Assembly (NCBI GenBank): GCA_032718475.1
Contig: JAUCBJ010007152.1
Span: 1-64,000 of the forward strand
DNA: 64,000 nucleotides
Direction of reading: 5' to 3'
Source of the DNA: Nemertoderma westbladi
Taxonomy: Eukaryota; Animalia; Xenacoelomorpha
Part shown: one piece after another, positions 1 through 64,000 of the stretch
Layout of the letters: the number at the start of each line of letters is the position of its first letter
Position numbering within the stretch: position 1 is the first letter of the stretch
Position numbers and translations under genes: made by a program
Notes under the pieces: generated by a model
What the model saw: only the letters and a program-made list of their open reading frames with translations
Told to the model about the DNA's origin: nothing
Database searches by the model: none

Positions 1-800
1 AACCCCTCCCCACCGAAGTGGAAGTCGACCAACCCGGCACTTCGACCGGCGGATATACCGATCGTAATCCCATACCTTTGGATGCAATCATATTGCACCC
101 TTCACCCAGGAGTTATAGCCCTCCTTGTAAAGTGGCTCGCCCCAAAGAGAAAAGGACTCTTGCTAGCTTTAAAAAACTGCGTAAACGCCGTCCGCGCAAG
201 AAAGACTAACTGTTTAGAGTATTTTTATATTTTAGAAACTGTGATTTTGTATATTTTATAGACTTAAATCCCATTTTCTGGGAGCGGTGTAAAAGCTTTT
301 GTGGGATAACTGATTCGTTTGCTTTGCTAACCAGTTCCCCCCAGTCGCTGAATACTCTAAAAAGGGATATCTAGCTAGAATAGTGCAAGCTACCGGCTGA
401 TTGGCTGATTTGCTGTGCGAAGGGATCTGGGTTCTGTTCGATCGGCCAACCAGCTTAGGGAGGTTGCCTCAGCCCTGTTTTCCGTATCGGCCAATAGAAT
501 TTGAGTTGGCGTTGATTTTGACCTATCCCAGAGCTACTGAACTGAATTTCCTATCTGTATGCTCATCCTCTGTGTTGGACGGGAGCTTCGGGGAATAAGG
601 GTAGTTGGTATCCTCGTATAGAGTAGTAGTCATATGATTCTTCATATGATTCTGTTGTTGTGTTCCCATTTTTCGCCAGAACACCGGCTTTTGGGAAGAA
701 CTCTAGTAAAACTGCTTAAATTATAGAAAGTATAACTGTTACCTAACTCACTAGTAGTCATATGATTCTTCATATGATTCTTAGTCATATGATTCTCCCG
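1..800 (+). mobile_element. Probable 3' end of another BEL/Pao-type element: ORF tail, PPT and start of an LTR at 288
   Basis: An ORF ends in a basic tail (KKLRKRRPRKKD*) at 209. An AT-rich UTR follows, then GGGAGCGG|TGTAAAA at 280-294, the same GGAGCGG PPT seen before the 3' LTR at 19402. The right end was not identified. Confidence 0.35.
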
Positions 801-1499
801 AACTTTACTTATTAATTATATTGTTTGTACTGTTATTTACCGTCAGTTATTAATTGTATCGATTTTTTGATGAAATATTGCCCTTTGGAGAATACTGATA
901 AATCACCCAAAATTCCCAATTTTCTTGATACACTACAGGTTAGAGAGACAGGCTATACATAACAATTGCGATTTATATCAATGTGGTGTGTATTGAATCT
1001 AATGTTATTTAGCAGACACTACATGAGTCAATTGCTGTTCTCTTTATGTGTGATCAAATTTACTGACGGTCGGCAGAATAGTGTGCATGATTGTGATTGG
1101 TAACAAAGCAATTCCTAAAGAATGCGCCTTATACTTTAATCATAAGCATTATCGTTGCGTTTAGTATAAGTCCTAGCTCTGTTTAAATAGATAGAGCGCC
1201 ACGTCCTAAAGGAACTGTTAATATTTCCCGAAAGCTAATAATATCTGTCAGAAATTACATATGAGTGATCAATCGAATAATACAGTAGGTTTACACTGCA
1301 ATCTTACACTGCAATAATAAAATTTAAGCATCCGAATTCAGCCTCCCGGGTGTATCCATCGGGTGAATGATCGCGCATGGGCTGGCTTCGGTTAATGTTT
1401 TGTTTATTAGCATAAAATATTGTCGTATGCTAAAGGTGTTTTAATTAACTAAAAGACATATAAATTTTGGCAGGTTAAACTGCTAAAGGTCTTCAAAAG

Positions 1500-2329
1500 C
1501 GCGAACAACAGAACAACGTAAACTATATGAACTAACAACATAGCTAGGTGTGTCCGCATGGTTAAATTACAAGCCAATGACATTACGCGAGACTCACCTT
1601 AGTAAAGAAGAGTTCCGGGATGCGTTGTATCTCCGCTGTCGCTATGGTTGGATTCCAAAGAATCTCCCATCTCGTTGTGCCTGTGGGTTGCGATTTTCTG
1701 CTTCCCACGTCCTTTCGTGTCCCACTGGGGGATTTCCCTCCATCAGGCACAACGAGATTCGCGATTTTGTTGCCAACTCACTGACTGAGGTCGCCTACAA
1801 CGTCGCTTTTGAACCGCTGCTACAGATATTAACCGGCGAAACCTTCTCGCATCGTACAACGTCCACAGACCAGCAGGCGAGACTGGATGTGTCGGCGAGT
1901 GGCTTCTGAGGTAACCGATACAAGTGATCGTTCATCGACGTATCTGTATTCAACCCGCTGTCAGCAACAAACGCCGCTATGACATTAGAATCGGCACATC
2001 GCCATCACGAGAATCAGAAGATTCTGAAGTATGAGGAGAGAATCAGGGAAGTTGAACACTCAACTTTCACTCCCCTCATATTTTCAGCCTTTGGTGGGAT
2101 GGCGCCAACTGCTCACCAGTTTTTCAAGAGACTCGCCCTGAAGATGGCTGATAAGAGCGAAGTTTGGAATTTGGAGTGTGTGGCGTGGGCACTGCGAAAA
2201 GTTAACTTCGCGCTGTTGCGCTCATCACTGCTGTGCCTTCATGGTTGCAGGTCTGCCTCGAAACACCCGGTACAGTGTTCTGTGGCCGACGTATCCATCT
2301 ATCTGGCAAACGCGGACACAAAACCATAG
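1500..2329 (+). pseudogene. CRE-clade non-LTR retrotransposon, C-terminal zinc knuckle + restriction-like endonuclease (5'-truncated, with stops)
   Basis: CACG...HVLSC...RHNEIRD...EP...ARLDV, then FIDVSVFNP...HENQK..YEERI.EVEHSTFTPLIFS.FGGM. In-frame stops lie near 1907 and 1925. Confidence 0.8.
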
Positions 2330-2738
2330 TTGTGATGGTGGTGGGTAATGCTACCATGACCTACTATATATACAGCCTAACATGCTTGTGCATAGGCGTT
2401 CAGTTTATCCAGTACTTTACTACTGCACAAACACTACTGGTAATACTAATTATTTACTTAATGTAGTATTTATACCTGTAATATCTGAATATAAACATGG
2501 ATGGCTTTAGCTTTTGGTTGTTTATGATAAAAAACATTTCTACTTGTTATTAATTGTACCAAAGCCTTATTACGGTATTAATTACTACCAGTTGCCAGTA
2601 AGGATACTTTGCTGCCTAAAGTATAAAATACTTAGCCTACTGGTCTGATATCGTATTCCTTACTGCTCACCTTAATATGCTCATTGCTTACTTTATTCAA
2701 TTAAATATTAATTATTCACATTCAAACATTACAGCATT

Positions 2739-4146
2739 ATGGTGAATAAATGCGGCGTCGTTGGCTGCAAGACAGGTTACACTAGTGGCGTTCGGAAACC
2801 TTCATTTAAGTTTCCAACAGCACCAGACTTGCGGGAGCGATGGGTTAGCTTCGTTAACCGCCAAGACTACGAAGTCACGAAGTATTCCTGCATTTGCATG
2901 GACCATTTTGAGGATGATTACATAAACAACATCTGTAGCTGGAAACGTGAAATTGGATTGGTCCATGTCTCCCGTACCAACCATCGCAGTTGCAGGGACT
3001 CCATGACTCCCCAGGTTAAACGACCGCGATTCCACAATTCGTGAACCCACAATTCGAGAGTACCACCCTGATGAGATGTCCCAATTCCACAGACAATTTG
3101 CTGTCTCATCACTTGATGATATTACTGTGGATTGCTGTCCCCATGGCTATGTCTTTGACAAAACAACCAATCGCGTTCTGATCTATGAGTTGGATTTGAG
3201 TGGCAATATGCCTCGGTTGGGTGGAGCGATACGAATATCGGCAGATTTACGAGTTAAACTCAAACTAACTCATCGGCCAGTTCCTCTCCCGAAATGGTTT
3301 TGGTTGGCAACCAATCACCACTGCATATTGAATAACACCACTCAGCTCGATAACCTGGTGGTTTATTCTCGAAACACGGCCCAGAACAACAACTATACTG
3401 TGTTCGATGAAGTTAACCATTATCAGCACTTCGATAAGAAGGGTCGACCTCCATACTCTCACAACGTAATGCAGTTCGCTCTGAAGTTACGCTATACTTC
3501 ACGACAAGCCTACCGGATAATTAGTGAGGAGGTCCAATTACCATCTCTGACTCTCCTCAACAACCTTCAGAAAGTCCATGTATCCATGATCCAGGATCTA
3601 GATGTATCCAGTCTGGATTCCATTCTCCAAGACCACAATGATGCAATTTTGTGTGCTGAACTATCGACAGAGTTTATAGAGGTTGTGGAGCACATTGCTG
3701 GGTTCATTATAAAGAAGCTCTGGGATTTATCCAAATCCAACGATACATGCCACAACTGTCCAGTATTCTCTACCTCTACTATTGCGTCTACCAGCACTGA
3801 CGGACAGTCCATGAGCTATCTTGAAGTGCTCAACCGAGGTGGACTTCTAACGCCATCACCGGTGTTCACTGAGATTATTGGCGACTGTTTTTCGATTGGA
3901 CACTATGCTGAAGGTATCCTTCAGGAATTGGGTATCCCTATTCGTGCTGCATCAATGCACTTTTTGGAGAACTTCGGAATTTGTGCGTCGGAAATGTTTT
4001 GCGAACTCCACAAGAAGAAGATCAATCTAGTCCACTGTACACTGATAAACATTTTCTTCAATAACTCCCAACATGAGATAACTGACCAAAGACGTGAGCA
4101 AAGTATCACTGAGTTCAAGCAACGGCAACGTTCTAAACGTCAGTAA
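2739..4146 (+). pseudogene. THAP / P-element (THAP9-like) transposase derivative lacking the catalytic core
   Basis: THAP domain MVNKCGVVGC...FKFP...RERW...ICMDHF. P-transposase N-terminal motif FALKLRYTSRQAY...LPS. C-terminal motif HIAGFIIKKL..CHNC..LNRGGLLTPS. The frame is broken around 2940-3075. Confidence 0.75.
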
Positions 4147-4231
4147 ATATTTGTGCTACAAACATTGTGCTATATTTGAATTACTGTGCTCCTTTTCTAA
4201 GACCAACCAAGTTAGAATAGTTAGAAATACA

Positions 4232-4456
4232 TCTACAAGGGAGTCAAACTTTGAGTCCAAGCCCAGGGAGTCTCTATAAACAATCCTAGATATTTCTCTA
4301 CAAGGGAGTCAAACTTTGAGTCCGAGCCCAGGGAGTCTCTTTAAACAATCCGAGATATTTCTCTACAAGGGAGTCAAACTTTGAGTCCGAGCCCAGGGAG
4401 TCTCTTTAAACAATCGGAGATATTTCTCTGCAGGAGAGTCAAACTTTGAGTACGAG
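4232..4456. repeat. 65-bp tandem repeat, about 3.5 copies
   Basis: Unit CTACAAGGGAGTCAAACTTTGAGTCC... starts at 4233, 4298, 4363 and 4428. Confidence 0.9.
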
Positions 4457-5020
4457 TTTAATTGTGTGTTTAGTTTAATTAATTTGTGTGCGACTGTTAT
4501 TAATTAATTAATTAAGAGTGCTTTCCAGGGCCATTGATTTGTTTTTACATTGTGGGGAGGGGGGGGGGGGGGGTGAATCGATTGGGAAATTGAGCTGAGG
4601 GCCTCCCATATACTGTATATCTATAATATAACTGTGAGCAGATTAGAACAAGTAAACCCAGTATGTTAATCAATATACATTTTATTACAAAAATAGAAAC
4701 TTCCTGTAATTCACCTGAGTTTCTGCGCTCGAAAATGATTAGAAATTCACGTTCTGGTGATAGTTACTTTATTAGTTCCGTTTTCGATGATTTTGGGTGT
4801 ATTTAATTAACTTGTATGCCGGACCCCGATGGCAGTATCCGAATTTCAGGTCTGTCAGTCGTAGTAGTGTAGAGTTGTCCTTGGGCACAACATGATTTAT
4901 TATAACCATTATGCTAAAGCTTACTCGCAAAGTCACTTGCCACTCGCTGCCTGCCCTGTACATTATTGACACCAATAACTTGTGAAATAAGTTGACTTCT
5001 AATGGTGCGGAAAGGCCTTA

Positions 5021-6924
5021 TATAGAATTATATTCCCTAAATGCCGTGAATTTTCAAAATTTTATTTTATTCGGATTAACTTTGTAAAAGATTGCTTTGA
5101 ATCCTCATTTGTATTTGTAATATCTATTGTACATCTATTGGTCAAGTGGTTCAGTAGCTCAGTCGGTAGAGCGTTGGAAATTATATGTGTAGTAGGTATT
5201 GAGTTCGAATCCTAGTAAGTGCGAATTATTTTTTGTGCAGAATTTCAACTCATTTAAATTAACCGCTACAAATTAATTGCATTTGTCTGTACCAATGAGA
5301 CTGTAGTTATTTGATTGTAACCAATGTCGTGCAAGTTATATATTAGCTGGACCAATAGCTATCTTTAAAAACCTGTTAGAACCTATAGAACAATCGAGAA
5401 TTTTCTCGATTGATTGCAGCACAAATTTGCTATAAAAGGGTGCGATTTGTTCATTAGTTATTATTCTCTCAGTTATTCAGTTATCTGATATTTGTTTATT
5501 CTGTCATTAGTTTTCAGATTACATTGTATTATAATTATATCTTCTGTAATAAAGTCAGAATTATCGCTAATCTGCTTTTCCTATCTGTTTTACCATGGAT
5601 TCACTACGGTGAACAAACTTAGGGACAGGATGGCCGGCTAGAGATCGGGCCGCAGCAATGAATGGGAACATCGGAGGAATGTAGACGAGAGACAACCCGC
5701 AATACCATCTAGAGTTATTCGCCCATCGCCTGAAAGGTTAGACAGCGTTCGATCCTTGCTACCTAAGTGTAAGACCAAAAGATCAAAAGGTAGACGTAGT
5801 GACACGCTGTAAGCCTAAAATTACATCATAGGGACTGTACTGTCTTGATTCAGGAAAAACCGCAGTAGACCTTCATATTCCTACGGGGGGAGGGAGAGAG
5901 CGCAGGCAGATACTAGTACGCAGATATGACGTAGGCACACCGGTACAAGGCATACACATTGGTTAGGGTGCAGCAAACTGTACGCTTAACTCTTGCTAAG
6001 TACAGGTGCGTCTGTGACTATTTGCCGTACAACGGTGTCCATTGCATTAGAACTTGTAGGCTAGGGGGGTTGCTGTGTTTTCACCTGAATTGGGATTGTA
6101 CCGTTCAGGCGGTAGGGCAGTTTACTGGTTTACACTAGGCGCAAATAAATTGAGGCTATCAGGGATATACTAACATCTACCGTGTCCCCGCCAACGCCCT
6201 AATAGGAAGTTACCCGGACTACCTGGGTGACTAAAATTCTAGATAGGAGCCAGGATAGCTATTAGTACCTGTACGCCTACAGTAGTAAACTAACACATCT
6301 CTTCTTAGTATCAGGGACCTGGTACCTAAAATTGCCGAATTCTGGGCGTAGTATTAACCTTATGCCTGAATTTGAGTCCTGGAAATACGCAAGAGGGGAA
6401 GGAACCTTATCATTCGTGAGTATTAGACCTACAAGTTACAAAATTAGAATATTCGTAAAATGCACACCGTACCCAGTAATTATATATGTGAAGGAGCAAA
6501 ACTGTTTTTGACCGTTCAGAATTAACACACGCGCGTTAGAAATTATTTACACCTCAAAATATATAAAATTAACTTTCGTCCTTACTGCACTTTGCCCGCT
6601 AGTTAGACATCTCCAAATATCTGCCTCTGTACCTAGCTAGCGTCCCTTTTGCCCAACCATATAAATCACACCGCGGCAAAGTATACGAGCCCCTTAGTCC
6701 GTCAGTGAGTCAGCCTGATTTTAGGATTCGCTGCGCGGGATTTTTGTTTTATCGAAGTTTGTCTGCTCGTAGACTGTTTTCTGCCTCACCGGTTATAAGA
6801 GATCGATACTGCAACATATTCGCTTACTTAGAGTTTACTGTTTTGGTGAGAAGGTCGGATTTATGATTTGATTCACAAACTTTACAGTAGGATATTGCAG
6901 GTATTGTTACTGTCTCTTCGAATA
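5021..6924 (+). repeat. 5' LTR (TATAGAA...TTCGAATA)
   Basis: Matches 19402-19767 plus 24077-25614. About 5 substitutions were spotted by eye. Confidence 0.95.
5148..5234 (+). ncRNA. tRNA-like Pol III cassette in the 5' LTR
   Basis: GGTTCAGTAGCTCAGTCGGTAGAGC (D-arm / A box), GAGTTCGAATCC (B box, 5201-5212) and a T6 run at 5229-5234. No acceptor stem. Confidence 0.65.
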
Positions 6925-7734
6925 GTAGGAATATGTTTTACTGAACTACGGTTCGGTAGGACTAAAGTTATTTGAAAATTTTGTATTTTGAGGTAAAAGT
7001 TTATATTTGATTAGCTAAGTGCTAATTTTTTGAAACAAAAATTTGATTTGAACCGCGTGTAAAATATTTTGGAATTGAATACCGGTGTTTAAAAGGGTTT
7101 AAATACCATATTGTACCGGTACAAAATTTTTCGTAAAAGTAAAACCTAACTCTTTTGTTTTTCAGGATTCAGAACTCATTTCTAGACTATAACGGGAGCA
7201 AGACCGTGTTTAGCAAGTTTGGGAGATAGATAACCCAACAACTTTGGTTGGGAAAATCGCGTTTCGTCCGCAACGTTAAAAACGGAAAGGTTCACGTCCG
7301 GTTTGTATCTGGGAATCTGTTTTTCTGGAGAATTATTGGAGTGGGTGAGTTCGAAAAGTTGCATAAATAAGTTAGGCATTACCGTATTAGTTAAAATTAT
7401 TGTGGGTTCCACTGTCTCAAGTATTTATGCATTCCGTATGATTTCTTTGTTCATTGCTGAATTAGTCCGTATTATTGTATTTAATTTACCTTTTGATAAC
7501 GCATATCGTTATCCGATTTATTTGTTATAAAATTGGCCGCTAGGCTAATTTTATTATATACTTATTCCGTGACATTTATTTGCTGTAAAATTGGCCGTTT
7601 AGGCTAATTTTATCCATCTGCTATAAAATCGGCCGGTAGGCTAATTTTATAAGACTGTAATTAGTACCGTTTAGATATAAATACGGTAAACTCGATACTT
7701 TGACACTCACTTTACTTGACTTACAACTACCGAA

Positions 7735-10700
7735 ATGAGTGACAAACAAGACTATACGAAAAACACACCTACCGACTATGACTCGTGTGACGGAGATAAG
7801 TCAGCAGCGGAAGAACAACAGGGGAAGACTCGCGAGCCTACCGAACCTACACCGTGTGCGTCACCAGTACATCCAACGGGAGTACCGGATGCCGTAGTAC
7901 GAGGCGACGGCAGGACCGAGGACTTTCTAACTGTTCCGCAACCTAGATACAGGGAAACGGACCTGGTAAGTTCAGCAGGAAGCACAGAAAGTGTGGTTAG
8001 AAGCGTCGGAGGTTACATGGCGCATATAACCAGGAGTATTGGAGAAGGCCAATGCGTATTAGACGAGTTGACCGCGCCGATGTCTCGATTCGAGTTCTAC
8101 ACCCTCCAGGTTAGAGTACAGAGTAAAGTATATAAGTCCGTAGATAATCTAGTTGGCCTACAAGATCTAGCTAGACAGAGACAGGACATGGATACTCAAC
8201 TTAGAATCCTCGAGAAACTAATGATCGCTAGAGAGAAACTGATTCAGTTTAAGTCGACGATTAGACAGATACAACAGGAACAAGCGGACCAGTTGTTAGG
8301 TGAGTCAGTTTCGGACGAATTATTACAGCCCGAGGAAGAACAGGAACTGTACCGACTGGATGGACAATTGAAACATCTGACGGACCACTTACGTATGTGC
8401 GGCGAGGATGTCGGAGATTGGGAAACCGTGCCGGAATATACGAGGGAAACTTCACCCGTACGAATCGAATCGGCACCGGGAATACTGAATCAATCACTGG
8501 TGAGTATTCGCAGCGAGATTAACGAGGTAAGCATGGTCACGTCAGAAGTTGCTCGACAACAGCAACAGTTCTACAGACAGCAACACGAGATGGAAGAACA
8601 AACTCAACTGCTAATGATACAAACAGCGGTAGAGGAAGAGAAAATACGTGTTGCGAATGTAGCGAGAATCTCTCATCTGCAGGAACAAGCCGAACTCGAA
8701 GCGGCCGAAATGGAAAGGTTAGAGTTGGACATTGCCCAACAAGCGGCAGCAGCCGAGTTAGCGCAACGAATGGCAACAGCCGAGTTAGAGCGACAAACGG
8801 CAGCGGCAGAGTTAGAGCGACAAACGGAAGCGGCAGAGTTAGAAAGAAAAAGGTTAGTTTCAGAAGCCAGAGTCGAGATGAAGACACGGCAAATAAAAGC
8901 CCAACAAGCGATACGACAAGCAGAGTTCGAGGCGCAACAACAACAAACGGAACAACGAGAAAAGGAAGTTAAACTTCGTTTCGAACTTGAGAAAAGGGCG
9001 AGAGAATTAGCGGAAACCAAGGAAAATCTGGATCTTCTAGCCCGTGATCGATCGATGAGATCTCGAGACGGACATGACTTGGACCAGATAGAGGTAAGAC
9101 ATCGCCAAATTCAGGAACGAAAGAAAGAAGGAAGCGTAGGAGCACCCGGACGGGAACGACAATTAGTAAAGGACTTGTGTCAACGATTCCCACAGGTAAC
9201 TCATATGTTTGCACCAGTTACGACTAAGGAACCTGTTTCGATTGCGGGTAGTAGTAACATTTCTCCTATCCATGGTGCGACGGAACACAGGTTTGTTATT
9301 CCGGATGAGTTTACACCGCCAAGAGCAACGTCGTCGCCCATTCCGAAAGTCAAGGTAAGTAACCCACCGATTACGGATCGTAGTAGTTTGTTGACTGGAC
9401 CTGCACTACTGACGACTAAACAGGTGAGTCCACCGTCGACACCTAAACCCGTTACATACTACGCTTACCCAATGACGTTTCTACCCACAAGGCCAGTTGT
9501 TTCAAATGCTGTCATTCGCCCACCGGTTCAGTTTACATCGCAATCTACGACTTCGAGGAAGACTTGTGAGCCTACCGAACAACGGAGACCAGTGGATACG
9601 CGACCGTTCAACCAATTTACATCGCAATCTACGACTTCGAGGAAGACTTGTGAGCCTACCGAACAACGGAGACCAGTGGATACGCGACCGTTCAACCAAT
9701 TTACATCGCAATCTACGACTTCGAGGAAGACTTGTGAGCCTACCGAACAACGGAGAACAGTGGATACGCGACCGTTCAACCAATTTACATCGCAATCTAC
9801 GACTTCGAGGAAGACTTGTGAGCCTACCGAACAACGGAGATCCGTGGACGATGTTCCGAAACGGAACGTTAGAATTCGTACGACGCAACGGACGCGAGCA
9901 CGTCGACCACCATATCCAGATGATAGTAGTACTTCGAGCGAATCGGATTACCCGAAACGCGAGGTATTTAGAACAGGGGCGGCCGATGAATACAAACGCG
10001 AGCGTTCAGACAACTCCTTTGCAGACAATCCTCCACAGAATACACCAACACAGAAGGCGTTACAACCAACGGACGCAATTAGTACACAACAGTTCGCCGA
10101 CATCCTGCGACCAGTTGTTAACAAGTTGGCTCAGATCGAGGAACGTCTGGAGGAAGGTTACACCGACAGTTCGAGAAATTCCGAATTCGAACACAATAGA
10201 CACCCGAAGGAACCACAAAGACCGGTACCTTCAAACCCCACATCGTATCAGGGAAAAGCGCCAAGAAGGGATATCAACAAGGTTACCAACCAAGGACGCG
10301 AAACTCTGAACGTTGCCGAGGAGATAGCGAAATTCGCAGCCAGACAGGGATTGCCGGTACAACAACCACCGAAGTTTTCCGGTAGCTCAAAACACTGGCA
10401 TACTTTCGTAGACTATATCGAATCCCAGATCGCCGTGTGCGCCTTTACATCACGGGAGAAGTTTAATTACCTGCTTCAAACGTTGTCAGGAGAACCTAAA
10501 CGTTTGGCGGAGACTTTCGTCGGTGTACCGGACGCTTTCGAACTAGCGTACGATCGTTTAACTTCGATATACGGAGGTACAGTTAGTATGGCCAGGTCAG
10601 TAATAGAGGAACTCTGTAAGGGAGGGGCTATCACTAAACCCGTCGACTTATTAAAACTGGCCGACGAGATAAAAAACGCTATCACTACTTTAAGATCCAT

Positions 10701-11169
10701 TGGACAACTTGATTACGGGAATACCCCTACAGTCCTATTAAAGATCATAGGACGACTCCACCATCGACTTCGTCGGGAGTGGAGGAAGGTCGAATACCAG
10801 CGGGAAGAGCGGGGAGGATTCTTAAAATTAGAAGATGTGTACCTTTTAATATCCAGGGAGGCAGTAGTAGAAACTAGATCTAACTACACCGACCAGCACA
10901 TCGTGGCAGAAGGAATCACACTGCCATCCTCCAACCGACAAAAACCCCAGACAACATCCACTAAGACGGCCACTTACGCCACACCGACGGAATCACGACA
11001 ATTCTCGGACGGTAGTAGGGTATCTGCGCCCATTGGGACAAAACAGACGAGACAACAACTTAGTACCGACTTCAGCGGCTGCCAATACTGCGAGCATCTA
11101 GGCAAGCGGTATATCGGTCACAAGTTACGAGGTTGTCGACAATTTCGCGAGTTGAACTCGGAAGAATGA
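7735..11169 (+). CDS. gag: BEL/Pao Gag: long coiled-coil N-terminus, capsid-like region, first zinc knuckle
   Basis: PPKFSG...W..F...EKFNYL..L.GEP...AYDRL..IYG and CQYC...H...C. Ends at an in-frame TGA that is continuous with pol. Confidence 0.9.
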   Translation: MSDKQDYTKNTPTDYDSCDGDKSAAEEQQGKTREPTEPTPCASPVHPTGVPDAVVRGDGRTEDFLTVPQPRYRETDLVSSAGSTESVVRSVGGYMAHITRSIGEGQCVLDELTAPMSRFEFYTLQVRVQSKVYKSVDNLVGLQDLARQRQDMDTQLRILEKLMIAREKLIQFKSTIRQIQQEQADQLLGESVSDELLQPEEEQELYRLDGQLKHLTDHLRMCGEDVGDWETVPEYTRETSPVRIESAPGILNQSLVSIRSEINEVSMVTSEVARQQQQFYRQQHEMEEQTQLLMIQTAVEEEKIRVANVARISHLQEQAELEAAEMERLELDIAQQAAAAELAQRMATAELERQTAAAELERQTEAAELERKRLVSEARVEMKTRQIKAQQAIRQAEFEAQQQQTEQREKEVKLRFELEKRARELAETKENLDLLARDRSMRSRDGHDLDQIEVRHRQIQERKKEGSVGAPGRERQLVKDLCQRFPQVTHMFAPVTTKEPVSIAGSSNISPIHGATEHRFVIPDEFTPPRATSSPIPKVKVSNPPITDRSSLLTGPALLTTKQVSPPSTPKPVTYYAYPMTFLPTRPVVSNAVIRPPVQFTSQSTTSRKTCEPTEQRRPVDTRPFNQFTSQSTTSRKTCEPTEQRRPVDTRPFNQFTSQSTTSRKTCEPTEQRRTVDTRPFNQFTSQSTTSRKTCEPTEQRRSVDDVPKRNVRIRTTQRTRARRPPYPDDSSTSSESDYPKREVFRTGAADEYKRERSDNSFADNPPQNTPTQKALQPTDAISTQQFADILRPVVNKLAQIEERLEEGYTDSSRNSEFEHNRHPKEPQRPVPSNPTSYQGKAPRRDINKVTNQGRETLNVAEEIAKFAARQGLPVQQPPKFSGSSKHWHTFVDYIESQIAVCAFTSREKFNYLLQTLSGEPKRLAETFVGVPDAFELAYDRLTSIYGGTVSMARSVIEELCKGGAITKPVDLLKLADEIKNAITTLRSIGQLDYGNTPTVLLKIIGRLHHRLRREWRKVEYQREERGGFLKLEDVYLLISREAVVETRSNYTDQHIVAEGITLPSSNRQKPQTTSTKTATYATPTESRQFSDGSRVSAPIGTKQTRQQLSTDFSGCQYCEHLGKRYIGHKLRGCRQFRELNSEE
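9529..9848 (+). repeat. 84-bp in-frame tandem repeat, about 4 copies, within gag
   Basis: QFTSQSTTSRKTCEPTEQRRPVDTRPFN repeated; period 84 (9557, 9641, 9725, 9809). Confidence 0.95.
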
Positions 11170-14100
11170 CGGCTGCAAATACGGCCATTGGACTCTTGTT
11201 GGCGGTGTACGCGACACGGACACGTCCGTAAAGATTGCCCAAATACCGACACTTGTCCATCCTGTGGACGCAACCATGACGGTCTGCTCCACACAGACAG
11301 CCACACGCCGACGAAACGCTTCGCCAGGGAACACCCGGAAGCAGCAGCGAGATGTGATGCGGCCTACCGAAAACGAGAATCGAAAACAACTCCAACCTTC
11401 GTGACCCATATTGAGGATTGCTTCTCAGAACAATCCGGATCGTCGGACGAAGAGTTAGAAGACGACGACGAATATTCCAATGGAGACGAACAACCGTCGA
11501 TCGCGCTTCTGACTACTGACCAACTGAAGGGATTCAGTGTAATTCCGATTAAGGTTACTGGCACAAAGGGGAGCAAAAGAATCTACGCGATTCTAGATTC
11601 AGCCTCATCTCACAGCTACGTGGACGAAAAGATAGCTGACGTAGTGACGGATCTTAAACAAGGTAAGTGCGTCAGTTATACAGTAAGTAGTATGCACGGA
11701 CAGCGTGCAATACCAGTGACACGAGTTAAGTTGGACTTAGACTCTCTTCTTCCAAAATCGCAGCACAGCGAGAGGGAGAGGTCTTTGTTGCCCTTTAAAG
11801 ATCTAACCTTTGCGGCTACGAAGGACTTTAGTAACCTACTAGGTCCAGTGCCGGAACAATCTCTAGAGGACCGTAAGTATTTCAGACACCTTGGTGTACC
11901 CGAATGTCCTGTCAATTATAGATCGGTAGCCATGCTGATCGGGACAGACCAATTCAACCTACATCAGGTGTGGGAAACCAGACCATCGGCAATTGTAGCG
12001 GGAAACGCATACGCCTGCAGAACGCCGATAGGGTGGTATACTCGAGCGCCTGTGCGCACACTAGACGTAAGTGACGAGGAAGACGATGTACAGAGTACAT
12101 GTAGTTTATTAACTACAAATTCAATTCATTCCTTTTCACACGACGTGAACCATACTACGCTACAGTCGACAAAACATGACAGACGTGTAACTAGTATGAT
12201 AAGTCACAAGGAGCAGCTAACCCACCAGGTGAGTTTAAAACTTGGGGAGAAGACGAGTCAGCTAGAGATTCCATCGACGACAGATGATAGGCTTGCGAGT
12301 CTACCTACCCCAATAACCTCAACAGTGCCCGTCGATATCGATGATGACGCGTTGAGAAATCATCAAATGGAACAAGCCGCTTTGGACAAAGAATTAACGG
12401 AGAAGACTATCAGGTGGTTAGAACAAGATACAGCTGAACCTGGTAGCTACGAACCTTGTATGTCGGAACAGGAGAAACAATCTCTGAAGATCATGGAAGA
12501 TACTATCCGCCAGACGAAAGACGGACATTATGAGGTAGGGATGTTATGGCGTAGCCAAAGTCCTAAACTTATAAACAACTATCCACTAGCCTTGAGACGT
12601 CTACACTCAATACGGCAACGTCTATTAAAGGACGAGAAGGCCCATCTGCAGTACAACACTCAGATGGAGACGTATTTGACTAAGGGATACGCTATCCAAA
12701 TGACGAACCCGGAGATAGTGACTGACCAAACATATTACTTGCCACATCACTATGTGAGACACCCCGACAAACCAGATAAAGTACGCGTAGTCAATGACTG
12801 TGCGGCTCTGTTTGAGGGAATGTCCCTCAATAGTGAGTTGATGGATGGACCAAACATGAATAATTATCTTATGGGGGTGATTATGCGCTTCCGTCAGCGT
12901 CAAGTAGCTTTTACTTGTGACGTTGAAGCGATGTTTCACCAAGTGAGAGCGTTAGAGCGAGACAGAGACAGTTTGCGGTTCCTCTGGTACCCGGAAGGAG
13001 ACTTAAGTCTACCACCGGCGACTTACCAAATGCAAGTTCGCGTTTTCGGTGCCAGAGACAGCCCAAATTGCACGATGTACGCCCTAAAGCAGGCCGCTAG
13101 GGATCAGAAACACCTGTATGACCCAGAGATAATTAAAATCGTAGAGCGTGACTTTTACGTTGACGACGGTTTACAGAGTTGCGACACAGTAGAACGTACT
13201 ACAACAGTAGCACATCAATTACGGGACTGCTTAGCGGGCGGAGGTTTTAACCTCACCAAATTCGCCTCAAACAGTGCCGAATTAGTAGACTCATTCGGGA
13301 CTACTGAGCGTGGAGGTGGTGACATAGACCTAGAGTTCGAACCACTACTGACGACTAAGGTGTTAGGGCTCTTTTGGGACCCAAACACAGACAACTTTCG
13401 AGTGAAAGTGAGACTGGACAGTCAAGAGAACACACTGACAAAGAGATCATGCTTGTCAAAGTTGAGCCGATTGTTCGATCCGTTAGGATTCATCAGTCCA
13501 GTGATACTGCAAGCCCGCATTTATATGCGCAGTATATGGAAGGATGGACTAACATGGGACGAGCCGATCTCATCAGACCAAGTAGACTTATGGAAGACCT
13601 GGGAGGCGGAATTATCTTCGCTAGAGGATTATTCCATACCCAGGGTTTACTTTCCATTGCAAAGTACATTTCCTGACAACTTGGAGCTACACTGTTTTTC
13701 TGACGCCAGTGACAACGGTTTTGGTGTGGCAGCGTACTTGCGCAGACAAGTAGAATCAGACGAGTTCGATGTTTCGCTCATTACTTCTAAGGCTAAGACC
13801 ATGCCTACTAAGTATATGACGACACCACGAGCCGAGCTACAAGCCGCAACCCTGTCAACCACCATCGTGAACCTCATACAGACAGAACTACAGTCGAGTT
13901 TACAGATATTTTATTGGACTGACGCGACGTTGGTTTTATTTTACATAAACAACGACACACTCGAATTCAAGACATTCGTAGCTAACCGTCGCGCGGAAAT
14001 TCTAGACCGTTCAATAAAAGAGGATTGGCGACATTGTCCCGGACCACAAAACCCAGCTGATATTGCGTCGCGAGGAATGATGCCTGAGGAATTCTGTAAA

Positions 14101-16560
14101 CCGGAGAACAAAGAATTTTGGCAACACGGACCCCAATTCTTGCAGAAATCGACACAAGATTGGCCTCCGTTATACGACAACAAATCTAACACTATCCCTA
14201 AGGACGCCGAAATCAAGAAACCAAAAAAGGGGAAGACAAAGAAAAAGACAACGGCGGCAAAACTCAAGAAAAAACCAAAGGCGAAATGGAAAGATATAAC
14301 TTCAAAGGTCAAGAGAGGAAGACTTGCGAGCCTTTCTACACCAGACATATCGCCAGACGGTCAACCAGACACGTTACTAGACGGTCAACCAGACGTTTTG
14401 CCAGACATGTCACGAAATGTTCCACCAGACGCTAGTAACACACTGACAAACAGTAAAGCCGCAGTTTCTCTATTGGAGCGGCCTTCTATTGACAAACAAC
14501 CAGATACGTTACCAGACGTATCGCCAGACACATTACTAGACAGTCGACTAGACATTTTGTCAGAAACATCACAAAATGTTCTACCGGACATTAGTAATGT
14601 ATCGACTAACAGTAAAGCCGCAGTTTCCCTATTGGAGCGGCCTTGTATTGACAAACTACCAATTTTGACACACTTGAGCAACCATAAGCACGGTGAAACC
14701 TCATGTATTACAGATGTGGGTAGTACCTACGCTAATGTAAATACAGGTGTTACTTTGCGCTCAAGAGACATACCGAACTTGCAACCTATGGTGAGACCTG
14801 GGATTAATGTCGGCAGGAAAATAAGTTTACCGAAACCTGCTGACCCCATAGAGTTCAAACCACCATTAACGATCGACTTACAAAGTACTGACGATCAAGG
14901 TAAGAAGACGAAGAAGGACAAATTACTTGTAGACCCGGACGGATCAACAGTCAACAAGGGAATACCTACCGGCGGACCCGTGGGCCCTTCTAGTAATTCA
15001 AAACCTTCCAAAATCTCCATTGACTTACCTGATGACGTCACAAATACTCATGTCGACCGTATTGTAAACTTAACAGATTCTTGGACAAGCGCTTGCCGAA
15101 AATTAGCGTGGATTGTACGTTTTGTACAATACGTTAAAGGCAAACGCGACTTTACGCGTCGACTTACATTGACTGAGATTGACAGGTGTGAGATTAAATT
15201 AATTCGCCATTATCAACTGCGATATTTCGCGCGCGAATTCACATCTATAAATCAAGGTCAACCAATCAAGTCGTCACCAATACTGAATTGGAGTCCGATA
15301 ATTTATAATGGCTTAATTTGTCATAAATCTCGGCTTCAAAACATTGACTTTAACACAAACTTTAGGTACCCAATAATAATACCGCAACACCACGAACTAC
15401 AACGTGCAATGATACTGGATGCACATCTACATCTGAAACACGCTGGAAGACACCACTGTCTTTCCTACTTACGTACTAGATTTGTATTAATTAGACCCAG
15501 TAAAGCATTAAGTTCAGTGACACGTACGTGTATTATTTGTAAAAAGGTACATTCTAGAATAGGTACCCAAGAAATGAGTGAACTACCACAAGCACGACTT
15601 CAAGCATTCAGACCACCTTTTACAGAGACTGGAATTGATTGCTTTGGTCCCATACATACGAAACGTGGACGTATACTAGTAAAACGCTGGGGACTGATTT
15701 TCACATGTATGTCCAGTAGGGCAGTTCATATTGAACGTGTGATGGATCTTTCCACCAACGCGTTTATACTAGCACTGCGGCGATTTATCGCTAGACGCGG
15801 ACTAGTAAAATGCTTGTACTCAGACCAAGGGACAAACTTTGTTGGTGCTCGGAATGAGCTTGCTAGAGCCTTTAAGAAATTAGATCACGATCAAATCTCG
15901 AACGAACTACAACCTCACAAGATTGTTTGGAAGTTCAACCCTCCAGATAGTCCTTGGAGAGGCGGAGTCTGGGAGAGACTGATTAGATCTATAAAGACAG
16001 CTATGGCAAAAGTCATTCCAGTAAACCACATACTGACAGACGACCAACTGACAACATTGTTTGTTGAAATCGAGGCAATACTAAATACTAGACCAATAGT
16101 ATTAGTACCCGATGACAAACAATCTCAGTTCGCTTTGACACCGGCACACCTGCTAATGCAGGCACCGACCACATTAATGCCTATTTCTATTCCAATAGAA
16201 AGCGACAGCTACGGTAGAAAAGCGTGGAAAATCACGCAACTACTGGCTAACAAATTCTGGGAAATATGGCAAAACCATTATTTGCCCTCTATTTCTGCCA
16301 GAACAACTTGGTACAATAACACCCGCGCATTAAAGACGGGAGATCACGTGCTGTTAGCGGAAGTGAATCTAAAAAGACGCTTCTGGATAACAGGTGTAAT
16401 TTTAGCCACACATCCATCTATGGATGGAGTGACAAGAACTGTGACGGTACGGACAATTGACGGTCGTACAGTAGACAGACCGACTCAACGTCTCGTACTT
16501 CTTGAAGAGACTCGTAACGAGTCTGGAGACTACAAATCTCCACCTAATACAAGTAAATAA
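11170..16560 (+). CDS. pol: BEL/Pao polyprotein: remaining Gag knuckles, aspartic protease, RT, RNase H, integrase
   Basis: CWRC..H..C and CPSC..H..LLH; protease ILDSAS; RT YYLPHH..KVRVV..FYVDD; RNase H FSDAS..PRAEL..WTDA..NPADIASRG; integrase GIDCFGP..SDQGTNF..GGVWERL; C-terminal FWEIW..YLP. Confidence 0.95.
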   Translation, partial: RLQIRPLDSCWRCTRHGHVRKDCPNTDTCPSCGRNHDGLLHTDSHTPTKRFAREHPEAAARCDAAYRKRESKTTPTFVTHIEDCFSEQSGSSDEELEDDDEYSNGDEQPSIALLTTDQLKGFSVIPIKVTGTKGSKRIYAILDSASSHSYVDEKIADVVTDLKQGKCVSYTVSSMHGQRAIPVTRVKLDLDSLLPKSQHSERERSLLPFKDLTFAATKDFSNLLGPVPEQSLEDRKYFRHLGVPECPVNYRSVAMLIGTDQFNLHQVWETRPSAIVAGNAYACRTPIGWYTRAPVRTLDVSDEEDDVQSTCSLLTTNSIHSFSHDVNHTTLQSTKHDRRVTSMISHKEQLTHQVSLKLGEKTSQLEIPSTTDDRLASLPTPITSTVPVDIDDDALRNHQMEQAALDKELTEKTIRWLEQDTAEPGSYEPCMSEQEKQSLKIMEDTIRQTKDGHYEVGMLWRSQSPKLINNYPLALRRLHSIRQRLLKDEKAHLQYNTQMETYLTKGYAIQMTNPEIVTDQTYYLPHHYVRHPDKPDKVRVVNDCAALFEGMSLNSELMDGPNMNNYLMGVIMRFRQRQVAFTCDVEAMFHQVRALERDRDSLRFLWYPEGDLSLPPATYQMQVRVFGARDSPNCTMYALKQAARDQKHLYDPEIIKIVERDFYVDDGLQSCDTVERTTTVAHQLRDCLAGGGFNLTKFASNSAELVDSFGTTERGGGDIDLEFEPLLTTKVLGLFWDPNTDNFRVKVRLDSQENTLTKRSCLSKLSRLFDPLGFISPVILQARIYMRSIWKDGLTWDEPISSDQVDLWKTWEAELSSLEDYSIPRVYFPLQSTFPDNLELHCFSDASDNGFGVAAYLRRQVESDEFDVSLITSKAKTMPTKYMTTPRAELQAATLSTTIVNLIQTELQSSLQIFYWTDATLVLFYINNDTLEFKTFVANRRAEILDRSIKEDWRHCPGPQNPADIASRGMMPEEFCKPENKEFWQHGPQFLQKSTQDWPPLYDNKSNTIPKDAEIKKPKKGKTKKKTTAAKLKKKPKAKWKDITSKVKRGRLASLSTPDISPDGQPDTLLDGQPDVLPDMSRNVPPDASNTLTNSKAAVSLLERPSIDKQPDTLPDVSPDTLLDSRLDILSETSQNVLPDISNVSTNSKAAVSLLERPCIDKLPILTHLSNHKHGETSCITDVGSTYANVNTGVTLRSRDIPNLQPMVRPGINVGRKISLPKPADPIEFKPPLTIDLQSTDDQGKKTKKDKLLVDPDGSTVNKGIPTGGPVGPSSNSKPSKISIDLPDDVTNTHVDRIVNLTDSWTSACRKLAWIVRFVQYVKGKRDFTRRLTLTEIDRCEIKLIRHYQLRYFAREFTSINQGQPIKSSPILNWSPIIYNGLICHKSRLQNIDFNTNFRYPIIIPQHHELQRAMILDAHLHLKHAGRHHCLSYLRTRFVLIRPSKALSSVTRTCIICKKVHSRIGTQEMSELPQARLQAFRPPFTETGIDCFGPIHTKRGRILVKRWGLIFTCMSSRAVHIERVMDLSTNAFILALRRFIARRGLVKCLYSDQGTNFVGARNELARAFKKLDHDQISNELQPHKIVWKFNPPDSPWRGGVWERLIRSIKTAMAKVIPVNHILTDDQLTTLFVEIEAILNTRPIVLVPDDKQSQFALTPAHLLMQAPTTLMPISIPIESDSYGRKAWKITQLLANKFWEIWQNHYLPSISARTTWYNNTRALKTGDHVLLAEVNLKRRFWITGVILATHPSMDGVTRTVTVRTIDGRTVDRPTQRLVLLEETRNESGDYKSPPNTSK

Positions 16561-17222
16561 TTAGGAGTTTACAAATAGATTTCCACGTACCTGTACACCG
16601 TAGTAAGGACAGCGGTAGAATTCCATTGTCTTTATATGTGAACATTGAGGGTAGTACCCTTATGTGTCACATAGGAGCGGGATTTGTAGGTATAAGAAAT
16701 GGAATTCTACTTGGAACTCACAATATTGAGACATTTTCGAAATTTTAGACAATCCATTTGGATTTGAAAAATTTTTAAAAATTTTCTCCAGTGAATAGAT
16801 TTCAGGGTACAGTCGGGTGGAACTTAAAATTAGAGAAACAAGAGAGGAAGACTTGCGAGCCTTTCTTAAAAATTTTAATTAAATTTTACACGGTCTTGTT
16901 TCAATAAGTTACGTCAAAATAGACTCCCCTATATTTATTACTAATTCTTGATTGCTTATTTTCTGATAATAGTTTGGGATCAAAAAGTGAGTATTTTAAA
17001 CTCACAGCCAGTTTAGCCCAAATTCGTTTTTATTTCGGCAAAAATTTTTAGATAAGAAGCAGCGTGTCATTAAAGAAACCCTAGATCTTAGGCTATGGGT
17101 AGGAGGTTAGAGCGTTGTCGAAGCCCAAAAGGCAGACGAAACTCTCACGTCTCCTCACAACTAACCACAAACTCTGTTGTATTCCCTCTAGTAGTAATGA
17201 TTATGTAACTACACCTCTAATT

Positions 17223-18922
17223 ATGGAGAAAGGGATACAAGGAGAGCCGAGATGGGGATATGATATCCAAGAGGAGGCAGCAGCGCCATTCGAAAGATTT
17301 GGAGCCAAGGACTACACTATATTTGGTATAAAGGAATTATCAGAAAGTACAGCGAAGCTCGCAAAGACAGCAATGCCTTTACTCGAGCAGGATTTAGCAT
17401 ATTTCGAGACGTGTATCTTCGCTGTGCGGGATCTCTTATCGAAAGACCATCTATGTTTACATTGTTACCCTATGAAGGAGAACGTATCGTGGAGATTACG
17501 GATGAATCACAGCAGACGCGCGCGCCTATCGGTCACCTTGGTGATGAATTCGAAGTAACTACTACGATCGCCGACGATCCTTTAGAGGAACTTCTTGAGA
17601 TAGAAAGGAACCTCCCGAAGAAATCTCAGACGGAGATTCGACAACTTGAAGCAACAGATGCTATAGTTTGTATACAACCTTCAGAAACCTACCAACCCAT
17701 AGACCCAGACGATTACGATTATAGTATGGGAGGAAGCGCTCGACCGATTGGAGATCTTATATACGAACGAGTGTGGTACCCTGCCAATACGATGTGTAGT
17801 AAATGTGGCGTCGCTGGACATCATATGACAAAGTGCAGTGGAAAGCACATTACTACGACTCAGCTAATCTGTGGATGGTGTGGGGATCAAGGGTCTCATA
17901 CCTTTTATACTTGCTGGAGATTTATGGCTCAATGTACTTATTGCAATATAAAAGGGCATCGAGCATCTGAATGCCAACTAAGAGACATACCTTATGAACA
18001 CGAATCTGTAAAACTCGTGAGAAATTATTTGATGAGTGGGAAGATTTAGCCGACGAGCATGTATCGGCACAAAGAAGACGGTTTCCGATGAGAGCGCATC
18101 TTGGATTTTGGGCGGTAAATCCCCAGACGATATGTCGGAAGGATACATCTCCGCTATGCCCCAATATGACGAACTTATCGAGGTTGTCGATATTTTGCCC
18201 CACGACAGCGGATTCCGAGTGGTGCGCGAGTATCTGTTACAAATTCACCCGGATAACAAAACACGTGGAATTTTCAGAAAGTCGTTAATCGGATTACGTA
18301 TGGTGAATTCGATCGTTTCCGAACTGAAAAGCGGAATAAAGGAGCTTGGTTAACCGTCGCATGGGCGTACCGAGCCGCGTTTTACCACAAACGTATACGA
18401 GCGAGCGTATTCGAGGAAGAGGAGGTCCTAGAGGCGACAAATATACCAGCCACTCCGGTTGCGCCGTCTGCACGTCACCCTCGGGAGGACGGGCAGGGTA
18501 GGATCATACGGGTCCAGAAAGTGGGCCAACAATTAAAGAAAATTATTGATGTAGAAGAACGCAAGGGAGTTGAGCCGACCATTCGAGTTACTCGGGATAC
18601 GGTATCACTTCCAAGAGAACCAGTAGGAGGATCGGGACATACACCAGCTGATCAACAGGGGGCGCAAGCTACTCTTGGGTCTGCGTCGTCCGCTTCTCGC
18701 GCGTTCCCAGAAGTTCTACCAACTGTAGTGACAACTGATCGGTCACGAGGAATCGGTCGAGGTTTTGGGATGCCAAATAGACGAATTTGCGAAGAAATGG
18801 TCGCACCGTCTCTCAACGTCCAAACGAAACCAGTGACTCGCCCCACGAGTCCCATATCGCGAGCAAAGTCACCTGTGCGCAGTTTTCGAGGACGCGGCAG
18901 GGCTCGATCCACTAAGCGATAA
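17223..18922 (+). CDS. Accessory ORF3 region of the BEL element, three CCHC-type zinc knuckles, split over several frames
   Basis: Overlapping sense ORFs 17115-17558, 17411-18049 (CSKCGVAGHHMTKC, CGWCGDQGSHTFYTC, CTYCNIKGHRASEC), 18036-18353 and 18257-18922 (RG-rich basic tail). Confidence 0.6.
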
Positions 18923-19004
18923 AAGGGAGGGCAAGGGTGGACGGAAGACTCGTGAGCCTTTCTTGTGAATTTGTGATTTATTTGAATTTATATTTATATT
19001 TGTG

Positions 19005-19080
19005 ATTATTCCGAACTTATGCAATTTATATTATTCCGAACTTATGCAATTTATATTGTTCCGAATATTATGCAATTTAC
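19005..19080. repeat. About 25-bp tandem repeat x3 in the BEL 3' UTR
   Basis: ATTATTCCGAACTTATGCAATTTAT repeated. Confidence 0.8.
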
Positions 19081-19528
19081 ATTTTATAGGCAGTATTACA
19101 GTGAAACAGAAATTTTCATTTATTTGTATTTGTAATTGTTTGAATTTATGCAATATTGAGATGCAATAGATTTATATTGGTGAATTTAATTTAGATTTAT
19201 ATTGTACTTACTTAGTAAAGCCTTAAATACGTAAAGTTTGAATTTGTAATTATTTTGTATCGAATCATTACGTAGAAAGGAAGTATTGTTTGAAATTTAA
19301 TTGTAAATATGTAAGTACGCCCTAAGTATTCTATAGTTTGATTGATTATTGGTGAAAACCGTATATTTTATGCACGATAATATCCTGTTTTCATGGAGCG
19401 GTATAGAATTATATTCCCTAAATGCCGTGAATTTTCAAAATTTTATTTTATTCGGATTAACTTTGTAAAAGATTGCTTTGAATCCTCATTTGTATTTGTA
19501 ATATCTATTGTACATCTATTGGTCAAGT

Positions 19529-19615
19529 GGTTCAGTAGCTCAGTCGGTAGAGCGTTGGAAATTATATGTGTAGTAGGTATTGAGTTCGAATCCTAGTAAG
19601 TGCGAATTGTTTTTT
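19529..19615 (+). ncRNA. tRNA-like Pol III cassette, 3' LTR copy
   Basis: Same A box, B box and T-run as 5148-5234. Confidence 0.65.
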
Positions 19616-20074
19616 GTGCAGAATTTCAACTCATTTAAATTAACCGCTACAAATTAATTGCATTTGTCTGTACCAATGAGACTGTAGTTATTTGATTGTA
19701 ACCAATGTCGTGCAAGTTATATATTAGCTGGACCAATAGCTATCTTTAAAAACCTGTTAGAACCTATTTATTTATTTATTTATTTCCTTTCCATTATCGG
19801 GCACTAATGACCCATGCTACTGTACGTACATTTTTAATATACTAAACGAAACACATAGCACAAAAATTAATTACGGTTGGACCCTACAATCTATAATTAA
19901 ATTCACAGTGACCGACAATCGACCAAAGAAAAAAAAAAAAAAATGAAACCAATAGAACTTCATTATACACTATCATTACAAAGTGAAAAATGCAAAAAAA
20001 CACAAAAAAAAACAAAAAATTTACGAGGGTGGATATTTATGGCCCAGTATTGCGAATATATTAATTATACAATA

Positions 20075-22918
20075 TTACACAGATAGAAGTACTTCCCAAC
20101 GGTCCCGTAAAGTCGAGGACGTACAAATATTAAAACAAACTGAAAGTAAATCGTTACTAGAAGACGCTACTCGCCTTGCGAGCGAGCCTGCCGCAACCCT
20201 ACATATTGCTACAAAAGTATTAACTCGATTATTTACAAAAATTGTATCCGCGTCATCACAGCGACTATACTTAAAAAGTAACCTGAACGCAGTATTGTAG
20301 GCTACACGGACCTTACGCAGTTCCTCAACTCTAAATATACTCCACAATGAAGTACAATAAAGACTGTAACAATAAGTTTTAAATAGCGCTCGTTTCACTG
20401 GCAATGAGCAACCGCCAAAGAAACGTGCTAACTGGTTACCACGGCGATAAAGAGAACGCTTAGCAACCATCATATCAGACTCATCTGACAGTGAACTACT
20501 AAGTATGTGTCCTAGATAAGTAAGTTCTTTTACGCAAGGTATTATTTTACCACATAAATAAACATCCCCAGATCTACCTAGTTTACATGTGTGAAAATAT
20601 AAACACTTAGATTTACCGGGGTTATACAGAATATCGTGATCGATACCATACTTTTCACAGATTCGTAATAGCACTCTCAGACCCTGAATACTAGGGGCCA
20701 AGACACAAAGGTCGTCGGCGTAAAGTAAGTTATTTAACCTACTGGACCCAACTTTACATCCTACAGAAGCACGATTTAATAATTTACTCAAATCATTAAG
20801 ATAAATGTTGAACAAAAGAGGAGACAACAACGAGCCTTGTCGTACAGAGTTACCGACACGAAAACCAGCTGAGGTAGCATTACCCCAGGTTACAGTTAGC
20901 ACTTGGTTAGTGTACCAGTAGAATAAAATACGTACTATACACACGGGTACTTTGAGATTTAATAATTTCTGAAAAAGTTTGTAATAATTAACCCGATCGA
21001 ACGCTTTAGAGGCGTCTAAGAATGCCACATAAACAGGCGAGTCACGGGAGATATATAAATGAACTGTTTCTTTAAGAACATATATACAAGTCTCGGTACC
21101 CAGTCCTGGACTAAAACCAAATTGATTGTCGGTCAATTTCGTTTTTCCCTTAATTCTACCAAATATACAAGATTCAAACACTTTAGCACAAATATTAGAT
21201 ATATTTATAGGCCTATAATTATCCTTATCAGACAAAGAGGCATTCTTATTCTTTACAATAGGAAACAAAGCACAAACCATAAATGAACTAGGAAGATATC
21301 CATGCGTTAATAATGCATTAAACAATAACGATAAAATAACACAGAGCTTATCACCGGCATACATAAAATGTTCCGGACAGACGCCATCGGGCCCGGCGGT
21401 CTTCCCGCCATTCAGCCCCTCAATAGCCGATTTTACTTCGCGAGGGGAAACATGAGTTTTCCCCTCACCATCCCAATTTTCAAAGGTTTTCTTTAGAGAC
21501 GAGATATCTTTCTCGTTGACGTCAACTGAGTTAAAAATACGTTCATAATTACCACGAAACAGATCAGCAATATCCGCGTCAGAATGAGCGTCACCAACTG
21601 AAGACGCTCTAGGGATTCTAGAATTAGTTATTTTTTGGGTTTGACGCCAAAAGTCCTTATTAGAAGCGAGAAATGAATCGGCCAATTTATCATTCCGAAT
21701 CTCCTTCTCTCGGGCTCTACAGTTACGTAGAGCCAATTTATATTGAGCTGACGTTTTCCTTTTTACTTCCCAAAGCAACCCCGTTTTAGGGTTTCCATTT
21801 TCCCGCCAAATACGGAAGGCCTCACGAGAGGCCTCACGTTTTTCTTTCACAGATTCATTCCAACCGGGGACCACTGGTTTGTTAGAGCCCCCCGTTTTAG
21901 AATCCGGAAAACATTCCGAACCAGAATTTTTCAAAATACGCATAACATTATCATGTAGCAACTGAAATTGTAACAAATGTGCCTCGTTGCAACAATGTAC
22001 ATCAGAACAAATAATTGCTTCGTGGGGCAATATAATATCAGAAAATAAAACATTAGTACGATCGGCATATGCACGTTTCATGTTATTATCTACTTTGTCC
22101 CAGAAGGGGGCGCTATAATTCTTACGTGAGTCATTATTCAAATTATTAGTTCCATTACAAAAATTATCACACTGCGAAAAAATAAATTTGAATGAAATAG
22201 GCATATGATCAAAATCTGACACCTCATACAGTATCTTCATATCCAAAATTAACTTATGAAATTCGCAACTCGATATCACGTGGTCGAGCCAAGACACGGT
22301 ACCGTGTACATGGCTCGTGTATGTGAACGAGTTACTAGGTAACAAATGAGAGTCAGAAATATACAGCTTTTCATTGTCGCAAAATTTCATAAGTTCCTTG
22401 CCAAAGCTTCGGCGCGGGTCAGCGTTAAAGTCTCCCAATATACAGTTACTAGTAAAAGTATTAAAATCAATGATCGAACCACATTTACCCAATAATTCAG
22501 AGAAATGGTCCATATTATCGTCCGATTGGCACGGCATATAAACATTGAGAAAAAGGCTCTGTGGGCCATCCGGGGCGCCAACCCGCAGACCCATAATACG
22601 CTCCACATTGAACTCCTGAAAATTAATATAAGGAGCCAATGGCTTGCGCCATAAAGCCGCCAAACCGCCATGTGGCCTACCCACCCTCGGGCCGAGGGAC
22701 AGGTCGACTGAGGAGACTCCCCTACCAAAAAAACTATCGTGGATAGAATTCAGTTTATGCAGATCTTGCTTTACCATCCAAGTTTCCTGTAAAAAAACAA
22801 TATCATGACTGTCTAGCAACTTAGTAACGTGGGGCAGGTTATTATCAATGCCATTACAGTTAAATGTACATATACGGAGTGAACTAGATATGGGTTCCAT
22901 CACGCTTTCTGGGACCAT
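20075..22918 (-). CDS. LINE ORF2, APE endonuclease + reverse transcriptase, intact
   Basis: TFNCNG, FLQETW, GDFNA, WLDH, SDFDH; YRPI, QFGF, FLDASKAFDRV, RQGSLLSP, YADD. Confidence 0.95.
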   Translation of the reverse strand: MVPESVMEPISSSLRICTFNCNGIDNNLPHVTKLLDSHDIVFLQETWMVKQDLHKLNSIHDSFFGRGVSSVDLSLGPRVGRPHGGLAALWRKPLAPYINFQEFNVERIMGLRVGAPDGPQSLFLNVYMPCQSDDNMDHFSELLGKCGSIIDFNTFTSNCILGDFNADPRRSFGKELMKFCDNEKLYISDSHLLPSNSFTYTSHVHGTVSWLDHVISSCEFHKLILDMKILYEVSDFDHMPISFKFIFSQCDNFCNGTNNLNNDSRKNYSAPFWDKVDNNMKRAYADRTNVLFSDIILPHEAIICSDVHCCNEAHLLQFQLLHDNVMRILKNSGSECFPDSKTGGSNKPVVPGWNESVKEKREASREAFRIWRENGNPKTGLLWEVKRKTSAQYKLALRNCRAREKEIRNDKLADSFLASNKDFWRQTQKITNSRIPRASSVGDAHSDADIADLFRGNYERIFNSVDVNEKDISSLKKTFENWDGEGKTHVSPREVKSAIEGLNGGKTAGPDGVCPEHFMYAGDKLCVILSLLFNALLTHGYLPSSFMVCALFPIVKNKNASLSDKDNYRPINISNICAKVFESCIFGRIKGKTKLTDNQFGFSPGLGTETCIYVLKETVHLYISRDSPVYVAFLDASKAFDRVNYYKLFQKLLNLKVPVCIVRILFYWYTNQVLTVTWGNATSAGFRVGNSVRQGSLLSPLLFNIYLNDLSKLLNRASVGCKVGSSRLNNLLYADDLCVLAPSIQGLRVLLRICEKYGIDHDILYNPGKSKCLYFHTCKLGRSGDVYLCGKIIPCVKELTYLGHILSSSLSDESDMMVAKRSLYRRGNQLARFFGGCSLPVKRALFKTYCYSLYCTSLWSIFRVEELRKVRVAYNTAFRLLFKYSRCDDADTIFVNNRVNTFVAICRVAAGSLARRVASSSNDLLSVCFNICTSSTLRDRWEVLLSV

Positions 22919-24070
22919 AGAATGAGCCTGGGCCCCAATACTCGTACGGCTTTATCATGCTAAACCTAGGCCAAATGGCCGGGTTCGATAGCCGCTCATA
23001 CACATCGTGGTCTCGAGTGGAGATGATGAACGAACTGTAGTCGTCAAACTTCTTCTTCGAGTTAGCAACAACCGACACCGTCTCAATATCGTGTTTGTTC
23101 TTCAGAAAGTCCACTATAGAATCCGATGTAGCCGTGGGCTGCAGTCGCGTTACGAACAGCTTCTTCAGAGCCGGCTGTTTCTCCACAGCCTGCAACTCAG
23201 CAAATTCTCCGGTTCCTGAAACCAGCGGCTTGCGCGATCGTCTCTTTCTGAGATATTGCGTAAAGCCATCTTTATCAGGAACAGAATCCAACTCACCTAA
23301 CCGCTCCGGCGGTCGGGGGGCTGCCGGAGGACCGGCTCCTCTCCCGCGACCCAAACCCGAAGAAGGAACATATCTCGGGTTAGACGCCGGGGGCGCACCG
23401 AGCCTCGAGGAAGCCCCGGGGGCGGATTGGGCGGAAGACAACGCGTCCCGGTAAGGCAACTCCATAATGGTGGGAGTAGGCCCGCGAGAGTCGTTAATAA
23501 CACTGAACGAGGTAGTCGAGGAATCGATACCCTCCGAGAGACCCGCGCATGAACGCGAGTGATCCATGAAGCCTAAAGTAGGCGCAGGCCTAAGCAGAGC
23601 ACGATCGCCGGATTCGACACAATGCTGGTTGCGCAATATCTCAAACTCGTTTCTCAGTTCCAGTACATCGCCTTGCCGTGCAGTACTACCGATATTTGTC
23701 GTGTTCCTAGCAACTTCCACCCGTAAGTCGGACAGAATAGATCGTAAGTCCCTCAGGTCATCAGATTGAACCATTGCCTCTACCGCTTTACGGTCAGTAG
23801 GAGGTAGGCGGCAGGGATTTAAAGCGAAGAAGGTAGGTCTCGCTGGAGCGTCTACAAAGGCGTTCTCGTTAAATACCATATAGATATCGGAGGCATGGCT
23901 AATTTTCTTTTTATTCCCCATGCGACCGACCCAAGCAGGAAGAGGTCTTCCGGAAACCGCACATTTCGTTGTTTCGTGAAAGAGCAGCCGTTTAGCCTCT
24001 ACAACCTCTTCCAAGGAGTAGAAACTGTTGACAATAGACAAAAGGGACTGTTTAAAACTGTTCAAAAGGG
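22884..24070 (-). CDS. LINE ORF1 (coiled coil + RRM-like C-terminus), N-terminus missing
   Basis: KKLFVTRL...YSSFII...NPAIWP. The frame runs through the 5' junction into LTR sequence. Confidence 0.8.
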
Positions 24071-27041
24071 ACCTATAGAACAATCGAGAATTTTCTCGAT
24101 TGATTGCAGCACAAATTTGCTATAAAAGGGTGCGATTTGTTCATTAGTTATTATTCTCTCAGTTATTCAGTTATCTGATATTTGTTTATTCTGTCATTAG
24201 TTTTCAGATTACATTGTATTATAATTATATCTTCTGTAATAAAGTCAGAATTATCGCTAATCTGCTTTTCCTATCTGTTTTACCATGGATTCACTACGGT
24301 GAACAAACTTAGGGACAGGATGGCCGGCTAGAGATCGGGCCGCAGCAATGAACGGGAACATCGGAGGAATGTAGACGAGAGACAACCCGCAATACCATCT
24401 AGAGTTATTCGCCCATCGCCTGAAAGGTTAGACAGCGTTCGATCCTTGCTACCTAAGTGTAAGACCAAAAGATCAAAAGGTAGACGTAGTGACACGCTGT
24501 AAGCCTAAAATTACATCATAGGGACTGTACTGTCTTGATTCAGAAAAAACCGCAGTAGACCTTCATATTCCTACGGGGGGAGGGAGAGAGCGCAGGCAGA
24601 TACTAGTACGCAGATAGGACGTAGGCACACCGGTACAAGGCATACACATTGGTTAGGGTGCAGCAAACTGTACGCTTAACTCTTGCTAAGTACAGGTGCG
24701 TCTGTGACTATTTGCCGTACAACGGTGTCCATTGCATTAGAACTTGTAGGCTAGGGGGGTTGCTGTGTTTTCACCTGAATTGGGATTGTACCGTTCAGGC
24801 GGTAGGGCAGTTTACTGGTTTACACTAGGCGCAAATAAATTGAGGCTATCAGGGATATACTAACATCTACCGTGTCCCCGCCAACGCCCTAATAGGAAGT
24901 TACCCGGACTACCTGGGTGACTAAAATTCTAGATAGGAGCCAGGATAGCTATTAGTACCTGTACGCCTACAGTAGTAAACTAACACATCTCTTCTTAGTA
25001 TCAGGGACCTGGTACCTAAAATTGCCGAATTCTGGGCGTAGTATTAACCTTATGCCTGAATTTGAGTCCTGGAAATACGCAAGAGGGGAAGGAACCTTAT
25101 CATTCGTGAGTATTAGACCTACAAGTTACAAAATTAGAATATTCGTAAAATGCACACCGTACCCAGTAATTATATATGTGAAGGAGCAAAACTGTTTTTG
25201 ACCGTTCAGAATTAACACACGCGCGTTAGAAATTATTTACACCTCAAAATATATAAAATTAACTTTCGTCCTTACTGCACTTTGCCCGCTAGTTAGACAT
25301 CTCCAAATATCTGCCTCTGTACCTAGCTAGCGTCCCTTTTGCCCAACCATATAAATCACACCGCGGCAAAGTATACGAGCCCCTTAGTCCGTCAGTGAGT
25401 CAGCCTGATTTTAGGATTCGCTGCGCGGGATTTTTGTTTTATCGAAGTTTGTCTGCTCGTAGACTGTTTTCTGCCTCACCGGTTATAAGAGATCGATACT
25501 GCAATATATTCGCTTACTTAGAGTTTACTGTTTTGGTGAGAAGGTCGGATTTATGATTTGATTCACAAACTTTACAGTAGGATATTGCAGGTATTGTTAC
25601 TGTCTCTTCGAATACCTTATTAGTGAACGTTGTAAAAATAAAAAAATATGATATGGGCCAAATAGCCTACTGTGTGGTATGAATTTTAAGAGCATGGGTA
25701 CTATTAACACGTTTTAAACGATATAAAAAAAACTGGCCTTGATGCTACAGCACTACTTTTAAAAATCCCTCCATTTGTTTCTATCCTATAATTACAGTCA
25801 GCTATGGTGATGGGTTTTTTATGATATTTGTAAGATGTGTATTTTAAATTTGAAAGGTTTTTATACTTTAACCCTCCCCCGGTAACATGGGGTAAAATAA
25901 TACCCAAAGGGGATAAATTTTGATATTTTTCGACAATCTCTCATCTTATGTATGTCCAACTTCATAGTATCTTCCAAAAAAATTGTAATCTAACGATTGT
26001 GTGGGTCAAACCCATAAAATTTTGTTTATGAAAAATGTTATGGCCCCTTAATTTGAAAACAACTTAGTTAGGTAAGATGGGGTATAAAAATACCCCCTTT
26101 TTCAGTTTGTTGCTGTATTTAATAACGTTATGGTGCTCGTTTAGTGGTGCTTTGTGGCTCATTTTGGTTTCATTGGAACAACAACGGTCGATTTAGTTGT
26201 ACTAGACAGCTAGAGGCATGTTTTAACTTTGTCTTTTAAGACCAAATTATCAGTATTATGAAGCTACCGTACTGTATTGTGTATGGCCTGTATTTCACAA
26301 TCCAAGACTTCGGCCTAATCGCGATGCGATAGATTGCTAAGTATATGTGAATAACTCTTATTGTAGGCTTTCTTAGTGGTGTTCTGGCCTTTTGGGTCTC
26401 ATTTTGGGTTAATTGTAGGCCTACAGTTGTACAGTAGCGCGTTGTACCACCCTTGCATTGTGAGTGGGGAATTACAGTAGAAAAAATTTAGTCAAACATG
26501 CAGTTAGATCAAGGCATTCATTACTTACATAAGGCGTTGTAAATTGAGCTATATCATTCGTGAGTTTTCATTTACAATAGCAATAACTTGCCTTCTATAT
26601 ATAAACTTTATAGACTTATTAGAGAGAGCTAGCGTCGTTGTTCGCACTTATGGTGTACCGCTGGCCCTGCGGTTAATAGCGCGTTGTACCACCCTTTCAT
26701 TGCGAGTGGGGAATTAGAAACAATTTAGTTGCAGATAGATGCAGTTAGATCACGGCATTCATTTATTACATAGGGCGTTAAGCCTTGGCATACTATAGGG
26801 CTTCTAAAGGGGACATATGTAATGTACTGTATAACGAATATTTGTTTATACAGTATCTTATTCGCACAACTTACAGACGATAGGCCTATTGTTCCCACAA
26901 CTTACAATCTTATCTACAAATATACATTCAATTAAAAGTATATAATCATAATATATATTATGATACATAATATATTATCTGGATATAATCAAACTATCTT
27001 AATTCAATTTAGGCCTACAGTTATCAATATATCCCACAATA

Positions 27042-28200
27042 ATGAACTTAAGTGACAAATGCAGCATTTGTCAGTATTCAATGATCCGGAAACACACTGT
27101 GAGGTTACTTCCATGTCGGCACTTACTTCACGAAACATGTAGTATTCCGATCATAGGAGCAAACTCACCAACTTGCCGGAATTGCCGCGCAGAAGTAGTA
27201 GAATCGGCCCTGGTTAATAGAACAACCTCCCTTAACTAAATAATACCGATAGGGATCGTCAGTTGATTGTTGAATCAGGAAACCGAGGTGAAGAGTGGAA
27301 TGCATTAGCCAATACCCTTGGCGTCAATTATAAAACCGTGTATCAATGGATTCGATCGGAAAAAAGGAAACCCAAAGGGGGTTAATAGAATTAATTAGTA
27401 ATGTTGTTCTGGAACACAAGATAAGCTGGCTTGAGGAAAATCCATGCATAACACTTCGAATGATTAAATCCAGGCTGATGGTGAGTCACAATATAAACGT
27501 TTGTCTGTCAACCATATCGAATGCCCTGGATGGTTTGTCTTTTATGAAATCGTTACACCACCAGCCAATTAGCATGAACAACGACATCAATAAACAAAAA
27601 CGACGTGAATATGTTCAAGTTATCAACGAATACATTCGCCAGGGGCGTCAAGTCATGTGGCTGGACGAGACAAATTTTAACTTGTTTTTACTTCGGAGAA
27701 ACGGCTGTTCAAGAGTAGGAAATAGAGCTATTCTTACTTTAACAGCCACACGTTGTCCAAACATTCATCTTATTGGTGCTATAACAATGAACAGTGTGGT
27801 TAAGATGGATACAGGGGGGGGGGGGGGGGGGGGTGGGTCTTTTCCGTGGGAAACTGCGAATGAATGGGTTCAAGGTGCTCTGGGTCAATGGGTAGATGGA
27901 TGGTTCGCTTCAAACGAACTTGTTGTCGTCGCCAACAACGCGCCTTGCCACAATCGTCTACTGTTAGTTTTTGCCGAAAGTCAAGCTGTATTCGTAAAAC
28001 TCGGTCCATATAGCCCAATGTTACCCATCGAAACTACGATTTGGTGTAAGATTAAATCGTACGTTATATCAGCAATAACTGTCCCCGAAGTTAGCGGAGT
28101 TGGTTTAGGAGAAAAGCGATTGCAATATCTTGAACAGTTAATCGATATTTCCAGGGCCACTGTTACAGTCGGAGACTGCTCAAGGGCAGCGCATGCAGTA
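27042..28200 (+). pseudogene. IS630/Tc1/mariner transposase preceded by a RING finger, frameshifted
   Basis: RING-H2 CSIC..PCRHLLHETC..CRNCR; HTH LANTLGVNYKTVYQW; DDE motifs WLDETNFN, NNAPCH (D to N), PYSPML-PIE. Confidence 0.7.
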
Positions 28201-31200
28201 CGGCGATATACAGATATAGACGGTACTCCTATAGCAATACAGCCTATTTTCTATTCGCTCTCCTGGCATTTAACAGTTTAATCATCAATACTAGTCTACA
28301 ATACAGAATGGCTGCAGCAGCAGCCCCAGCCAGAGGTACCCGATTTACAAATGTCTGTAAAGCATTTAATTCAGATACAGACTGGTGGGAAACATACACA
28401 ATTATGTTCAATACCAAACTATGTACTACAGATTAGAACCATCCAGATGGTACACAAATGGACAATGATGCCATTCTACAAGCAAAAACGGACATGTTTA
28501 TTGCTAATTGCAGTTTGCAAACTATTGATTTGCTGAATGATCTGATGTACCCATCAGATATCACCAAGGAACCATTCGACAGTTTAGAACGAACACTGAA
28601 GCAATATTTTCTAAAAGGAAAATCAAAACAGATAGAAAGGCGACGATTCAACCAATGTGTACAGAGTCCTGAAGAATCAATCACTGACTACGCCAAACGG
28701 TTGCGGAATATTGCACGCAACTGTCAGTTTGGAGATTCTCTAGATGGGCGACTGAGTGAGCAACTGGCTGCTGGAGTTCTTAATGAAAATCTCGCAACCG
28801 AACTCATTCACAAAGATGATCCCACTTTTCCAGAGGCACTACTAACTGCTGTCAATTATGAAGAAGCGTACAAAATTGCACAAAGTCGCAAAGTAACTTC
28901 AAAAGTCGATGTGGGACACATTACAACACAACCATTTGGTGGAAAGAAATTTAATTACGGGAAGAAAAATAATCCTCGATGGAAATCCTACAGGATATAC
29001 ACCCAATCACAACCAGTTTACACAAGCTACAGGTGTTACATGTCATCGATATAGTAAATCAGGACACAAAGTTCCACAATGTAGACTTCCATCCCATGTT
29101 GAGTGTTGTTTCTGCCATTTACGAGGTCATACCGTGTCTGCATGTATAAGGAAACAAAAAGGCTCATTTACACATACTGAATCAATGGTGACAGCAAAGA
29201 CAACTGGTAGATCTAATAGAGGCAACACCAATGCTGTTTCGGTTCAAAATGATGAATATGATGATATATTCCTGAGCCATACGGAGTTTGAAGACCAGAC
29301 TACAGATGAATCTATAGCTAACGATCCTGTTACATTACCAAAGGTAAAACCTATTATACTACATATTAATGTACAACAGCAGTTATTAGAAATGCAATAT
29401 GATCAACGAATCACAGCATCATATCATTTGAGACATATATGCTTAAATTCTCTGACATTAAATTACATACATGTACAGCTAAATTATGTGGTTACTTCCA
29501 TGGAAGCACTGAAATAGAAGGTGTTATATATGTCGATATTCAAGGCCATATTCATAAGACGTTCATATTCAAGTACCAGATTACAGAAAGATTATTGGCT
29601 TACCTCTTATCGTAACAAAAAATGATACCTCCAGATCAATGCCATTATTCGGTTTATATTGGTTACAACGATTTCAATTAATTGGTGGTAATACAGATGA
29701 CTTATTACAAAAAACACAGATCGAAAGTTCTGATATCTATATCGATATTGTGTCTACAATATCGATATAGATATCAGAACTTTACGATGGAAAACAAACT
29801 TCAAAGTTGGCTAAGAGAGTACAAAGACGTGCTAACTGGTGTTAGCTGCTATAAGGGTGAAATTACAAAAATTCGCCTGAAAAACAACAATGTAAAACCA
29901 GTTTTCTACTGGTTCGTATAACCCCTGCAGCATATAAAGATAAAGTACAGGAACAACTAATGAAAGACATTGAAGAAGGGCGCCTAGCGTATCCAGACCC
30001 CACTGAAACTATTGAATGGGCTACACCCTTGGTCATTGTCCCTAAACCAGATGGGAGAGTTAGAATTTGCGGTGATTACAAAAGCACAGTCAACCCTTAT
30101 CTTATTGGCGACCAATTTCCACTAATGAATATTGAGTAAATGTCTACGTTATTACAAGGAAATAAAATATTTACAAAACTTGATTTAGCAGCAGCTTACA
30201 ATCAACTTCCAATTGATGATGAAAGCCAAATCCTACTTATTCTGGCTACACCATTAGGTTTGTTAAAACCTACCCATATGCCTTATGGCATTACACCTGC
30301 CGCTGCTAAATGTCTAAAAGTTGCTCATAAAACATTTCATAAACATATCACTGTAGCATATATGGATGAATTCCTTATAGCTTCAAAGAATACTGCAGAG
30401 CACCTACAAACACTACAACAAGTATTTCAATCTCTACGCGAAGCAGGTCTTACAGTGGCTCTTAAGAAATGCTCTTTCTTCAAAGAAGAATTAGAGTTTT
30501 GTGGACATATCATTAGCAGCAAAGAATTCTCAGCTGATCCTAAAAAAGTTGCTGCTATAATGAATCTTTGGGCACCTTCAACACATATAGAACTACAAAG
30601 TGTTATGGGTACCATGAACTACTTACACAGATATGTTCATCGCTACGCAGAATTATCTAAACCTTTATATGATATTTTCAAACAAGAGGGGCCTATTCAA
30701 TGGACGAAAGAGCTACATTTAACATATAATAAACTTAAAGAAAGCATAGCTCAATCCACCTTATTACATCATTTCAAACCAGAATATACAACTGAAGTAA
30801 TCACAGATGCATCTGAAGAAACAGTTTCAGCAATTCTAGGGCAACGAAAAAATTCTAATGAATTCCAGCCAATTGCATTTGCATCTGCAAACCTAGAAAA
30901 CCATCAGAAACGATACTCACAACTTGACCGTGAAGCCTTAGGAATTATGTTCGGCGTTCGACGATTTCAACATTATGTCATAGGATGGAAATTCAAATTA
31001 ATAACGGACAACCGTCCATTGAAACGCATATTACACCCTCAGAAATCATTACCCACTACAATGATATCGAGACTTCAACATTGGGCAGTAGAATTGGCAG
31101 CTTACGATTATACTGTTGTTAGCATACAGTCTGAAGATAACATTGCTGATTCACTATCACGGTTAACCCCAAACACCAGTGAAAAAGTTGAAGACAACGA

Positions 31201-32999
31201 TATAACAATTCGTTTTATTGATATTGTGCAAAGTCAAGCTCTAAATGATTGCACAATAATTAATAGACATACATTGCAAGAAGAAACCACGAAAGATGAA
31301 ACACTCTATTACTTGAGATGTTTACTAGAATATGGTGAAACTATAAAAAATAGTTCTGTTACGAGGCTATAAAGCCATTGAGAATTAATTATCTGGGAAA
31401 GATAACATTATATTTCGAGGAAATTCAATTATTATACCAGAAAGTATACGAAATGTTGTTTTACAAGAATTACACTTATCACACATTGGAGAGAAAGGGA
31501 TGTATAGCAACGCAATGGAAGTTTGTTGGTGACCCACAATGAAGGAAGATATAAAGTTGTATACATCAGCCTGTGAAGCATGCCAAGCATTTCGCAATTT
31601 GACACCTCAAATATACAAACCATTACCGGAACCAACTAGTCCATTTGAGAGAGTACACATTGACCTAGCTGATTACAAACATGATATCTTGTTGGGTGTC
31701 ATTGATGTATACTCAAAATGGAAAGATGCGCGCTTATTACTGAAAAGGGGTTCCACCCAAATTATATCTGAATTGCGCAATATATTTGCTATAATTGGCA
31801 TCCCGTGCATAATATTCAGTGACAATGGGCCACAATTTGTATCCAATGAGATTGAAGATTTCTTTAGTAATAACGGAATAACTCATTGGACCTCAGCACC
31901 TTACAACCCTACTTTCAATGGAGCAGCCGAATGTGCTGTTAAAGCCTTCAATAAATCATTGTCGCAAGCAAATCAAGCGCAAGGAATAGATTCTGAATTC
32001 ACTATCAGAGACCATATTAGCTTCTTTCTGATGCAGGATCGTAATTCTCCTTATTCCAAAATTGAGTCAACACCAAACGAAGTGTTATTTCGACACAAAG
32101 TTAAAACATGATTCGATCAAAAATTAAATTACCCAATACACAGTTCAGACAAAAATATAAATGGGAAATTCATGATCAATGAAGCTGTTCGGATTAACAA
32201 CTACCATAGACATGGGAGAGGCTAAGTCTTATCGAAATGGATTCCAGGGAAAGTCATTGCTTCTGAAGGTTCTTGCATATATAAGATACAAGTGGGAGAC
32301 ATTATAGTTCGTAGAAACGTAAATCAAATGCGTAGACAAGATAACCCCTGGGCGAAATATGAAGAAAGTATACCAAAAGGAGAGTCATACAGGGAAGATA
32401 TTACTAATGAGATACAAGACATCGTTTCACCACCAAGATTACTATCTAAAGATACTAGCGAGAATGGTAGTAAACCAATATCTGGAAACGATATGTCAAT
32501 GACTAGAGATAAACAAAGTACACCTCAACGACAGACTCAAATGCCTATTTGAGGCATCCAAAACTCTTATTAAGGTGAAAGCATTCATACCCCAACTACA
32601 CCTCAGGCGAATGTTTCAAATCCTCAAACAAAAACTCTAAGGAGCGGGAAACAATACATTGTCAAATAGACTAAATACAAACTACAAACTGAGTTCAAGA
32701 TTGTTCGTGAGGGGGTGATATTAGGGTTCACATATAACTCTAGCATCTAAGAACTGTCAGTACATATATTATGTAACCCATTAACTACTGACTGCCTGAA
32801 TGTACTGTTATACTGTATGTATATGTATACCAGTAACGAGTATGTCACTTTGCAGTTGATTGCTTACAATGTACTAGACTCATACATTCATAGACATGAA
32901 CCTCCATGCTATCTTTTATACGCTTAACAAGCACCTTAGAAATTAGCGCTGCGAGTTAATTGTTTAGTTTTTATACAGAAGAACAATACCGGTACAACA
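28200..32999 (+). mobile_element. Degenerate Ty3/Gypsy element: gag-pol and probable 3' LTR from about 32719; 5' LTR not seen
   Basis: Gag Q..EESITDY..LR; two zinc knuckles; RT WATPLV..RICGDYK, LDLAAAYNQ, YMDE; RNase H TDAS..YSQLDREAL; integrase HIDL..SDNGPQF; PPT GAGGGGG at 32709. Many stops and frameshifts. Confidence 0.85.
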
Positions 33000-33249
33000 T
33001 TTGCTACACCCGTACATGGGAGAAGAAAGATACCAGTACAGCGGTACTATACAATCATTGAATACCGGTACCCTACCTGCCTACACTTACCGCTAGGCCT
33101 ATTATCACTCATATATTTATCGTTTATCGTTAACAATTGTATATATATTAGGTAGAGGGTCCATTTTAGCTTTAGGCCACATATTAGTTGTATAGTTTAT
33201 TTAATTATTTCTCACTGTCTTATAGACTGCTAAGAATTCGTATTTGTAT

Positions 33250-33640
33250 TTGTGGGGCCACGAAGTGAGCGAAGCCTTAGCATATGGGTGCCATTAACGA
33301 GTTGTCTGTCATCGTCGTCGTCTTTCCGTCATCGTCATCATCGTAAATTTTGGATGGCTAATAACTCGGTTATTCCTTGATGAAATTAAACGAAACTTGG
33401 TACGTATGTAGTCCGGCAAAAGTTTAGAAAGAATCAGAAGTTTGGTAAAAAAAACGAACGAATGTAACGAGTTTACATTGGATACGAGTATCCATTTGCC
33501 ATAAAAAAGCAGTTACTCTCACAGTTTCGAGACTTTGCATAGTTATAAAGGTCATTAGTCTCCGTGTAGGAATATTATTTTAAGACAAAACAGGACGAGC
33601 GCAACGAGGCTAATGTAGGATAAGAGTATTTTTAAAACTA
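33250..33640 (+). mobile_element. Possible Helentron/DINE-1-like non-autonomous fragment
   Basis: Short hairpin, (GTC/ATC)n microsatellite, then the AAACTTGGTAC.. motif typical of these elements. Confidence 0.35.
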
Positions 33641-33665
33641 AAAATGTCATACTTAACTTAAATAG

Positions 33666-34197
33666 TGTAAACAGATTCAATTCCCTGCACTACCCAGCGG
33701 AAAATGGAGAAAGTGGCTTTTTACCAATTATAGTTGGCCAGGTGACATTAGTAATATAATGTCACCTAATAACCAACACAGGCAATACACATTGCCAGCC
33801 ACAAGCAGAGATGAGAGGCCGTAAACCATCTCAAGGGGACAAAGGGGCTATCACATAGGGATAATGGCACCACCATATGAAGAGATTATAGGTTAGCCAA
33901 TGATGGGTCAGAAAACCATCTATCTGATTATTACTTTAAAACTGTTAAATCTGATTATTGGCTAGGCCACCTAATAGTAGGAATATTCAATATGTGTTAG
34001 TAATATAACCGTTACACTTATTACTTGTTATTCAGTTGGTCTGTGTAAAGTTGGGAAGCAAGACGGTTTTAACTGTTGTCCTCGTCTTTAACCGTGCTAT
34101 TATTATGTTCTGCTTGTGCTATTATTATATTCTGACATTATGAACAACTGCCACTAAAACTCACTTGGCTATTATTCAACCGGCCTTCGGCCTTACA
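33666..34197 (+). repeat. Putative LTR of a second BEL/Pao element
   Basis: TGTAA...TTACA termini, directly upstream of a BEL gag remnant. No partner copy in the window. Confidence 0.45.
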
Positions 34198-34367
34198 GAC
34201 TCAGATATTGCTAAGCCTTTCAGCAGCCCACGGACGCAGCGACGCGTATAGCCCGAAAGCGAACACATCTGGTCGGGATTCCCACGCCAACTCAGGAATC
34301 CCTTCACAGTTAAAACTGCTTAGTGAAACTTCAAACTCAAAGAAACTGTGACGAAAACACGCCAATG

Positions 34368-36800
34368 ACAATGAGCGAACAACAGCCCCAAGGTCCAGAG
34401 GGAGAAGGAAGACCACCGCGCACCCCGAGCGATAGAGACCAAACGATTCGGGAGCCTGCGACGAGGCGGTACCGGCCCACCACACCAGATTCGCCAAGGA
34501 GAGAGGGTTTGGTGGTTGAAGAGGACAGCGGCCGAGTAGAGGGGAAGAGGGATATGAGTCGGAGCGAGATCAGAGTGACGAACACAGTACCGGAGTCGTA
34601 CGGCCTACCAGTGGCCGAGGGCGGCGAGCGGCCCACTGAAATGACAACGGTGGGGCCGACGGTACGACCTCGGACGAGGAGAGAAGGTCAAGTTCAGGGG
34701 GAAGACATCGGGACGAGCGATCGCCTACGATGAGGGTACAATGCCATGAGGAAGCTACTAAAGGATGCTAAGACCGGAGGAAAGGTAGACCAGCCCAAGT
34801 TGTACCGGAGACTCGGTGAGTGCAATAAACATTTCCACTACCTAGTCTGGTTTGTGCAGGGGGAACTAGCATGTGAGAGGGCGAGGGGGGTCGCCTCAGA
34901 ACTGTTCGAATTGTGTCGATCCAAGATAATACCACCTGGTATAGTTTACGTAGGGCCTTATCTAGTGGATGCACGGGAATTAAGTTAGTGGGATGGGCGG
35001 ATTCACACGATGCTGAACCCGAGGTTAACCCTGTAGATTCGGTGTCGTCAGTTAGTAGAAATGCTAGCAAGCACAGCAAAATTAGTAGAATGAACAGGCA
35101 ATGGGAGTCTGTCGCAACCGAAATGTCCGCTACATCCTCCGCAAAAGCAAGAAAGATGTTAGAGATAGATCTGGCGTGTCAGATAGACATAGTTGCGTTA
35201 GACCAAAATGAGTTAGAGAGACAGTTGGATGATGGGACTGCATTGTTAGAAAGGAAAAGGGAGTTAGCGAGAGAATGTAAAGAGAGGGCCGAGAAAGTGG
35301 CTAGAGAGTATAGAGAGAGGGCTGCAAGGGAAGCAAACGAGTATAGAGAAAGGGTTGAGAGGGAAGTTGAGTTTAAAGAACGGGAGGTGAGTGAAGTGAA
35401 CGAGCGTAAAGAGTGAGAAGCGAGAGAAACAGAGTTAGCCGACCAGAGTATTAGAGAGGACAGAGAGAGAGAAAGGGCTGGCAAAAGAATGCGGGTTGAA
35501 ATGCATACCTGGTTGAGGGGGTTAATGCAGGATCAGGCGAAACAAAAGCACCGATTAGAACTGGCAAAACTGGGTTTATCAGCGAGTGAGGCTGGTTTGA
35601 TAAGTATTTATGAGGAACCAGGGGTCATGGAAACCTTTGTTAATACTCCACTTACAGGGACTGGATGGCAAACACAAGACTGGTGTAACCAGACGGATGG
35701 GGGGGGGGGGGGGGGCTAATGACATTACGTTTAATGAGAAGGTTAATATTAATAATACCGTACTTAATAATCCTAATACTAATGAGGGTACTTTTCTTAC
35801 AGGAAATAATGTTTTGATGAATAATAATAATATTAATGCTGGTACGGTAAATAATTCAAATAATTGAGTAAACGTATAATTGAGTACAAGGCCGCGTGGA
35901 AACGCAGGTCAATGAACCCAGGGAAACTACAAGCGACGTATCGACTGGAAGAGAGCATGGGAGAGAGGGGAATGGGGAGCAACCAGAAGTGACAGGTGGG
36001 GGGGGGGTGGCTACGGGCACTCCACCACAACCAGTTATTGATGAGAGGGGGGGGGGGGGCAATAAATTCCCTACAGATGTCAGTGGGAAATGCGCATAGT
36101 GAGTCAAGTGAACCGGAGAATAGAGGAGAATGGAGGAGAATAGAGGGTCAGCAAATATCTACGAGGCCGTACAACCGGGTAGGGGAAGAAGCATTCATGC
36201 CGTAAATGGCCAAACGAGAGAATGTCGAACCCATTCGGAAGATGGAAGGAGAAGAGTAGGGTTCATCCGGGAGGTCGATACGAGATCTCATGAATGTAGA
36301 TATAACGCCGGAAGTAAAGGATGTGAGGGGGTCGATAGGGATAAGCAAGGAAATGTTGCTACGGGCAACCAGAGGTGTTGAGATAGGACGGACAGTGAAC
36401 CGTCGATAGTTGAAGTGGAGGGAGAGAACCGGTGGGGTTGCACTTCGGGAGATTGCCATAGCCCCGAAGGAACACAGCCTGGCAATGTATATTACACACT
36501 GGGAGAGGGGTATAGAATATACCGAGATGAAGTAGATGAGAGAAGAAGGGATTGAAGGGCAACTCCCATTTGGAATGTAACTGCTGATCGACGATATGGT
36601 GGTTGCAGGGAGGAGTTCTCGGAATATTCGAGAAGATTAAACTTTGGTCAGGAGGACCACATTCAGACTGCAGTACATACTGCAGGTCTTACTGAACATA
36701 CTATAGGCTATTCTGAGAGAGATAGTGTAGGTGATAGGGTAACGCGAATGCCAGGATTGGACCCAGAAGTCGCGGCTTACATACCGGTGAGTTTATATCA
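34368..36800 (+). pseudogene. Degenerate BEL/Pao gag N-terminal region
   Basis: VNPVDSVSSVS...SSAKARK followed by an E/R-rich coiled coil. Many stops. Confidence 0.55.
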
Positions 36801-36844
36801 TGTCCCCACCACAATGTCTAAACGGTGGATAGTGAGGTCTCACT

Positions 36845-37640
36845 CTAGTGGTTGACAATGGTGCCATTTCCTATATGGCCCTCTCCTTATTCATCCGCTG
36901 ACATGTCTGGCACTGCCTCACTACTGCCTTTACCATCTTTCTAAGTTGAGTTACCTAGTACTTCCTCCTGATCTCGTTTAAGGTCGCATTAGTACCACCA
37001 TGAATTATGGTCTTATGGGCGTCCCATATAATCTGGTGAACTATTGGTAACTTGTTAGGAATTATTACTGGTTTTGGTGGAACCAAGGCATTGGTGTTAT
37101 TGGCCACTCTGGAATTCATTACCAGGATTCCATCCTCATCCAGTTGCGGCGACAGTGTGTGGATCCTGCTGTCTTGTCGAAGACGTTGTTGGTTCTTAAT
37201 ATGTTTAGTTTTGTCTTCGAATGCCTTACCTTGCTCGTATCATATTACGACTTTGACAGCTCCTTCAAGATCAATGGTAGGTTTGGATTTCCCAACGTAC
37301 CAGCTCCCCCAAGGAATTCTCCATAAGCTCTCAGATATGCCACTAGCTTCTTAGTCTTATACCAGATAAAGGTGTAACTGCGTAACCTATCCTTTGGATT
37401 ATCGTTTGATTCTATCGTCTTAGATTGTGATGGCGTTTCCTTAATCTCCCTCGCTAACTGGCTGAATATCTCTTCTCCCTCCGATTCGTTTCCCTCATCC
37501 TCCACTATTACTTCCTCTCCCTTTGGATTTACCTTCCTCATTGGTGGCCACTTCGACCTATCGTTGAGGAAGTGTGGACCATGCTGCCACAACTCTTGCT
37601 TTCCCAAGAAAGCATGGTGTTGTATGCCTCTCGATAGCAA
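36845..37640 (-). pseudogene. Inverted BEL/Pao pol fragment (end of RNase H to integrase zinc finger)
   Basis: SRG...LWQHGPHFL...KWP and W.K..KLVAY, homologous to the pol at about 14060-15550. Confidence 0.75.
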
Positions 37641-37660
37641 GCTGATGGCATATCGATGGC

Positions 37661-38110
37661 ATATCTGAGAGCTTACGGAGAATTCCTTAGGGGAGCTGGT
37701 ACGTTGGGAAATCCAAACCTACCATTGATCTTGAAGGAGCTGCCAAAGTCGTAATATGATACAAGCAAGGTAAGGCATTCAGAGACAAAACTAAACATTT
37801 TAAGAATTATTGGAAAAGGTGGATTCAAGAGTACCTACCAACGATGTACAAAAGAAGCAAGTGGAGAAATAATCAGAGGAAGCTTAAGAATGATGATTTA
37901 ATAATTGTGACATGATATGATCATCAACAATCACTGGAGGCTGGCCAGGGTAGTTCAATGTTACTCTGGTGACGATGGAAAGATTAGATCCGTGGAGGTC
38001 AGGATCGGAGGAAAGATTGGGGCAAAGGATAGGAAGACCTACAGGAGGGCAGTAGGAAAGTCCATAAATTGTCCAATCGTCCAATAAATTGGACTGTGGA
38101 GTGGGAATGA
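37661..38110 (+). pseudogene. BEL pol piece, integrase C-terminus and PPT
   Basis: 37661-37806 is the reverse complement of about 37193-37338. It is followed by YWKRWIQEYLPTM.KRSKW and the purine tract GGAGTGGGAA. Confidence 0.7.
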
Positions 38111-38174
38111 GGGTGAAACACCCTTCCCACACAAATGAAGCATAAAAATAATAAAATAAAAATATAATTATGTA

Positions 38175-38580
38175 CATACGTCCGATGAGTACAAACATAC
38201 TAACGTACATACATACATCTGATGAGTACACCTGTACTAAGGTACATACTATTTAGGTTTAGAGGAACATTACATACATCTGATGATTACAAATGTAGTA
38301 ACATACATAGAAGGTACATCCGATGAGTACACCTGTACTAACATATAGAATATATAGGAATAGATGGACATAATTACATATGCTCAATGAGTACAACCAT
38401 ACTGACATACACACACACGTACGTCTGATGAGTACACATGTACTAATGTACATAATTACATAAGCACTAATGCCAGGTCAATGGGACCAATTAGTAGTAC
38501 ATAATACATACTATATTTAGGATTAGATAAGTACACATTACGTACGTCTGATGAGCACTAAGTGCTAACGTACATAATAT
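38175..38580 (+). repeat. Array of about 7 CTGATGA-stem-loop units
   Basis: TC(T/C)GATGAGTAC-N4-GTACTAA variants near 38181, 38218, 38279, 38320, 38385, 38424 and 38547. Confidence 0.75.
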
Positions 38581-38610
38581 GCACTAACGCCGGGTCAATG
38601 TGACCATATA

Positions 38611-39338
38611 AGTAGTATATGTTTGTATGACACAGCATCAAGGTCACCCATAGCCCATCATTACCATCCATTTCCAGTACTGCATCCAATCAGAAGCCAC
38701 CATTTCAACCTTTACCAGTGGTCGTTATTATTTCATCCAATCAGATGCCAGCATTTCATTCGTAACCATGGTAACTTCTCAAGTTCCCGCTTATTCCGCT
38801 AGAGGCGTTATTAGTCACCCAACGCTAGTACTGCATCCAATCACCAACCTTTATTTTACAGGTGTTCGGGTGTCTACACTTAGCATCAGGTAACTTCTAC
38901 TATTTTTCAAATCGCTATTTTTCAGCAACCAGTATTTTCATATTCACCAACCTTTATTTTACAGACGCTAGGGATGTCTACAGGTAACTTCTACTATTTT
39001 TCAAATCGCTATTTTTCACCAACCAGTATTTTCATATTCACCAACCTTTATTTTACAGACGCTAGAGGTGTCTACATGTAACTTCTACTATTTTTCAAAT
39101 CGCTATTTTTCACCAACCACTATTTTCATATTCACCAACCTTTATTTTACAGGTGCTACGAGTGTCTACAGGTAACTTCTACTATTTTTCACCAGTAACT
39201 AAATTTAATTTTGCAATTTTTTCAGATAACAAAATATTCAACCGGGTTCGAACTCGGGACTGCTATAACTCCTCACAACTCACTACTCACTCTTCCATCC
39301 AACCTCGAGAGAAAAAGGCGATAAATATCCGAGTTATA
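38611..39338 (+). repeat. Left TIR (728 bp, four ~94-bp internal units)
   Basis: Reverse complement of 56751-57289, plus two extra 94-bp units. Confidence 0.93.
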
Positions 39339-40064
39339 ACAAAATATTCAATCGATGATTGATATGATATGATATTGTACTGTACAGTACGTAGCCTAAC
39401 CTAACCATCCAATCGTATACCTACCGTAGCTATGATGGTTACTCTTCCTTTCACTTTTTTTCTCTCCCTCTCTCTCTTTAGTGTTGTTTATTATTGATTG
39501 ATTGTTGTCATCTCAATGATTTCCTATCCACCCTCCCACCCGGTACTTGTCCACGTTGCTGTACCATCTTGTTTTGCCACATTTCTCAACTCACTCTTCC
39601 ATCCAACCACGAGAGAAAAAGGCAATAAATATCTGAGTTATACCATAGTCATTGAATTCTTCATCTTCATCACTGGTAGCAGATGTTTATAAATAGCATC
39701 TAGTCCCTTAACATAATTACTATAGCATAGAATACATTAATTCGACTATTAATAATAATCGATTTCTTTTATCATTGTATATGTGACTGGTCGGTCAACT
39801 AAGTTGAATATAAGTTAGACATTGTTCACGTTGCATCTGTTACTCGTTACTGCTATTTCACTCTCTAACTCACGCTAATGTAATAAATCAACCATTAACC
39901 TAGAAGGATAATTTTAGCTGTACACTTGCATCTGTTACACGAAACTACTATATTATTCACTGTAAGTCACTCTGTTGTAATAAAGCAACCATATAAACTG
40001 AAGTTTTACATTCTAATAATCATTTATTTAGTTTTTATTTTTCAAAATAGTTTTCATTCTAATT

Positions 40065-41109
40065 TTGGATTTATTTAAAAAAAGTTCAAGCAATACTTGG
40101 AAATTTACATGTAATAAATATACCTGTAGTATTGTTTATGGCAAGTACTTTATATTACACTCAAGCGATAGCAATGTAACAACATGCTTCTCTTACCGGG
40201 ATACACTCTACCTTCTAGACACCTTAGAAATATTAATCAACCGACAAAAGGAATCATCAGTTTCAAGAGGTAATATTTATCCTAATATAGAATTTACAAG
40301 AGGAAAGTTAAATATTTCCACCTGCGTTATTACTGAAAACGTATATATTCAGAAGCGAGGCAAATGTCAAATTCTAAACAAATCACTCATTAATTTATTG
40401 CTTCAGAGTAAGACAAAAATATTAGAATTGTTATCACCACCACTCGAAATAATAAATCAGTATTATGTTGTTAATTTAACCAATCCATCTTTTGTTGGTT
40501 TGGTAAGCAAATATAAAGGAACGGCTTATATGGGACTATGGGAGATTTCAGCTAGATATTCTGATGCTATTGGTCTTAGGGTATTATAATGGGTTTAACT
40601 TAACAGCATCGGAAGTAAATTCATTGTGGTATGAATGGAATTATGAAATTAGTAACGAAGGTGTCTCTTCAGAGCTAGATACGAGCGATAAAGCTTTATC
40701 TGACCGACTTAAAGTAAAAATAAATGTACAAGAAAAAAAAGTAATTATTACAGACAAGGAAAGCAAATATTTACAGTTACATTACGATAAAGACATACCA
40801 CATATAGAGTTTCTCAACGATATGATGGAAAAGGTTTCATCAACTGATATAGCAGATGGTTTCGTGATTCTATATCAACCAACTTGGAAGTTTAAGGTTA
40901 ATAAGTCATTTCCAGAAGCAGTTTCATCCACATTTAATCCAAAAACATACATCGAAGAGACATCGAGTGATAGAAAGCTCAGATCTACGTCTCAAACATC
41001 TTCCAATCCCAACAATGATTCTATACCTACAAAGAAAAGAAAAGTTACAAAAGCAAGTGAAGAGGTAGCAGATTACAATAAGGAACATATAAAAGCAGTA
41101 TCAGATTGA
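40065..41109 (+). pseudogene. Maverick ORF, frameshifted near 40585, possible PC4/Sub1-like ssDNA-binding segment
   Basis: LVSKYKGTAYMGLWEI...GFNLTASEVNSL resembles PC4 (VSV..FKGK..IDIRE...GISL..EQW..L). Confidence 0.4.
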
Positions 41110-41660
41110 TTTATTATTAACTAGAGACTTTTTTTTCAGTTTCACACTGACTAGTAAAGGTAACTTTTTTACACAAAGCATGATTATTATTTAGTAGATG
41201 AGTAAATTCTTTATTGAGTAAATATTGGTGATAGTTTATATTTAATGTGAGCATGGGATTAGGTATAAAACATTCGCAAGTAAATGCATGAGTTTATACC
41301 TGATATTATAATAAAACATTAGCATGTAAAACCTACTTTATCAATGAAAATTAAAAACGCATTATGCACATCTTGGTTTAGACTTGATTTTATTATAAAG
41401 AATTCAGTTGTAAAAGCAACTTTATTTATGATATTAGTTTCCAATGTAACTGTTATTTATGATTGGTTGGTATAAGTAGAAACTTGAAATATATATAAAG
41501 AGCTCAACTGATTCAATCGAGCTCATTCTGAAAATATTAAATTAATTAAAGTTTAGATATTATATTTTATTTGTGTTGAGTAGCTTATGAATTTTTTTTT
41601 GATTATATATATACTACAATATTCATATTAATTTTAAATTGTTTTTAGGATAATAAAGAG

Positions 41661-44600
41661 ATGGATAAACAATTGAAATGTCCATTTTGTCCTCTTCAAA
41701 TTTCTAAACGAAATTATTTAACTCACTTGAAATCACATTTTCAAGAATACAATTGTTTTAATTGTCAAGTGAAATGTTCACGTGAAGAAATTTGCAAATG
41801 ACATGAATCAACTACGGGTTGTAAAGAAATGAAGTTTTGCGTGTATGAAAAAACTTGCCCTACTTGTAATAAAGAGTATTTATATGAGAATTATTTACAT
41901 CATGACTGTCACCAACGTTATTATCATGTTAGACCACCACGATGGAACCAAAACAATACTGTCGCATCTAGAAAAAGACTGAAATCTGGTCAAGGTCCAT
42001 CAATTTTTAGCCTCGAACGAGCCACACACGATAACCGTTTAGAAATCTATGTTTACAATCTTCCGAATGATGAAGATTTTCCTGATATTCATTCATCGAT
42101 ACTAAAAATTCTTCCTCATATTAAAAAGTTATTATTAGGAAAACTTAGCGAAATGAATGTACTTAGACCCTGGCTAGGTGTGAATATACTCATGTATCGA
42201 TCACATTTTTCAGAGGGTGACCAAGAAGAAACTTTCTATTTTAGTTCTTCAGGTGGTGCAGTTAATACCGTAGATTCACATGAAAGTTTCTATATTTGGT
42301 TTGAGTATGTACTAGAAAAATTAATGCAAAAAATAGCCATGTTTAACACTCGTGGCTCAGGGTGGCGCGTTAAATCTTTATTAAGAGTGGAAATTAAAGT
42401 AGCTGAATCCAAGTCTAAGTCACTGGAATATAAAGGTCACGGTTATATGGAGTTACCTAAGGCTCTATCGAGTAAACAATGTGTTATAAATATACAAACG
42501 GCTGATAATGACTATTTCAAATGGGCTATTATAGCCACAAAATTTAGTAGCAAAGTGAAGATAAACAAAAACCGTACTTCGTCATACACAGATTACATGA
42601 ATCATTTGATTTTTGACAATGGGAACAAAGATTATCCAACAGAATGGCAGCTTGCAATTAAACTTTTTGAAAAACAGGATTCAGCATATATAATTAATTT
42701 ATTACTCTACGACAACAATCGAGTATCTATATTAAGACAGGCACCATTTAGTAAAATCACTCCAGATAAAGAGTTATTGAATATATTACTTGTAAAAAAT
42801 AAGAATAAATCAAAACAATCACATTATGTTTGCATAACTAACTTGAATCGCTTGATGAATACAAGAGGTAAGCATATTGGATGTAGGAAATATTGTGAAC
42901 GGTGTTTGACGCATTTTTACAGCAAGGATGTTCTAGAATTTCACCGTCTTACTTGTTATCAAGGAAAAAGTCAAGTTGAGAAGCTACCGTCTGAAAAAAG
43001 AACTCACATTAGCTTTAGAAATTTAGACAGAATATTACCAGCATTGTTTGTAATATATTTTGACATAGAATCTATTTTGGAGCCAGCTAGCAACAGTAAA
43101 TTTATTCAGAATCATATTCCATGCGCTGTAAGTTATTTAATTGTCCCTAGTAGCGAATTAATCAATCCACCAAAATTTTATTTGAAGACCTTTACAAAAA
43201 CAATTGACAACAACTGTATTCAAGACTTTTTAGACTCTGTATATAATGACATCACCCAATTATATAAGTGGTCAGAAACTAACACGAGAGAAAAGATGAT
43301 ACTTAATGATGTAGATAAGTTAAGTTTTTGGGAAGCTAAAACTTGCTTTTATTGCAATGTTTTATTTAAGGATAAATCTGAGAAAACAAACATCACGCAC
43401 ATATTACTGGTAACTATATAGCAGCAGCTTGTAACGCATGTAACCGCTCTTTATCGTTGAAACGACACATGTATATACTCGCTGCACACAACTGCAATCA
43501 CTACGATTTGCATTTTCTTTTACAAGTTGGGTTTACCAATAACAGATATTCCGATTGGTATATAAAGGTAATCCCTAAAAATTCTGAAAGGTATATTTCA
43601 CTAAGTATGCATATACCGGTGAAAGATCAAAAAACTAAAATTGAGCTATGTGTCTTAGACACATATCAATTTTTATCCTTTTCCCTAAGTACCCTTAAGT
43701 ATACTAAGTTATAGTTACTACTAAGTAGTATTAAGTATTAAGTTACTACTAAGTTATCCTTTTCCCTTTGTTGATTGTTCAACAAAGGATATAGATAGCG
43801 AGGATATAACATCAGTTCTACCAATTACTGAACAGCAAATGAAATATTTTTATCCGAAATTAAATAATGCAACAATTAAACGAAAAGGTATATTTCCCTA
43901 CGAGTATCTGACAGATTTAAATAAATTCAATGATTCGAAATTACCATCAATAGACAAATTTTATAGTAAATTAACACAAAATACCTGTACATCCAAGGAA
44001 TATAGTTTTGCCAACACATCATGGAGTCAGTTTGACTGTTCAAATCTCAAGGATTATCTTTTAGCATACTTAAAACTCGATGTTTGTCTCCTCGCTGATA
44101 TATTTGAGAACTTTAGGAGAGTATGTAGACAAAACTACGAATTAAAAGTAGTTTATTATTGCAGTATCGCAGCTTTCACTTATGATTGCACCCTGAAATA
44201 CAATAAATGTAAGTTAGCATTAATAAAAGATTACCAAACATATAGAGATTTTGAAGCATCTATTAGAGGAGGGGTTTCATTCTGTCGAAAGCATTACATA
44301 GAATCAAATATACCAGATACTGATAGTTATGATCCAAGCAAGGAAGAGTGTCATATTTTCAATATAGATTTTAATTCCTTGTATTCGGGTAATTTAAGTA
44401 AAAAGCTACCTGTTTCAGGTTTTGAACAACTCAACGTTACATATTTAGAGAATGCTGCTCCAGAAGAACTAATAAACTATTTAACAAATCTTGATACTGA
44501 AGGGGATATTGGGTTTTTCTTAATTTGTGATTTGAAATATCCCAAAGATATTCATGATCGTATATTAGAACTACCCTTAGCCCCAGAACATTTAAGTATA

Positions 44601-45746
44601 AATGAGACAATGCTTTCACCATATATGAAAGATCAATTTAATAATGTATGTAAACAAAGAGGTACTAATAGCAAGTATAAGATGTGTGCACCAAAACTTA
44701 TATTGACACAATTCGATAAAGAATTCTATCATGTAAATTTAAAACTGTTAAAATTTTATATAAAACAAGGTTTAATTGTTACTAAGCTCCATAAATTGTA
44801 TTCTTTCCATCAAGACTTTGTATTTAAACCCTATATAGATTTTAATATTAATCAAAGACGTTTAGCAAAAACTTATATTGAAACAGTTGTTGCAAAGCTG
44901 CTGAATAACTCGTTATTTGGTAAAACAATAGAGAGGATACGAGATCGCTGTAATTTCCGTATCGCTAATAGCAATGAGAAATGCAATCAATTGGTGAAAC
45001 GTATAAATCACGAAAATTTCATGATTTATAACAATTCCTTATCGGGATACTTATTAGTGAAAGACAGCGTGACACTAGATAAACCAGTCTATGTAGGTAG
45101 TACTGTCTTGGATTTAGCCAAACTTGATATGTATGAGCTGTACTACGATAAATTGCTACCTATTGAGAAAGAATTAAACTGCCGAATTGAAATTGTAGCA
45201 TCAGATACAGACTCATTAATTGGTTGTTATTATAATACATCGCAGAATAATTTCTTAATAGCATTAATTAAAAATAATATTCTAGATACCTCTAATTACC
45301 CCAAGGATCACCCTCTCTACAGCGATAAAAATAAATCCAGACTCTATTACTGTAAAGACGAGTTGTGCTCACAAGAGATTAAACAAGCAGTATTTTTACG
45401 TCCAAAGTTATATTCAATTTTGGAATGGAATAACAAAAATATTCGTAGAGCGAAAGGAATAACAAGAGCTGTCGTGGATAAAAAAATTTGCCACGAAGAT
45501 TATTTAAGAGCATATAAGGATAACGAAGAAATTTCCAAGGAAACGCATCAATTTCAGAGTCAATTACACAAAGTGTACACTGTAGCACGAGATAAGTTTG
45601 CTCTCAGCGCATTTGACGATAAACTTTATTGGGTTAATAAAAATCATTCACTTCCCTGGGGTCACTATCAAACAAAGGTTGTAAAACCAATTAAAAAAAA
45701 TATACCTATTTATCGGGAGCCAAACAATGAACTATCAGATAGTTAA
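41661..45746 (+). pseudogene. polB: Protein-primed family B DNA polymerase with N-terminal extension and endonuclease VII-like zinc motif; three lesions
   Basis: FDIES, HNCNHYDLHF, RKGIFPYEY, YLKLDV, DFNSLY, KLLNNSLFGK, SDTDS, KGI. Lesions: TGA at 41799, frameshift near 43390, insertion near 43697-43769. Confidence 0.93.
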
Positions 45747-46281
45747 TAAGAATGTAAGTTGCCAGCAAGTGTCAGCAATTAATTTGAAAGAATAAAAAAA
45801 TCAATTATCTGGTAAACATATACTCAAACCAAATCAGTTTATATATAAGATATTTGGTGCCACATTATTAATATTTAAAAATGGTCGTATTACATTATTA
45901 GGTAGTAAGTATAATTTCCAAAAAGTAAAAAAGCATATATTTGATAAAACAAGTATTAATTTGATTTTAATATCTGTTAATTTATGTACTTATATTTTTA
46001 GTATTAACTCTGTAGTCTATAGGTTATTGATAAACAATACCGGGTTTTATGTTGTCTTTGATAATGTACAACTTCAAGTTATATATGAACCTGAAATTTT
46101 TAATAATTGCAAAATAAGAATAAATAATACCGTAGTCATTTGCTGCTTTCATACCGGTAAATGTACTTTAATGTGTTCACCTAGCAAATTTCACATTTAT
46201 TACCCTATATTTAGTAAACTGGTTAATTATTTATTAATGTTTGGTGTTGTGACTTTAGGTGTAGAATATATTGGTAATTAG
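45727..46281 (+). pseudogene. TATA-binding-protein-like ORF (184 codons, one internal TAA at 45793)
   Basis: Two TBP-like repeats: YQIVN.NVS..INLK..ATLLIFKNGRITLLGSK and YEPEIF..KIR..VICCFHTGKCTL. Confidence 0.65.
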
Positions 46282-46419
46282 AAGGTAAAAATTAAACATT
46301 ATTATTTTTCAATCGATCTATCGGTAGTTAGGGAAAACTAACCTCGTTTGAATAAGCATGACTCTCACAGGCTGACTGCGCGCCTAGCTGACAGTAGCTG
46401 CGAGGCTGACTGTGTGACT

Positions 46420-47325
46420 AGCTGCGAGGTTGACCGCATCCTAGCAGCGTGGCTGACTGCGCACACATCTGATTGTAACTGGTTCACGATATTGTATACA
46501 TTGGCTTAGTTTGTTACTGCAGGTACTGTTACATTAATACTGTAGTACCGGTACTGCAGTACAATGCTAATAGAAGGAAATCAGTATGTTCTATCTGACT
46601 ATACTGATACAACAACAGTGAAAGTACTGCATTACTGTATTGTTTGGGTAGGTGATCTAATCCCTGTATGTGAGACCCATGCGTGCAATCCAGGTCATGA
46701 CTGCAGTATGCTAATCAAGGTTCGGGTAGACTGCAGTATCCTTATAGGTGAAAAAAAAACAAATACTATTGCATCAGATTACTGCTGTACTGATACCGGT
46801 AGACCGCAACTACAGTGTTGGAAGAGTAAAACAATGTCGGTACTGATAAAGTGGATGACAGTGGTGGATAAGGGCTGCGAGGTTGACTGCATCCTAGCAG
46901 CATGGCTGACTGCGCACACATCTGATTGTAACTGGCTCACGATATTGTATACATTGGCTTAGTTTGTTACTGCAGGTACTGTTACATTAATACTGTAGTA
47001 TCGGTACTGCAGTACAATGCTAATAGAAGGAAATCAGTATGCTCTATCTGACTATACTGTTACAACAACAGTGAAAGTACTGCAGTACTGTATTGTTTGG
47101 CTAGGTGATCTAATCCTTACATGTGAGACCCATGCATGCAATCCAGGTCATGACTGCAGTATGCTAATCAAGGTTCGGGTAGACTGCAGTATCCTTATAG
47201 GTGAAAAAAAACAAATACTATTGCATCAGATTACTGCTGTACTGATACCGGTAGACCGCGACTACAGTGTTAGAAGAGTAAAACATTACCGGTACTGATA
47301 AAGTGGATGACAGTTATGGATAGGC
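46420..47325. repeat. 453-bp direct tandem duplication at the point where the two gene arms converge
   Basis: Near-identical blocks offset by 453 bp (e.g. 46564 and 47017). Confidence 0.9.
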
Positions 47326-47703
47326 CTATAATAAATTATTGAATTTAACAGTACCGGTACCAACAGGTTAACATTACATCCTATACAGATTATGTTGCAT
47401 TTCTGACTAATATTACTAAAGTTATATCACTAGTCAACTACTGTATGTGTTATTAGTTTGCGATGTATAGGATGTTTCGCAATACCAGTACAACTATATT
47501 AGAATGATATCGAGAATACTTACTGTACATGTTACGTCTATATCATATTGTTAAATGTGTATGTTAACCTAGCGCAATTGATTCTTTTTTAGAGAACTTG
47601 TTGTAAAAAAAATTATATTTTATTATATTTTTATATTAACATCAAGATCATCACCAAAATAAAATTATATTATATCCCATCACATTACAAGCTTAGAGTA
47701 AAC

Positions 47704-48279
47704 CTACTGTACATCATTCACCGCAGTTATTTCTTTCTGTTTATCACCTGTCTCAGTTAATCGCTTCATATAATTACATACCCTCCAATCCTTTTCACTG
47801 AGCAGTAATTCAAGCAGCTATCACCATCTTTGTGAAAACTACATTTATCTTCTACAGTAGTTAATTTATCGTGGAAGGGGCATGGAGTTAAATAATTGTA
47901 ATATAGTCAAAATATTCCCAATTTGTTCATCGATTTTGGAGCGTAAACATCAAGTTGGGTATTTAATATTGCGGCTTTCATCAACCCGAATACATATATT
48001 ATATTTATTTTTTAATTGTCTCTTCATGTACTTTTTAAGGTCATCTTGCGAAATGTCACCGTAATCCCAAGGTAAATGCGATGTAATATCGCATAAATTG
48101 TTTACGTGGGCTTCATCTAATGCCGATAAGTTAATATCAGGAGGTCCTTTAATTAAAAACGTCTTTATATTAGTTTTACTGTATTTAGAATCAAATATAG
48201 CAAATTCTTTAAATACTACCGGATATTCCTTATTGTCTATCTTATAATATTGAAAATCAACAAAAATAATATTATCCAT
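47704..48279 (-). pseudogene. Maverick protein with DEDD-exonuclease-like N-terminus and Cys/His-rich C-terminus, disrupted
   Basis: IFVDFQYY..VFKEFAI..HLPWDYGD; after the break CPFH..CSFH..C..YC. Confidence 0.5.
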
Positions 48280-48335
48280 TTTATCGAATAATATATTTAG
48301 ATAAACAAAAGTTAAATGATTAATTACAACGCCTG

Positions 48336-48776
48336 TTAGTTTATTTTATAATAATTAACAAGCCATTTATATAATATTATTTCATTTATTTCCACATTAT
48401 TTGTAAACGCTCTCATTGGATAGTTTGTGTGAATTTGATTTACCAAGTAATAAAGACAGTATAACCCGCATGTGGTCCTTCTAGGGTCTTGAAATTGCCT
48501 GCGAGTAGTACACCACCTTGCTGAATTTTTCTCAAGCCATTTTTCAATACATCTGTTTGGATATTTTGGACCAAACGAATTAAATAATTCAGCTTCATTA
48601 TCTCGTATATATATAGCCACCCAATGAACACCTGGTAGATGCGCTTTATCGGTATTTACTATTAACCCATAATCTCTTCGCTTATTATTATCTAATTTAG
48701 GTAATTTATTAGATGGAAATGCCCCCAAATAGTGACCACCCACTGGAAACATATCAAGGTCCTCTGTAGATAACAT
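48336..48776 (-). CDS. Adenain-like cysteine maturation protease
   Basis: VNTD...PGVHWVA...FNSFG...Q...TTCGLYC. Confidence 0.92.
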   Translation of the reverse strand: MLSTEDLDMFPVGGHYLGAFPSNKLPKLDNNKRRDYGLIVNTDKAHLPGVHWVAIYIRDNEAELFNSFGPKYPNRCIEKWLEKNSARWCTTRRQFQDPRRTTCGLYCLYYLVNQIHTNYPMRAFTNNVEINEIILYKWLVNYYKIN

Positions 48777-48778
48777 AC

Positions 48779-50038
48779 TTAATCGATATGTATTTCTTTC
48801 CTGCTATTTAAACTTAATGATTGATCATAAATATTAAAAACGATTACATTTATGGTCTCAACCAACGGTTCGGCAAATCTTAATTTTAATTGTCCGTTAG
48901 TATATATTGATGGTTGGGGATCCCTAACATAAGCGTCGGCAGTTAGGTCCCAGGATATGAGTGGGCAATTACCTAAGTAGGTTTCATGGTCTATATTATT
49001 ACCTCCATAACCGTTAATATATGTATTAATGTTCTTCATTAATTGAGTATACTCAAAAATGTATGTTCCATCTGTAAAATTAGGCTCGTATATTACACCA
49101 CCTACTGGAAGACCGTCTACAATCAGCTCCACGCGTCTAAGGTTAAAATGTTCAAATTTCAATGGGTTACTAGTTAATTCTCCCGAATATGAATTATTTG
49201 TTATAAAACCGATAATAACTAATTTGGGTTTTTTACCATCAAATATGTTTGTTTGGGTGTAATTTGTGGTTTGAGCGGGAATAGTAAATGTAGTAACCTC
49301 TTTTTTTTGAAATTGATATTCAATATCGTAGCTCTCTAAACCTTTTAGATGGCTGCTTTCTATTACTGGATTAACCTCCATTCTAGGGATTAGGATCTTT
49401 ACTTCATCTAATTCTAGCCGAAGATTTGTCACAGCGTTTGCGTTTGGAGTGATTTTAAAAATAAACGAAGTTGATACTTTTCTAAAATGCATTCTTAAAT
49501 CATACCCCGGTTGTATTATTTTACTTTCAGTATCAAAATCAATTGTCAATCCGCTTACAAATTGCATTTGTTTACTAAAGGCATTGCCAATAGGATGCGC
49601 ACCGGGATTAATTTCATTTCCGTGTTCGGATAAAGGCTGACGAAAGCCGCCTGCCCCCAGTAGCCCATTTTTTGTTTCGTATGTTGTAAATAGTAAATTG
49701 GATAAGTACGACTTGTAGAAATAATGGTTATTGCTATTTTCAACCTGCTTCTCATTAAGGTCTATTTTAATATCACTCCACATAGTTCCAGAAGGGTAAT
49801 TCAACATATAAATATGTGAGTTTTCAAGTCGTCTATCCCACTGTACAGTACATTTTGTAATTAATAATGCATCTTGCAGTTTCGTATAGAATTCATTGGA
49901 TCTCGGTACAAGAAACGTGACTTCCCTACACTCGCTTCTGAGATTAGATACGGGGTAAATTATTTCATAATGCTTTGCTTTAAATTCAGTCTGTATTGGC
50001 TGTGTAGAAAATAAATTTAATTCCTTAATAATTGACAT
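48779..50038 (-). CDS. Major capsid protein (double jelly-roll)
   Basis: 419 aa; LNLF..PIQT, P.LVIIGF...NPLKFEHFNL, WDLT, L.LRFAEPL...INVIV; located next to the protease. Confidence 0.88.
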   Translation of the reverse strand: MSIIKELNLFSTQPIQTEFKAKHYEIIYPVSNLRSECREVTFLVPRSNEFYTKLQDALLITKCTVQWDRRLENSHIYMLNYPSGTMWSDIKIDLNEKQVENSNNHYFYKSYLSNLLFTTYETKNGLLGAGGFRQPLSEHGNEINPGAHPIGNAFSKQMQFVSGLTIDFDTESKIIQPGYDLRMHFRKVSTSFIFKITPNANAVTNLRLELDEVKILIPRMEVNPVIESSHLKGLESYDIEYQFQKKEVTTFTIPAQTTNYTQTNIFDGKKPKLVIIGFITNNSYSGELTSNPLKFEHFNLRRVELIVDGLPVGGVIYEPNFTDGTYIFEYTQLMKNINTYINGYGGNNIDHETYLGNCPLISWDLTADAYVRDPQPSIYTNGQLKLRFAEPLVETINVIVFNIYDQSLSLNSRKEIHID

Positions 50039-50040
50039 TA

Positions 50041-50604
50041 TTAAAAAATACTTTTTTCGCAGTGTTTCAGTTTGCCTTTTTTTATTTTTCTATTTTTACT
50101 ACGACGATGATGTATGTTCATAGACATTGGTCTAGTCGGTCGCTTTAAATCTCTATAAACTTTTTCTACAACTGATCTTGTTGATGGTTTCATTTTATTT
50201 AATGCTTTATTAATAACCGTATTAGCCTGCTGATGTAAGACCCGCTTACCTTTTGGTATTACGTGTTGTCTCATAAATTTTGTGGTAAATGGTAAAACTT
50301 TTTGTAAAACTTTTTTTGCTAATGGCTTTCCAAATTTTTTCAATGTAGATAAAGCGTCTGTAAATATACCTTCTCCGTGTTGATTTGTCCGCATACCTCT
50401 GCGATAACGTTGAAATCGACATTGTTTTAAGTTTGGACCAAATGCACCAATTTGTTGACCGTAAGGGTCAATATATGATCCACCTCGAAAAACAGGAACT
50501 TGCGTCGAGCCTCTCGTACTTCTACCACCTTTAAAAACAGCAAGATTAGAGTCTGCACCACCATATTGAGGTTTACTGTATCTTTGAAATAAATCGGAAT
50601 CCAT
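50041..50604 (-). CDS. Basic core (pVII-like) protein with adenain-type cleavage sites
   Basis: K/R-rich, with QYGG, FKGG, FRGG and QHGEG motifs; lies between mCP and MCP. Confidence 0.65.
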   Translation of the reverse strand: MDSDLFQRYSKPQYGGADSNLAVFKGGRSTRGSTQVPVFRGGSYIDPYGQQIGAFGPNLKQCRFQRYRRGMRTNQHGEGIFTDALSTLKKFGKPLAKKVLQKVLPFTTKFMRQHVIPKGKRVLHQQANTVINKALNKMKPSTRSVVEKVYRDLKRPTRPMSMNIHHRRSKNRKIKKGKLKHCEKSIF

Positions 50605-50605
50605 T

Positions 50606-51449
50606 TTAATTTATTTTTTTAAAGTGTAAGGTAATAGAAGTTGTACCGTATTCAAAATTCAAATCTTTTCCTTCTTTGTCTGTTATTTCAATATGAATGT
50701 ATGTTATCTTATATGATTTTTTTACAGGGATATAATGAATTGTATCCTTGGCAAATTCTTTATTTATTATACTACCATATTTCACGTCATCAGGTAGCCA
50801 CGCGACGAAGTAAAGCTAAACCAAAATCATTAATATATTCATTTTCAATTATATTAGTAGTCACGTACATGTTCGACTTAGGTTCTGGAATAGAATTGGG
50901 TGGTTGAGGACATAAAAATACCATCTGGTAAGCTTTTTCTTCATTTCCGATAATCTTTATTAAATAACCCTTTATATTATTTTTCGTCTTCAAAATAATT
51001 TTAAAATTTGGATTTAAATTCGCACCGAGATTATTTTCAGTAATTCCAAAATAATAGGCTAATTGTTGACCTATAAATAACTCTCGTACAGTTTTCCCTA
51101 AAATAAATTGCAACCTATTTTGCTGAGTATTTTCAACTATTTGTAATTTATCTTTCAACGCCCCAGTGTTAAAATAATCTATAATGTCATTGATACTGTA
51201 GAACAAGCCGGATGGAAGTGTATCCTCAAAATTTTTTTTCCCTTTTTTTAATAAAATAACATTCTCTACATTGTTATACATGGACGGTAACGTGGCTAAG
51301 TAAAATATACTTTTTATACCTACCACCCAGTTTTCGTTTGGATTTATAGGTAAGGCACCATGGAAATTGATCTGATAATTACTACCGGTATTACAAGGAA
51401 AATCAATTGGACACAAGTTACTTGGTAGACTAACATAGAACTCATCCAT
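50606..51449 (-). pseudogene. Minor capsid (penton-like) protein 2, disrupted C-terminus
   Basis: FYVSLPSN..FP.N..SNY...WVVG; MYVTTNII...LLR; ends ITLHFKK. Confidence 0.8.
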
Positions 51450-52311
51450 CACCACCGCATATTAACTTAAATGTTATAACAGTGCGACCACCGTTGAAAT
51501 TAATTAATTCACCTTGGCTGTCACGTAAAGTAATTAAGATTGTTTTTAGTTTTTTATTCAACAACGGGTAATAGCAAATGCTCTCGTATTCGTGATTAAT
51601 ATATTTTCGATTTAATTGTGTTAAAGGACAGGTTCTTAAGAGCGGAGCTAAAGCGTCACCAACAAATGAGCTCTTAATAATATCTGTATATATGAAGATT
51701 GTATCTTTATTACGAGTAATATTCGTAGGATCTGGAAAATCTAAAATCCCAATTTCCGAAATTTTTGGTCCACTATAATTTAAAATTAATATCGGCTGTT
51801 CTATATTGCTTAATTCATCCACTGTAGTGGTACTGTATATATCCCAATTCGGAATACCTGGATGATTCTGATCCAATAACTGTTTTAAGCATAGAATTTG
51901 TATTAAATCACCGCGTAGACTTAATTGTATTTTTTTCAACTTTTTAGGAAATTTAAATTTAATTCTAGAATTATTTGTATTAAAAATGAATTCGAAATCT
52001 CTATATTACGCTTCAGAATTAAACAGTTTATTTATATCATCAATAATGACTTGAATAGAGCTATGCATACCAGGAAATAAACTGTATAATTTGGCATCTT
52101 TTGCATCTACCCCGATTGACAGTGAGATTTGAGTTTGCAAAGTAATATTACTGTATGTTGCTTGATATTGAATCTCGGCAAGTCCAATTTTAGCGTTTGA
52201 ACCAATATATAATTCTTCGGCTAAATCAACAGTAAACTCGCTAGGGTTATTATTGGGATATGTGTTTAATGAGCTATCTGAAACTAGAGTGATATATGTA
52301 TCTACAGCCAT
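51442..52311 (-). pseudogene. Minor capsid (penton-like) protein 1, one in-frame stop at 52006
   Basis: YITLVSDSS..YPNN..SEFTV.L...IGLAEIQY; IFIYTDII..SFVGD..APLLR; YYPL...I.LRDSQG. Confidence 0.85.
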
Positions 52312-52324
52312 TATTATTATTATT

Positions 52325-52750
52325 TAAGCTCTCTCTGCTTGACTCCATTGTATATACTGTACTGTATAATGTTAAACTATAGACATCTGTGACCACGTTC
52401 ATTGTTTCTACAGTATATGCGAGAGATCAATATTTAAAGCAAATGAACTATAGATATTAGACTTACAGCATAGTAATATCATTCGAGTTAATATTGATTA
52501 ATTACGATCATATGTGACCATTATTCGCTTAAGCTCTCTCTACTTGACTCCTTATACATACTGTATAATGTTAAATTATAGACATCTGTCACCGCGTTCA
52601 TTACCGCTTCTACAGTATATGCGAGGGATCAATATTTTACTGGCTTTATTTAAAGCGAATGAACTATAGATATTAAACTCTCAGTATAGTATAGTAATAT
52701 CATTCGAGTTAATATTGATTAATTACGGTCATATGTGACCATTATTCACG
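52325..52750. repeat. About 205-bp direct repeat x2 upstream of the structural gene block
   Basis: TTAAGCTCTCT...CATATGTGACCATTATTC starts at about 52325 and 52529. Confidence 0.85.
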
Positions 52751-52781
52751 CAATGAATTAATATACAGTATAAACCTAAAC

Positions 52782-53870
52782 TTATTGAATATGCTGTACC
52801 CACGACTGTTTTTTGGATCCAATGAATCGGACTAAATATTCTTTTTTCCCATTGCGCACACGTTCTTTAAGTTTGCCAATATTTTTGTCAATCGGAAGAT
52901 AAATATTACTACTCGGGTGGACCTTTTGGAGTTCGTATGAATAAAATGAACCATTTATTATAGCACCAGCGCTGTCCTTAATATCGAACATTACCACTGG
53001 TACTCTATCCAATCTGACCCGATGAATAATAAATAATTCACGTGTCCATTGTTCTCGATAGCCTTTAGCAAAAGCAGTACGCGCGATAGATAAACGTACT
53101 GTATCTCCAACTTGAAATTTTATTTTCTTGTGATTAATCTGTCTATATTTCCCATATAATATATTAATTAATTCAGTTTCATTAAATTTATTAACTTCAA
53201 TGGGAGTCATTTGTATAGTCCTATGAAATGACCTATTATAAGCAAAAATAAGCTTCGGTAAAATTTTTATCCAAACATTATTTCCCCGTTGTGTGAAAAT
53301 TTTGAACATCTTTGTTTTTAATGTTCTATTGAATCTCTCGACAATAGCCGCCTTATTCACAGAGTACATTATGTAATAACGTACACCAATAGTATCTAAA
53401 TATTTTCTTACAGATTTATTTAGAAACTCAGACCCTTGATCAGTCGCGATTCTGTTTGGTTTACCTTTCTGGAATATTTTTTGCAATATACTAATAATTT
53501 CAATACCTGTTTTTGTCTTCATACCATAGGCAAAAGCAAGCCGGCTAAAGGCATCAATACATGTTAATATATAGTTATAATTATTATTTTGTGATTTATA
53601 TTGCTGCATATCCACCAGATCTATCATATATATATCTTTTAACCCTCCCGTAAATATTTTAGATGTTGGATAATGATGTCTACGTGGTGCGTGAAGGGAG
53701 TATGTCTTTTGCCCGCTCAACCATTTCTGAGCTTGAGATGGTTTGATGTTTGCGGCTTTTGCTAATTTTGCGATACTTGCAAAACCTGCAGGCGATGAAG
53801 GATCTAAATAAATTCTTAACAGTTTTTTGTCTAAGCTTCGGCTTAAAATCGGTTTCATCTTGAGTGGCAT
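52782..53870 (-). CDS. Retroviral-like (RVE) integrase with chromodomain remnant
   Basis: IDLVDM, CIDAFSR, TDQGSEF, VERFNRTLK, F.KGY..WT.E.F, KEYLVRF.G..SWV. Confidence 0.93.
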   Translation of the reverse strand: MPLKMKPILSRSLDKKLLRIYLDPSSPAGFASIAKLAKAANIKPSQAQKWLSGQKTYSLHAPRRHHYPTSKIFTGGLKDIYMIDLVDMQQYKSQNNNYNYILTCIDAFSRLAFAYGMKTKTGIEIISILQKIFQKGKPNRIATDQGSEFLNKSVRKYLDTIGVRYYIMYSVNKAAIVERFNRTLKTKMFKIFTQRGNNVWIKILPKLIFAYNRSFHRTIQMTPIEVNKFNETELINILYGKYRQINHKKIKFQVGDTVRLSIARTAFAKGYREQWTRELFIIHRVRLDRVPVVMFDIKDSAGAIINGSFYSYELQKVHPSSNIYLPIDKNIGKLKERVRNGKKEYLVRFIGSKKQSWVQHIQ

Positions 53871-54091
53871 CTTTTCGACAACCGCAAGTAATATGTATAT
53901 TCAAATCTCTTATAAAGGGCATCACCGTAAAAACAGCTGAAATTTTTTTATTTTCTTTGAAGTTGATGTTTTGAAGGGTTTTCTTTTTGTAGTATTTACT
54001 CTAGGTATATCTTGAGGTTTTAAATCAGTAGCTAACGGTTTAGTCGATACTAAATATAATTTTCTAAATGTTACTCCCGTTTTAACCATTA

Positions 54092-54475
54092 TTACCGTCC
54101 GCGGTTAATTTTTTTCGCAATAGCCGCTCCAGCGGCGGCGGCACCAGCACTCGCAGCGAGTTTCGCACCAATGCCGAGTAAGGGTATTAGAAACGGTAGT
54201 ATGCCTCCAGATTGATTGGTTAACTTTTTTCTGTAACTTGATATATTTTTTGTTTTGCGGTTGAGTGATTTTAATACCTTATTATAACGACGAATATTTC
54301 TAAATGAATGAGGGGTCAATTGTACGTTACCTTTTAGAACATTTAATGCGGTATTTACAATGAGCCGTATTAATTCGTTACTCGCGGTATGGTTAATAAA
54401 ATAAGTTCTTTGTTGAGGGGTAGCGCTATGTAGAAATTCCAATTCGTTACGATATTTCTGCACAAGTCTATTCAT
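54092..54475 (-). CDS. Conserved Polinton virion protein with a pX-like hydrophobic C-terminal peptide
   Basis: ALNVLKGNV.L and QSGG/ILPFLIPLLG. Confidence 0.7.
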   Translation of the reverse strand: MNRLVQKYRNELEFLHSATPQQRTYFINHTASNELIRLIVNTALNVLKGNVQLTPHSFRNIRRYNKVLKSLNRKTKNISSYRKKLTNQSGGILPFLIPLLGIGAKLAASAGAAAAGAAIAKKINRGR

Positions 54476-54508
54476 TGTTGCAACATTATTGAAAATTGTT
54501 ACAAAATA

Positions 54509-55192
54509 TTAATTATTATTATTATTATTATTATTATTTTCGCTACGTTTATAGTCAATGTAATTTTTAATGTAACAATTATGATTACGAAATATATCCG
54601 ATCTAAATCTTAAATGTTCGGGTGTTTCCTGTCGTAAATCAATTAAGAAATGCGAAAATGGTTCAATAGTCGCATCTTGATAGGAATCTACTAAAAATTT
54701 GGTCTGCCCTGGTAACATCTGCTTCGCGAAATTTAAAACCGATAAACTGTCTCGCGGATTTTTCATTAATACTAGGGTATGGCTATTAATTGATCTTGTG
54801 CGGTTATGCTTCCTACCGTAAAACATGTTTTGCGTTATGAAACAAATAAATATATTGGAATGATGAGCAACCTTAGTAAACAATACAGTTAAAGCTGTAC
54901 TAGACTCAGTTTCTATTAATAAATCATCTATAATTAATAAATCTCGACTATTCACTAAACTATCTATATTTTCAGGCAAACCTTTGTAAAGGTGAGTAAT
55001 ACCAGGAATAGTCGGGGGATTGCTCCCGTAACAATACAATACTCGTAAGGGGTGTTCGTTGAAGCAGCCATTCTTGTGTTTAATTAAATTACCAACAAAT
55101 GTAGACTTTCCGGAACCAGACGGGCCAGAAATTATCATACTCGTTCCCATTTGAAAGTTTAAATTATATGGACCTGAATTAAAGTCAGCCAT
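54509..55192 (-). CDS. A32/FtsK-like genome packaging ATPase
   Basis: Walker A GPSGSGKS, Walker B LLIIDD, HH..I..ITQN, RT..IN, NPRD. Confidence 0.93.
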   Translation of the reverse strand: MADFNSGPYNLNFQMGTSMIISGPSGSGKSTFVGNLIKHKNGCFNEHPLRVLYCYGSNPPTIPGITHLYKGLPENIDSLVNSRDLLIIDDLLIETESSTALTVLFTKVAHHSNIFICFITQNMFYGRKHNRTRSINSHTLVLMKNPRDSLSVLNFAKQMLPGQTKFLVDSYQDATIEPFSHFLIDLRQETPEHLRFRSDIFRNHNCYIKNYIDYKRSENNNNNNNNN

Positions 55193-55342
55193 TTATTATT
55201 ATTATTAAGATATCAATAATACAATCACCATTACTATGTATATATGTAACAATTCACAAAAAACAGCATTTTACAACAAAAAGTATGTACAACTGTAGTA
55301 TTAGTATATTTATCATGGCAATCTTTCGTTCTATTTATTACC

Positions 55343-56044
55343 TTATTTGAAAAGATTGTGTAATCGTATACCAGCAATCAACAGACATTGTTTTCGATTT
55401 AAATAATGTCCACACCAAGTGAGATAACGGTGACATCGTATAAATTCGTTATACTTCTTAGTTTGACATTTACATTCTATACCACGTCCGTAGCATTTAG
55501 TACTGGAAATATGACTTAGAGTATGCTCCGTCAAAGTGCGAATTACTCTCATACACAAATCATTGCAAAGAATACCTTCATCAAGTTTCAAATAATACTT
55601 TTTTGGTTTTATACCTCTTGAAGATGATTCATCTTTATATGTCTTAAAGTAAATATCAAAACTACGTAAATTCTTATTTAATTTTACTGTGATATTTTTA
55701 TGTTCTTCATCAAACAACCAAGGTACCATAAAGCCGCCTTTTTTCACTATATATCGATAAAAAATATTCTGTGATATTGTAAATAACTCGTTAGGTTCGT
55801 TACTTTTTCCTGAAATGTAAATAGAATTCCGCAGCTCTTTCCAATAATATGGATTATATAACTTGTTTACTCTGCAAAGTGTCTGTACTCTACAAATTGG
55901 ACAAATTTTAGTATAATCATTAATTTCAACATGTTGATCAATACATGTCACGCAAGTTCCATGTTTATTAACACATATGTAACAATCAAGATGTTTTAAA
56001 TTAGAATAACAAATACTACAATTTGTGTTTATTAATATATCCAT
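55343..56044 (-). CDS. RING-finger protein (putative E3 ligase)
   Basis: CSIC...C.NKH..CVTC...CPICR at the N-terminus. Confidence 0.7.
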   Translation of the reverse strand: MDILINTNCSICYSNLKHLDCYICVNKHGTCVTCIDQHVEINDYTKICPICRVQTLCRVNKLYNPYYWKELRNSIYISGKSNEPNELFTISQNIFYRYIVKKGGFMVPWLFDEEHKNITVKLNKNLRSFDIYFKTYKDESSSRGIKPKKYYLKLDEGILCNDLCMRVIRTLTEHTLSHISSTKCYGRGIECKCQTKKYNEFIRCHRYLTWCGHYLNRKQCLLIAGIRLHNLFK

Positions 56045-56750
56045 TTTTCTTAAATAACCAAACCAAAATCGTTAAAATGTTGATAAAATATTTATAATAT
56101 AGCTGAAAGAGTCAAGATTCAACTTCATTGTCATCGGTTTCATCAGTGGTTACAAGGGTTTCTTTCGAAATAATAACAATAAACAAAGCCATAATTTCAT
56201 AAGCATTTTTACGATCTAATTTGATCTCAAACTTTTCACATTTATTGCTCGCTATATTACCACTATATTGAGTAATAACAATAAAGTTATCTGACATTGA
56301 TAAAATTGTGAATTTATCTAAATCATCTTCTTCTTTGTAATCTAAAAGGTAATTAGTAGAATCTACCTCACCGAAAATATCAATAGATCATAGTTCTTTT
56401 CTTGCTTGTTCAGAAAATGTCTATTTTAAAATTAGGTTGTGAAGGACAATAAATAGTGTTACCAATAACAATACAAGTAAGATTATCTACAGTATTAAAT
56501 GTATGTCTTATTACAGGCGCAGGTGTATCAGAAGACATTATTATTATTATTATTATTATTTTATGTAATAACAATTAAATAACAGCGACAAGACAGATAA
56601 ATAAATATTAATGATATTTTTTTCTATTCTATTCATATATTTATATAGATCATGTTATATATACAACCAATCAACTAAGAACACGTGTCACATGTAACCA
56701 ATAGAAAGTAAATAATAACAGTAAATGAAGCAAAATAGGTCAGGCTACAG

Positions 56751-57289
56751 TATAACTCGGATATTTATCGCCTTTTTCTCTCGAGGTTGGATGGAAGAGT
56801 GAGTGGTGAGTTGTGAGGAGTTATAACGGTCCCGAGTTCGAACCCGGTTGAATATTTTGTTATCTGAAAAATTGCAAAATTAAATTTAGTTACTGGTGAA
56901 AAATAGTAGAGGTTACCTGTAGACACTCGTAGCACCTGTAAAATAAAGGTTGGTGAATATGAAAATACTGGTTGGTGAAAAATAGCGATTTGAAAAATAG
57001 TAGAAGTTACCTGATGCTAAGTGTAGACACCCGAACACCTGTAAAATAAAGGTTGGTGATTGGATGCAGTACTAGCATTGGGTGACTAATAACGCCTCTA
57101 GCGGAATAAGCGGGAACTTGAGAAGTTATCATGGTTACGAATGAAATGCTGGCATCTGATTGGATGAAATAATAACGACCACTGGTAAAGGTTGAAATGG
57201 TGGCTTCTGATTGGATGCAGTACTAGAAATGGATGGTAATGATGGGCTATGGGTGACCTTGATGCCGTGTCATACAAACATATACTACT
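56751..57289 (-). repeat. Right TIR (539 bp)
   Basis: Reverse complement of the left TIR; ends ACTACT. Confidence 0.93.
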
Positions 57290-59879
57290 CATATATGCAA
57301 TAATGCCGGGTCAATGGGACCAATAATAGTACATAATACGTACTATCGTTGGCACTGAGGGCGCCACGTGACGAGTTGAGCGGGATATGTAGGCGTGGTA
57401 GGATAAATAGTGTAGGCCGCACAAACTAGACTACTATAGCGCATAGCCCAGAGTGCAGACTTAGAGTATTGTTGCAGACCCAGAAAGCTGTCTGGTGGAA
57501 AGTTTGCATAACAATAGGAAAATTGTACTGTAGCTAGTAAACATACAATGAGTAGTGATGAATTACTTATGAAGTAATTAACTGATGGGGTGCTACTTAA
57601 TAAGTAGCAAAGATGTATAGATAAATAATTACAGCAAGGTGAAGAAATCGTATTAACTGAAAATTAAAAATTCTAGAAACATAATTAAAAAGTAATGGAC
57701 AAAATTGCGAAAGTAGGAAAAAATTGATACGTAACTCAAAAATTAATTGTAAAAAGGGAGATAAAAGTAGATAAAAGGTAAGCCATCGCTGATTTAATGC
57801 TGATTGAAACTGAAATTAGTTATCTCTTGCCCTACTGAGCCTTTGCAAGGCACCACCAGTTCGGTGAGAGAGAGAAATCGGGATGGCGGAGAAGTTAGTC
57901 AAGATGTGGAAGTCGGAAAAGAGTGAGAGTGAGCTATTAGTCGATTTCATGCGGAGACATCTGGAGAATAAGACGAGGAATTATTACAATCGACTCCCTA
58001 AGAGTCAGAAAGCATATGTGTTACAAGATCAGTACCGAGGTATGCACGAACACGATTAGTTCGAACCTACGGAACACCATCATTGGATGATGCGATTGAC
58101 AAACATCTTTGTTATGTCATAAAGGGGGAGGAGAGTTCCTTTGGGATTCCAAGGTATGAGAGGGAACCAGCTATGAAGGAATGGACGAAGTTTGTCGAAT
58201 CGGTAGATGGTTTACATGGTTTTGGGTAACGAGGGGACTGTAGAGGATGACGACGAGATGAGCATGGGGTCCAAGGGGTCGGGTAGAACTATATTGCTGC
58301 ATCTAGCGGCACCAAACGGAGATATTTTTCTGTTCGACCTGGGGACCTATGGAAAAAAGATGGACAAAGCTGAACCGTTTACCGGATGCGGTGCAGAAAC
58401 ACTGATTCCTCTGATTGACTGTTTTCTCTTGCAAGCCAGTTGCCAAAGAATTAGATTACTGATCTCAGATCCTGACACCCATCTATGATGCGTTATGCCT
58501 GTAAGGTGGTGCTGGATTTTGGCAATTCTCGGTCTTGACCAAGATTGTTGCAAGATGCCTAGTTTGTTGTTATTGAGCCTTGTTAAGTTTATGCGATGCA
58601 CCTTGTGCAGCATCCTGATGTGCGGTATGTAATTTATTGTTGGTTCACCATCAAGAATTTTGGTGTGTCATGCAGTCGAAGTGAACACATACCATATTCT
58701 AAACATTAACCATGCCAAGTTGTCTCCTGTTGGTTGCCTGCTGTCAGTTGTCGGTTTACTGATGTCGGCTGTCTGCTGTCAGTTCTCTGCTGTTTGTTGT
58801 CGGTTTTCTGCAACTGTCGGTTCCCAGTTCCAAAAGGTGGTTATTATTTAATATATAATGATACTAAAATTGTTTCTTCCTTTGTTTAGTAAGAATCAAT
58901 AAGATGGGATAAAATCGACACCAGTCTACGCCGCTTTCATTGACTTCAGGAAAGCTTTGATTCTTTGTCTGTATGTTTGTCTGTCTGTGTGTGTTATCTT
59001 ATTTTATCTATTACATAATAAAGAAAATAAACTACTGAGTCAGCAAGTTTGCTACCGGCGATTTTCTTGGTCGTTGAATTTGTTTTATGATGCCAGTTGT
59101 AATGCTTGACAGAATCTACGGTCTGTCTGTCTGTATGTATGTATGTATGTATGTATGTCTGACTGTCTGTCTGATTGACGTACAGATATACAGTACAGGC
59201 CACCAGAAAAAGCAGATTTCATCCAATGTGATCACATGTGAACACATTTGTTCAAGTCATCTGATTGGCAGGTTATGGCGAGTTATCTAGCTAACTTGCT
59301 GGGACCGACAAAGGCTTAGTGTGCGGTGCGCCTGTATGTCTGATATCAGGTAGATGAGAGAGCCCACAGGACGTAACATTGCGGACATGGGCTGTATTGG
59401 TAGAGAGAGAACTACATACAAGACCACATGGAGGTTCATGGAGTGTATGGGAGTGGATGGGTATATGGATGGACGAGCCTAGACCATTGAATAATTAATT
59501 TAGTGCAGGGAGATGTCGCGCCATTAGTCTGACACCGAGAGGGCATAGAGAAACACCAGAAGATGCCTTAACATCACTAACTATAGGCGTGCTTACTTGA
59601 GACACTATAAACCGCACACTATAAAGGTAAACAAAATCCTTATCGCATTTCCAGCTGCAGTGAGTGACAGTTCGCGGCAAACTACAGAGAGTTTCCAGAT
59701 TACTAAGCGTTTCAAAAGTATTCAATTGTATCCTTTGGCGAAAAAATTTCGGTTGTTGCCAATTCAATTATGTTCAATTATGTTCAATTGTCCCGTTCAA
59801 CAACATTACATTACACTGGTACACATTTGATAAAATGTGTTCACAATTGTACAAATCTGCGTTTTCTGGTGGCCTGTAC

Positions 59880-60370
59880 TGTACATAGAAACAGACAGTC
59901 ATGATTATGTTAAACATAAAAAACTGACATCGAAAATAAATTCGCCGACCTTATGGAAAACCCCATGGCCATATTATTGTAAAGTTAAATGATTTTATTC
60001 AATTTTTTTGACAGACATACATACATACAGACAGACAGATAGACAGACATACATAGAAACAAACAGGCAGTCAAGATGTCGTAAAAATAAAAACTGACTT
60101 CGAAAATGGATTCACCGACCTGGAAAACCCTATAGCCATATTATTGTAAAGTTAAATTATTTTCTTCAATTTTTTGACAGACATACATACAGACAAACAG
60201 ACAGATACAGTAGACTTTTATACATAGAAACAGACAGTCAAAAACGTAAAAAGTGACATCGGAAATGAGTTTGCCGACCTAGAAAACCCCCTAACCATAT
60301 TTTGGTGAGGTTATTTTCTTTATTTTTTGACAAACAGACAGACAACAGACAGACAGACAGACATTTAGAC
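59880..60370. repeat. About 175-bp repeat x3 with (CAGA/CATA)n, possibly Helentron-derived
   Basis: ACATAGAAAC...TTCGCCGACC..GAAAACCC...CATATT...TTTTTGACAGAC recurring. Confidence 0.65.
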
Positions 60371-61906
60371 AATTTCCGTCAGTGCTGCAACCTTACAAGG
60401 TCGATTTTTGGATTCTACAGTACGTTAAATTTTGATCTTAAATCAATAAAAAAATAAATTTGAATTTTTTTTTGTTTTCTATGATTTTTTCAAATGTTTG
60501 AAATTTGTGTCAAATGAGAGTATTTGAAATTGACCACCCCTTTCTATGTGTTGGGTCACAAGAAAACAAGAAACAACTATCTTTCTCATTAATTTGTTTC
60601 CTCAGACATATCTATCCCGTCTCTATTGAAACTGGCTTAAAAATTTTCAAAATGAATATTTATCCTGCGGTATTCTATTCTATTCTATTCTATTATATTC
60701 TATTCTTTTATACTGTAGCTTCCCTGAAATTCTTTCTCTCGCAAACCTAAAGGAGATTATTGATAAAATTAAATCACAATTTTCTTAAGCCCTGGATATA
60801 CTTCGTCTGATGTCAGACAAGTGTCTGATTTTAGACTCAGACAGTCAGTCTGATGACAGACTTGATCTAGTCTGCTAGTAGAGGCCCTACCCCATGTAAA
60901 ACTGAAATTTTAGTTTTCAGTTATACAGACTGACTGCGAGCTGACACCAAGATACTAAGATAAATACCAAGACTAAATACCAAGATAGCATAGAGGCCGA
61001 TCAGCCGATAGGCCATGCTACTGTACATTAACTGTCTCAAAATGGAATGTTTTAGTGTTTTACACTTCTAGCACGTTCCAAATTTAATTAGTCCTCACTG
61101 CCTAATGACAAATGAAATCATCTACTGTATTACCGGTATCTATTTTGTCTATGTAGACAGTCTAATTCGAGACGTTGTACCTCACACCACCTTATCTTAT
61201 TGGTATGTAGCTAAGCTACAGTCCCTATCTCATTCTAGATACCGTTTCTCAAACTGGGTACCTTTTCTCTTACCTCACTCTTACTAACTCAAACCTGTCT
61301 GGTTTACTCAAACCCAACTCAAACTCGCATAACCACCCACTGTGCACTGTGTAGCAGTCATACAACAAGCTGTCTGTGTTTAATGGCCCACTCTCTTCTG
61401 TTAACTCTGCATACGGGTTTGATGGTCTCCTGCTGTTATAACATTCCCTAAACTTGATTTGTTTGCGTGTAATTAACTCCAGTAGATAGTGAGAATTAAG
61501 TTGCAGACTCAATGACTCAATTTATTTTTAAATTTCAGAATAAAAAAATTATATGCTAAATTACTAAACTGAAGATTTATTAATTTTTTATTACATTTAT
61601 TAAGTATGTATGACTCATAACATATTAACGTTATTTTACATTAAAATATAACCATATAATATAACCAACCAATTTTATAAATTTAATTTAATGTCGCGTA
61701 TATTTCGCTAATGTTTCTAATGTTTAACTTTAATGTTTTACTAATGTTTTACTAATGTTTAATTCTCTATTACATCGTCAACACAATTATTCGCAATACA
61801 TCCGGGTGTGGGTATACCGGGCAAAGGGCCAAAGGAAACCTCTGTAATTATAGACAGGGCAATATTTATGGGAGGGGGGGGGGGGGTGTGGGTGTTGCGA
61901 GGTCCC

Positions 61907-62855
61907 GGTAGCACAAACTTAGTTCCAATCGCACATTTTCAAAGGCAAACTTAATTCCAATTGAAACGAATTTAGTTCCAAAATTAATTTTACAAATCGA
62001 ACTTAGTTCCAATCGAGGCGAACTTAGTTTCAATCCCAGAATATAAAAACGAACTTAGTTCCAATGGATGCGAATTTAGTTCCAATGGAAGCGAATTTAG
62101 TTCCAATGGAAGCGAATTTAGTTCGACTGGAAGCGAATTTAGTTCCAATGGAAGCGAATTTAGTTCCAATGGAAGCGAATTTAGTTCCAATGGAAGCGAA
62201 TTTAGTTCCAATGGGTACGAACTTAGTTTCAAAGTTTTAATCGTGGGGATAGCCACGTAGTAGGCGAAGCCTATTGCGTATTGTCAATATTTGGGGTGGG
62301 TCAGGGTCAACAATAATTGTAAATAATTGTAAAACCATTCAGTCATTTTTAAAAAACGAATTATTATTAAATGTATAATTACACATTTTGAATTATATAT
62401 TAATGACGAGTGTACTGATACTGACTGACTGAGTCTGTAGTATTATTTGGGTTAGGAGGTTGGGCGTAGTTTGGGTTATGAGCTTGGGCGTTGTTTGGGA
62501 TAAGATTGTTTTCGTTAGGAGGTTGGGCGTTTTGGGTTAGTTATTTACAATTATTGTTTAACCAGCCTCTTAATAGTGTCATTAAACAGATTCTTCGCCA
62601 ACTACGTGGCTCGCCCCTTTGGAACTAAATTCGCTTCCATTGGAACTAAATTCACATCCATTGGAGCTAAATTCGCATCCATTGGAACTAAATTCGCATA
62701 CATTTGAACTAAATTCGTTTGTTTTCGTTTTTCTCTAGTTATTGGAACTAAGTTCGCCTAAATTGGAACTAAATTCGCCAAAATTGGAACTAAATTCGTT
62801 TCCATTGGAACTAAATTCGCATGAGGCTTATATTGGAACTAAGTACGGGGAATCC
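61907..62855. mobile_element. Foldback MITE whose arms are 21-bp tandem repeats
   Basis: GCGAATTTAGTTCCAATGGAA arrays in opposite orientations, GG...CC ends, flanking direct repeat (C)GAGGTCCC at 61898-61906 and 62855-62863. Confidence 0.8.
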
Positions 62856-64000
62856 GAGGTCCCATATGCACTAATAATTCTTATTTAACCATTAGATTTT
62901 TAAACTGACATGTCTTGTAAGGTTGACATCAAACAGACAGACAACAGAGCACCAATTTCCCTCAACAATATTCCCAGAATTAAAACTTCTCTACAAACAG
63001 ACCGAGCCAGTGTGGTTTAGTTAACAACATATATTTAGTAGAGCAAAGGAACTGCGTGATTGACATGTCTTTTATGAGACACACCCCTAGTAGCACACCA
63101 ACGTTCACCTCACGTTTAGAATAGTTCTAATAACGTGGATAACGTTGTTCTGATAACGTTCTAGGTGCGTTCACTGTACACGTTCATCTAGGAAGGGATT
63201 TGTCGCGCTCAAAAAACGTTGATTCGACGTCATCTTATAAACGTTAGATATTCGTTCTAAAATGGTCCGTTCAACTAATTATTTACCGAACTCCTTTTGA
63301 ACGGTTTAATATTGTTTTGAAAAGGTTCAATAATGGTTCCTTCAAACGTTCAAAACTGTTGGTTTGAACTGTGCTTGAACTAAAAGTGTAGTTCAAATAT
63401 ATAATTTCGAACGAATATTTAACCACTGCTAAATAGCTGTCAATCATTCACTATTAAATGATAATATGGCAAAATGCCCCTCCCCCCCCCCCCCCCCCCC
63501 CTGGACAACTGACCATAGATTTATTTATACATTATGTAAAAACAATAACAAATACACCAAACAATGTACCGGTATAAAGGTATTGTCCAACATAACATAT
63601 AGGATTACCCCTAAAGCTTTGCAGCTTATTTCCAAGGGGGTCCTTTATGTTACTTGGTTACAAATACAATATTACACTACGCTAACCTAAAACCAATATA
63701 AAACGTAATTACACTATGTACATGTACAACTTTACCGAGAGCGTGACAATGCCCGACTCAACGATAAAGTTGTAATGTACAGAACAATTTATTATAAAAC
63801 GTAATTACAGTATAAATAGTAAATAATTAATAAACTAATAACTTACTGTAGGACTATTGTACCTATTTTTACATTGCACACGGAGATGAGATTTAACTGC
63901 AGATTTAAAAGAATGTTGATTATTTAGGTTTTTAATTTCATTAGGCAGAGCGTTCCAATTTTTTATGCCGTTAAAAAAGAAAGTATCAGATTCAAAGGAT

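What the first reader, a model, noticed from the sequence alone, without database searches (positions are those of the whole stretch)
7823..18963. One conserved RNA hairpin recurs about every 2-2.5 kb along the BEL retrotransposon
Seen: a 20-nt motif GGAAGACT(C/T)G(C/T)GAGCCT(AC/TT)C at 7823, 9557/9641/9725/9809 (gag repeat), 14317, 16846 and 18943, plus a variant GATAGGCTTGCGAGTCTACC at 12286. The 14310 and 16839 copies share 28 identical nt although one is coding and the other is not. All fold as a stem closing a YGYG loop, and the variants keep pairing (G-U wobbles; TAGG/TCTA vs AAGA/CCTT). The core CTYGYGAG is near-palindromic. Coding copies sit only in dispensable linkers: Gag N-terminus, Gag repeat, PR-RT linker and RH-IN insertion. 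Inference: this is a selected, periodically distributed cis signal on the genomic RNA (packaging, dimerisation, export, or a binding site for Gag or ORF3). I know of no description of this for BEL/Pao elements.
Basis: partly seen in the sequence, partly recalled or inferred. Interest (0 to 1): 0.85.

Follow-up and report, generated by a model that had tools for sequence, protein, structure and literature searches.

The report
Evenly spaced palindrome lattice in retrotransposon
A young animal BEL/Pao retrotransposon carries one 20-base near-palindrome at six evenly spaced places about 2.2 kb apart, inside and between its genes; it is not predicted to fold as the proposed RNA hairpin and is more likely a row of DNA docking sites for a paired protein, probably the element's own extra gene product, whose job is untested.

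Summary
The motif is real: nine copies at six independent sites (7823, 9557-9828 x4, 12286, 14317, 16846, 18943), with none in the LTRs or elsewhere in 64 kb (0.02 expected). Coding copies use two reading frames and lie only in linkers. Gaps of 1.9-2.6 kb are more even than chance (P about 0.002-0.007, post hoc). It was absent from 13 distant BEL loci; no sister family was found. The RNA-hairpin reading is not supported: 8 of 9 copies have an A·C mismatch in the stem, pairing probability in context is 0.13 or less, and covariation does not exceed shuffles. The 'compensatory' 12286 copy reads better as an inverted copy. The pattern fits two GRWAGRCT half-sites around YGYG, like a dimer's DNA operator. 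The element has a spliced accessory gene with three zinc knuckles and no homolog found. Best reading (0.45): a lattice of DNA sites for an element-encoded dimer that keeps the long body transcribable, VANC-like. Main rival (0.33): an RNA element read by that protein, Rev/CERV-like. No binding or function is shown. In passing: the element appears to self-prime like Tf1.

The parts
5021..6924 (+). 5' LTR (1,904 bp; TAT...ATA termini; 5-bp target duplication CCTTA); no motif copy
5874..5884 (+). 11 nt exactly complementary to the 11 nt after the LTR; candidate self-primer and transcript start (inferred)
   Evidence: 0.0006 expected by chance
6925..6935 (+). primer-binding-site position; not tRNA-type (no TGG), complementary to 5874-5884
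7345..17191 (+). 9.8-kb GT..AG intron (donor GTGAGT; branch point CTAAC and pyrimidine tract before AG); contains sites S1-S5
   Evidence: one contig joins across it in 1 of 4 runs; site sequences
7735..11169 (+). gag part of gag-pol (DUF1759); a stop codon between the first and second Gag knuckles splits gag-pol in this copy
7823..7842 (.). motif site S1 (centre CGCG), gag N-terminal linker, read as K-T-R-E-P-T
9557..9828 (.). motif site S2: four copies (9557, 9641, 9725, 9809; centre TGTG) in an 84-bp tandem repeat (9529-9848) in gag
11170..16560 (+). pol part: protease, RT, RNase H (Peptidase_A17), integrase (Integrase_H2C2, DUF5641)
12286..12305 (.). motif site S3, arms swapped (likely an inverted copy), PR-RT linker, read as D-R-L-A-S-L
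14317..14336 (.). motif site S4 (centre TGCG), RH-IN linker, read as G-R-L-A-S-L
16846..16865 (.). motif site S5, non-coding, between pol and the accessory gene; 28 nt identical to S4
17223..18922 (+). accessory gene, in pieces in this copy: N-terminal helix, acidic stretch, three zinc knuckles (about 17800-17980), unknown domain, Arg/Gly/Ser-rich tail; candidate reader of the motif
18943..18962 (.). motif site S6 (centre CGTG), 20 nt after the accessory gene's last stop; other family copies carry the motif at further 3' UTR places (about 19100 and 19170)
   Evidence: tables 5c, 7
19402..25614 (+). 3' LTR, 5 differences in 1,904 bp from the 5' LTR, interrupted by a minus-strand LINE (about 19768-24070)

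Best explanation
The 20-bp motif sits at six evenly spaced sites along the element's interior and is likely a two-fold symmetric double-stranded DNA site (two GRWAGRCT half-sites around YGYG), probably bound by a dimer of the element's own accessory protein, which would keep the 12-kb body open for full-length transcription. SHOWN: the sites, their spacing, their place in linkers and non-coding DNA, their independence from reading frame, their restriction to this element among the sequences tested, and a spliced zinc-knuckle accessory gene. Steps 4 and 5 rest on analogy to VANC/VANDAL only.
For: Every site has one AGACT half and one AGGCT half, and the arms vary only within R/W alphabets. S3 is 2 arm changes from the other sites when inverted and 4-6 when read forward (3 vs 5 over all 20 nt), so orientation appears free. 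Variable stem positions do not keep pairing (7 of 40 cells unpaired; covariation at shuffle level). The sense-strand hairpin is not predicted in context, and Rfam gives no match at E up to 1. Sites are held in two frames with unrelated flanks. Spacing is even, and stays even if the element's DNA ends are added (CV 0.147). The motif is absent from 13 of 13 distant BEL loci (best 12.5 bits). No dispersed motif above chance was found in 9 of 9 control coding spans or in the window's LINE, gypsy or Polinton regions. Across family copies the only substitution at 1% or more inside S5 stays within YGYG. Copy-number change by tandem repeats parallels VANDAL motifs (PMC5735166, passages).
Against: No binding or chromatin data exist. 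The only recognisable domain in the accessory protein is the CCHC knuckle, which usually binds single-stranded nucleic acid (own knowledge), and no DNA-binding fold was found. The centre is YGYG on the sense strand at 6 of 6 sites and never CA, a strand bias that a symmetric DNA site does not predict (only about 3-4 independent events). Five of 6 sites share one orientation. No site lies in the 1.9-kb LTR promoter. Family variants show no CpG excess (4 of 35 transitions among the 40 rows shown, against 23% of sites), so DNA methylation may not be the silencing opposed. The flanks of S5 are as invariant as the motif, so selection on the motif alone was not isolated. Only one family is known.
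Confidence: 0.45

Rival explanations
1. The motif is an RNA element on the genomic transcript, either a weak protein-stabilised hairpin with a tolerated A·C pair or a G·U-tolerant self-complementary word. The zinc-knuckle, Arg-rich accessory protein made from the spliced RNA would read it and license export or packaging of the 14.7-kb unspliced RNA (Rev/Rex/CERV-like). This is.
For: The accessory gene is expressed through a GT..AG splice and has knuckles and an RGRGR tail. S1-S5 lie in the retained intron. The centre YGYG stays self-complementary with G·U on the sense strand, and the one S5 variant stays within it. From the putative transcript start at 5874 the first gap is 1,949 nt, which fits the ruler. 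S3 RNA is predicted to pair with the other sites at -25 to -30 kcal/mol. CERV of Cer1 is a precedent for a spliced accessory export factor in an LTR element (PMC10309623, passages).
Against: No stable or shared fold across sites; no covariation; the stem sequence is conserved rather than the pairing; the A·C pair is never repaired although one change would do it; S3 reads as inverted. The intron covers about four-fifths of the interior, so 5 of 6 sites inside it is expected.
Confidence: 0.33
2. The motif is a DNA site for a host factor that the element has captured, for example a BEN-domain protein reading the CTCGCGAG core, with the arms as extra context.
For: The S1 core CTCGCGAG matches the CGCG motif of BANP (listing and abstracts of PMC10206803 and PMC11472053; the full motif TCTCGCGAGA is recalled and was my search term).
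Against: Only 1 of 6 sites keeps CGCG, while the outer arm positions 1, 4, 5, 16, 17 and 20 are invariant. No site occurs in the roughly 51 kb of the window outside the element's interior.
Confidence: 0.1
3. The motif is a neutral by-product: a quasi-palindrome that promotes template switching and is copied into tolerant linkers without any reader.
For: Local tandem expansion in gag; variable 3' UTR copies; sites occur only where insertions are tolerated.
Against: Even spacing remains significant when placement is limited to permissive regions (P 0.003-0.007). Exactly the same 20 nt, with almost no flank, were copied at least five times. A perfect palindrome would be the better template-switch substrate, but none of 6 sites is perfect.
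Confidence: 0.07
4. The sites are internal plus-strand priming or pausing signals that help reverse-transcribe an unusually long genome (like a central PPT).
For: Purine-rich 5' side at S2, S4 and S5; even spacing.
Against: No likeness to the purine run before the 3' LTR; S3 has no purine tract; the dyad is unexplained.
Confidence: 0.05

Closest known systems
VANC anti-silencing proteins and their motifs in Arabidopsis VANDAL DNA transposons (PMC5735166, passages; PMC6719617, passages)
   Same: An element-specific short motif is repeated through the element, gained and lost by tandem repeats, alongside an element-encoded accessory gene.
   Different: VANC motifs are 9-bp, asymmetric, dense, same-orientation arrays in non-coding DNA of a plant MULE. 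Here it is a 20-bp dyad, sparse and evenly spaced, written into coding linkers of an animal LTR retrotransposon. The accessory protein has zinc knuckles and no VANC-type domain, and binding is not shown.
CERV of C. elegans Cer1 (PMC10309623, passages); HIV Rev/RRE (mentioned there)
   Same: An LTR element with an accessory protein from a spliced mRNA, encoded where env would be, and a long retained intron.
   Different: Cer1 is a different LTR lineage (Ty3/gypsy, recalled). In the CERV paper my searches for 'cis-acting', 'response element' and 'stem-loop' gave 0 hits. The RRE is one large structured RNA, not dispersed 20-mers.
Dispersed packaging signals of ssRNA viruses (PMC6281560, abstract listing only)
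   Same: Many dispersed copies of a signal along a genome.
   Different: Those are stem-loops with shared loop words and variable stems (recalled). Here the arm sequence is fixed and folding is weak.
BEL/Pao (Belpaoviridae) LTR retrotransposons (PMC3118150, passages)
   Same: DUF1759 Gag with three knuckles, PR-RT-RH-IN order, Peptidase_A17, DUF5641, 5-bp target duplication.
   Different: 16.3 kb with 1.9-kb LTRs, TA..TA termini, no tRNA-type PBS but an 11-nt self-primer complement, a non-env knuckle accessory gene, and the motif lattice. The nearest proteins are only about 43% identical over the RT-RH region (up to 49% on short fragments).

Membership tests
BEL/Pao LTR retrotransposon | DUF1759 Gag, Peptidase_A17 and DUF5641 domains in gag-PR-RT-RH-IN order | tested here: met
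BEL/Pao LTR retrotransposon | Paired LTRs with a 5-bp target-site duplication | tested here: met
   (CCTTA on both sides; 99.7% identity)
BEL/Pao LTR retrotransposon | TG..CA termini and tRNA-type PBS (usual, recalled; not strictly defining) | tested here: not met
   TA..TA termini; PBS complementary to LTR 5874-5884
Conserved RNA hairpin family | Stable shared fold on the sense strand in context | tested here: not met
Conserved RNA hairpin family | Covariation above shuffles | tested here: not met
   (5 distinct rows only; low power)
Conserved RNA hairpin family | Match to a described Rfam family | tested here: not met
   0 matches at E up to 1 in 5000-19800
VANC/VANDAL anti-silencing system | Element-specific motif enriched in the element and rare elsewhere | tested here: met
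   (window and 13 distant BEL loci; no whole genome held)
VANC/VANDAL anti-silencing system | Short asymmetric motif in dense same-orientation non-coding arrays | tested here: not met
   20-bp dyad; 4 of 6 sites coding; one likely inverted
VANC/VANDAL anti-silencing system | VANC-type protein domain | tested here: not met
   only zinc-knuckle hits; no homolog beyond generic matches among 1.84 billion representatives
VANC/VANDAL anti-silencing system | Encoded protein binds the motif and removes silencing marks in trans | not testable with these tools
   needs EMSA/ChIP and chromatin data
Rev/Rex/CERV-type export system | Accessory protein made from a spliced RNA | tested here: met
   GT..AG joint 7344/17192 in one contig of 1 of 4 runs; canonical splice signals
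Rev/Rex/CERV-type export system | Structured RNA response element bound by that protein | tested here: inconclusive
   no stable fold predicted; binding not testable
Tf1-type self-priming element | 10 nt or more of the 5' LTR complementary to the sequence 0-5 nt after it (criterion of PMC6317226, methods passage) | tested here: met
   11 nt at offset 0
Tf1-type self-priming element | Transcript 5' end lies at the complementary stretch | not testable with these tools
   only contigs were available

The most novel reading that the evidence does not exclude
An animal LTR retrotransposon encodes its own sequence-specific zinc-knuckle factor from a spliced RNA and has written a ruler-like lattice of that factor's 20-bp operator through its coding linkers, one every 2.2 kb or so, to license full-length transcription and export against host silencing. 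This would be a VANC-like counter-defence in an animal retroelement, in a BEL/Pao lineage that also self-primes.
Probability: 0.25. Interest if true: 0.85.

Novelty: new variant of a known kind. Interest (0 to 1): 0.62.

Why it matters
A 2019 review (PMC6719617, passages) lists only three TE-encoded anti-silencing mechanisms, all from plants, and none against piRNA or KRAB-ZFP pathways. An evenly spaced lattice of a 20-bp element-specific site in a young, very high-copy animal retrotransposon, with a candidate reader encoded next to it, gives a directly testable protein-site pair. The spacing would also measure the range over which a silencing, termination or RNA-surveillance pathway must be countered. 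If the RNA rival is right, it would instead be a dispersed, ruler-like response element, unlike the single RRE-type elements known for retroelements. My literature searches (open-access library only) found no description of either for BEL/Pao.

Tried and rejected
No whole genome is held, so genome-wide motif counts and full-length sister copies were not available.

Searches for sister families found none close. Pol RT-RH region: best hits 43% identical among long proteins and up to 49% on short fragments. Viral contigs: 0 loci by pattern and 0 by protein. Genome contigs: 0 by single protein and 13 distant BEL loci at 34-41% by alignment. Metagenome contigs: 1 match to the 21-mer, a lone hit in gene-dense 54% GC DNA with no other likeness to the window, taken as chance.

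Motif-encoded hexapeptides occur once each in 5 of 128 proteins held at that point (120 Pol homologs and 8 weak accessory-piece hits; 216,693 residues), none repeated; taken as chance. After masking the motif, no second dispersed motif stood above triplet-shuffle level.

Accessory protein: 8 weak generic hits; Atlas hits only to CCHC proteins below 0.9 or none; single-sequence models were low-confidence (pLDDT 52 and 61); fold search was empty.

Host taxon was not identified from the LINE. No RNA holder was listed. Contig depth along the element was not used. ARAGORN found no tRNA gene in the LTR.

The supplements of PMC3118150 gave 0 hits for six motif words, but only 2.0 million characters are held, so most of its 7,861 element sequences were probably not seen; a clade assignment was not made.

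By eye from recalled consensus sequences (no call), I rejected p53, nuclear-receptor, SMAD and U1/5' splice-site readings because none explains the dyad. A MITE or insertion footprint was rejected because no target duplication is visible in the flanks. Methyl-CpG decay as the cause of YGYG is not supported. No covariance model was built, because five distinct 20-mers cannot train one.
Full report
SETTING. The finding lies in a BEL/Pao LTR retrotransposon. Its LTRs are 5021-6924 and 19402-25614, the latter interrupted by a minus-strand LINE at about 19768-24070. The LTRs differ at 5 of 1,904 positions and are flanked by a CCTTA target duplication, so the insertion is young. Gag-pol carries DUF1759, Peptidase_A17, Integrase_H2C2 and DUF5641. 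In this copy a stop codon between the first and second Gag knuckles splits it. Contigs of four public runs cover the interior in 29-30 of 30 bins, with thousands of records in two of them, which points to a large family. No whole genome is held. The nearest Pol proteins are about 43% identical over the RT-RH region, and those with names come from marine invertebrates; short fragments reach 49%.

THE OBSERVATION. The pattern GGAAGACTYGYGAGCCTWYC matches at 7823, 9557, 9641, 9725, 9809, 14317, 16846 and 18943 with no mismatch, and at 12286 on the minus strand with two. Chance gives 0.02 matches. A symmetric half-site matrix built from these sites scores all nine at 30.4-34.9 bits; the best other place in 64 kb scores 8.0, and nothing scores in the LTRs. 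The four gag copies are one event, an 84-bp tandem repeat, so there are six independent sites, S1-S6. Flanks are unrelated beyond 0-7 nt, and S4 and S5 share 28 nt. Gag copies are read as K-T-x-E-P-T and pol copies as x-R-L-A-S-L, so protein selection cannot explain the shared nucleotides. All coding copies lie outside recognised domains. With the gag array as one site the gaps are 1860, 2603, 2031, 2529 and 2097 nt (CV 0.146). Random placement does as well in 0.16% of trials over the whole interior and in 0.3-0.5% when limited to regions outside conserved domains (0.4-0.7% for the minimum gap). This test is post hoc and I drew the domain limits by eye.

IS IT FAMILY-SPECIFIC? An unbiased search for 18-mers at three or more dispersed places returns this motif as the top hit, with 6 sites. 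It finds none in the LTR, LINE or gypsy region and only 3-site words in the Polinton region. In 13 distant BEL loci (34-41% identity) the best matrix score is 12.5 bits. The coding spans of 9 of those 13 gave at most one 3-site word (3 of 9), the level seen in 3 of 6 triplet shuffles. The other 4 were run whole and gave 0, 0, 0 and 1 such word. So the lattice is not a general BEL/Pao feature. No sister family was available to test whether close relatives share it.

HAIRPIN OR DYAD? On the sense strand pair 6-15 is A·C in 8 of 9 copies and pair 3-18 is A·A in 5 of 9. Isolated energies are -0.4 (S1, S2), -2.0 (S4-S6) and -4.2 kcal/mol (S3). With 40 nt of flank the stem pairs have probability 0.13 or less at all six sites, and in isolation the antisense strand folds better at 5 of 6. 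In 60-nt folds only S3 forms the proposed stem, with z-scores from +1.96 to -1.75. On the five distinct sequences 82.5% of cells pair against 83.3% in shuffles, and one pair has a two-sided change against 1.8 expected (low power). Rfam has no match. Read as half-sites, all arms fit GRWAGRCT and every site has one AGACT and one AGGCT half. That is the anatomy of an operator for a two-fold symmetric protein (inference from established dimer-DNA recognition).

Against a purely DNA reading, the centre is YGYG on the sense strand at 6 of 6 sites and never CA. The only substitution at 1% or more inside S5 among family contigs turns TGCG into CGCG. This keeps G·U-type self-complementarity in RNA, although it rests on few events. 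It is not explained by methyl-CpG decay: 4 of 35 transitions among the 40 variant rows shown (of 1,056) are in CpG-type context, against 23% of sites, and the element's interior coding regions have CpG observed/expected of 1.05-1.26.

FAMILY VARIATION. The 121 nt around S5 show two substitutions at 1% or more, one of them at 5% or more. About 8 would be expected from the 818 variable places that run X1 shows over 12,401 nt (Poisson P 0.003). The whole block is conserved, flanks included, so this does not isolate the motif, and a short target may miss divergent contigs. Joints and loose ends show the motif at further 3' UTR places in other copies (near 19100 and 19170), all in sense orientation (45 joints and 909 loose ends were not shown). 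Short contigs cannot tell whether these are extra or replacement sites.

THE CANDIDATE READER. One contig in run X4 joins 7344 to 17192 across a GT..AG interval. The donor is GTGAGT and the acceptor has CTAAC and a pyrimidine tract. The second exon leads to an accessory gene at 17223-18922. It is in pieces in this copy, with frame breaks near 17,460, 18,020, 18,130 and 18,260, and other copies differ from this one at three of these places. The pieces encode a predicted 34-residue helix, an acidic stretch, three zinc knuckles, an unknown domain and an Arg/Gly/Ser-rich tail. No true homolog was found among 1.84 billion representatives (8 weak hits) or in the Atlas. Knuckles usually bind single-stranded nucleic acid (own knowledge), which is the strongest argument for the RNA rival. 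No DNA-binding fold was identified.

MECHANISM. I commit to a DNA docking lattice for an element-encoded dimer (0.45). Short duplications seed sites in tolerant linkers, and selection keeps those that close a gap. Each bound site would protect about 1.1-1.3 kb on either side from silencing or premature termination, so that the long unspliced RNA is made. A hand-over of the knuckle protein from DNA to the nascent RNA would reconcile the two readings, but that is speculation. The spacing alone does not decide between DNA and RNA: it stays even with the element's DNA ends added (CV 0.147) and with the putative RNA start added (first gap 1,949 nt, CV 0.143). Rivals are an RNA response element of Rev/CERV type (0.33), a host factor such as a BEN-domain protein on the CGCG core (0.10), a neutral template-switch product (0.07) and internal priming sites (0.05).

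COMPARISON WITH WHAT IS KNOWN. [quoted passage not shown] It is not a member: motif shape, placement and protein domain all differ. The spliced accessory gene in the env position resembles CERV of Cer1, which is needed for export of genomic RNA (PMC10309623, passages). A 2019 review knows TE-encoded anti-silencing only from plants (PMC6719617, passages). A 2026 preprint (10.64898/2026.08.24.746577, abstract and outline only) reports sequence-specific activation by transposases in DNA transposons. Passages of PMC3118150 and PMC6238403 on BEL/Pao mention env as the extra gene (the former) and no internal motif or self-priming (term searches). The supplements of PMC3118150 were only partly held and could contain relatives. 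Earlier AI notes of this scan report periodic palindrome lattices in fungal Ty3/gypsy elements (e1-7124770, e1-9505451). They are untested leads, not support, and my DNA-site reading was recorded before I saw them.

VERDICT. Novelty: new variant of a known kind. Interest 0.62, held down by a single family, no sister-family test and no binding evidence, and held up by a strong, unexplained, directly testable pattern in an element that is also unusual in its termini and priming.

Noticed in passing
window 6925-6935 and 5874-5884: No tRNA-type PBS. The 11 nt after the 5' LTR are exactly complementary to an Inr-like stretch inside the LTR (0.0006 expected), with AATAAA at 6144 downstream. This meets the published self-priming criterion (PMC6317226). 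My one search and term searches in two BEL/Pao surveys showed no self-priming BEL/Pao element.
   Followed up: partly
window 5021-5023, 6922-6924, 19402-19404, 25612-25614: LTR termini are TAT...ATA instead of TG...CA, bounded by a CCTTA target duplication.
   Followed up: yes
window 7345-17191: A 9.8-kb GT..AG intron joins the leader to the accessory gene; seen in one contig of 1 of 4 runs.
   Followed up: partly
window 17223-18922: Non-env accessory gene with three zinc knuckles and an Arg-rich tail; no homolog found; in pieces in this copy.
   Followed up: partly
window 5136-5225 (and the 3' LTR copy): tRNA-like A-box and B-box stretch inside U3, perhaps a SINE remnant or Pol III insulator; ARAGORN does not call it a tRNA.
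   Followed up: partly
window 16790-16910: The whole non-coding block around S5 is much less variable among family copies than the element average.
   Followed up: partly
window 14340-14657: A 159-bp duplication (79% identical) in the RH-IN linker starts just after motif S4.
   Followed up: no
window 19768-24070: A young LINE (endonuclease, RT, weak RRM in ORF1) is inserted in the 3' LTR; nearest protein 49% identical.
   Followed up: partly
window about 39400-57300: Polinton/Maverick-like region with integrase and packaging-ATPase-like ORFs and long inverted repeats at 38606-39338 / 56751-57294.
   Followed up: no
window 61940-62850: A 21-bp satellite in two head-to-head oriented blocks.
   Followed up: no
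L002-L014: BEL/Pao pol genes sit in 13 contigs of 12 prokaryotic MAG records, most likely host contamination.
   Followed up: no

Follow-up and report, generated by a model that had tools for sequence, protein, structure and literature searches.

A highly divergent TATA-binding protein family gene in a Maverick element of Nemertoderma westbladi and its possible role in promoter choice

Why should a mobile element of 18.7 kb, in which a Pfam scan of 19 proteins finds no RNA polymerase, carry a gene resembling the TATA-binding protein (TBP)? The question is raised by an open reading frame (ORF) in a 64,000-nucleotide stretch of DNA from Nemertoderma westbladi, referred to here as the window. A preliminary description of the sequence had proposed that a Maverick carries a TBP-like gene coupled to its protein-primed DNA polymerase B (pPolB), and that the product is a promoter factor or a decoy. 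Viral TBP mimics are already known from large DNA viruses and from herpesviruses. In the accessible parts of the open-access literature on Polintons/Mavericks no study of a Maverick TBP was found, and the paper of Starrett et al. (PMC8502044) and its preprint alone label one such gene. New here are the polB-clade boundary of the gene, the contrast with 31 TBP-negative loci, and a family member that is very divergent and under selection.

The element and its open reading frame

Long terminal inverted repeats (TIRs) starting with AG and a 6-bp target site duplication (TSD) are a feature of Mavericks/Polintons. The ORF lies inside a complete element of this kind (Table 1): its TIRs match at 97%, its outermost bases are AGTAGT and ACTACT, and the TSD CATATA lies on both sides. 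Both pPolB and a retroviral-type integrase are present. The set of ATPase, C5 protease and capsid genes is represented as well: the protease is over the Pfam cut-off, the ATPase match is weak, and the major capsid gene is recognized through Atlas matches to several clusters, partly labelled as DJR or capsid families. On the plus strand, polB is followed by the TBP-like ORF; on the minus strand are the RING, ATPase, integrase, two putative minor-capsid, major capsid and C5 protease genes. The basic-protein gene presumably encodes a membrane protein or part of the virion core. The element is flanked by BEL/Pao, gypsy-type, LINE and THAP/P-element sequences, a set suggestive of an animal host. 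The window copy is decaying, since polB is broken by a stop at 41799 and by frame changes near 43382–43421 and 43714–43725, and the upstream minor-capsid-like gene has an in-frame stop at 52006–52008.

Table 1. Features of the Maverick element in the window (positions are those of the window)
Feature	Position	Strand	Remark
Left TSD (CATATA)	38605..38610	.	identical 6 bases at 57290-57295
Left TIR, begins AGTAGT, contains extra 94-bp tandem units	38611..39338	.	97% match to right arm
Protein-primed DNA polymerase B, broken	41661..45746	+	ORF pieces; PF03175 E=0.0022 on one; homologs with PF03175
TBP-like gene, 184 codons, predicted two-repeat saddle, without N-terminal extension	45727..46281	+	Pfam TBP match, predicted fold, purifying selection among copies
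Premature stop TAA, codon 23	45793..45795	+	X1-X5 contigs read site otherwise
Adenovirus-type (C5) cysteine protease	48336..48776	-	PF00770 E=4.9e-5, over cut-off
Candidate word ANATACAT, 19 nt upstream of protease ATG	48788..48795	-	marginal
Likely double-jelly-roll major capsid protein	48779..50038	-	Atlas matches 0.95-0.98; homolog in L041
Candidate word ANATACAT, 79 nt upstream of capsid ATG	50110..50117	-	marginal
Basic protein with amphipathic segment	50041..50604	-	weak Pfam match under cut-off
Candidate word ANATACAT, 100 nt upstream of 50604 ATG	50697..50704	-	marginal
Two putative minor-capsid-like genes	50790..52311	-	homologs in L040, L041, L043
Retroviral-type integrase	52782..53870	-	PF00665 E=1.3e-10
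Candidate word ANATACAT, 30 nt upstream of integrase ATG	53893..53900	-	marginal
Packaging ATPase (P-loop, A32-like)	54509..55192	-	weak Pox_A32 and AAA matches; homologs in relatives
Candidate word ANATACAT, 51 nt upstream of ATPase ATG	55236..55243	-	marginal, 19/300 nulls
RING-finger gene near right TIR	55343-56044	-	PF13639 E=0.0044, under cut-off
Right TIR, final bases ACTACT	56751..57289	.	match to left arm
Right TSD (CATATA)	57290..57295	.	identical to left TSD

Several other features were seen in the window. A 453-bp direct duplication (96%) lies just 3' of the TBP gene at 46421–47322, each unit with one Cys-rich ORF (46564, 47017) that matches no Pfam family. A right-end ORF (56112–56538, minus strand), whose frame seems to be interrupted between its ATG (56538) and position 56387, has a weak match to Dip (gp37; E=0.055), a protein of PC4-like fold. 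Runs of AAT triplets stand directly 5' of the ATG of the ATPase gene (55192–55210), the first minor-capsid gene (52311–52330) and the 56538 ORF (56538–56565), all on the minus strand; another such run is found at the 3' end of the ATPase gene, and they are possibly a leader feature. Upstream of the first minor-capsid gene, in 52320–52780, a stretch of about 170 nt is internally duplicated, and every unit has TATA-like words; at 61940–62850 a 21-bp unit forms inverted arrays, separated by about 400 nt, that resemble foldback/MITE ends.

When translated with X at codon 23, the ORF gives 184 residues and ends at the TAG at 46279–46281. As had been described, its ATG overlaps the end of polB, by 20 nt (the polB stop is at 45744–45746), and both of the TBP repeat motifs quoted at that time are found in it. 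The stop-to-stop part that follows the premature stop comprises 161 of the 184 codons, rather than only the second half as previously stated.

Sister copies of the ORF were collected as contigs from five public runs, X1–X5 (four studies and two organism labels, with X1 and X2 from one sample). The stop at codon 23 is private to the window copy, or is an assembly error, because contigs of all five runs read the site otherwise. They do so at 99.9% of summed contig depth, which is not treated as copy number, in X1 (13 contigs), and at 100% in X2, X3, X4 and X5 (9, 6, 2 and 1 contigs, respectively). The frame is under purifying selection among the sister copies. Of the 41 best-supported differences listed within the ORF (further rows in the two comparisons number 28 and 107), 23 are synonymous against 9.5 expected (1/20,000 randomisations), 27 are at third codon positions and none creates a stop; in the second half of the ORF, 13 of the 18 listed differences are synonymous. 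One listed variant alters the codon of E121, and in-frame deletions of 9 nt are found among the contigs near the C-terminus. Some other copies are broken too, since at least one low-depth X1 contig has a 10-nt gap within the ORF.

An X4 contig covers positions 45708–46071, and in an X5 contig the ORF follows the end of polB across a different junction; the polB link is therefore kept in divergent sister copies. In X4 and X5 contigs, 123 other letters take the place of 102 nt at 45676–45779 (polB end and TBP start); they represent a divergent subfamily in which the junction differs.

These observations bear on the simplest alternative, that the ORF is a passenger: a piece of host TBP, captured by the element and now decaying without function. 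The stop in the window copy, the breaks in polB and in one minor-capsid gene, and a very long branch in the TBP tree (4.27) would all agree with it. However, the stop is private to this copy, the sister copies show the synonymous excess, and the GC3 of the ORF (0.21) is near that of the element's genes (0.25–0.29) and unlike that of the flanking retroelements (0.36–0.42); in addition, the family of 565 matches described below groups away from archaeal and canonical-type TBPs. The passenger reading, to which we give hardly any credence, is largely refuted for the family, but it still holds for the window's single copy.

Family membership, predicted fold and functional residues

The ORF is a highly divergent TBP-family gene. 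Pfam PF00352 matches it in two stretches with E=2.7e-9 and 37.2 bits, against a curated cut-off of 22.9. It scores 51.8 bits with a profile of 120 relatives from which the window protein was left out (best of 500 shuffles, 10.7) and 20.6 bits with a profile of 76 archaeal TBPs (shuffles' best, 8.5). Single-sequence searches with the window protein gave no match among 5.8 billion proteins and none among 1.84 billion representatives. PrfA, which came first in a phmmer search of the PDB (E=0.015; TBP, 0.064), was rejected after the profile and fold searches.

When folded together with 123 relatives, the protein is predicted to adopt the pseudo-symmetric saddle of TBP (pLDDT 81.9, pTM 0.74); a single-sequence fold was poor (pLDDT 42) and was set aside. 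A Foldseek search with the model gave 44 matches at E <=0.001, with TBP chains at the head throughout the rows listed. VIA-align gave Z scores of 10.6–13.6 to 38 TBP entries and 6.9 to the first non-TBP entry, the best match being 1mp9_A (Z 13.6, rmsd 5.5, 175 residues aligned).

Residues were placed by alignment to canonical-type and archaeal TBPs, with the yeast numbers given in Table 1 of PMC12529657. N69, L114, F116, V161, F190 and F207 are kept in the window protein. Three of the four DNA-kinking phenylalanines (F116, F190 and F207) are thus present, where a canonical TATA reader has four; the F99 position is occupied by P35, in a shortened first loop or stirrup, and is a proline in 97% of the 120 relatives. 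Basic positions of canonical TBPs, which we take to touch the DNA backbone, correspond in the alignment to K34, K41, R54, R131 and K145. Because three of the four phenylalanines and the basic backbone residues are kept, the protein is predicted to have retained DNA binding and kinking.

The positions that read the bases (N69, V71, V122, T124, N159, V161, L205, V213 and T215) are, in contrast, mostly altered, with only N69 and V161 kept. V71 is replaced by Asn (in the family, Asn in 63% and His in 22%), V122 by Thr, T124 by Leu, N159 by Ser, L205 by Cys, V213 by Thr and T215 by Met. Two of the related Maverick loci described below, L040 and L041, differ from the window and from one another at several of these positions. 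The window protein also departs from its own family in having Asn at P191 (92% Pro in the family) and Cys at the glycine after T215 (95% Gly). Since base-reading positions are substituted, the DNA specificity is predicted to have changed. The protein belongs to the TBP family yet departs on two counts from a canonical TATA reader.

Sequence comparison places the acidic TFIIB stirrup of canonical TBP in the window protein: glutamates E121 and E123, in the motif YEPEIF, are each conserved in 99% of the 120 relatives. As these glutamates are kept, the protein would be expected to use TFIIB. In the accessible text of PMC12529657 the acidic stirrup residues are described as critical for TFIIB and as absent from herpesvirus ORF24; they are written there as E184 and E188, which by the paper's own F190 anchor would be 186 and 188.

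A protein that keeps its TFIIB stirrup as its best-kept surface might also act as a decoy or competitor, tying up host TFIIB or sitting on host TATA boxes and so damping host transcription, with no promoter of its own. The loss of F99, which could weaken DNA kinking, would suit such a decoy; the DNA-facing residues, however, are not drifting but have been swapped for specific, lineage-conserved polar ones.

Distribution among related Mavericks and candidate promoter words

Relatives of the element were reached solely through polB-anchored loci (n=114). TBP genes were found in five of these (L038, L040, L041, L043 and L044, the last two being near-copies), all within the window's polB clade, and the 34 loci of at least 8 kb outside that clade are without a TBP gene. 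The polB tree has 53 rows, comprising all TBP-bearing loci, the loci of at least 8 kb and the 18 best-scoring ones, with an aligned part of at least 250 residues. It places six TBP-bearing and 34 TBP-negative (at least 8 kb) rows on opposite sides of one branch with an SH-aLRT of 100; the TBP side includes 11 further short contigs whose TBP state is not callable, and many of the negative loci are incomplete. The polB and TBP trees agree on the split of L038/L040 from L041/L043, as far as the TBP tree resolves. The TBP gene is inherited within one polB clade of Mavericks. The proposal that a Maverick carries a TBP-like gene, which the preliminary description had tied to a TBP-fold match and to conservation in related Mavericks, is confirmed by the PF00352 profile, by Foldseek and VIA-align on the predicted model, and by the five polB-related loci. 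A Pfam search that covered eight of 34 loci had no positive. No confirmed locus came from scanning viral contigs with the capsid, polB or TBP alignment, and a plasmid search gave chance matches only.

An alignment of the TBP-bearing loci retrieved 565 proteins, which come without genomic context; the 120 listed are mostly of 150–200 residues, and all have PF00352. In a TBP tree of 66 rows, none of them a cellular eukaryote TBP, five Maverick-locus and 37 family sequences are separated from 22 archaeal and two canonical-type viral-contig TBPs (100/98). This separation speaks against an adapter for a helper giant virus, a role modelled on virophage promoters in which the protein would cooperate with the RNA polymerase and a TFIIB-like factor supplied by a large DNA virus infecting the same cell. 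TBP folds are indeed common in large DNA viruses, and virophages are described, in the accessible literature, as dependent on helper transcription. No helper is evident, however, the Maverick-locus TBPs do not group with the two canonical-type viral-contig TBPs in the tree, and the element's gene set is that of integrating animal Mavericks, so that we regard the adapter as very unlikely.

In all five TBP-bearing relatives the TBP gene follows polB on the same strand, about 1.0–5.5 kb downstream, with one to four genes between; L035, the nearest polB relative, has no TBP within the 2.7 kb after polB. The overlap of TBP and polB is local to the window and is not a family trait. The term "coupled to pPolB", used in the first account of the locus, is apt for the overlap in the window but not for the relatives. 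A replication or packaging factor, whose saddle bends TIR DNA and aids protein-primed initiation by polB, would explain the polB link, seen as the overlap in the window, as the downstream, same-strand position in all five relatives, and as the tracking of the polB tree by the TBP gene. But adjacency to polB is not kept, a conserved TFIIB stirrup would be needless, and none of the 11 sites of the window's candidate word ANATACAT (see below) is inside a TIR; such a role seems distinctly improbable.

Other small genes were noted in the relatives. The gene directly 5' of TBP in L040 (L040:13724-14125) matches a parvovirus-type phospholipase A2 (E=8.3e-11), and a look-alike occupies the same place before TBP in L038 (5213–5656). 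KilA-N genes are found in L040 (11675–12640) and L036 (4909–5661). L041, L043 and L044 have in common a small gene near TBP that is PC4-like by eye. Small genes with a hydrophobic-D-x-E/Q start, DEDD-exonuclease-like by eye, occur in the window (47950–48279, minus strand) and at L040:11223-11687, L041:8317-8940 and L043:2795-3361, directly 3' of TBP in L041 and L043; they are without Pfam support, and a profile of the three relatives' copies missed the window ORF.

Upstream regions were searched for shared exact words by one automatic pipeline over 33 loci and the window, with 150 nulls for comparison. In L040, CATAAAC stands upstream of seven of 12 genes (0/150 nulls) and in L041, TTAAGC upstream of seven of 14 genes (1/150 nulls). 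These words precede the ATPase, integrase and capsid-block genes and are absent before TBP and polB; by eye, L043 and L044 have the word of L041 before one gene. Among the 31 TBP-negative loci, two reach 1/150 and four reach 8/150 or fewer, with pure A/T words in all. The link between TBP and word comes from L040 and L041, which, of the loci of at least 12 kb, are at the same time the two nearest to the window in polB; clade and TBP are therefore confounded in it.

The window itself has no significant exact word (50/150 nulls; 26–50/100 in a second run), and the relatives' words are not found upstream of its genes, save TATAAAC before one gene. Its best degenerate word, ANATACAT, is marginal: it was chosen after the fact, and 18–19 of 300 nulls are as good (p ~0.06) in the best of several settings, the others being worse. 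Five of its 11 sites in the element stand 19–100 nt before the ATPase, integrase, 50604, capsid and protease genes (Table 1). As a promoter word of the window element, ANATACAT is a lead only.

For the decoy discussed above, the lack of a clear word in the window is a point in favour, and the specific upstream word in two TBP-bearing relatives is a point against; we consider a decoy unlikely. Where the preliminary description had left a promoter factor and a decoy side by side, a promoter-specificity factor is now favoured, on the relatives' evidence only.

Proposed role and comparison with known systems

The role that we think somewhat probable is that of a late-promoter specificity factor for host Pol II, with a private TATA-like word and recruitment of host TFIIB and RNA polymerase II. 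The TBP-like protein of intact copies would be made together with polB; its rewired saddle would bind a lineage-specific TATA-like word before the capsid, packaging and integrase genes, and the word-bound protein would then hand host TFIIB and Pol II to these virion genes, which are called late by analogy with herpesviruses. The scheme would be a one-protein version of herpesvirus late transcription. More tentatively, each sub-lineage may pair its own TBP variant with its own word, CATAAAC in L040, TTAAGC in L041 and perhaps ANATACAT in the window.

Such a factor would make the switching of Maverick capsid genes, and with it a real virus cycle, testable via one small protein and a site of 6–8 bases, and natural altered-specificity TBPs would reveal the residues that set TATA recognition. 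If the pairing by sub-lineage is true, it would amount to a series of orthogonal TBP-promoter pairs made by nature, and would be direct evidence of a timed, virus-like gene programme in Mavericks.

Cellular TBP (PF00352; yeast 1ytb, human 1cdw, Sulfolobus 1mp9) has the same two-repeat saddle of about 180 residues, predicted for the Maverick protein, which keeps N69, F116, F190, F207, the YEPExF stirrup and the K/R backbone positions. In contrast, identity is only about 20%, F99 is a proline and the first stirrup is shortened, the V71, V122, T124, N159, L205 and T215 positions are changed, and the Maverick protein is without the N-terminal tail and is carried by a mobile element. The TBPs of large nucleocytoplasmic DNA viruses (in BFVD: Heterosigma akashiwo virus, Marseillevirus, Mimiviridae) share a virus-encoded TBP fold, but their identity to the Maverick protein is 10–17%, and these viruses mostly encode their own RNA polymerase. 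A further case is that of a MELD virus with an adintovirus-like PolB (Starrett et al. 2021, PMC8502044), a Polinton-related element with a TBP-labelled gene. The label sits in the legend of Fig. 5; the accessible text of that paper holds no analysis, distribution or promoter claim for it, and the accessible part of its supplementary file has no match to TBP or TATA.

A functional parallel is the herpesvirus TBP mimic exemplified by KSHV ORF24, and the comparison is one of working principle only. According to PMC12529657, mimics of this type in beta- and gammaherpesviruses are proposed to read a non-canonical TATA word (the TATT late promoter) for host Pol II. ORF24 and the Maverick protein have in common a TBP fold, predicted for the latter, whose DNA face carries polar substitutions. 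The paper describes ORF24 as a multidomain protein of 752 residues in which all four phenylalanines are kept and the TFIIB glutamates are missing, and which works with viral partners such as ORF34. The multidomain plan of ORF24, BcRF1 and UL87, with a Pol II-binding N-terminal domain and loss of the glutamates, is not that of the Maverick protein, which at 184 residues is a bare core with the glutamates kept, without F99 and with no known partner. If sub-lineages do pair TBP and word, a possibility that we put forward with caution, these proteins would be the smallest late-transcription switch known in viruses: a bare TBP of 165–190 residues, with the TFIIB handle kept and the DNA face rewired.
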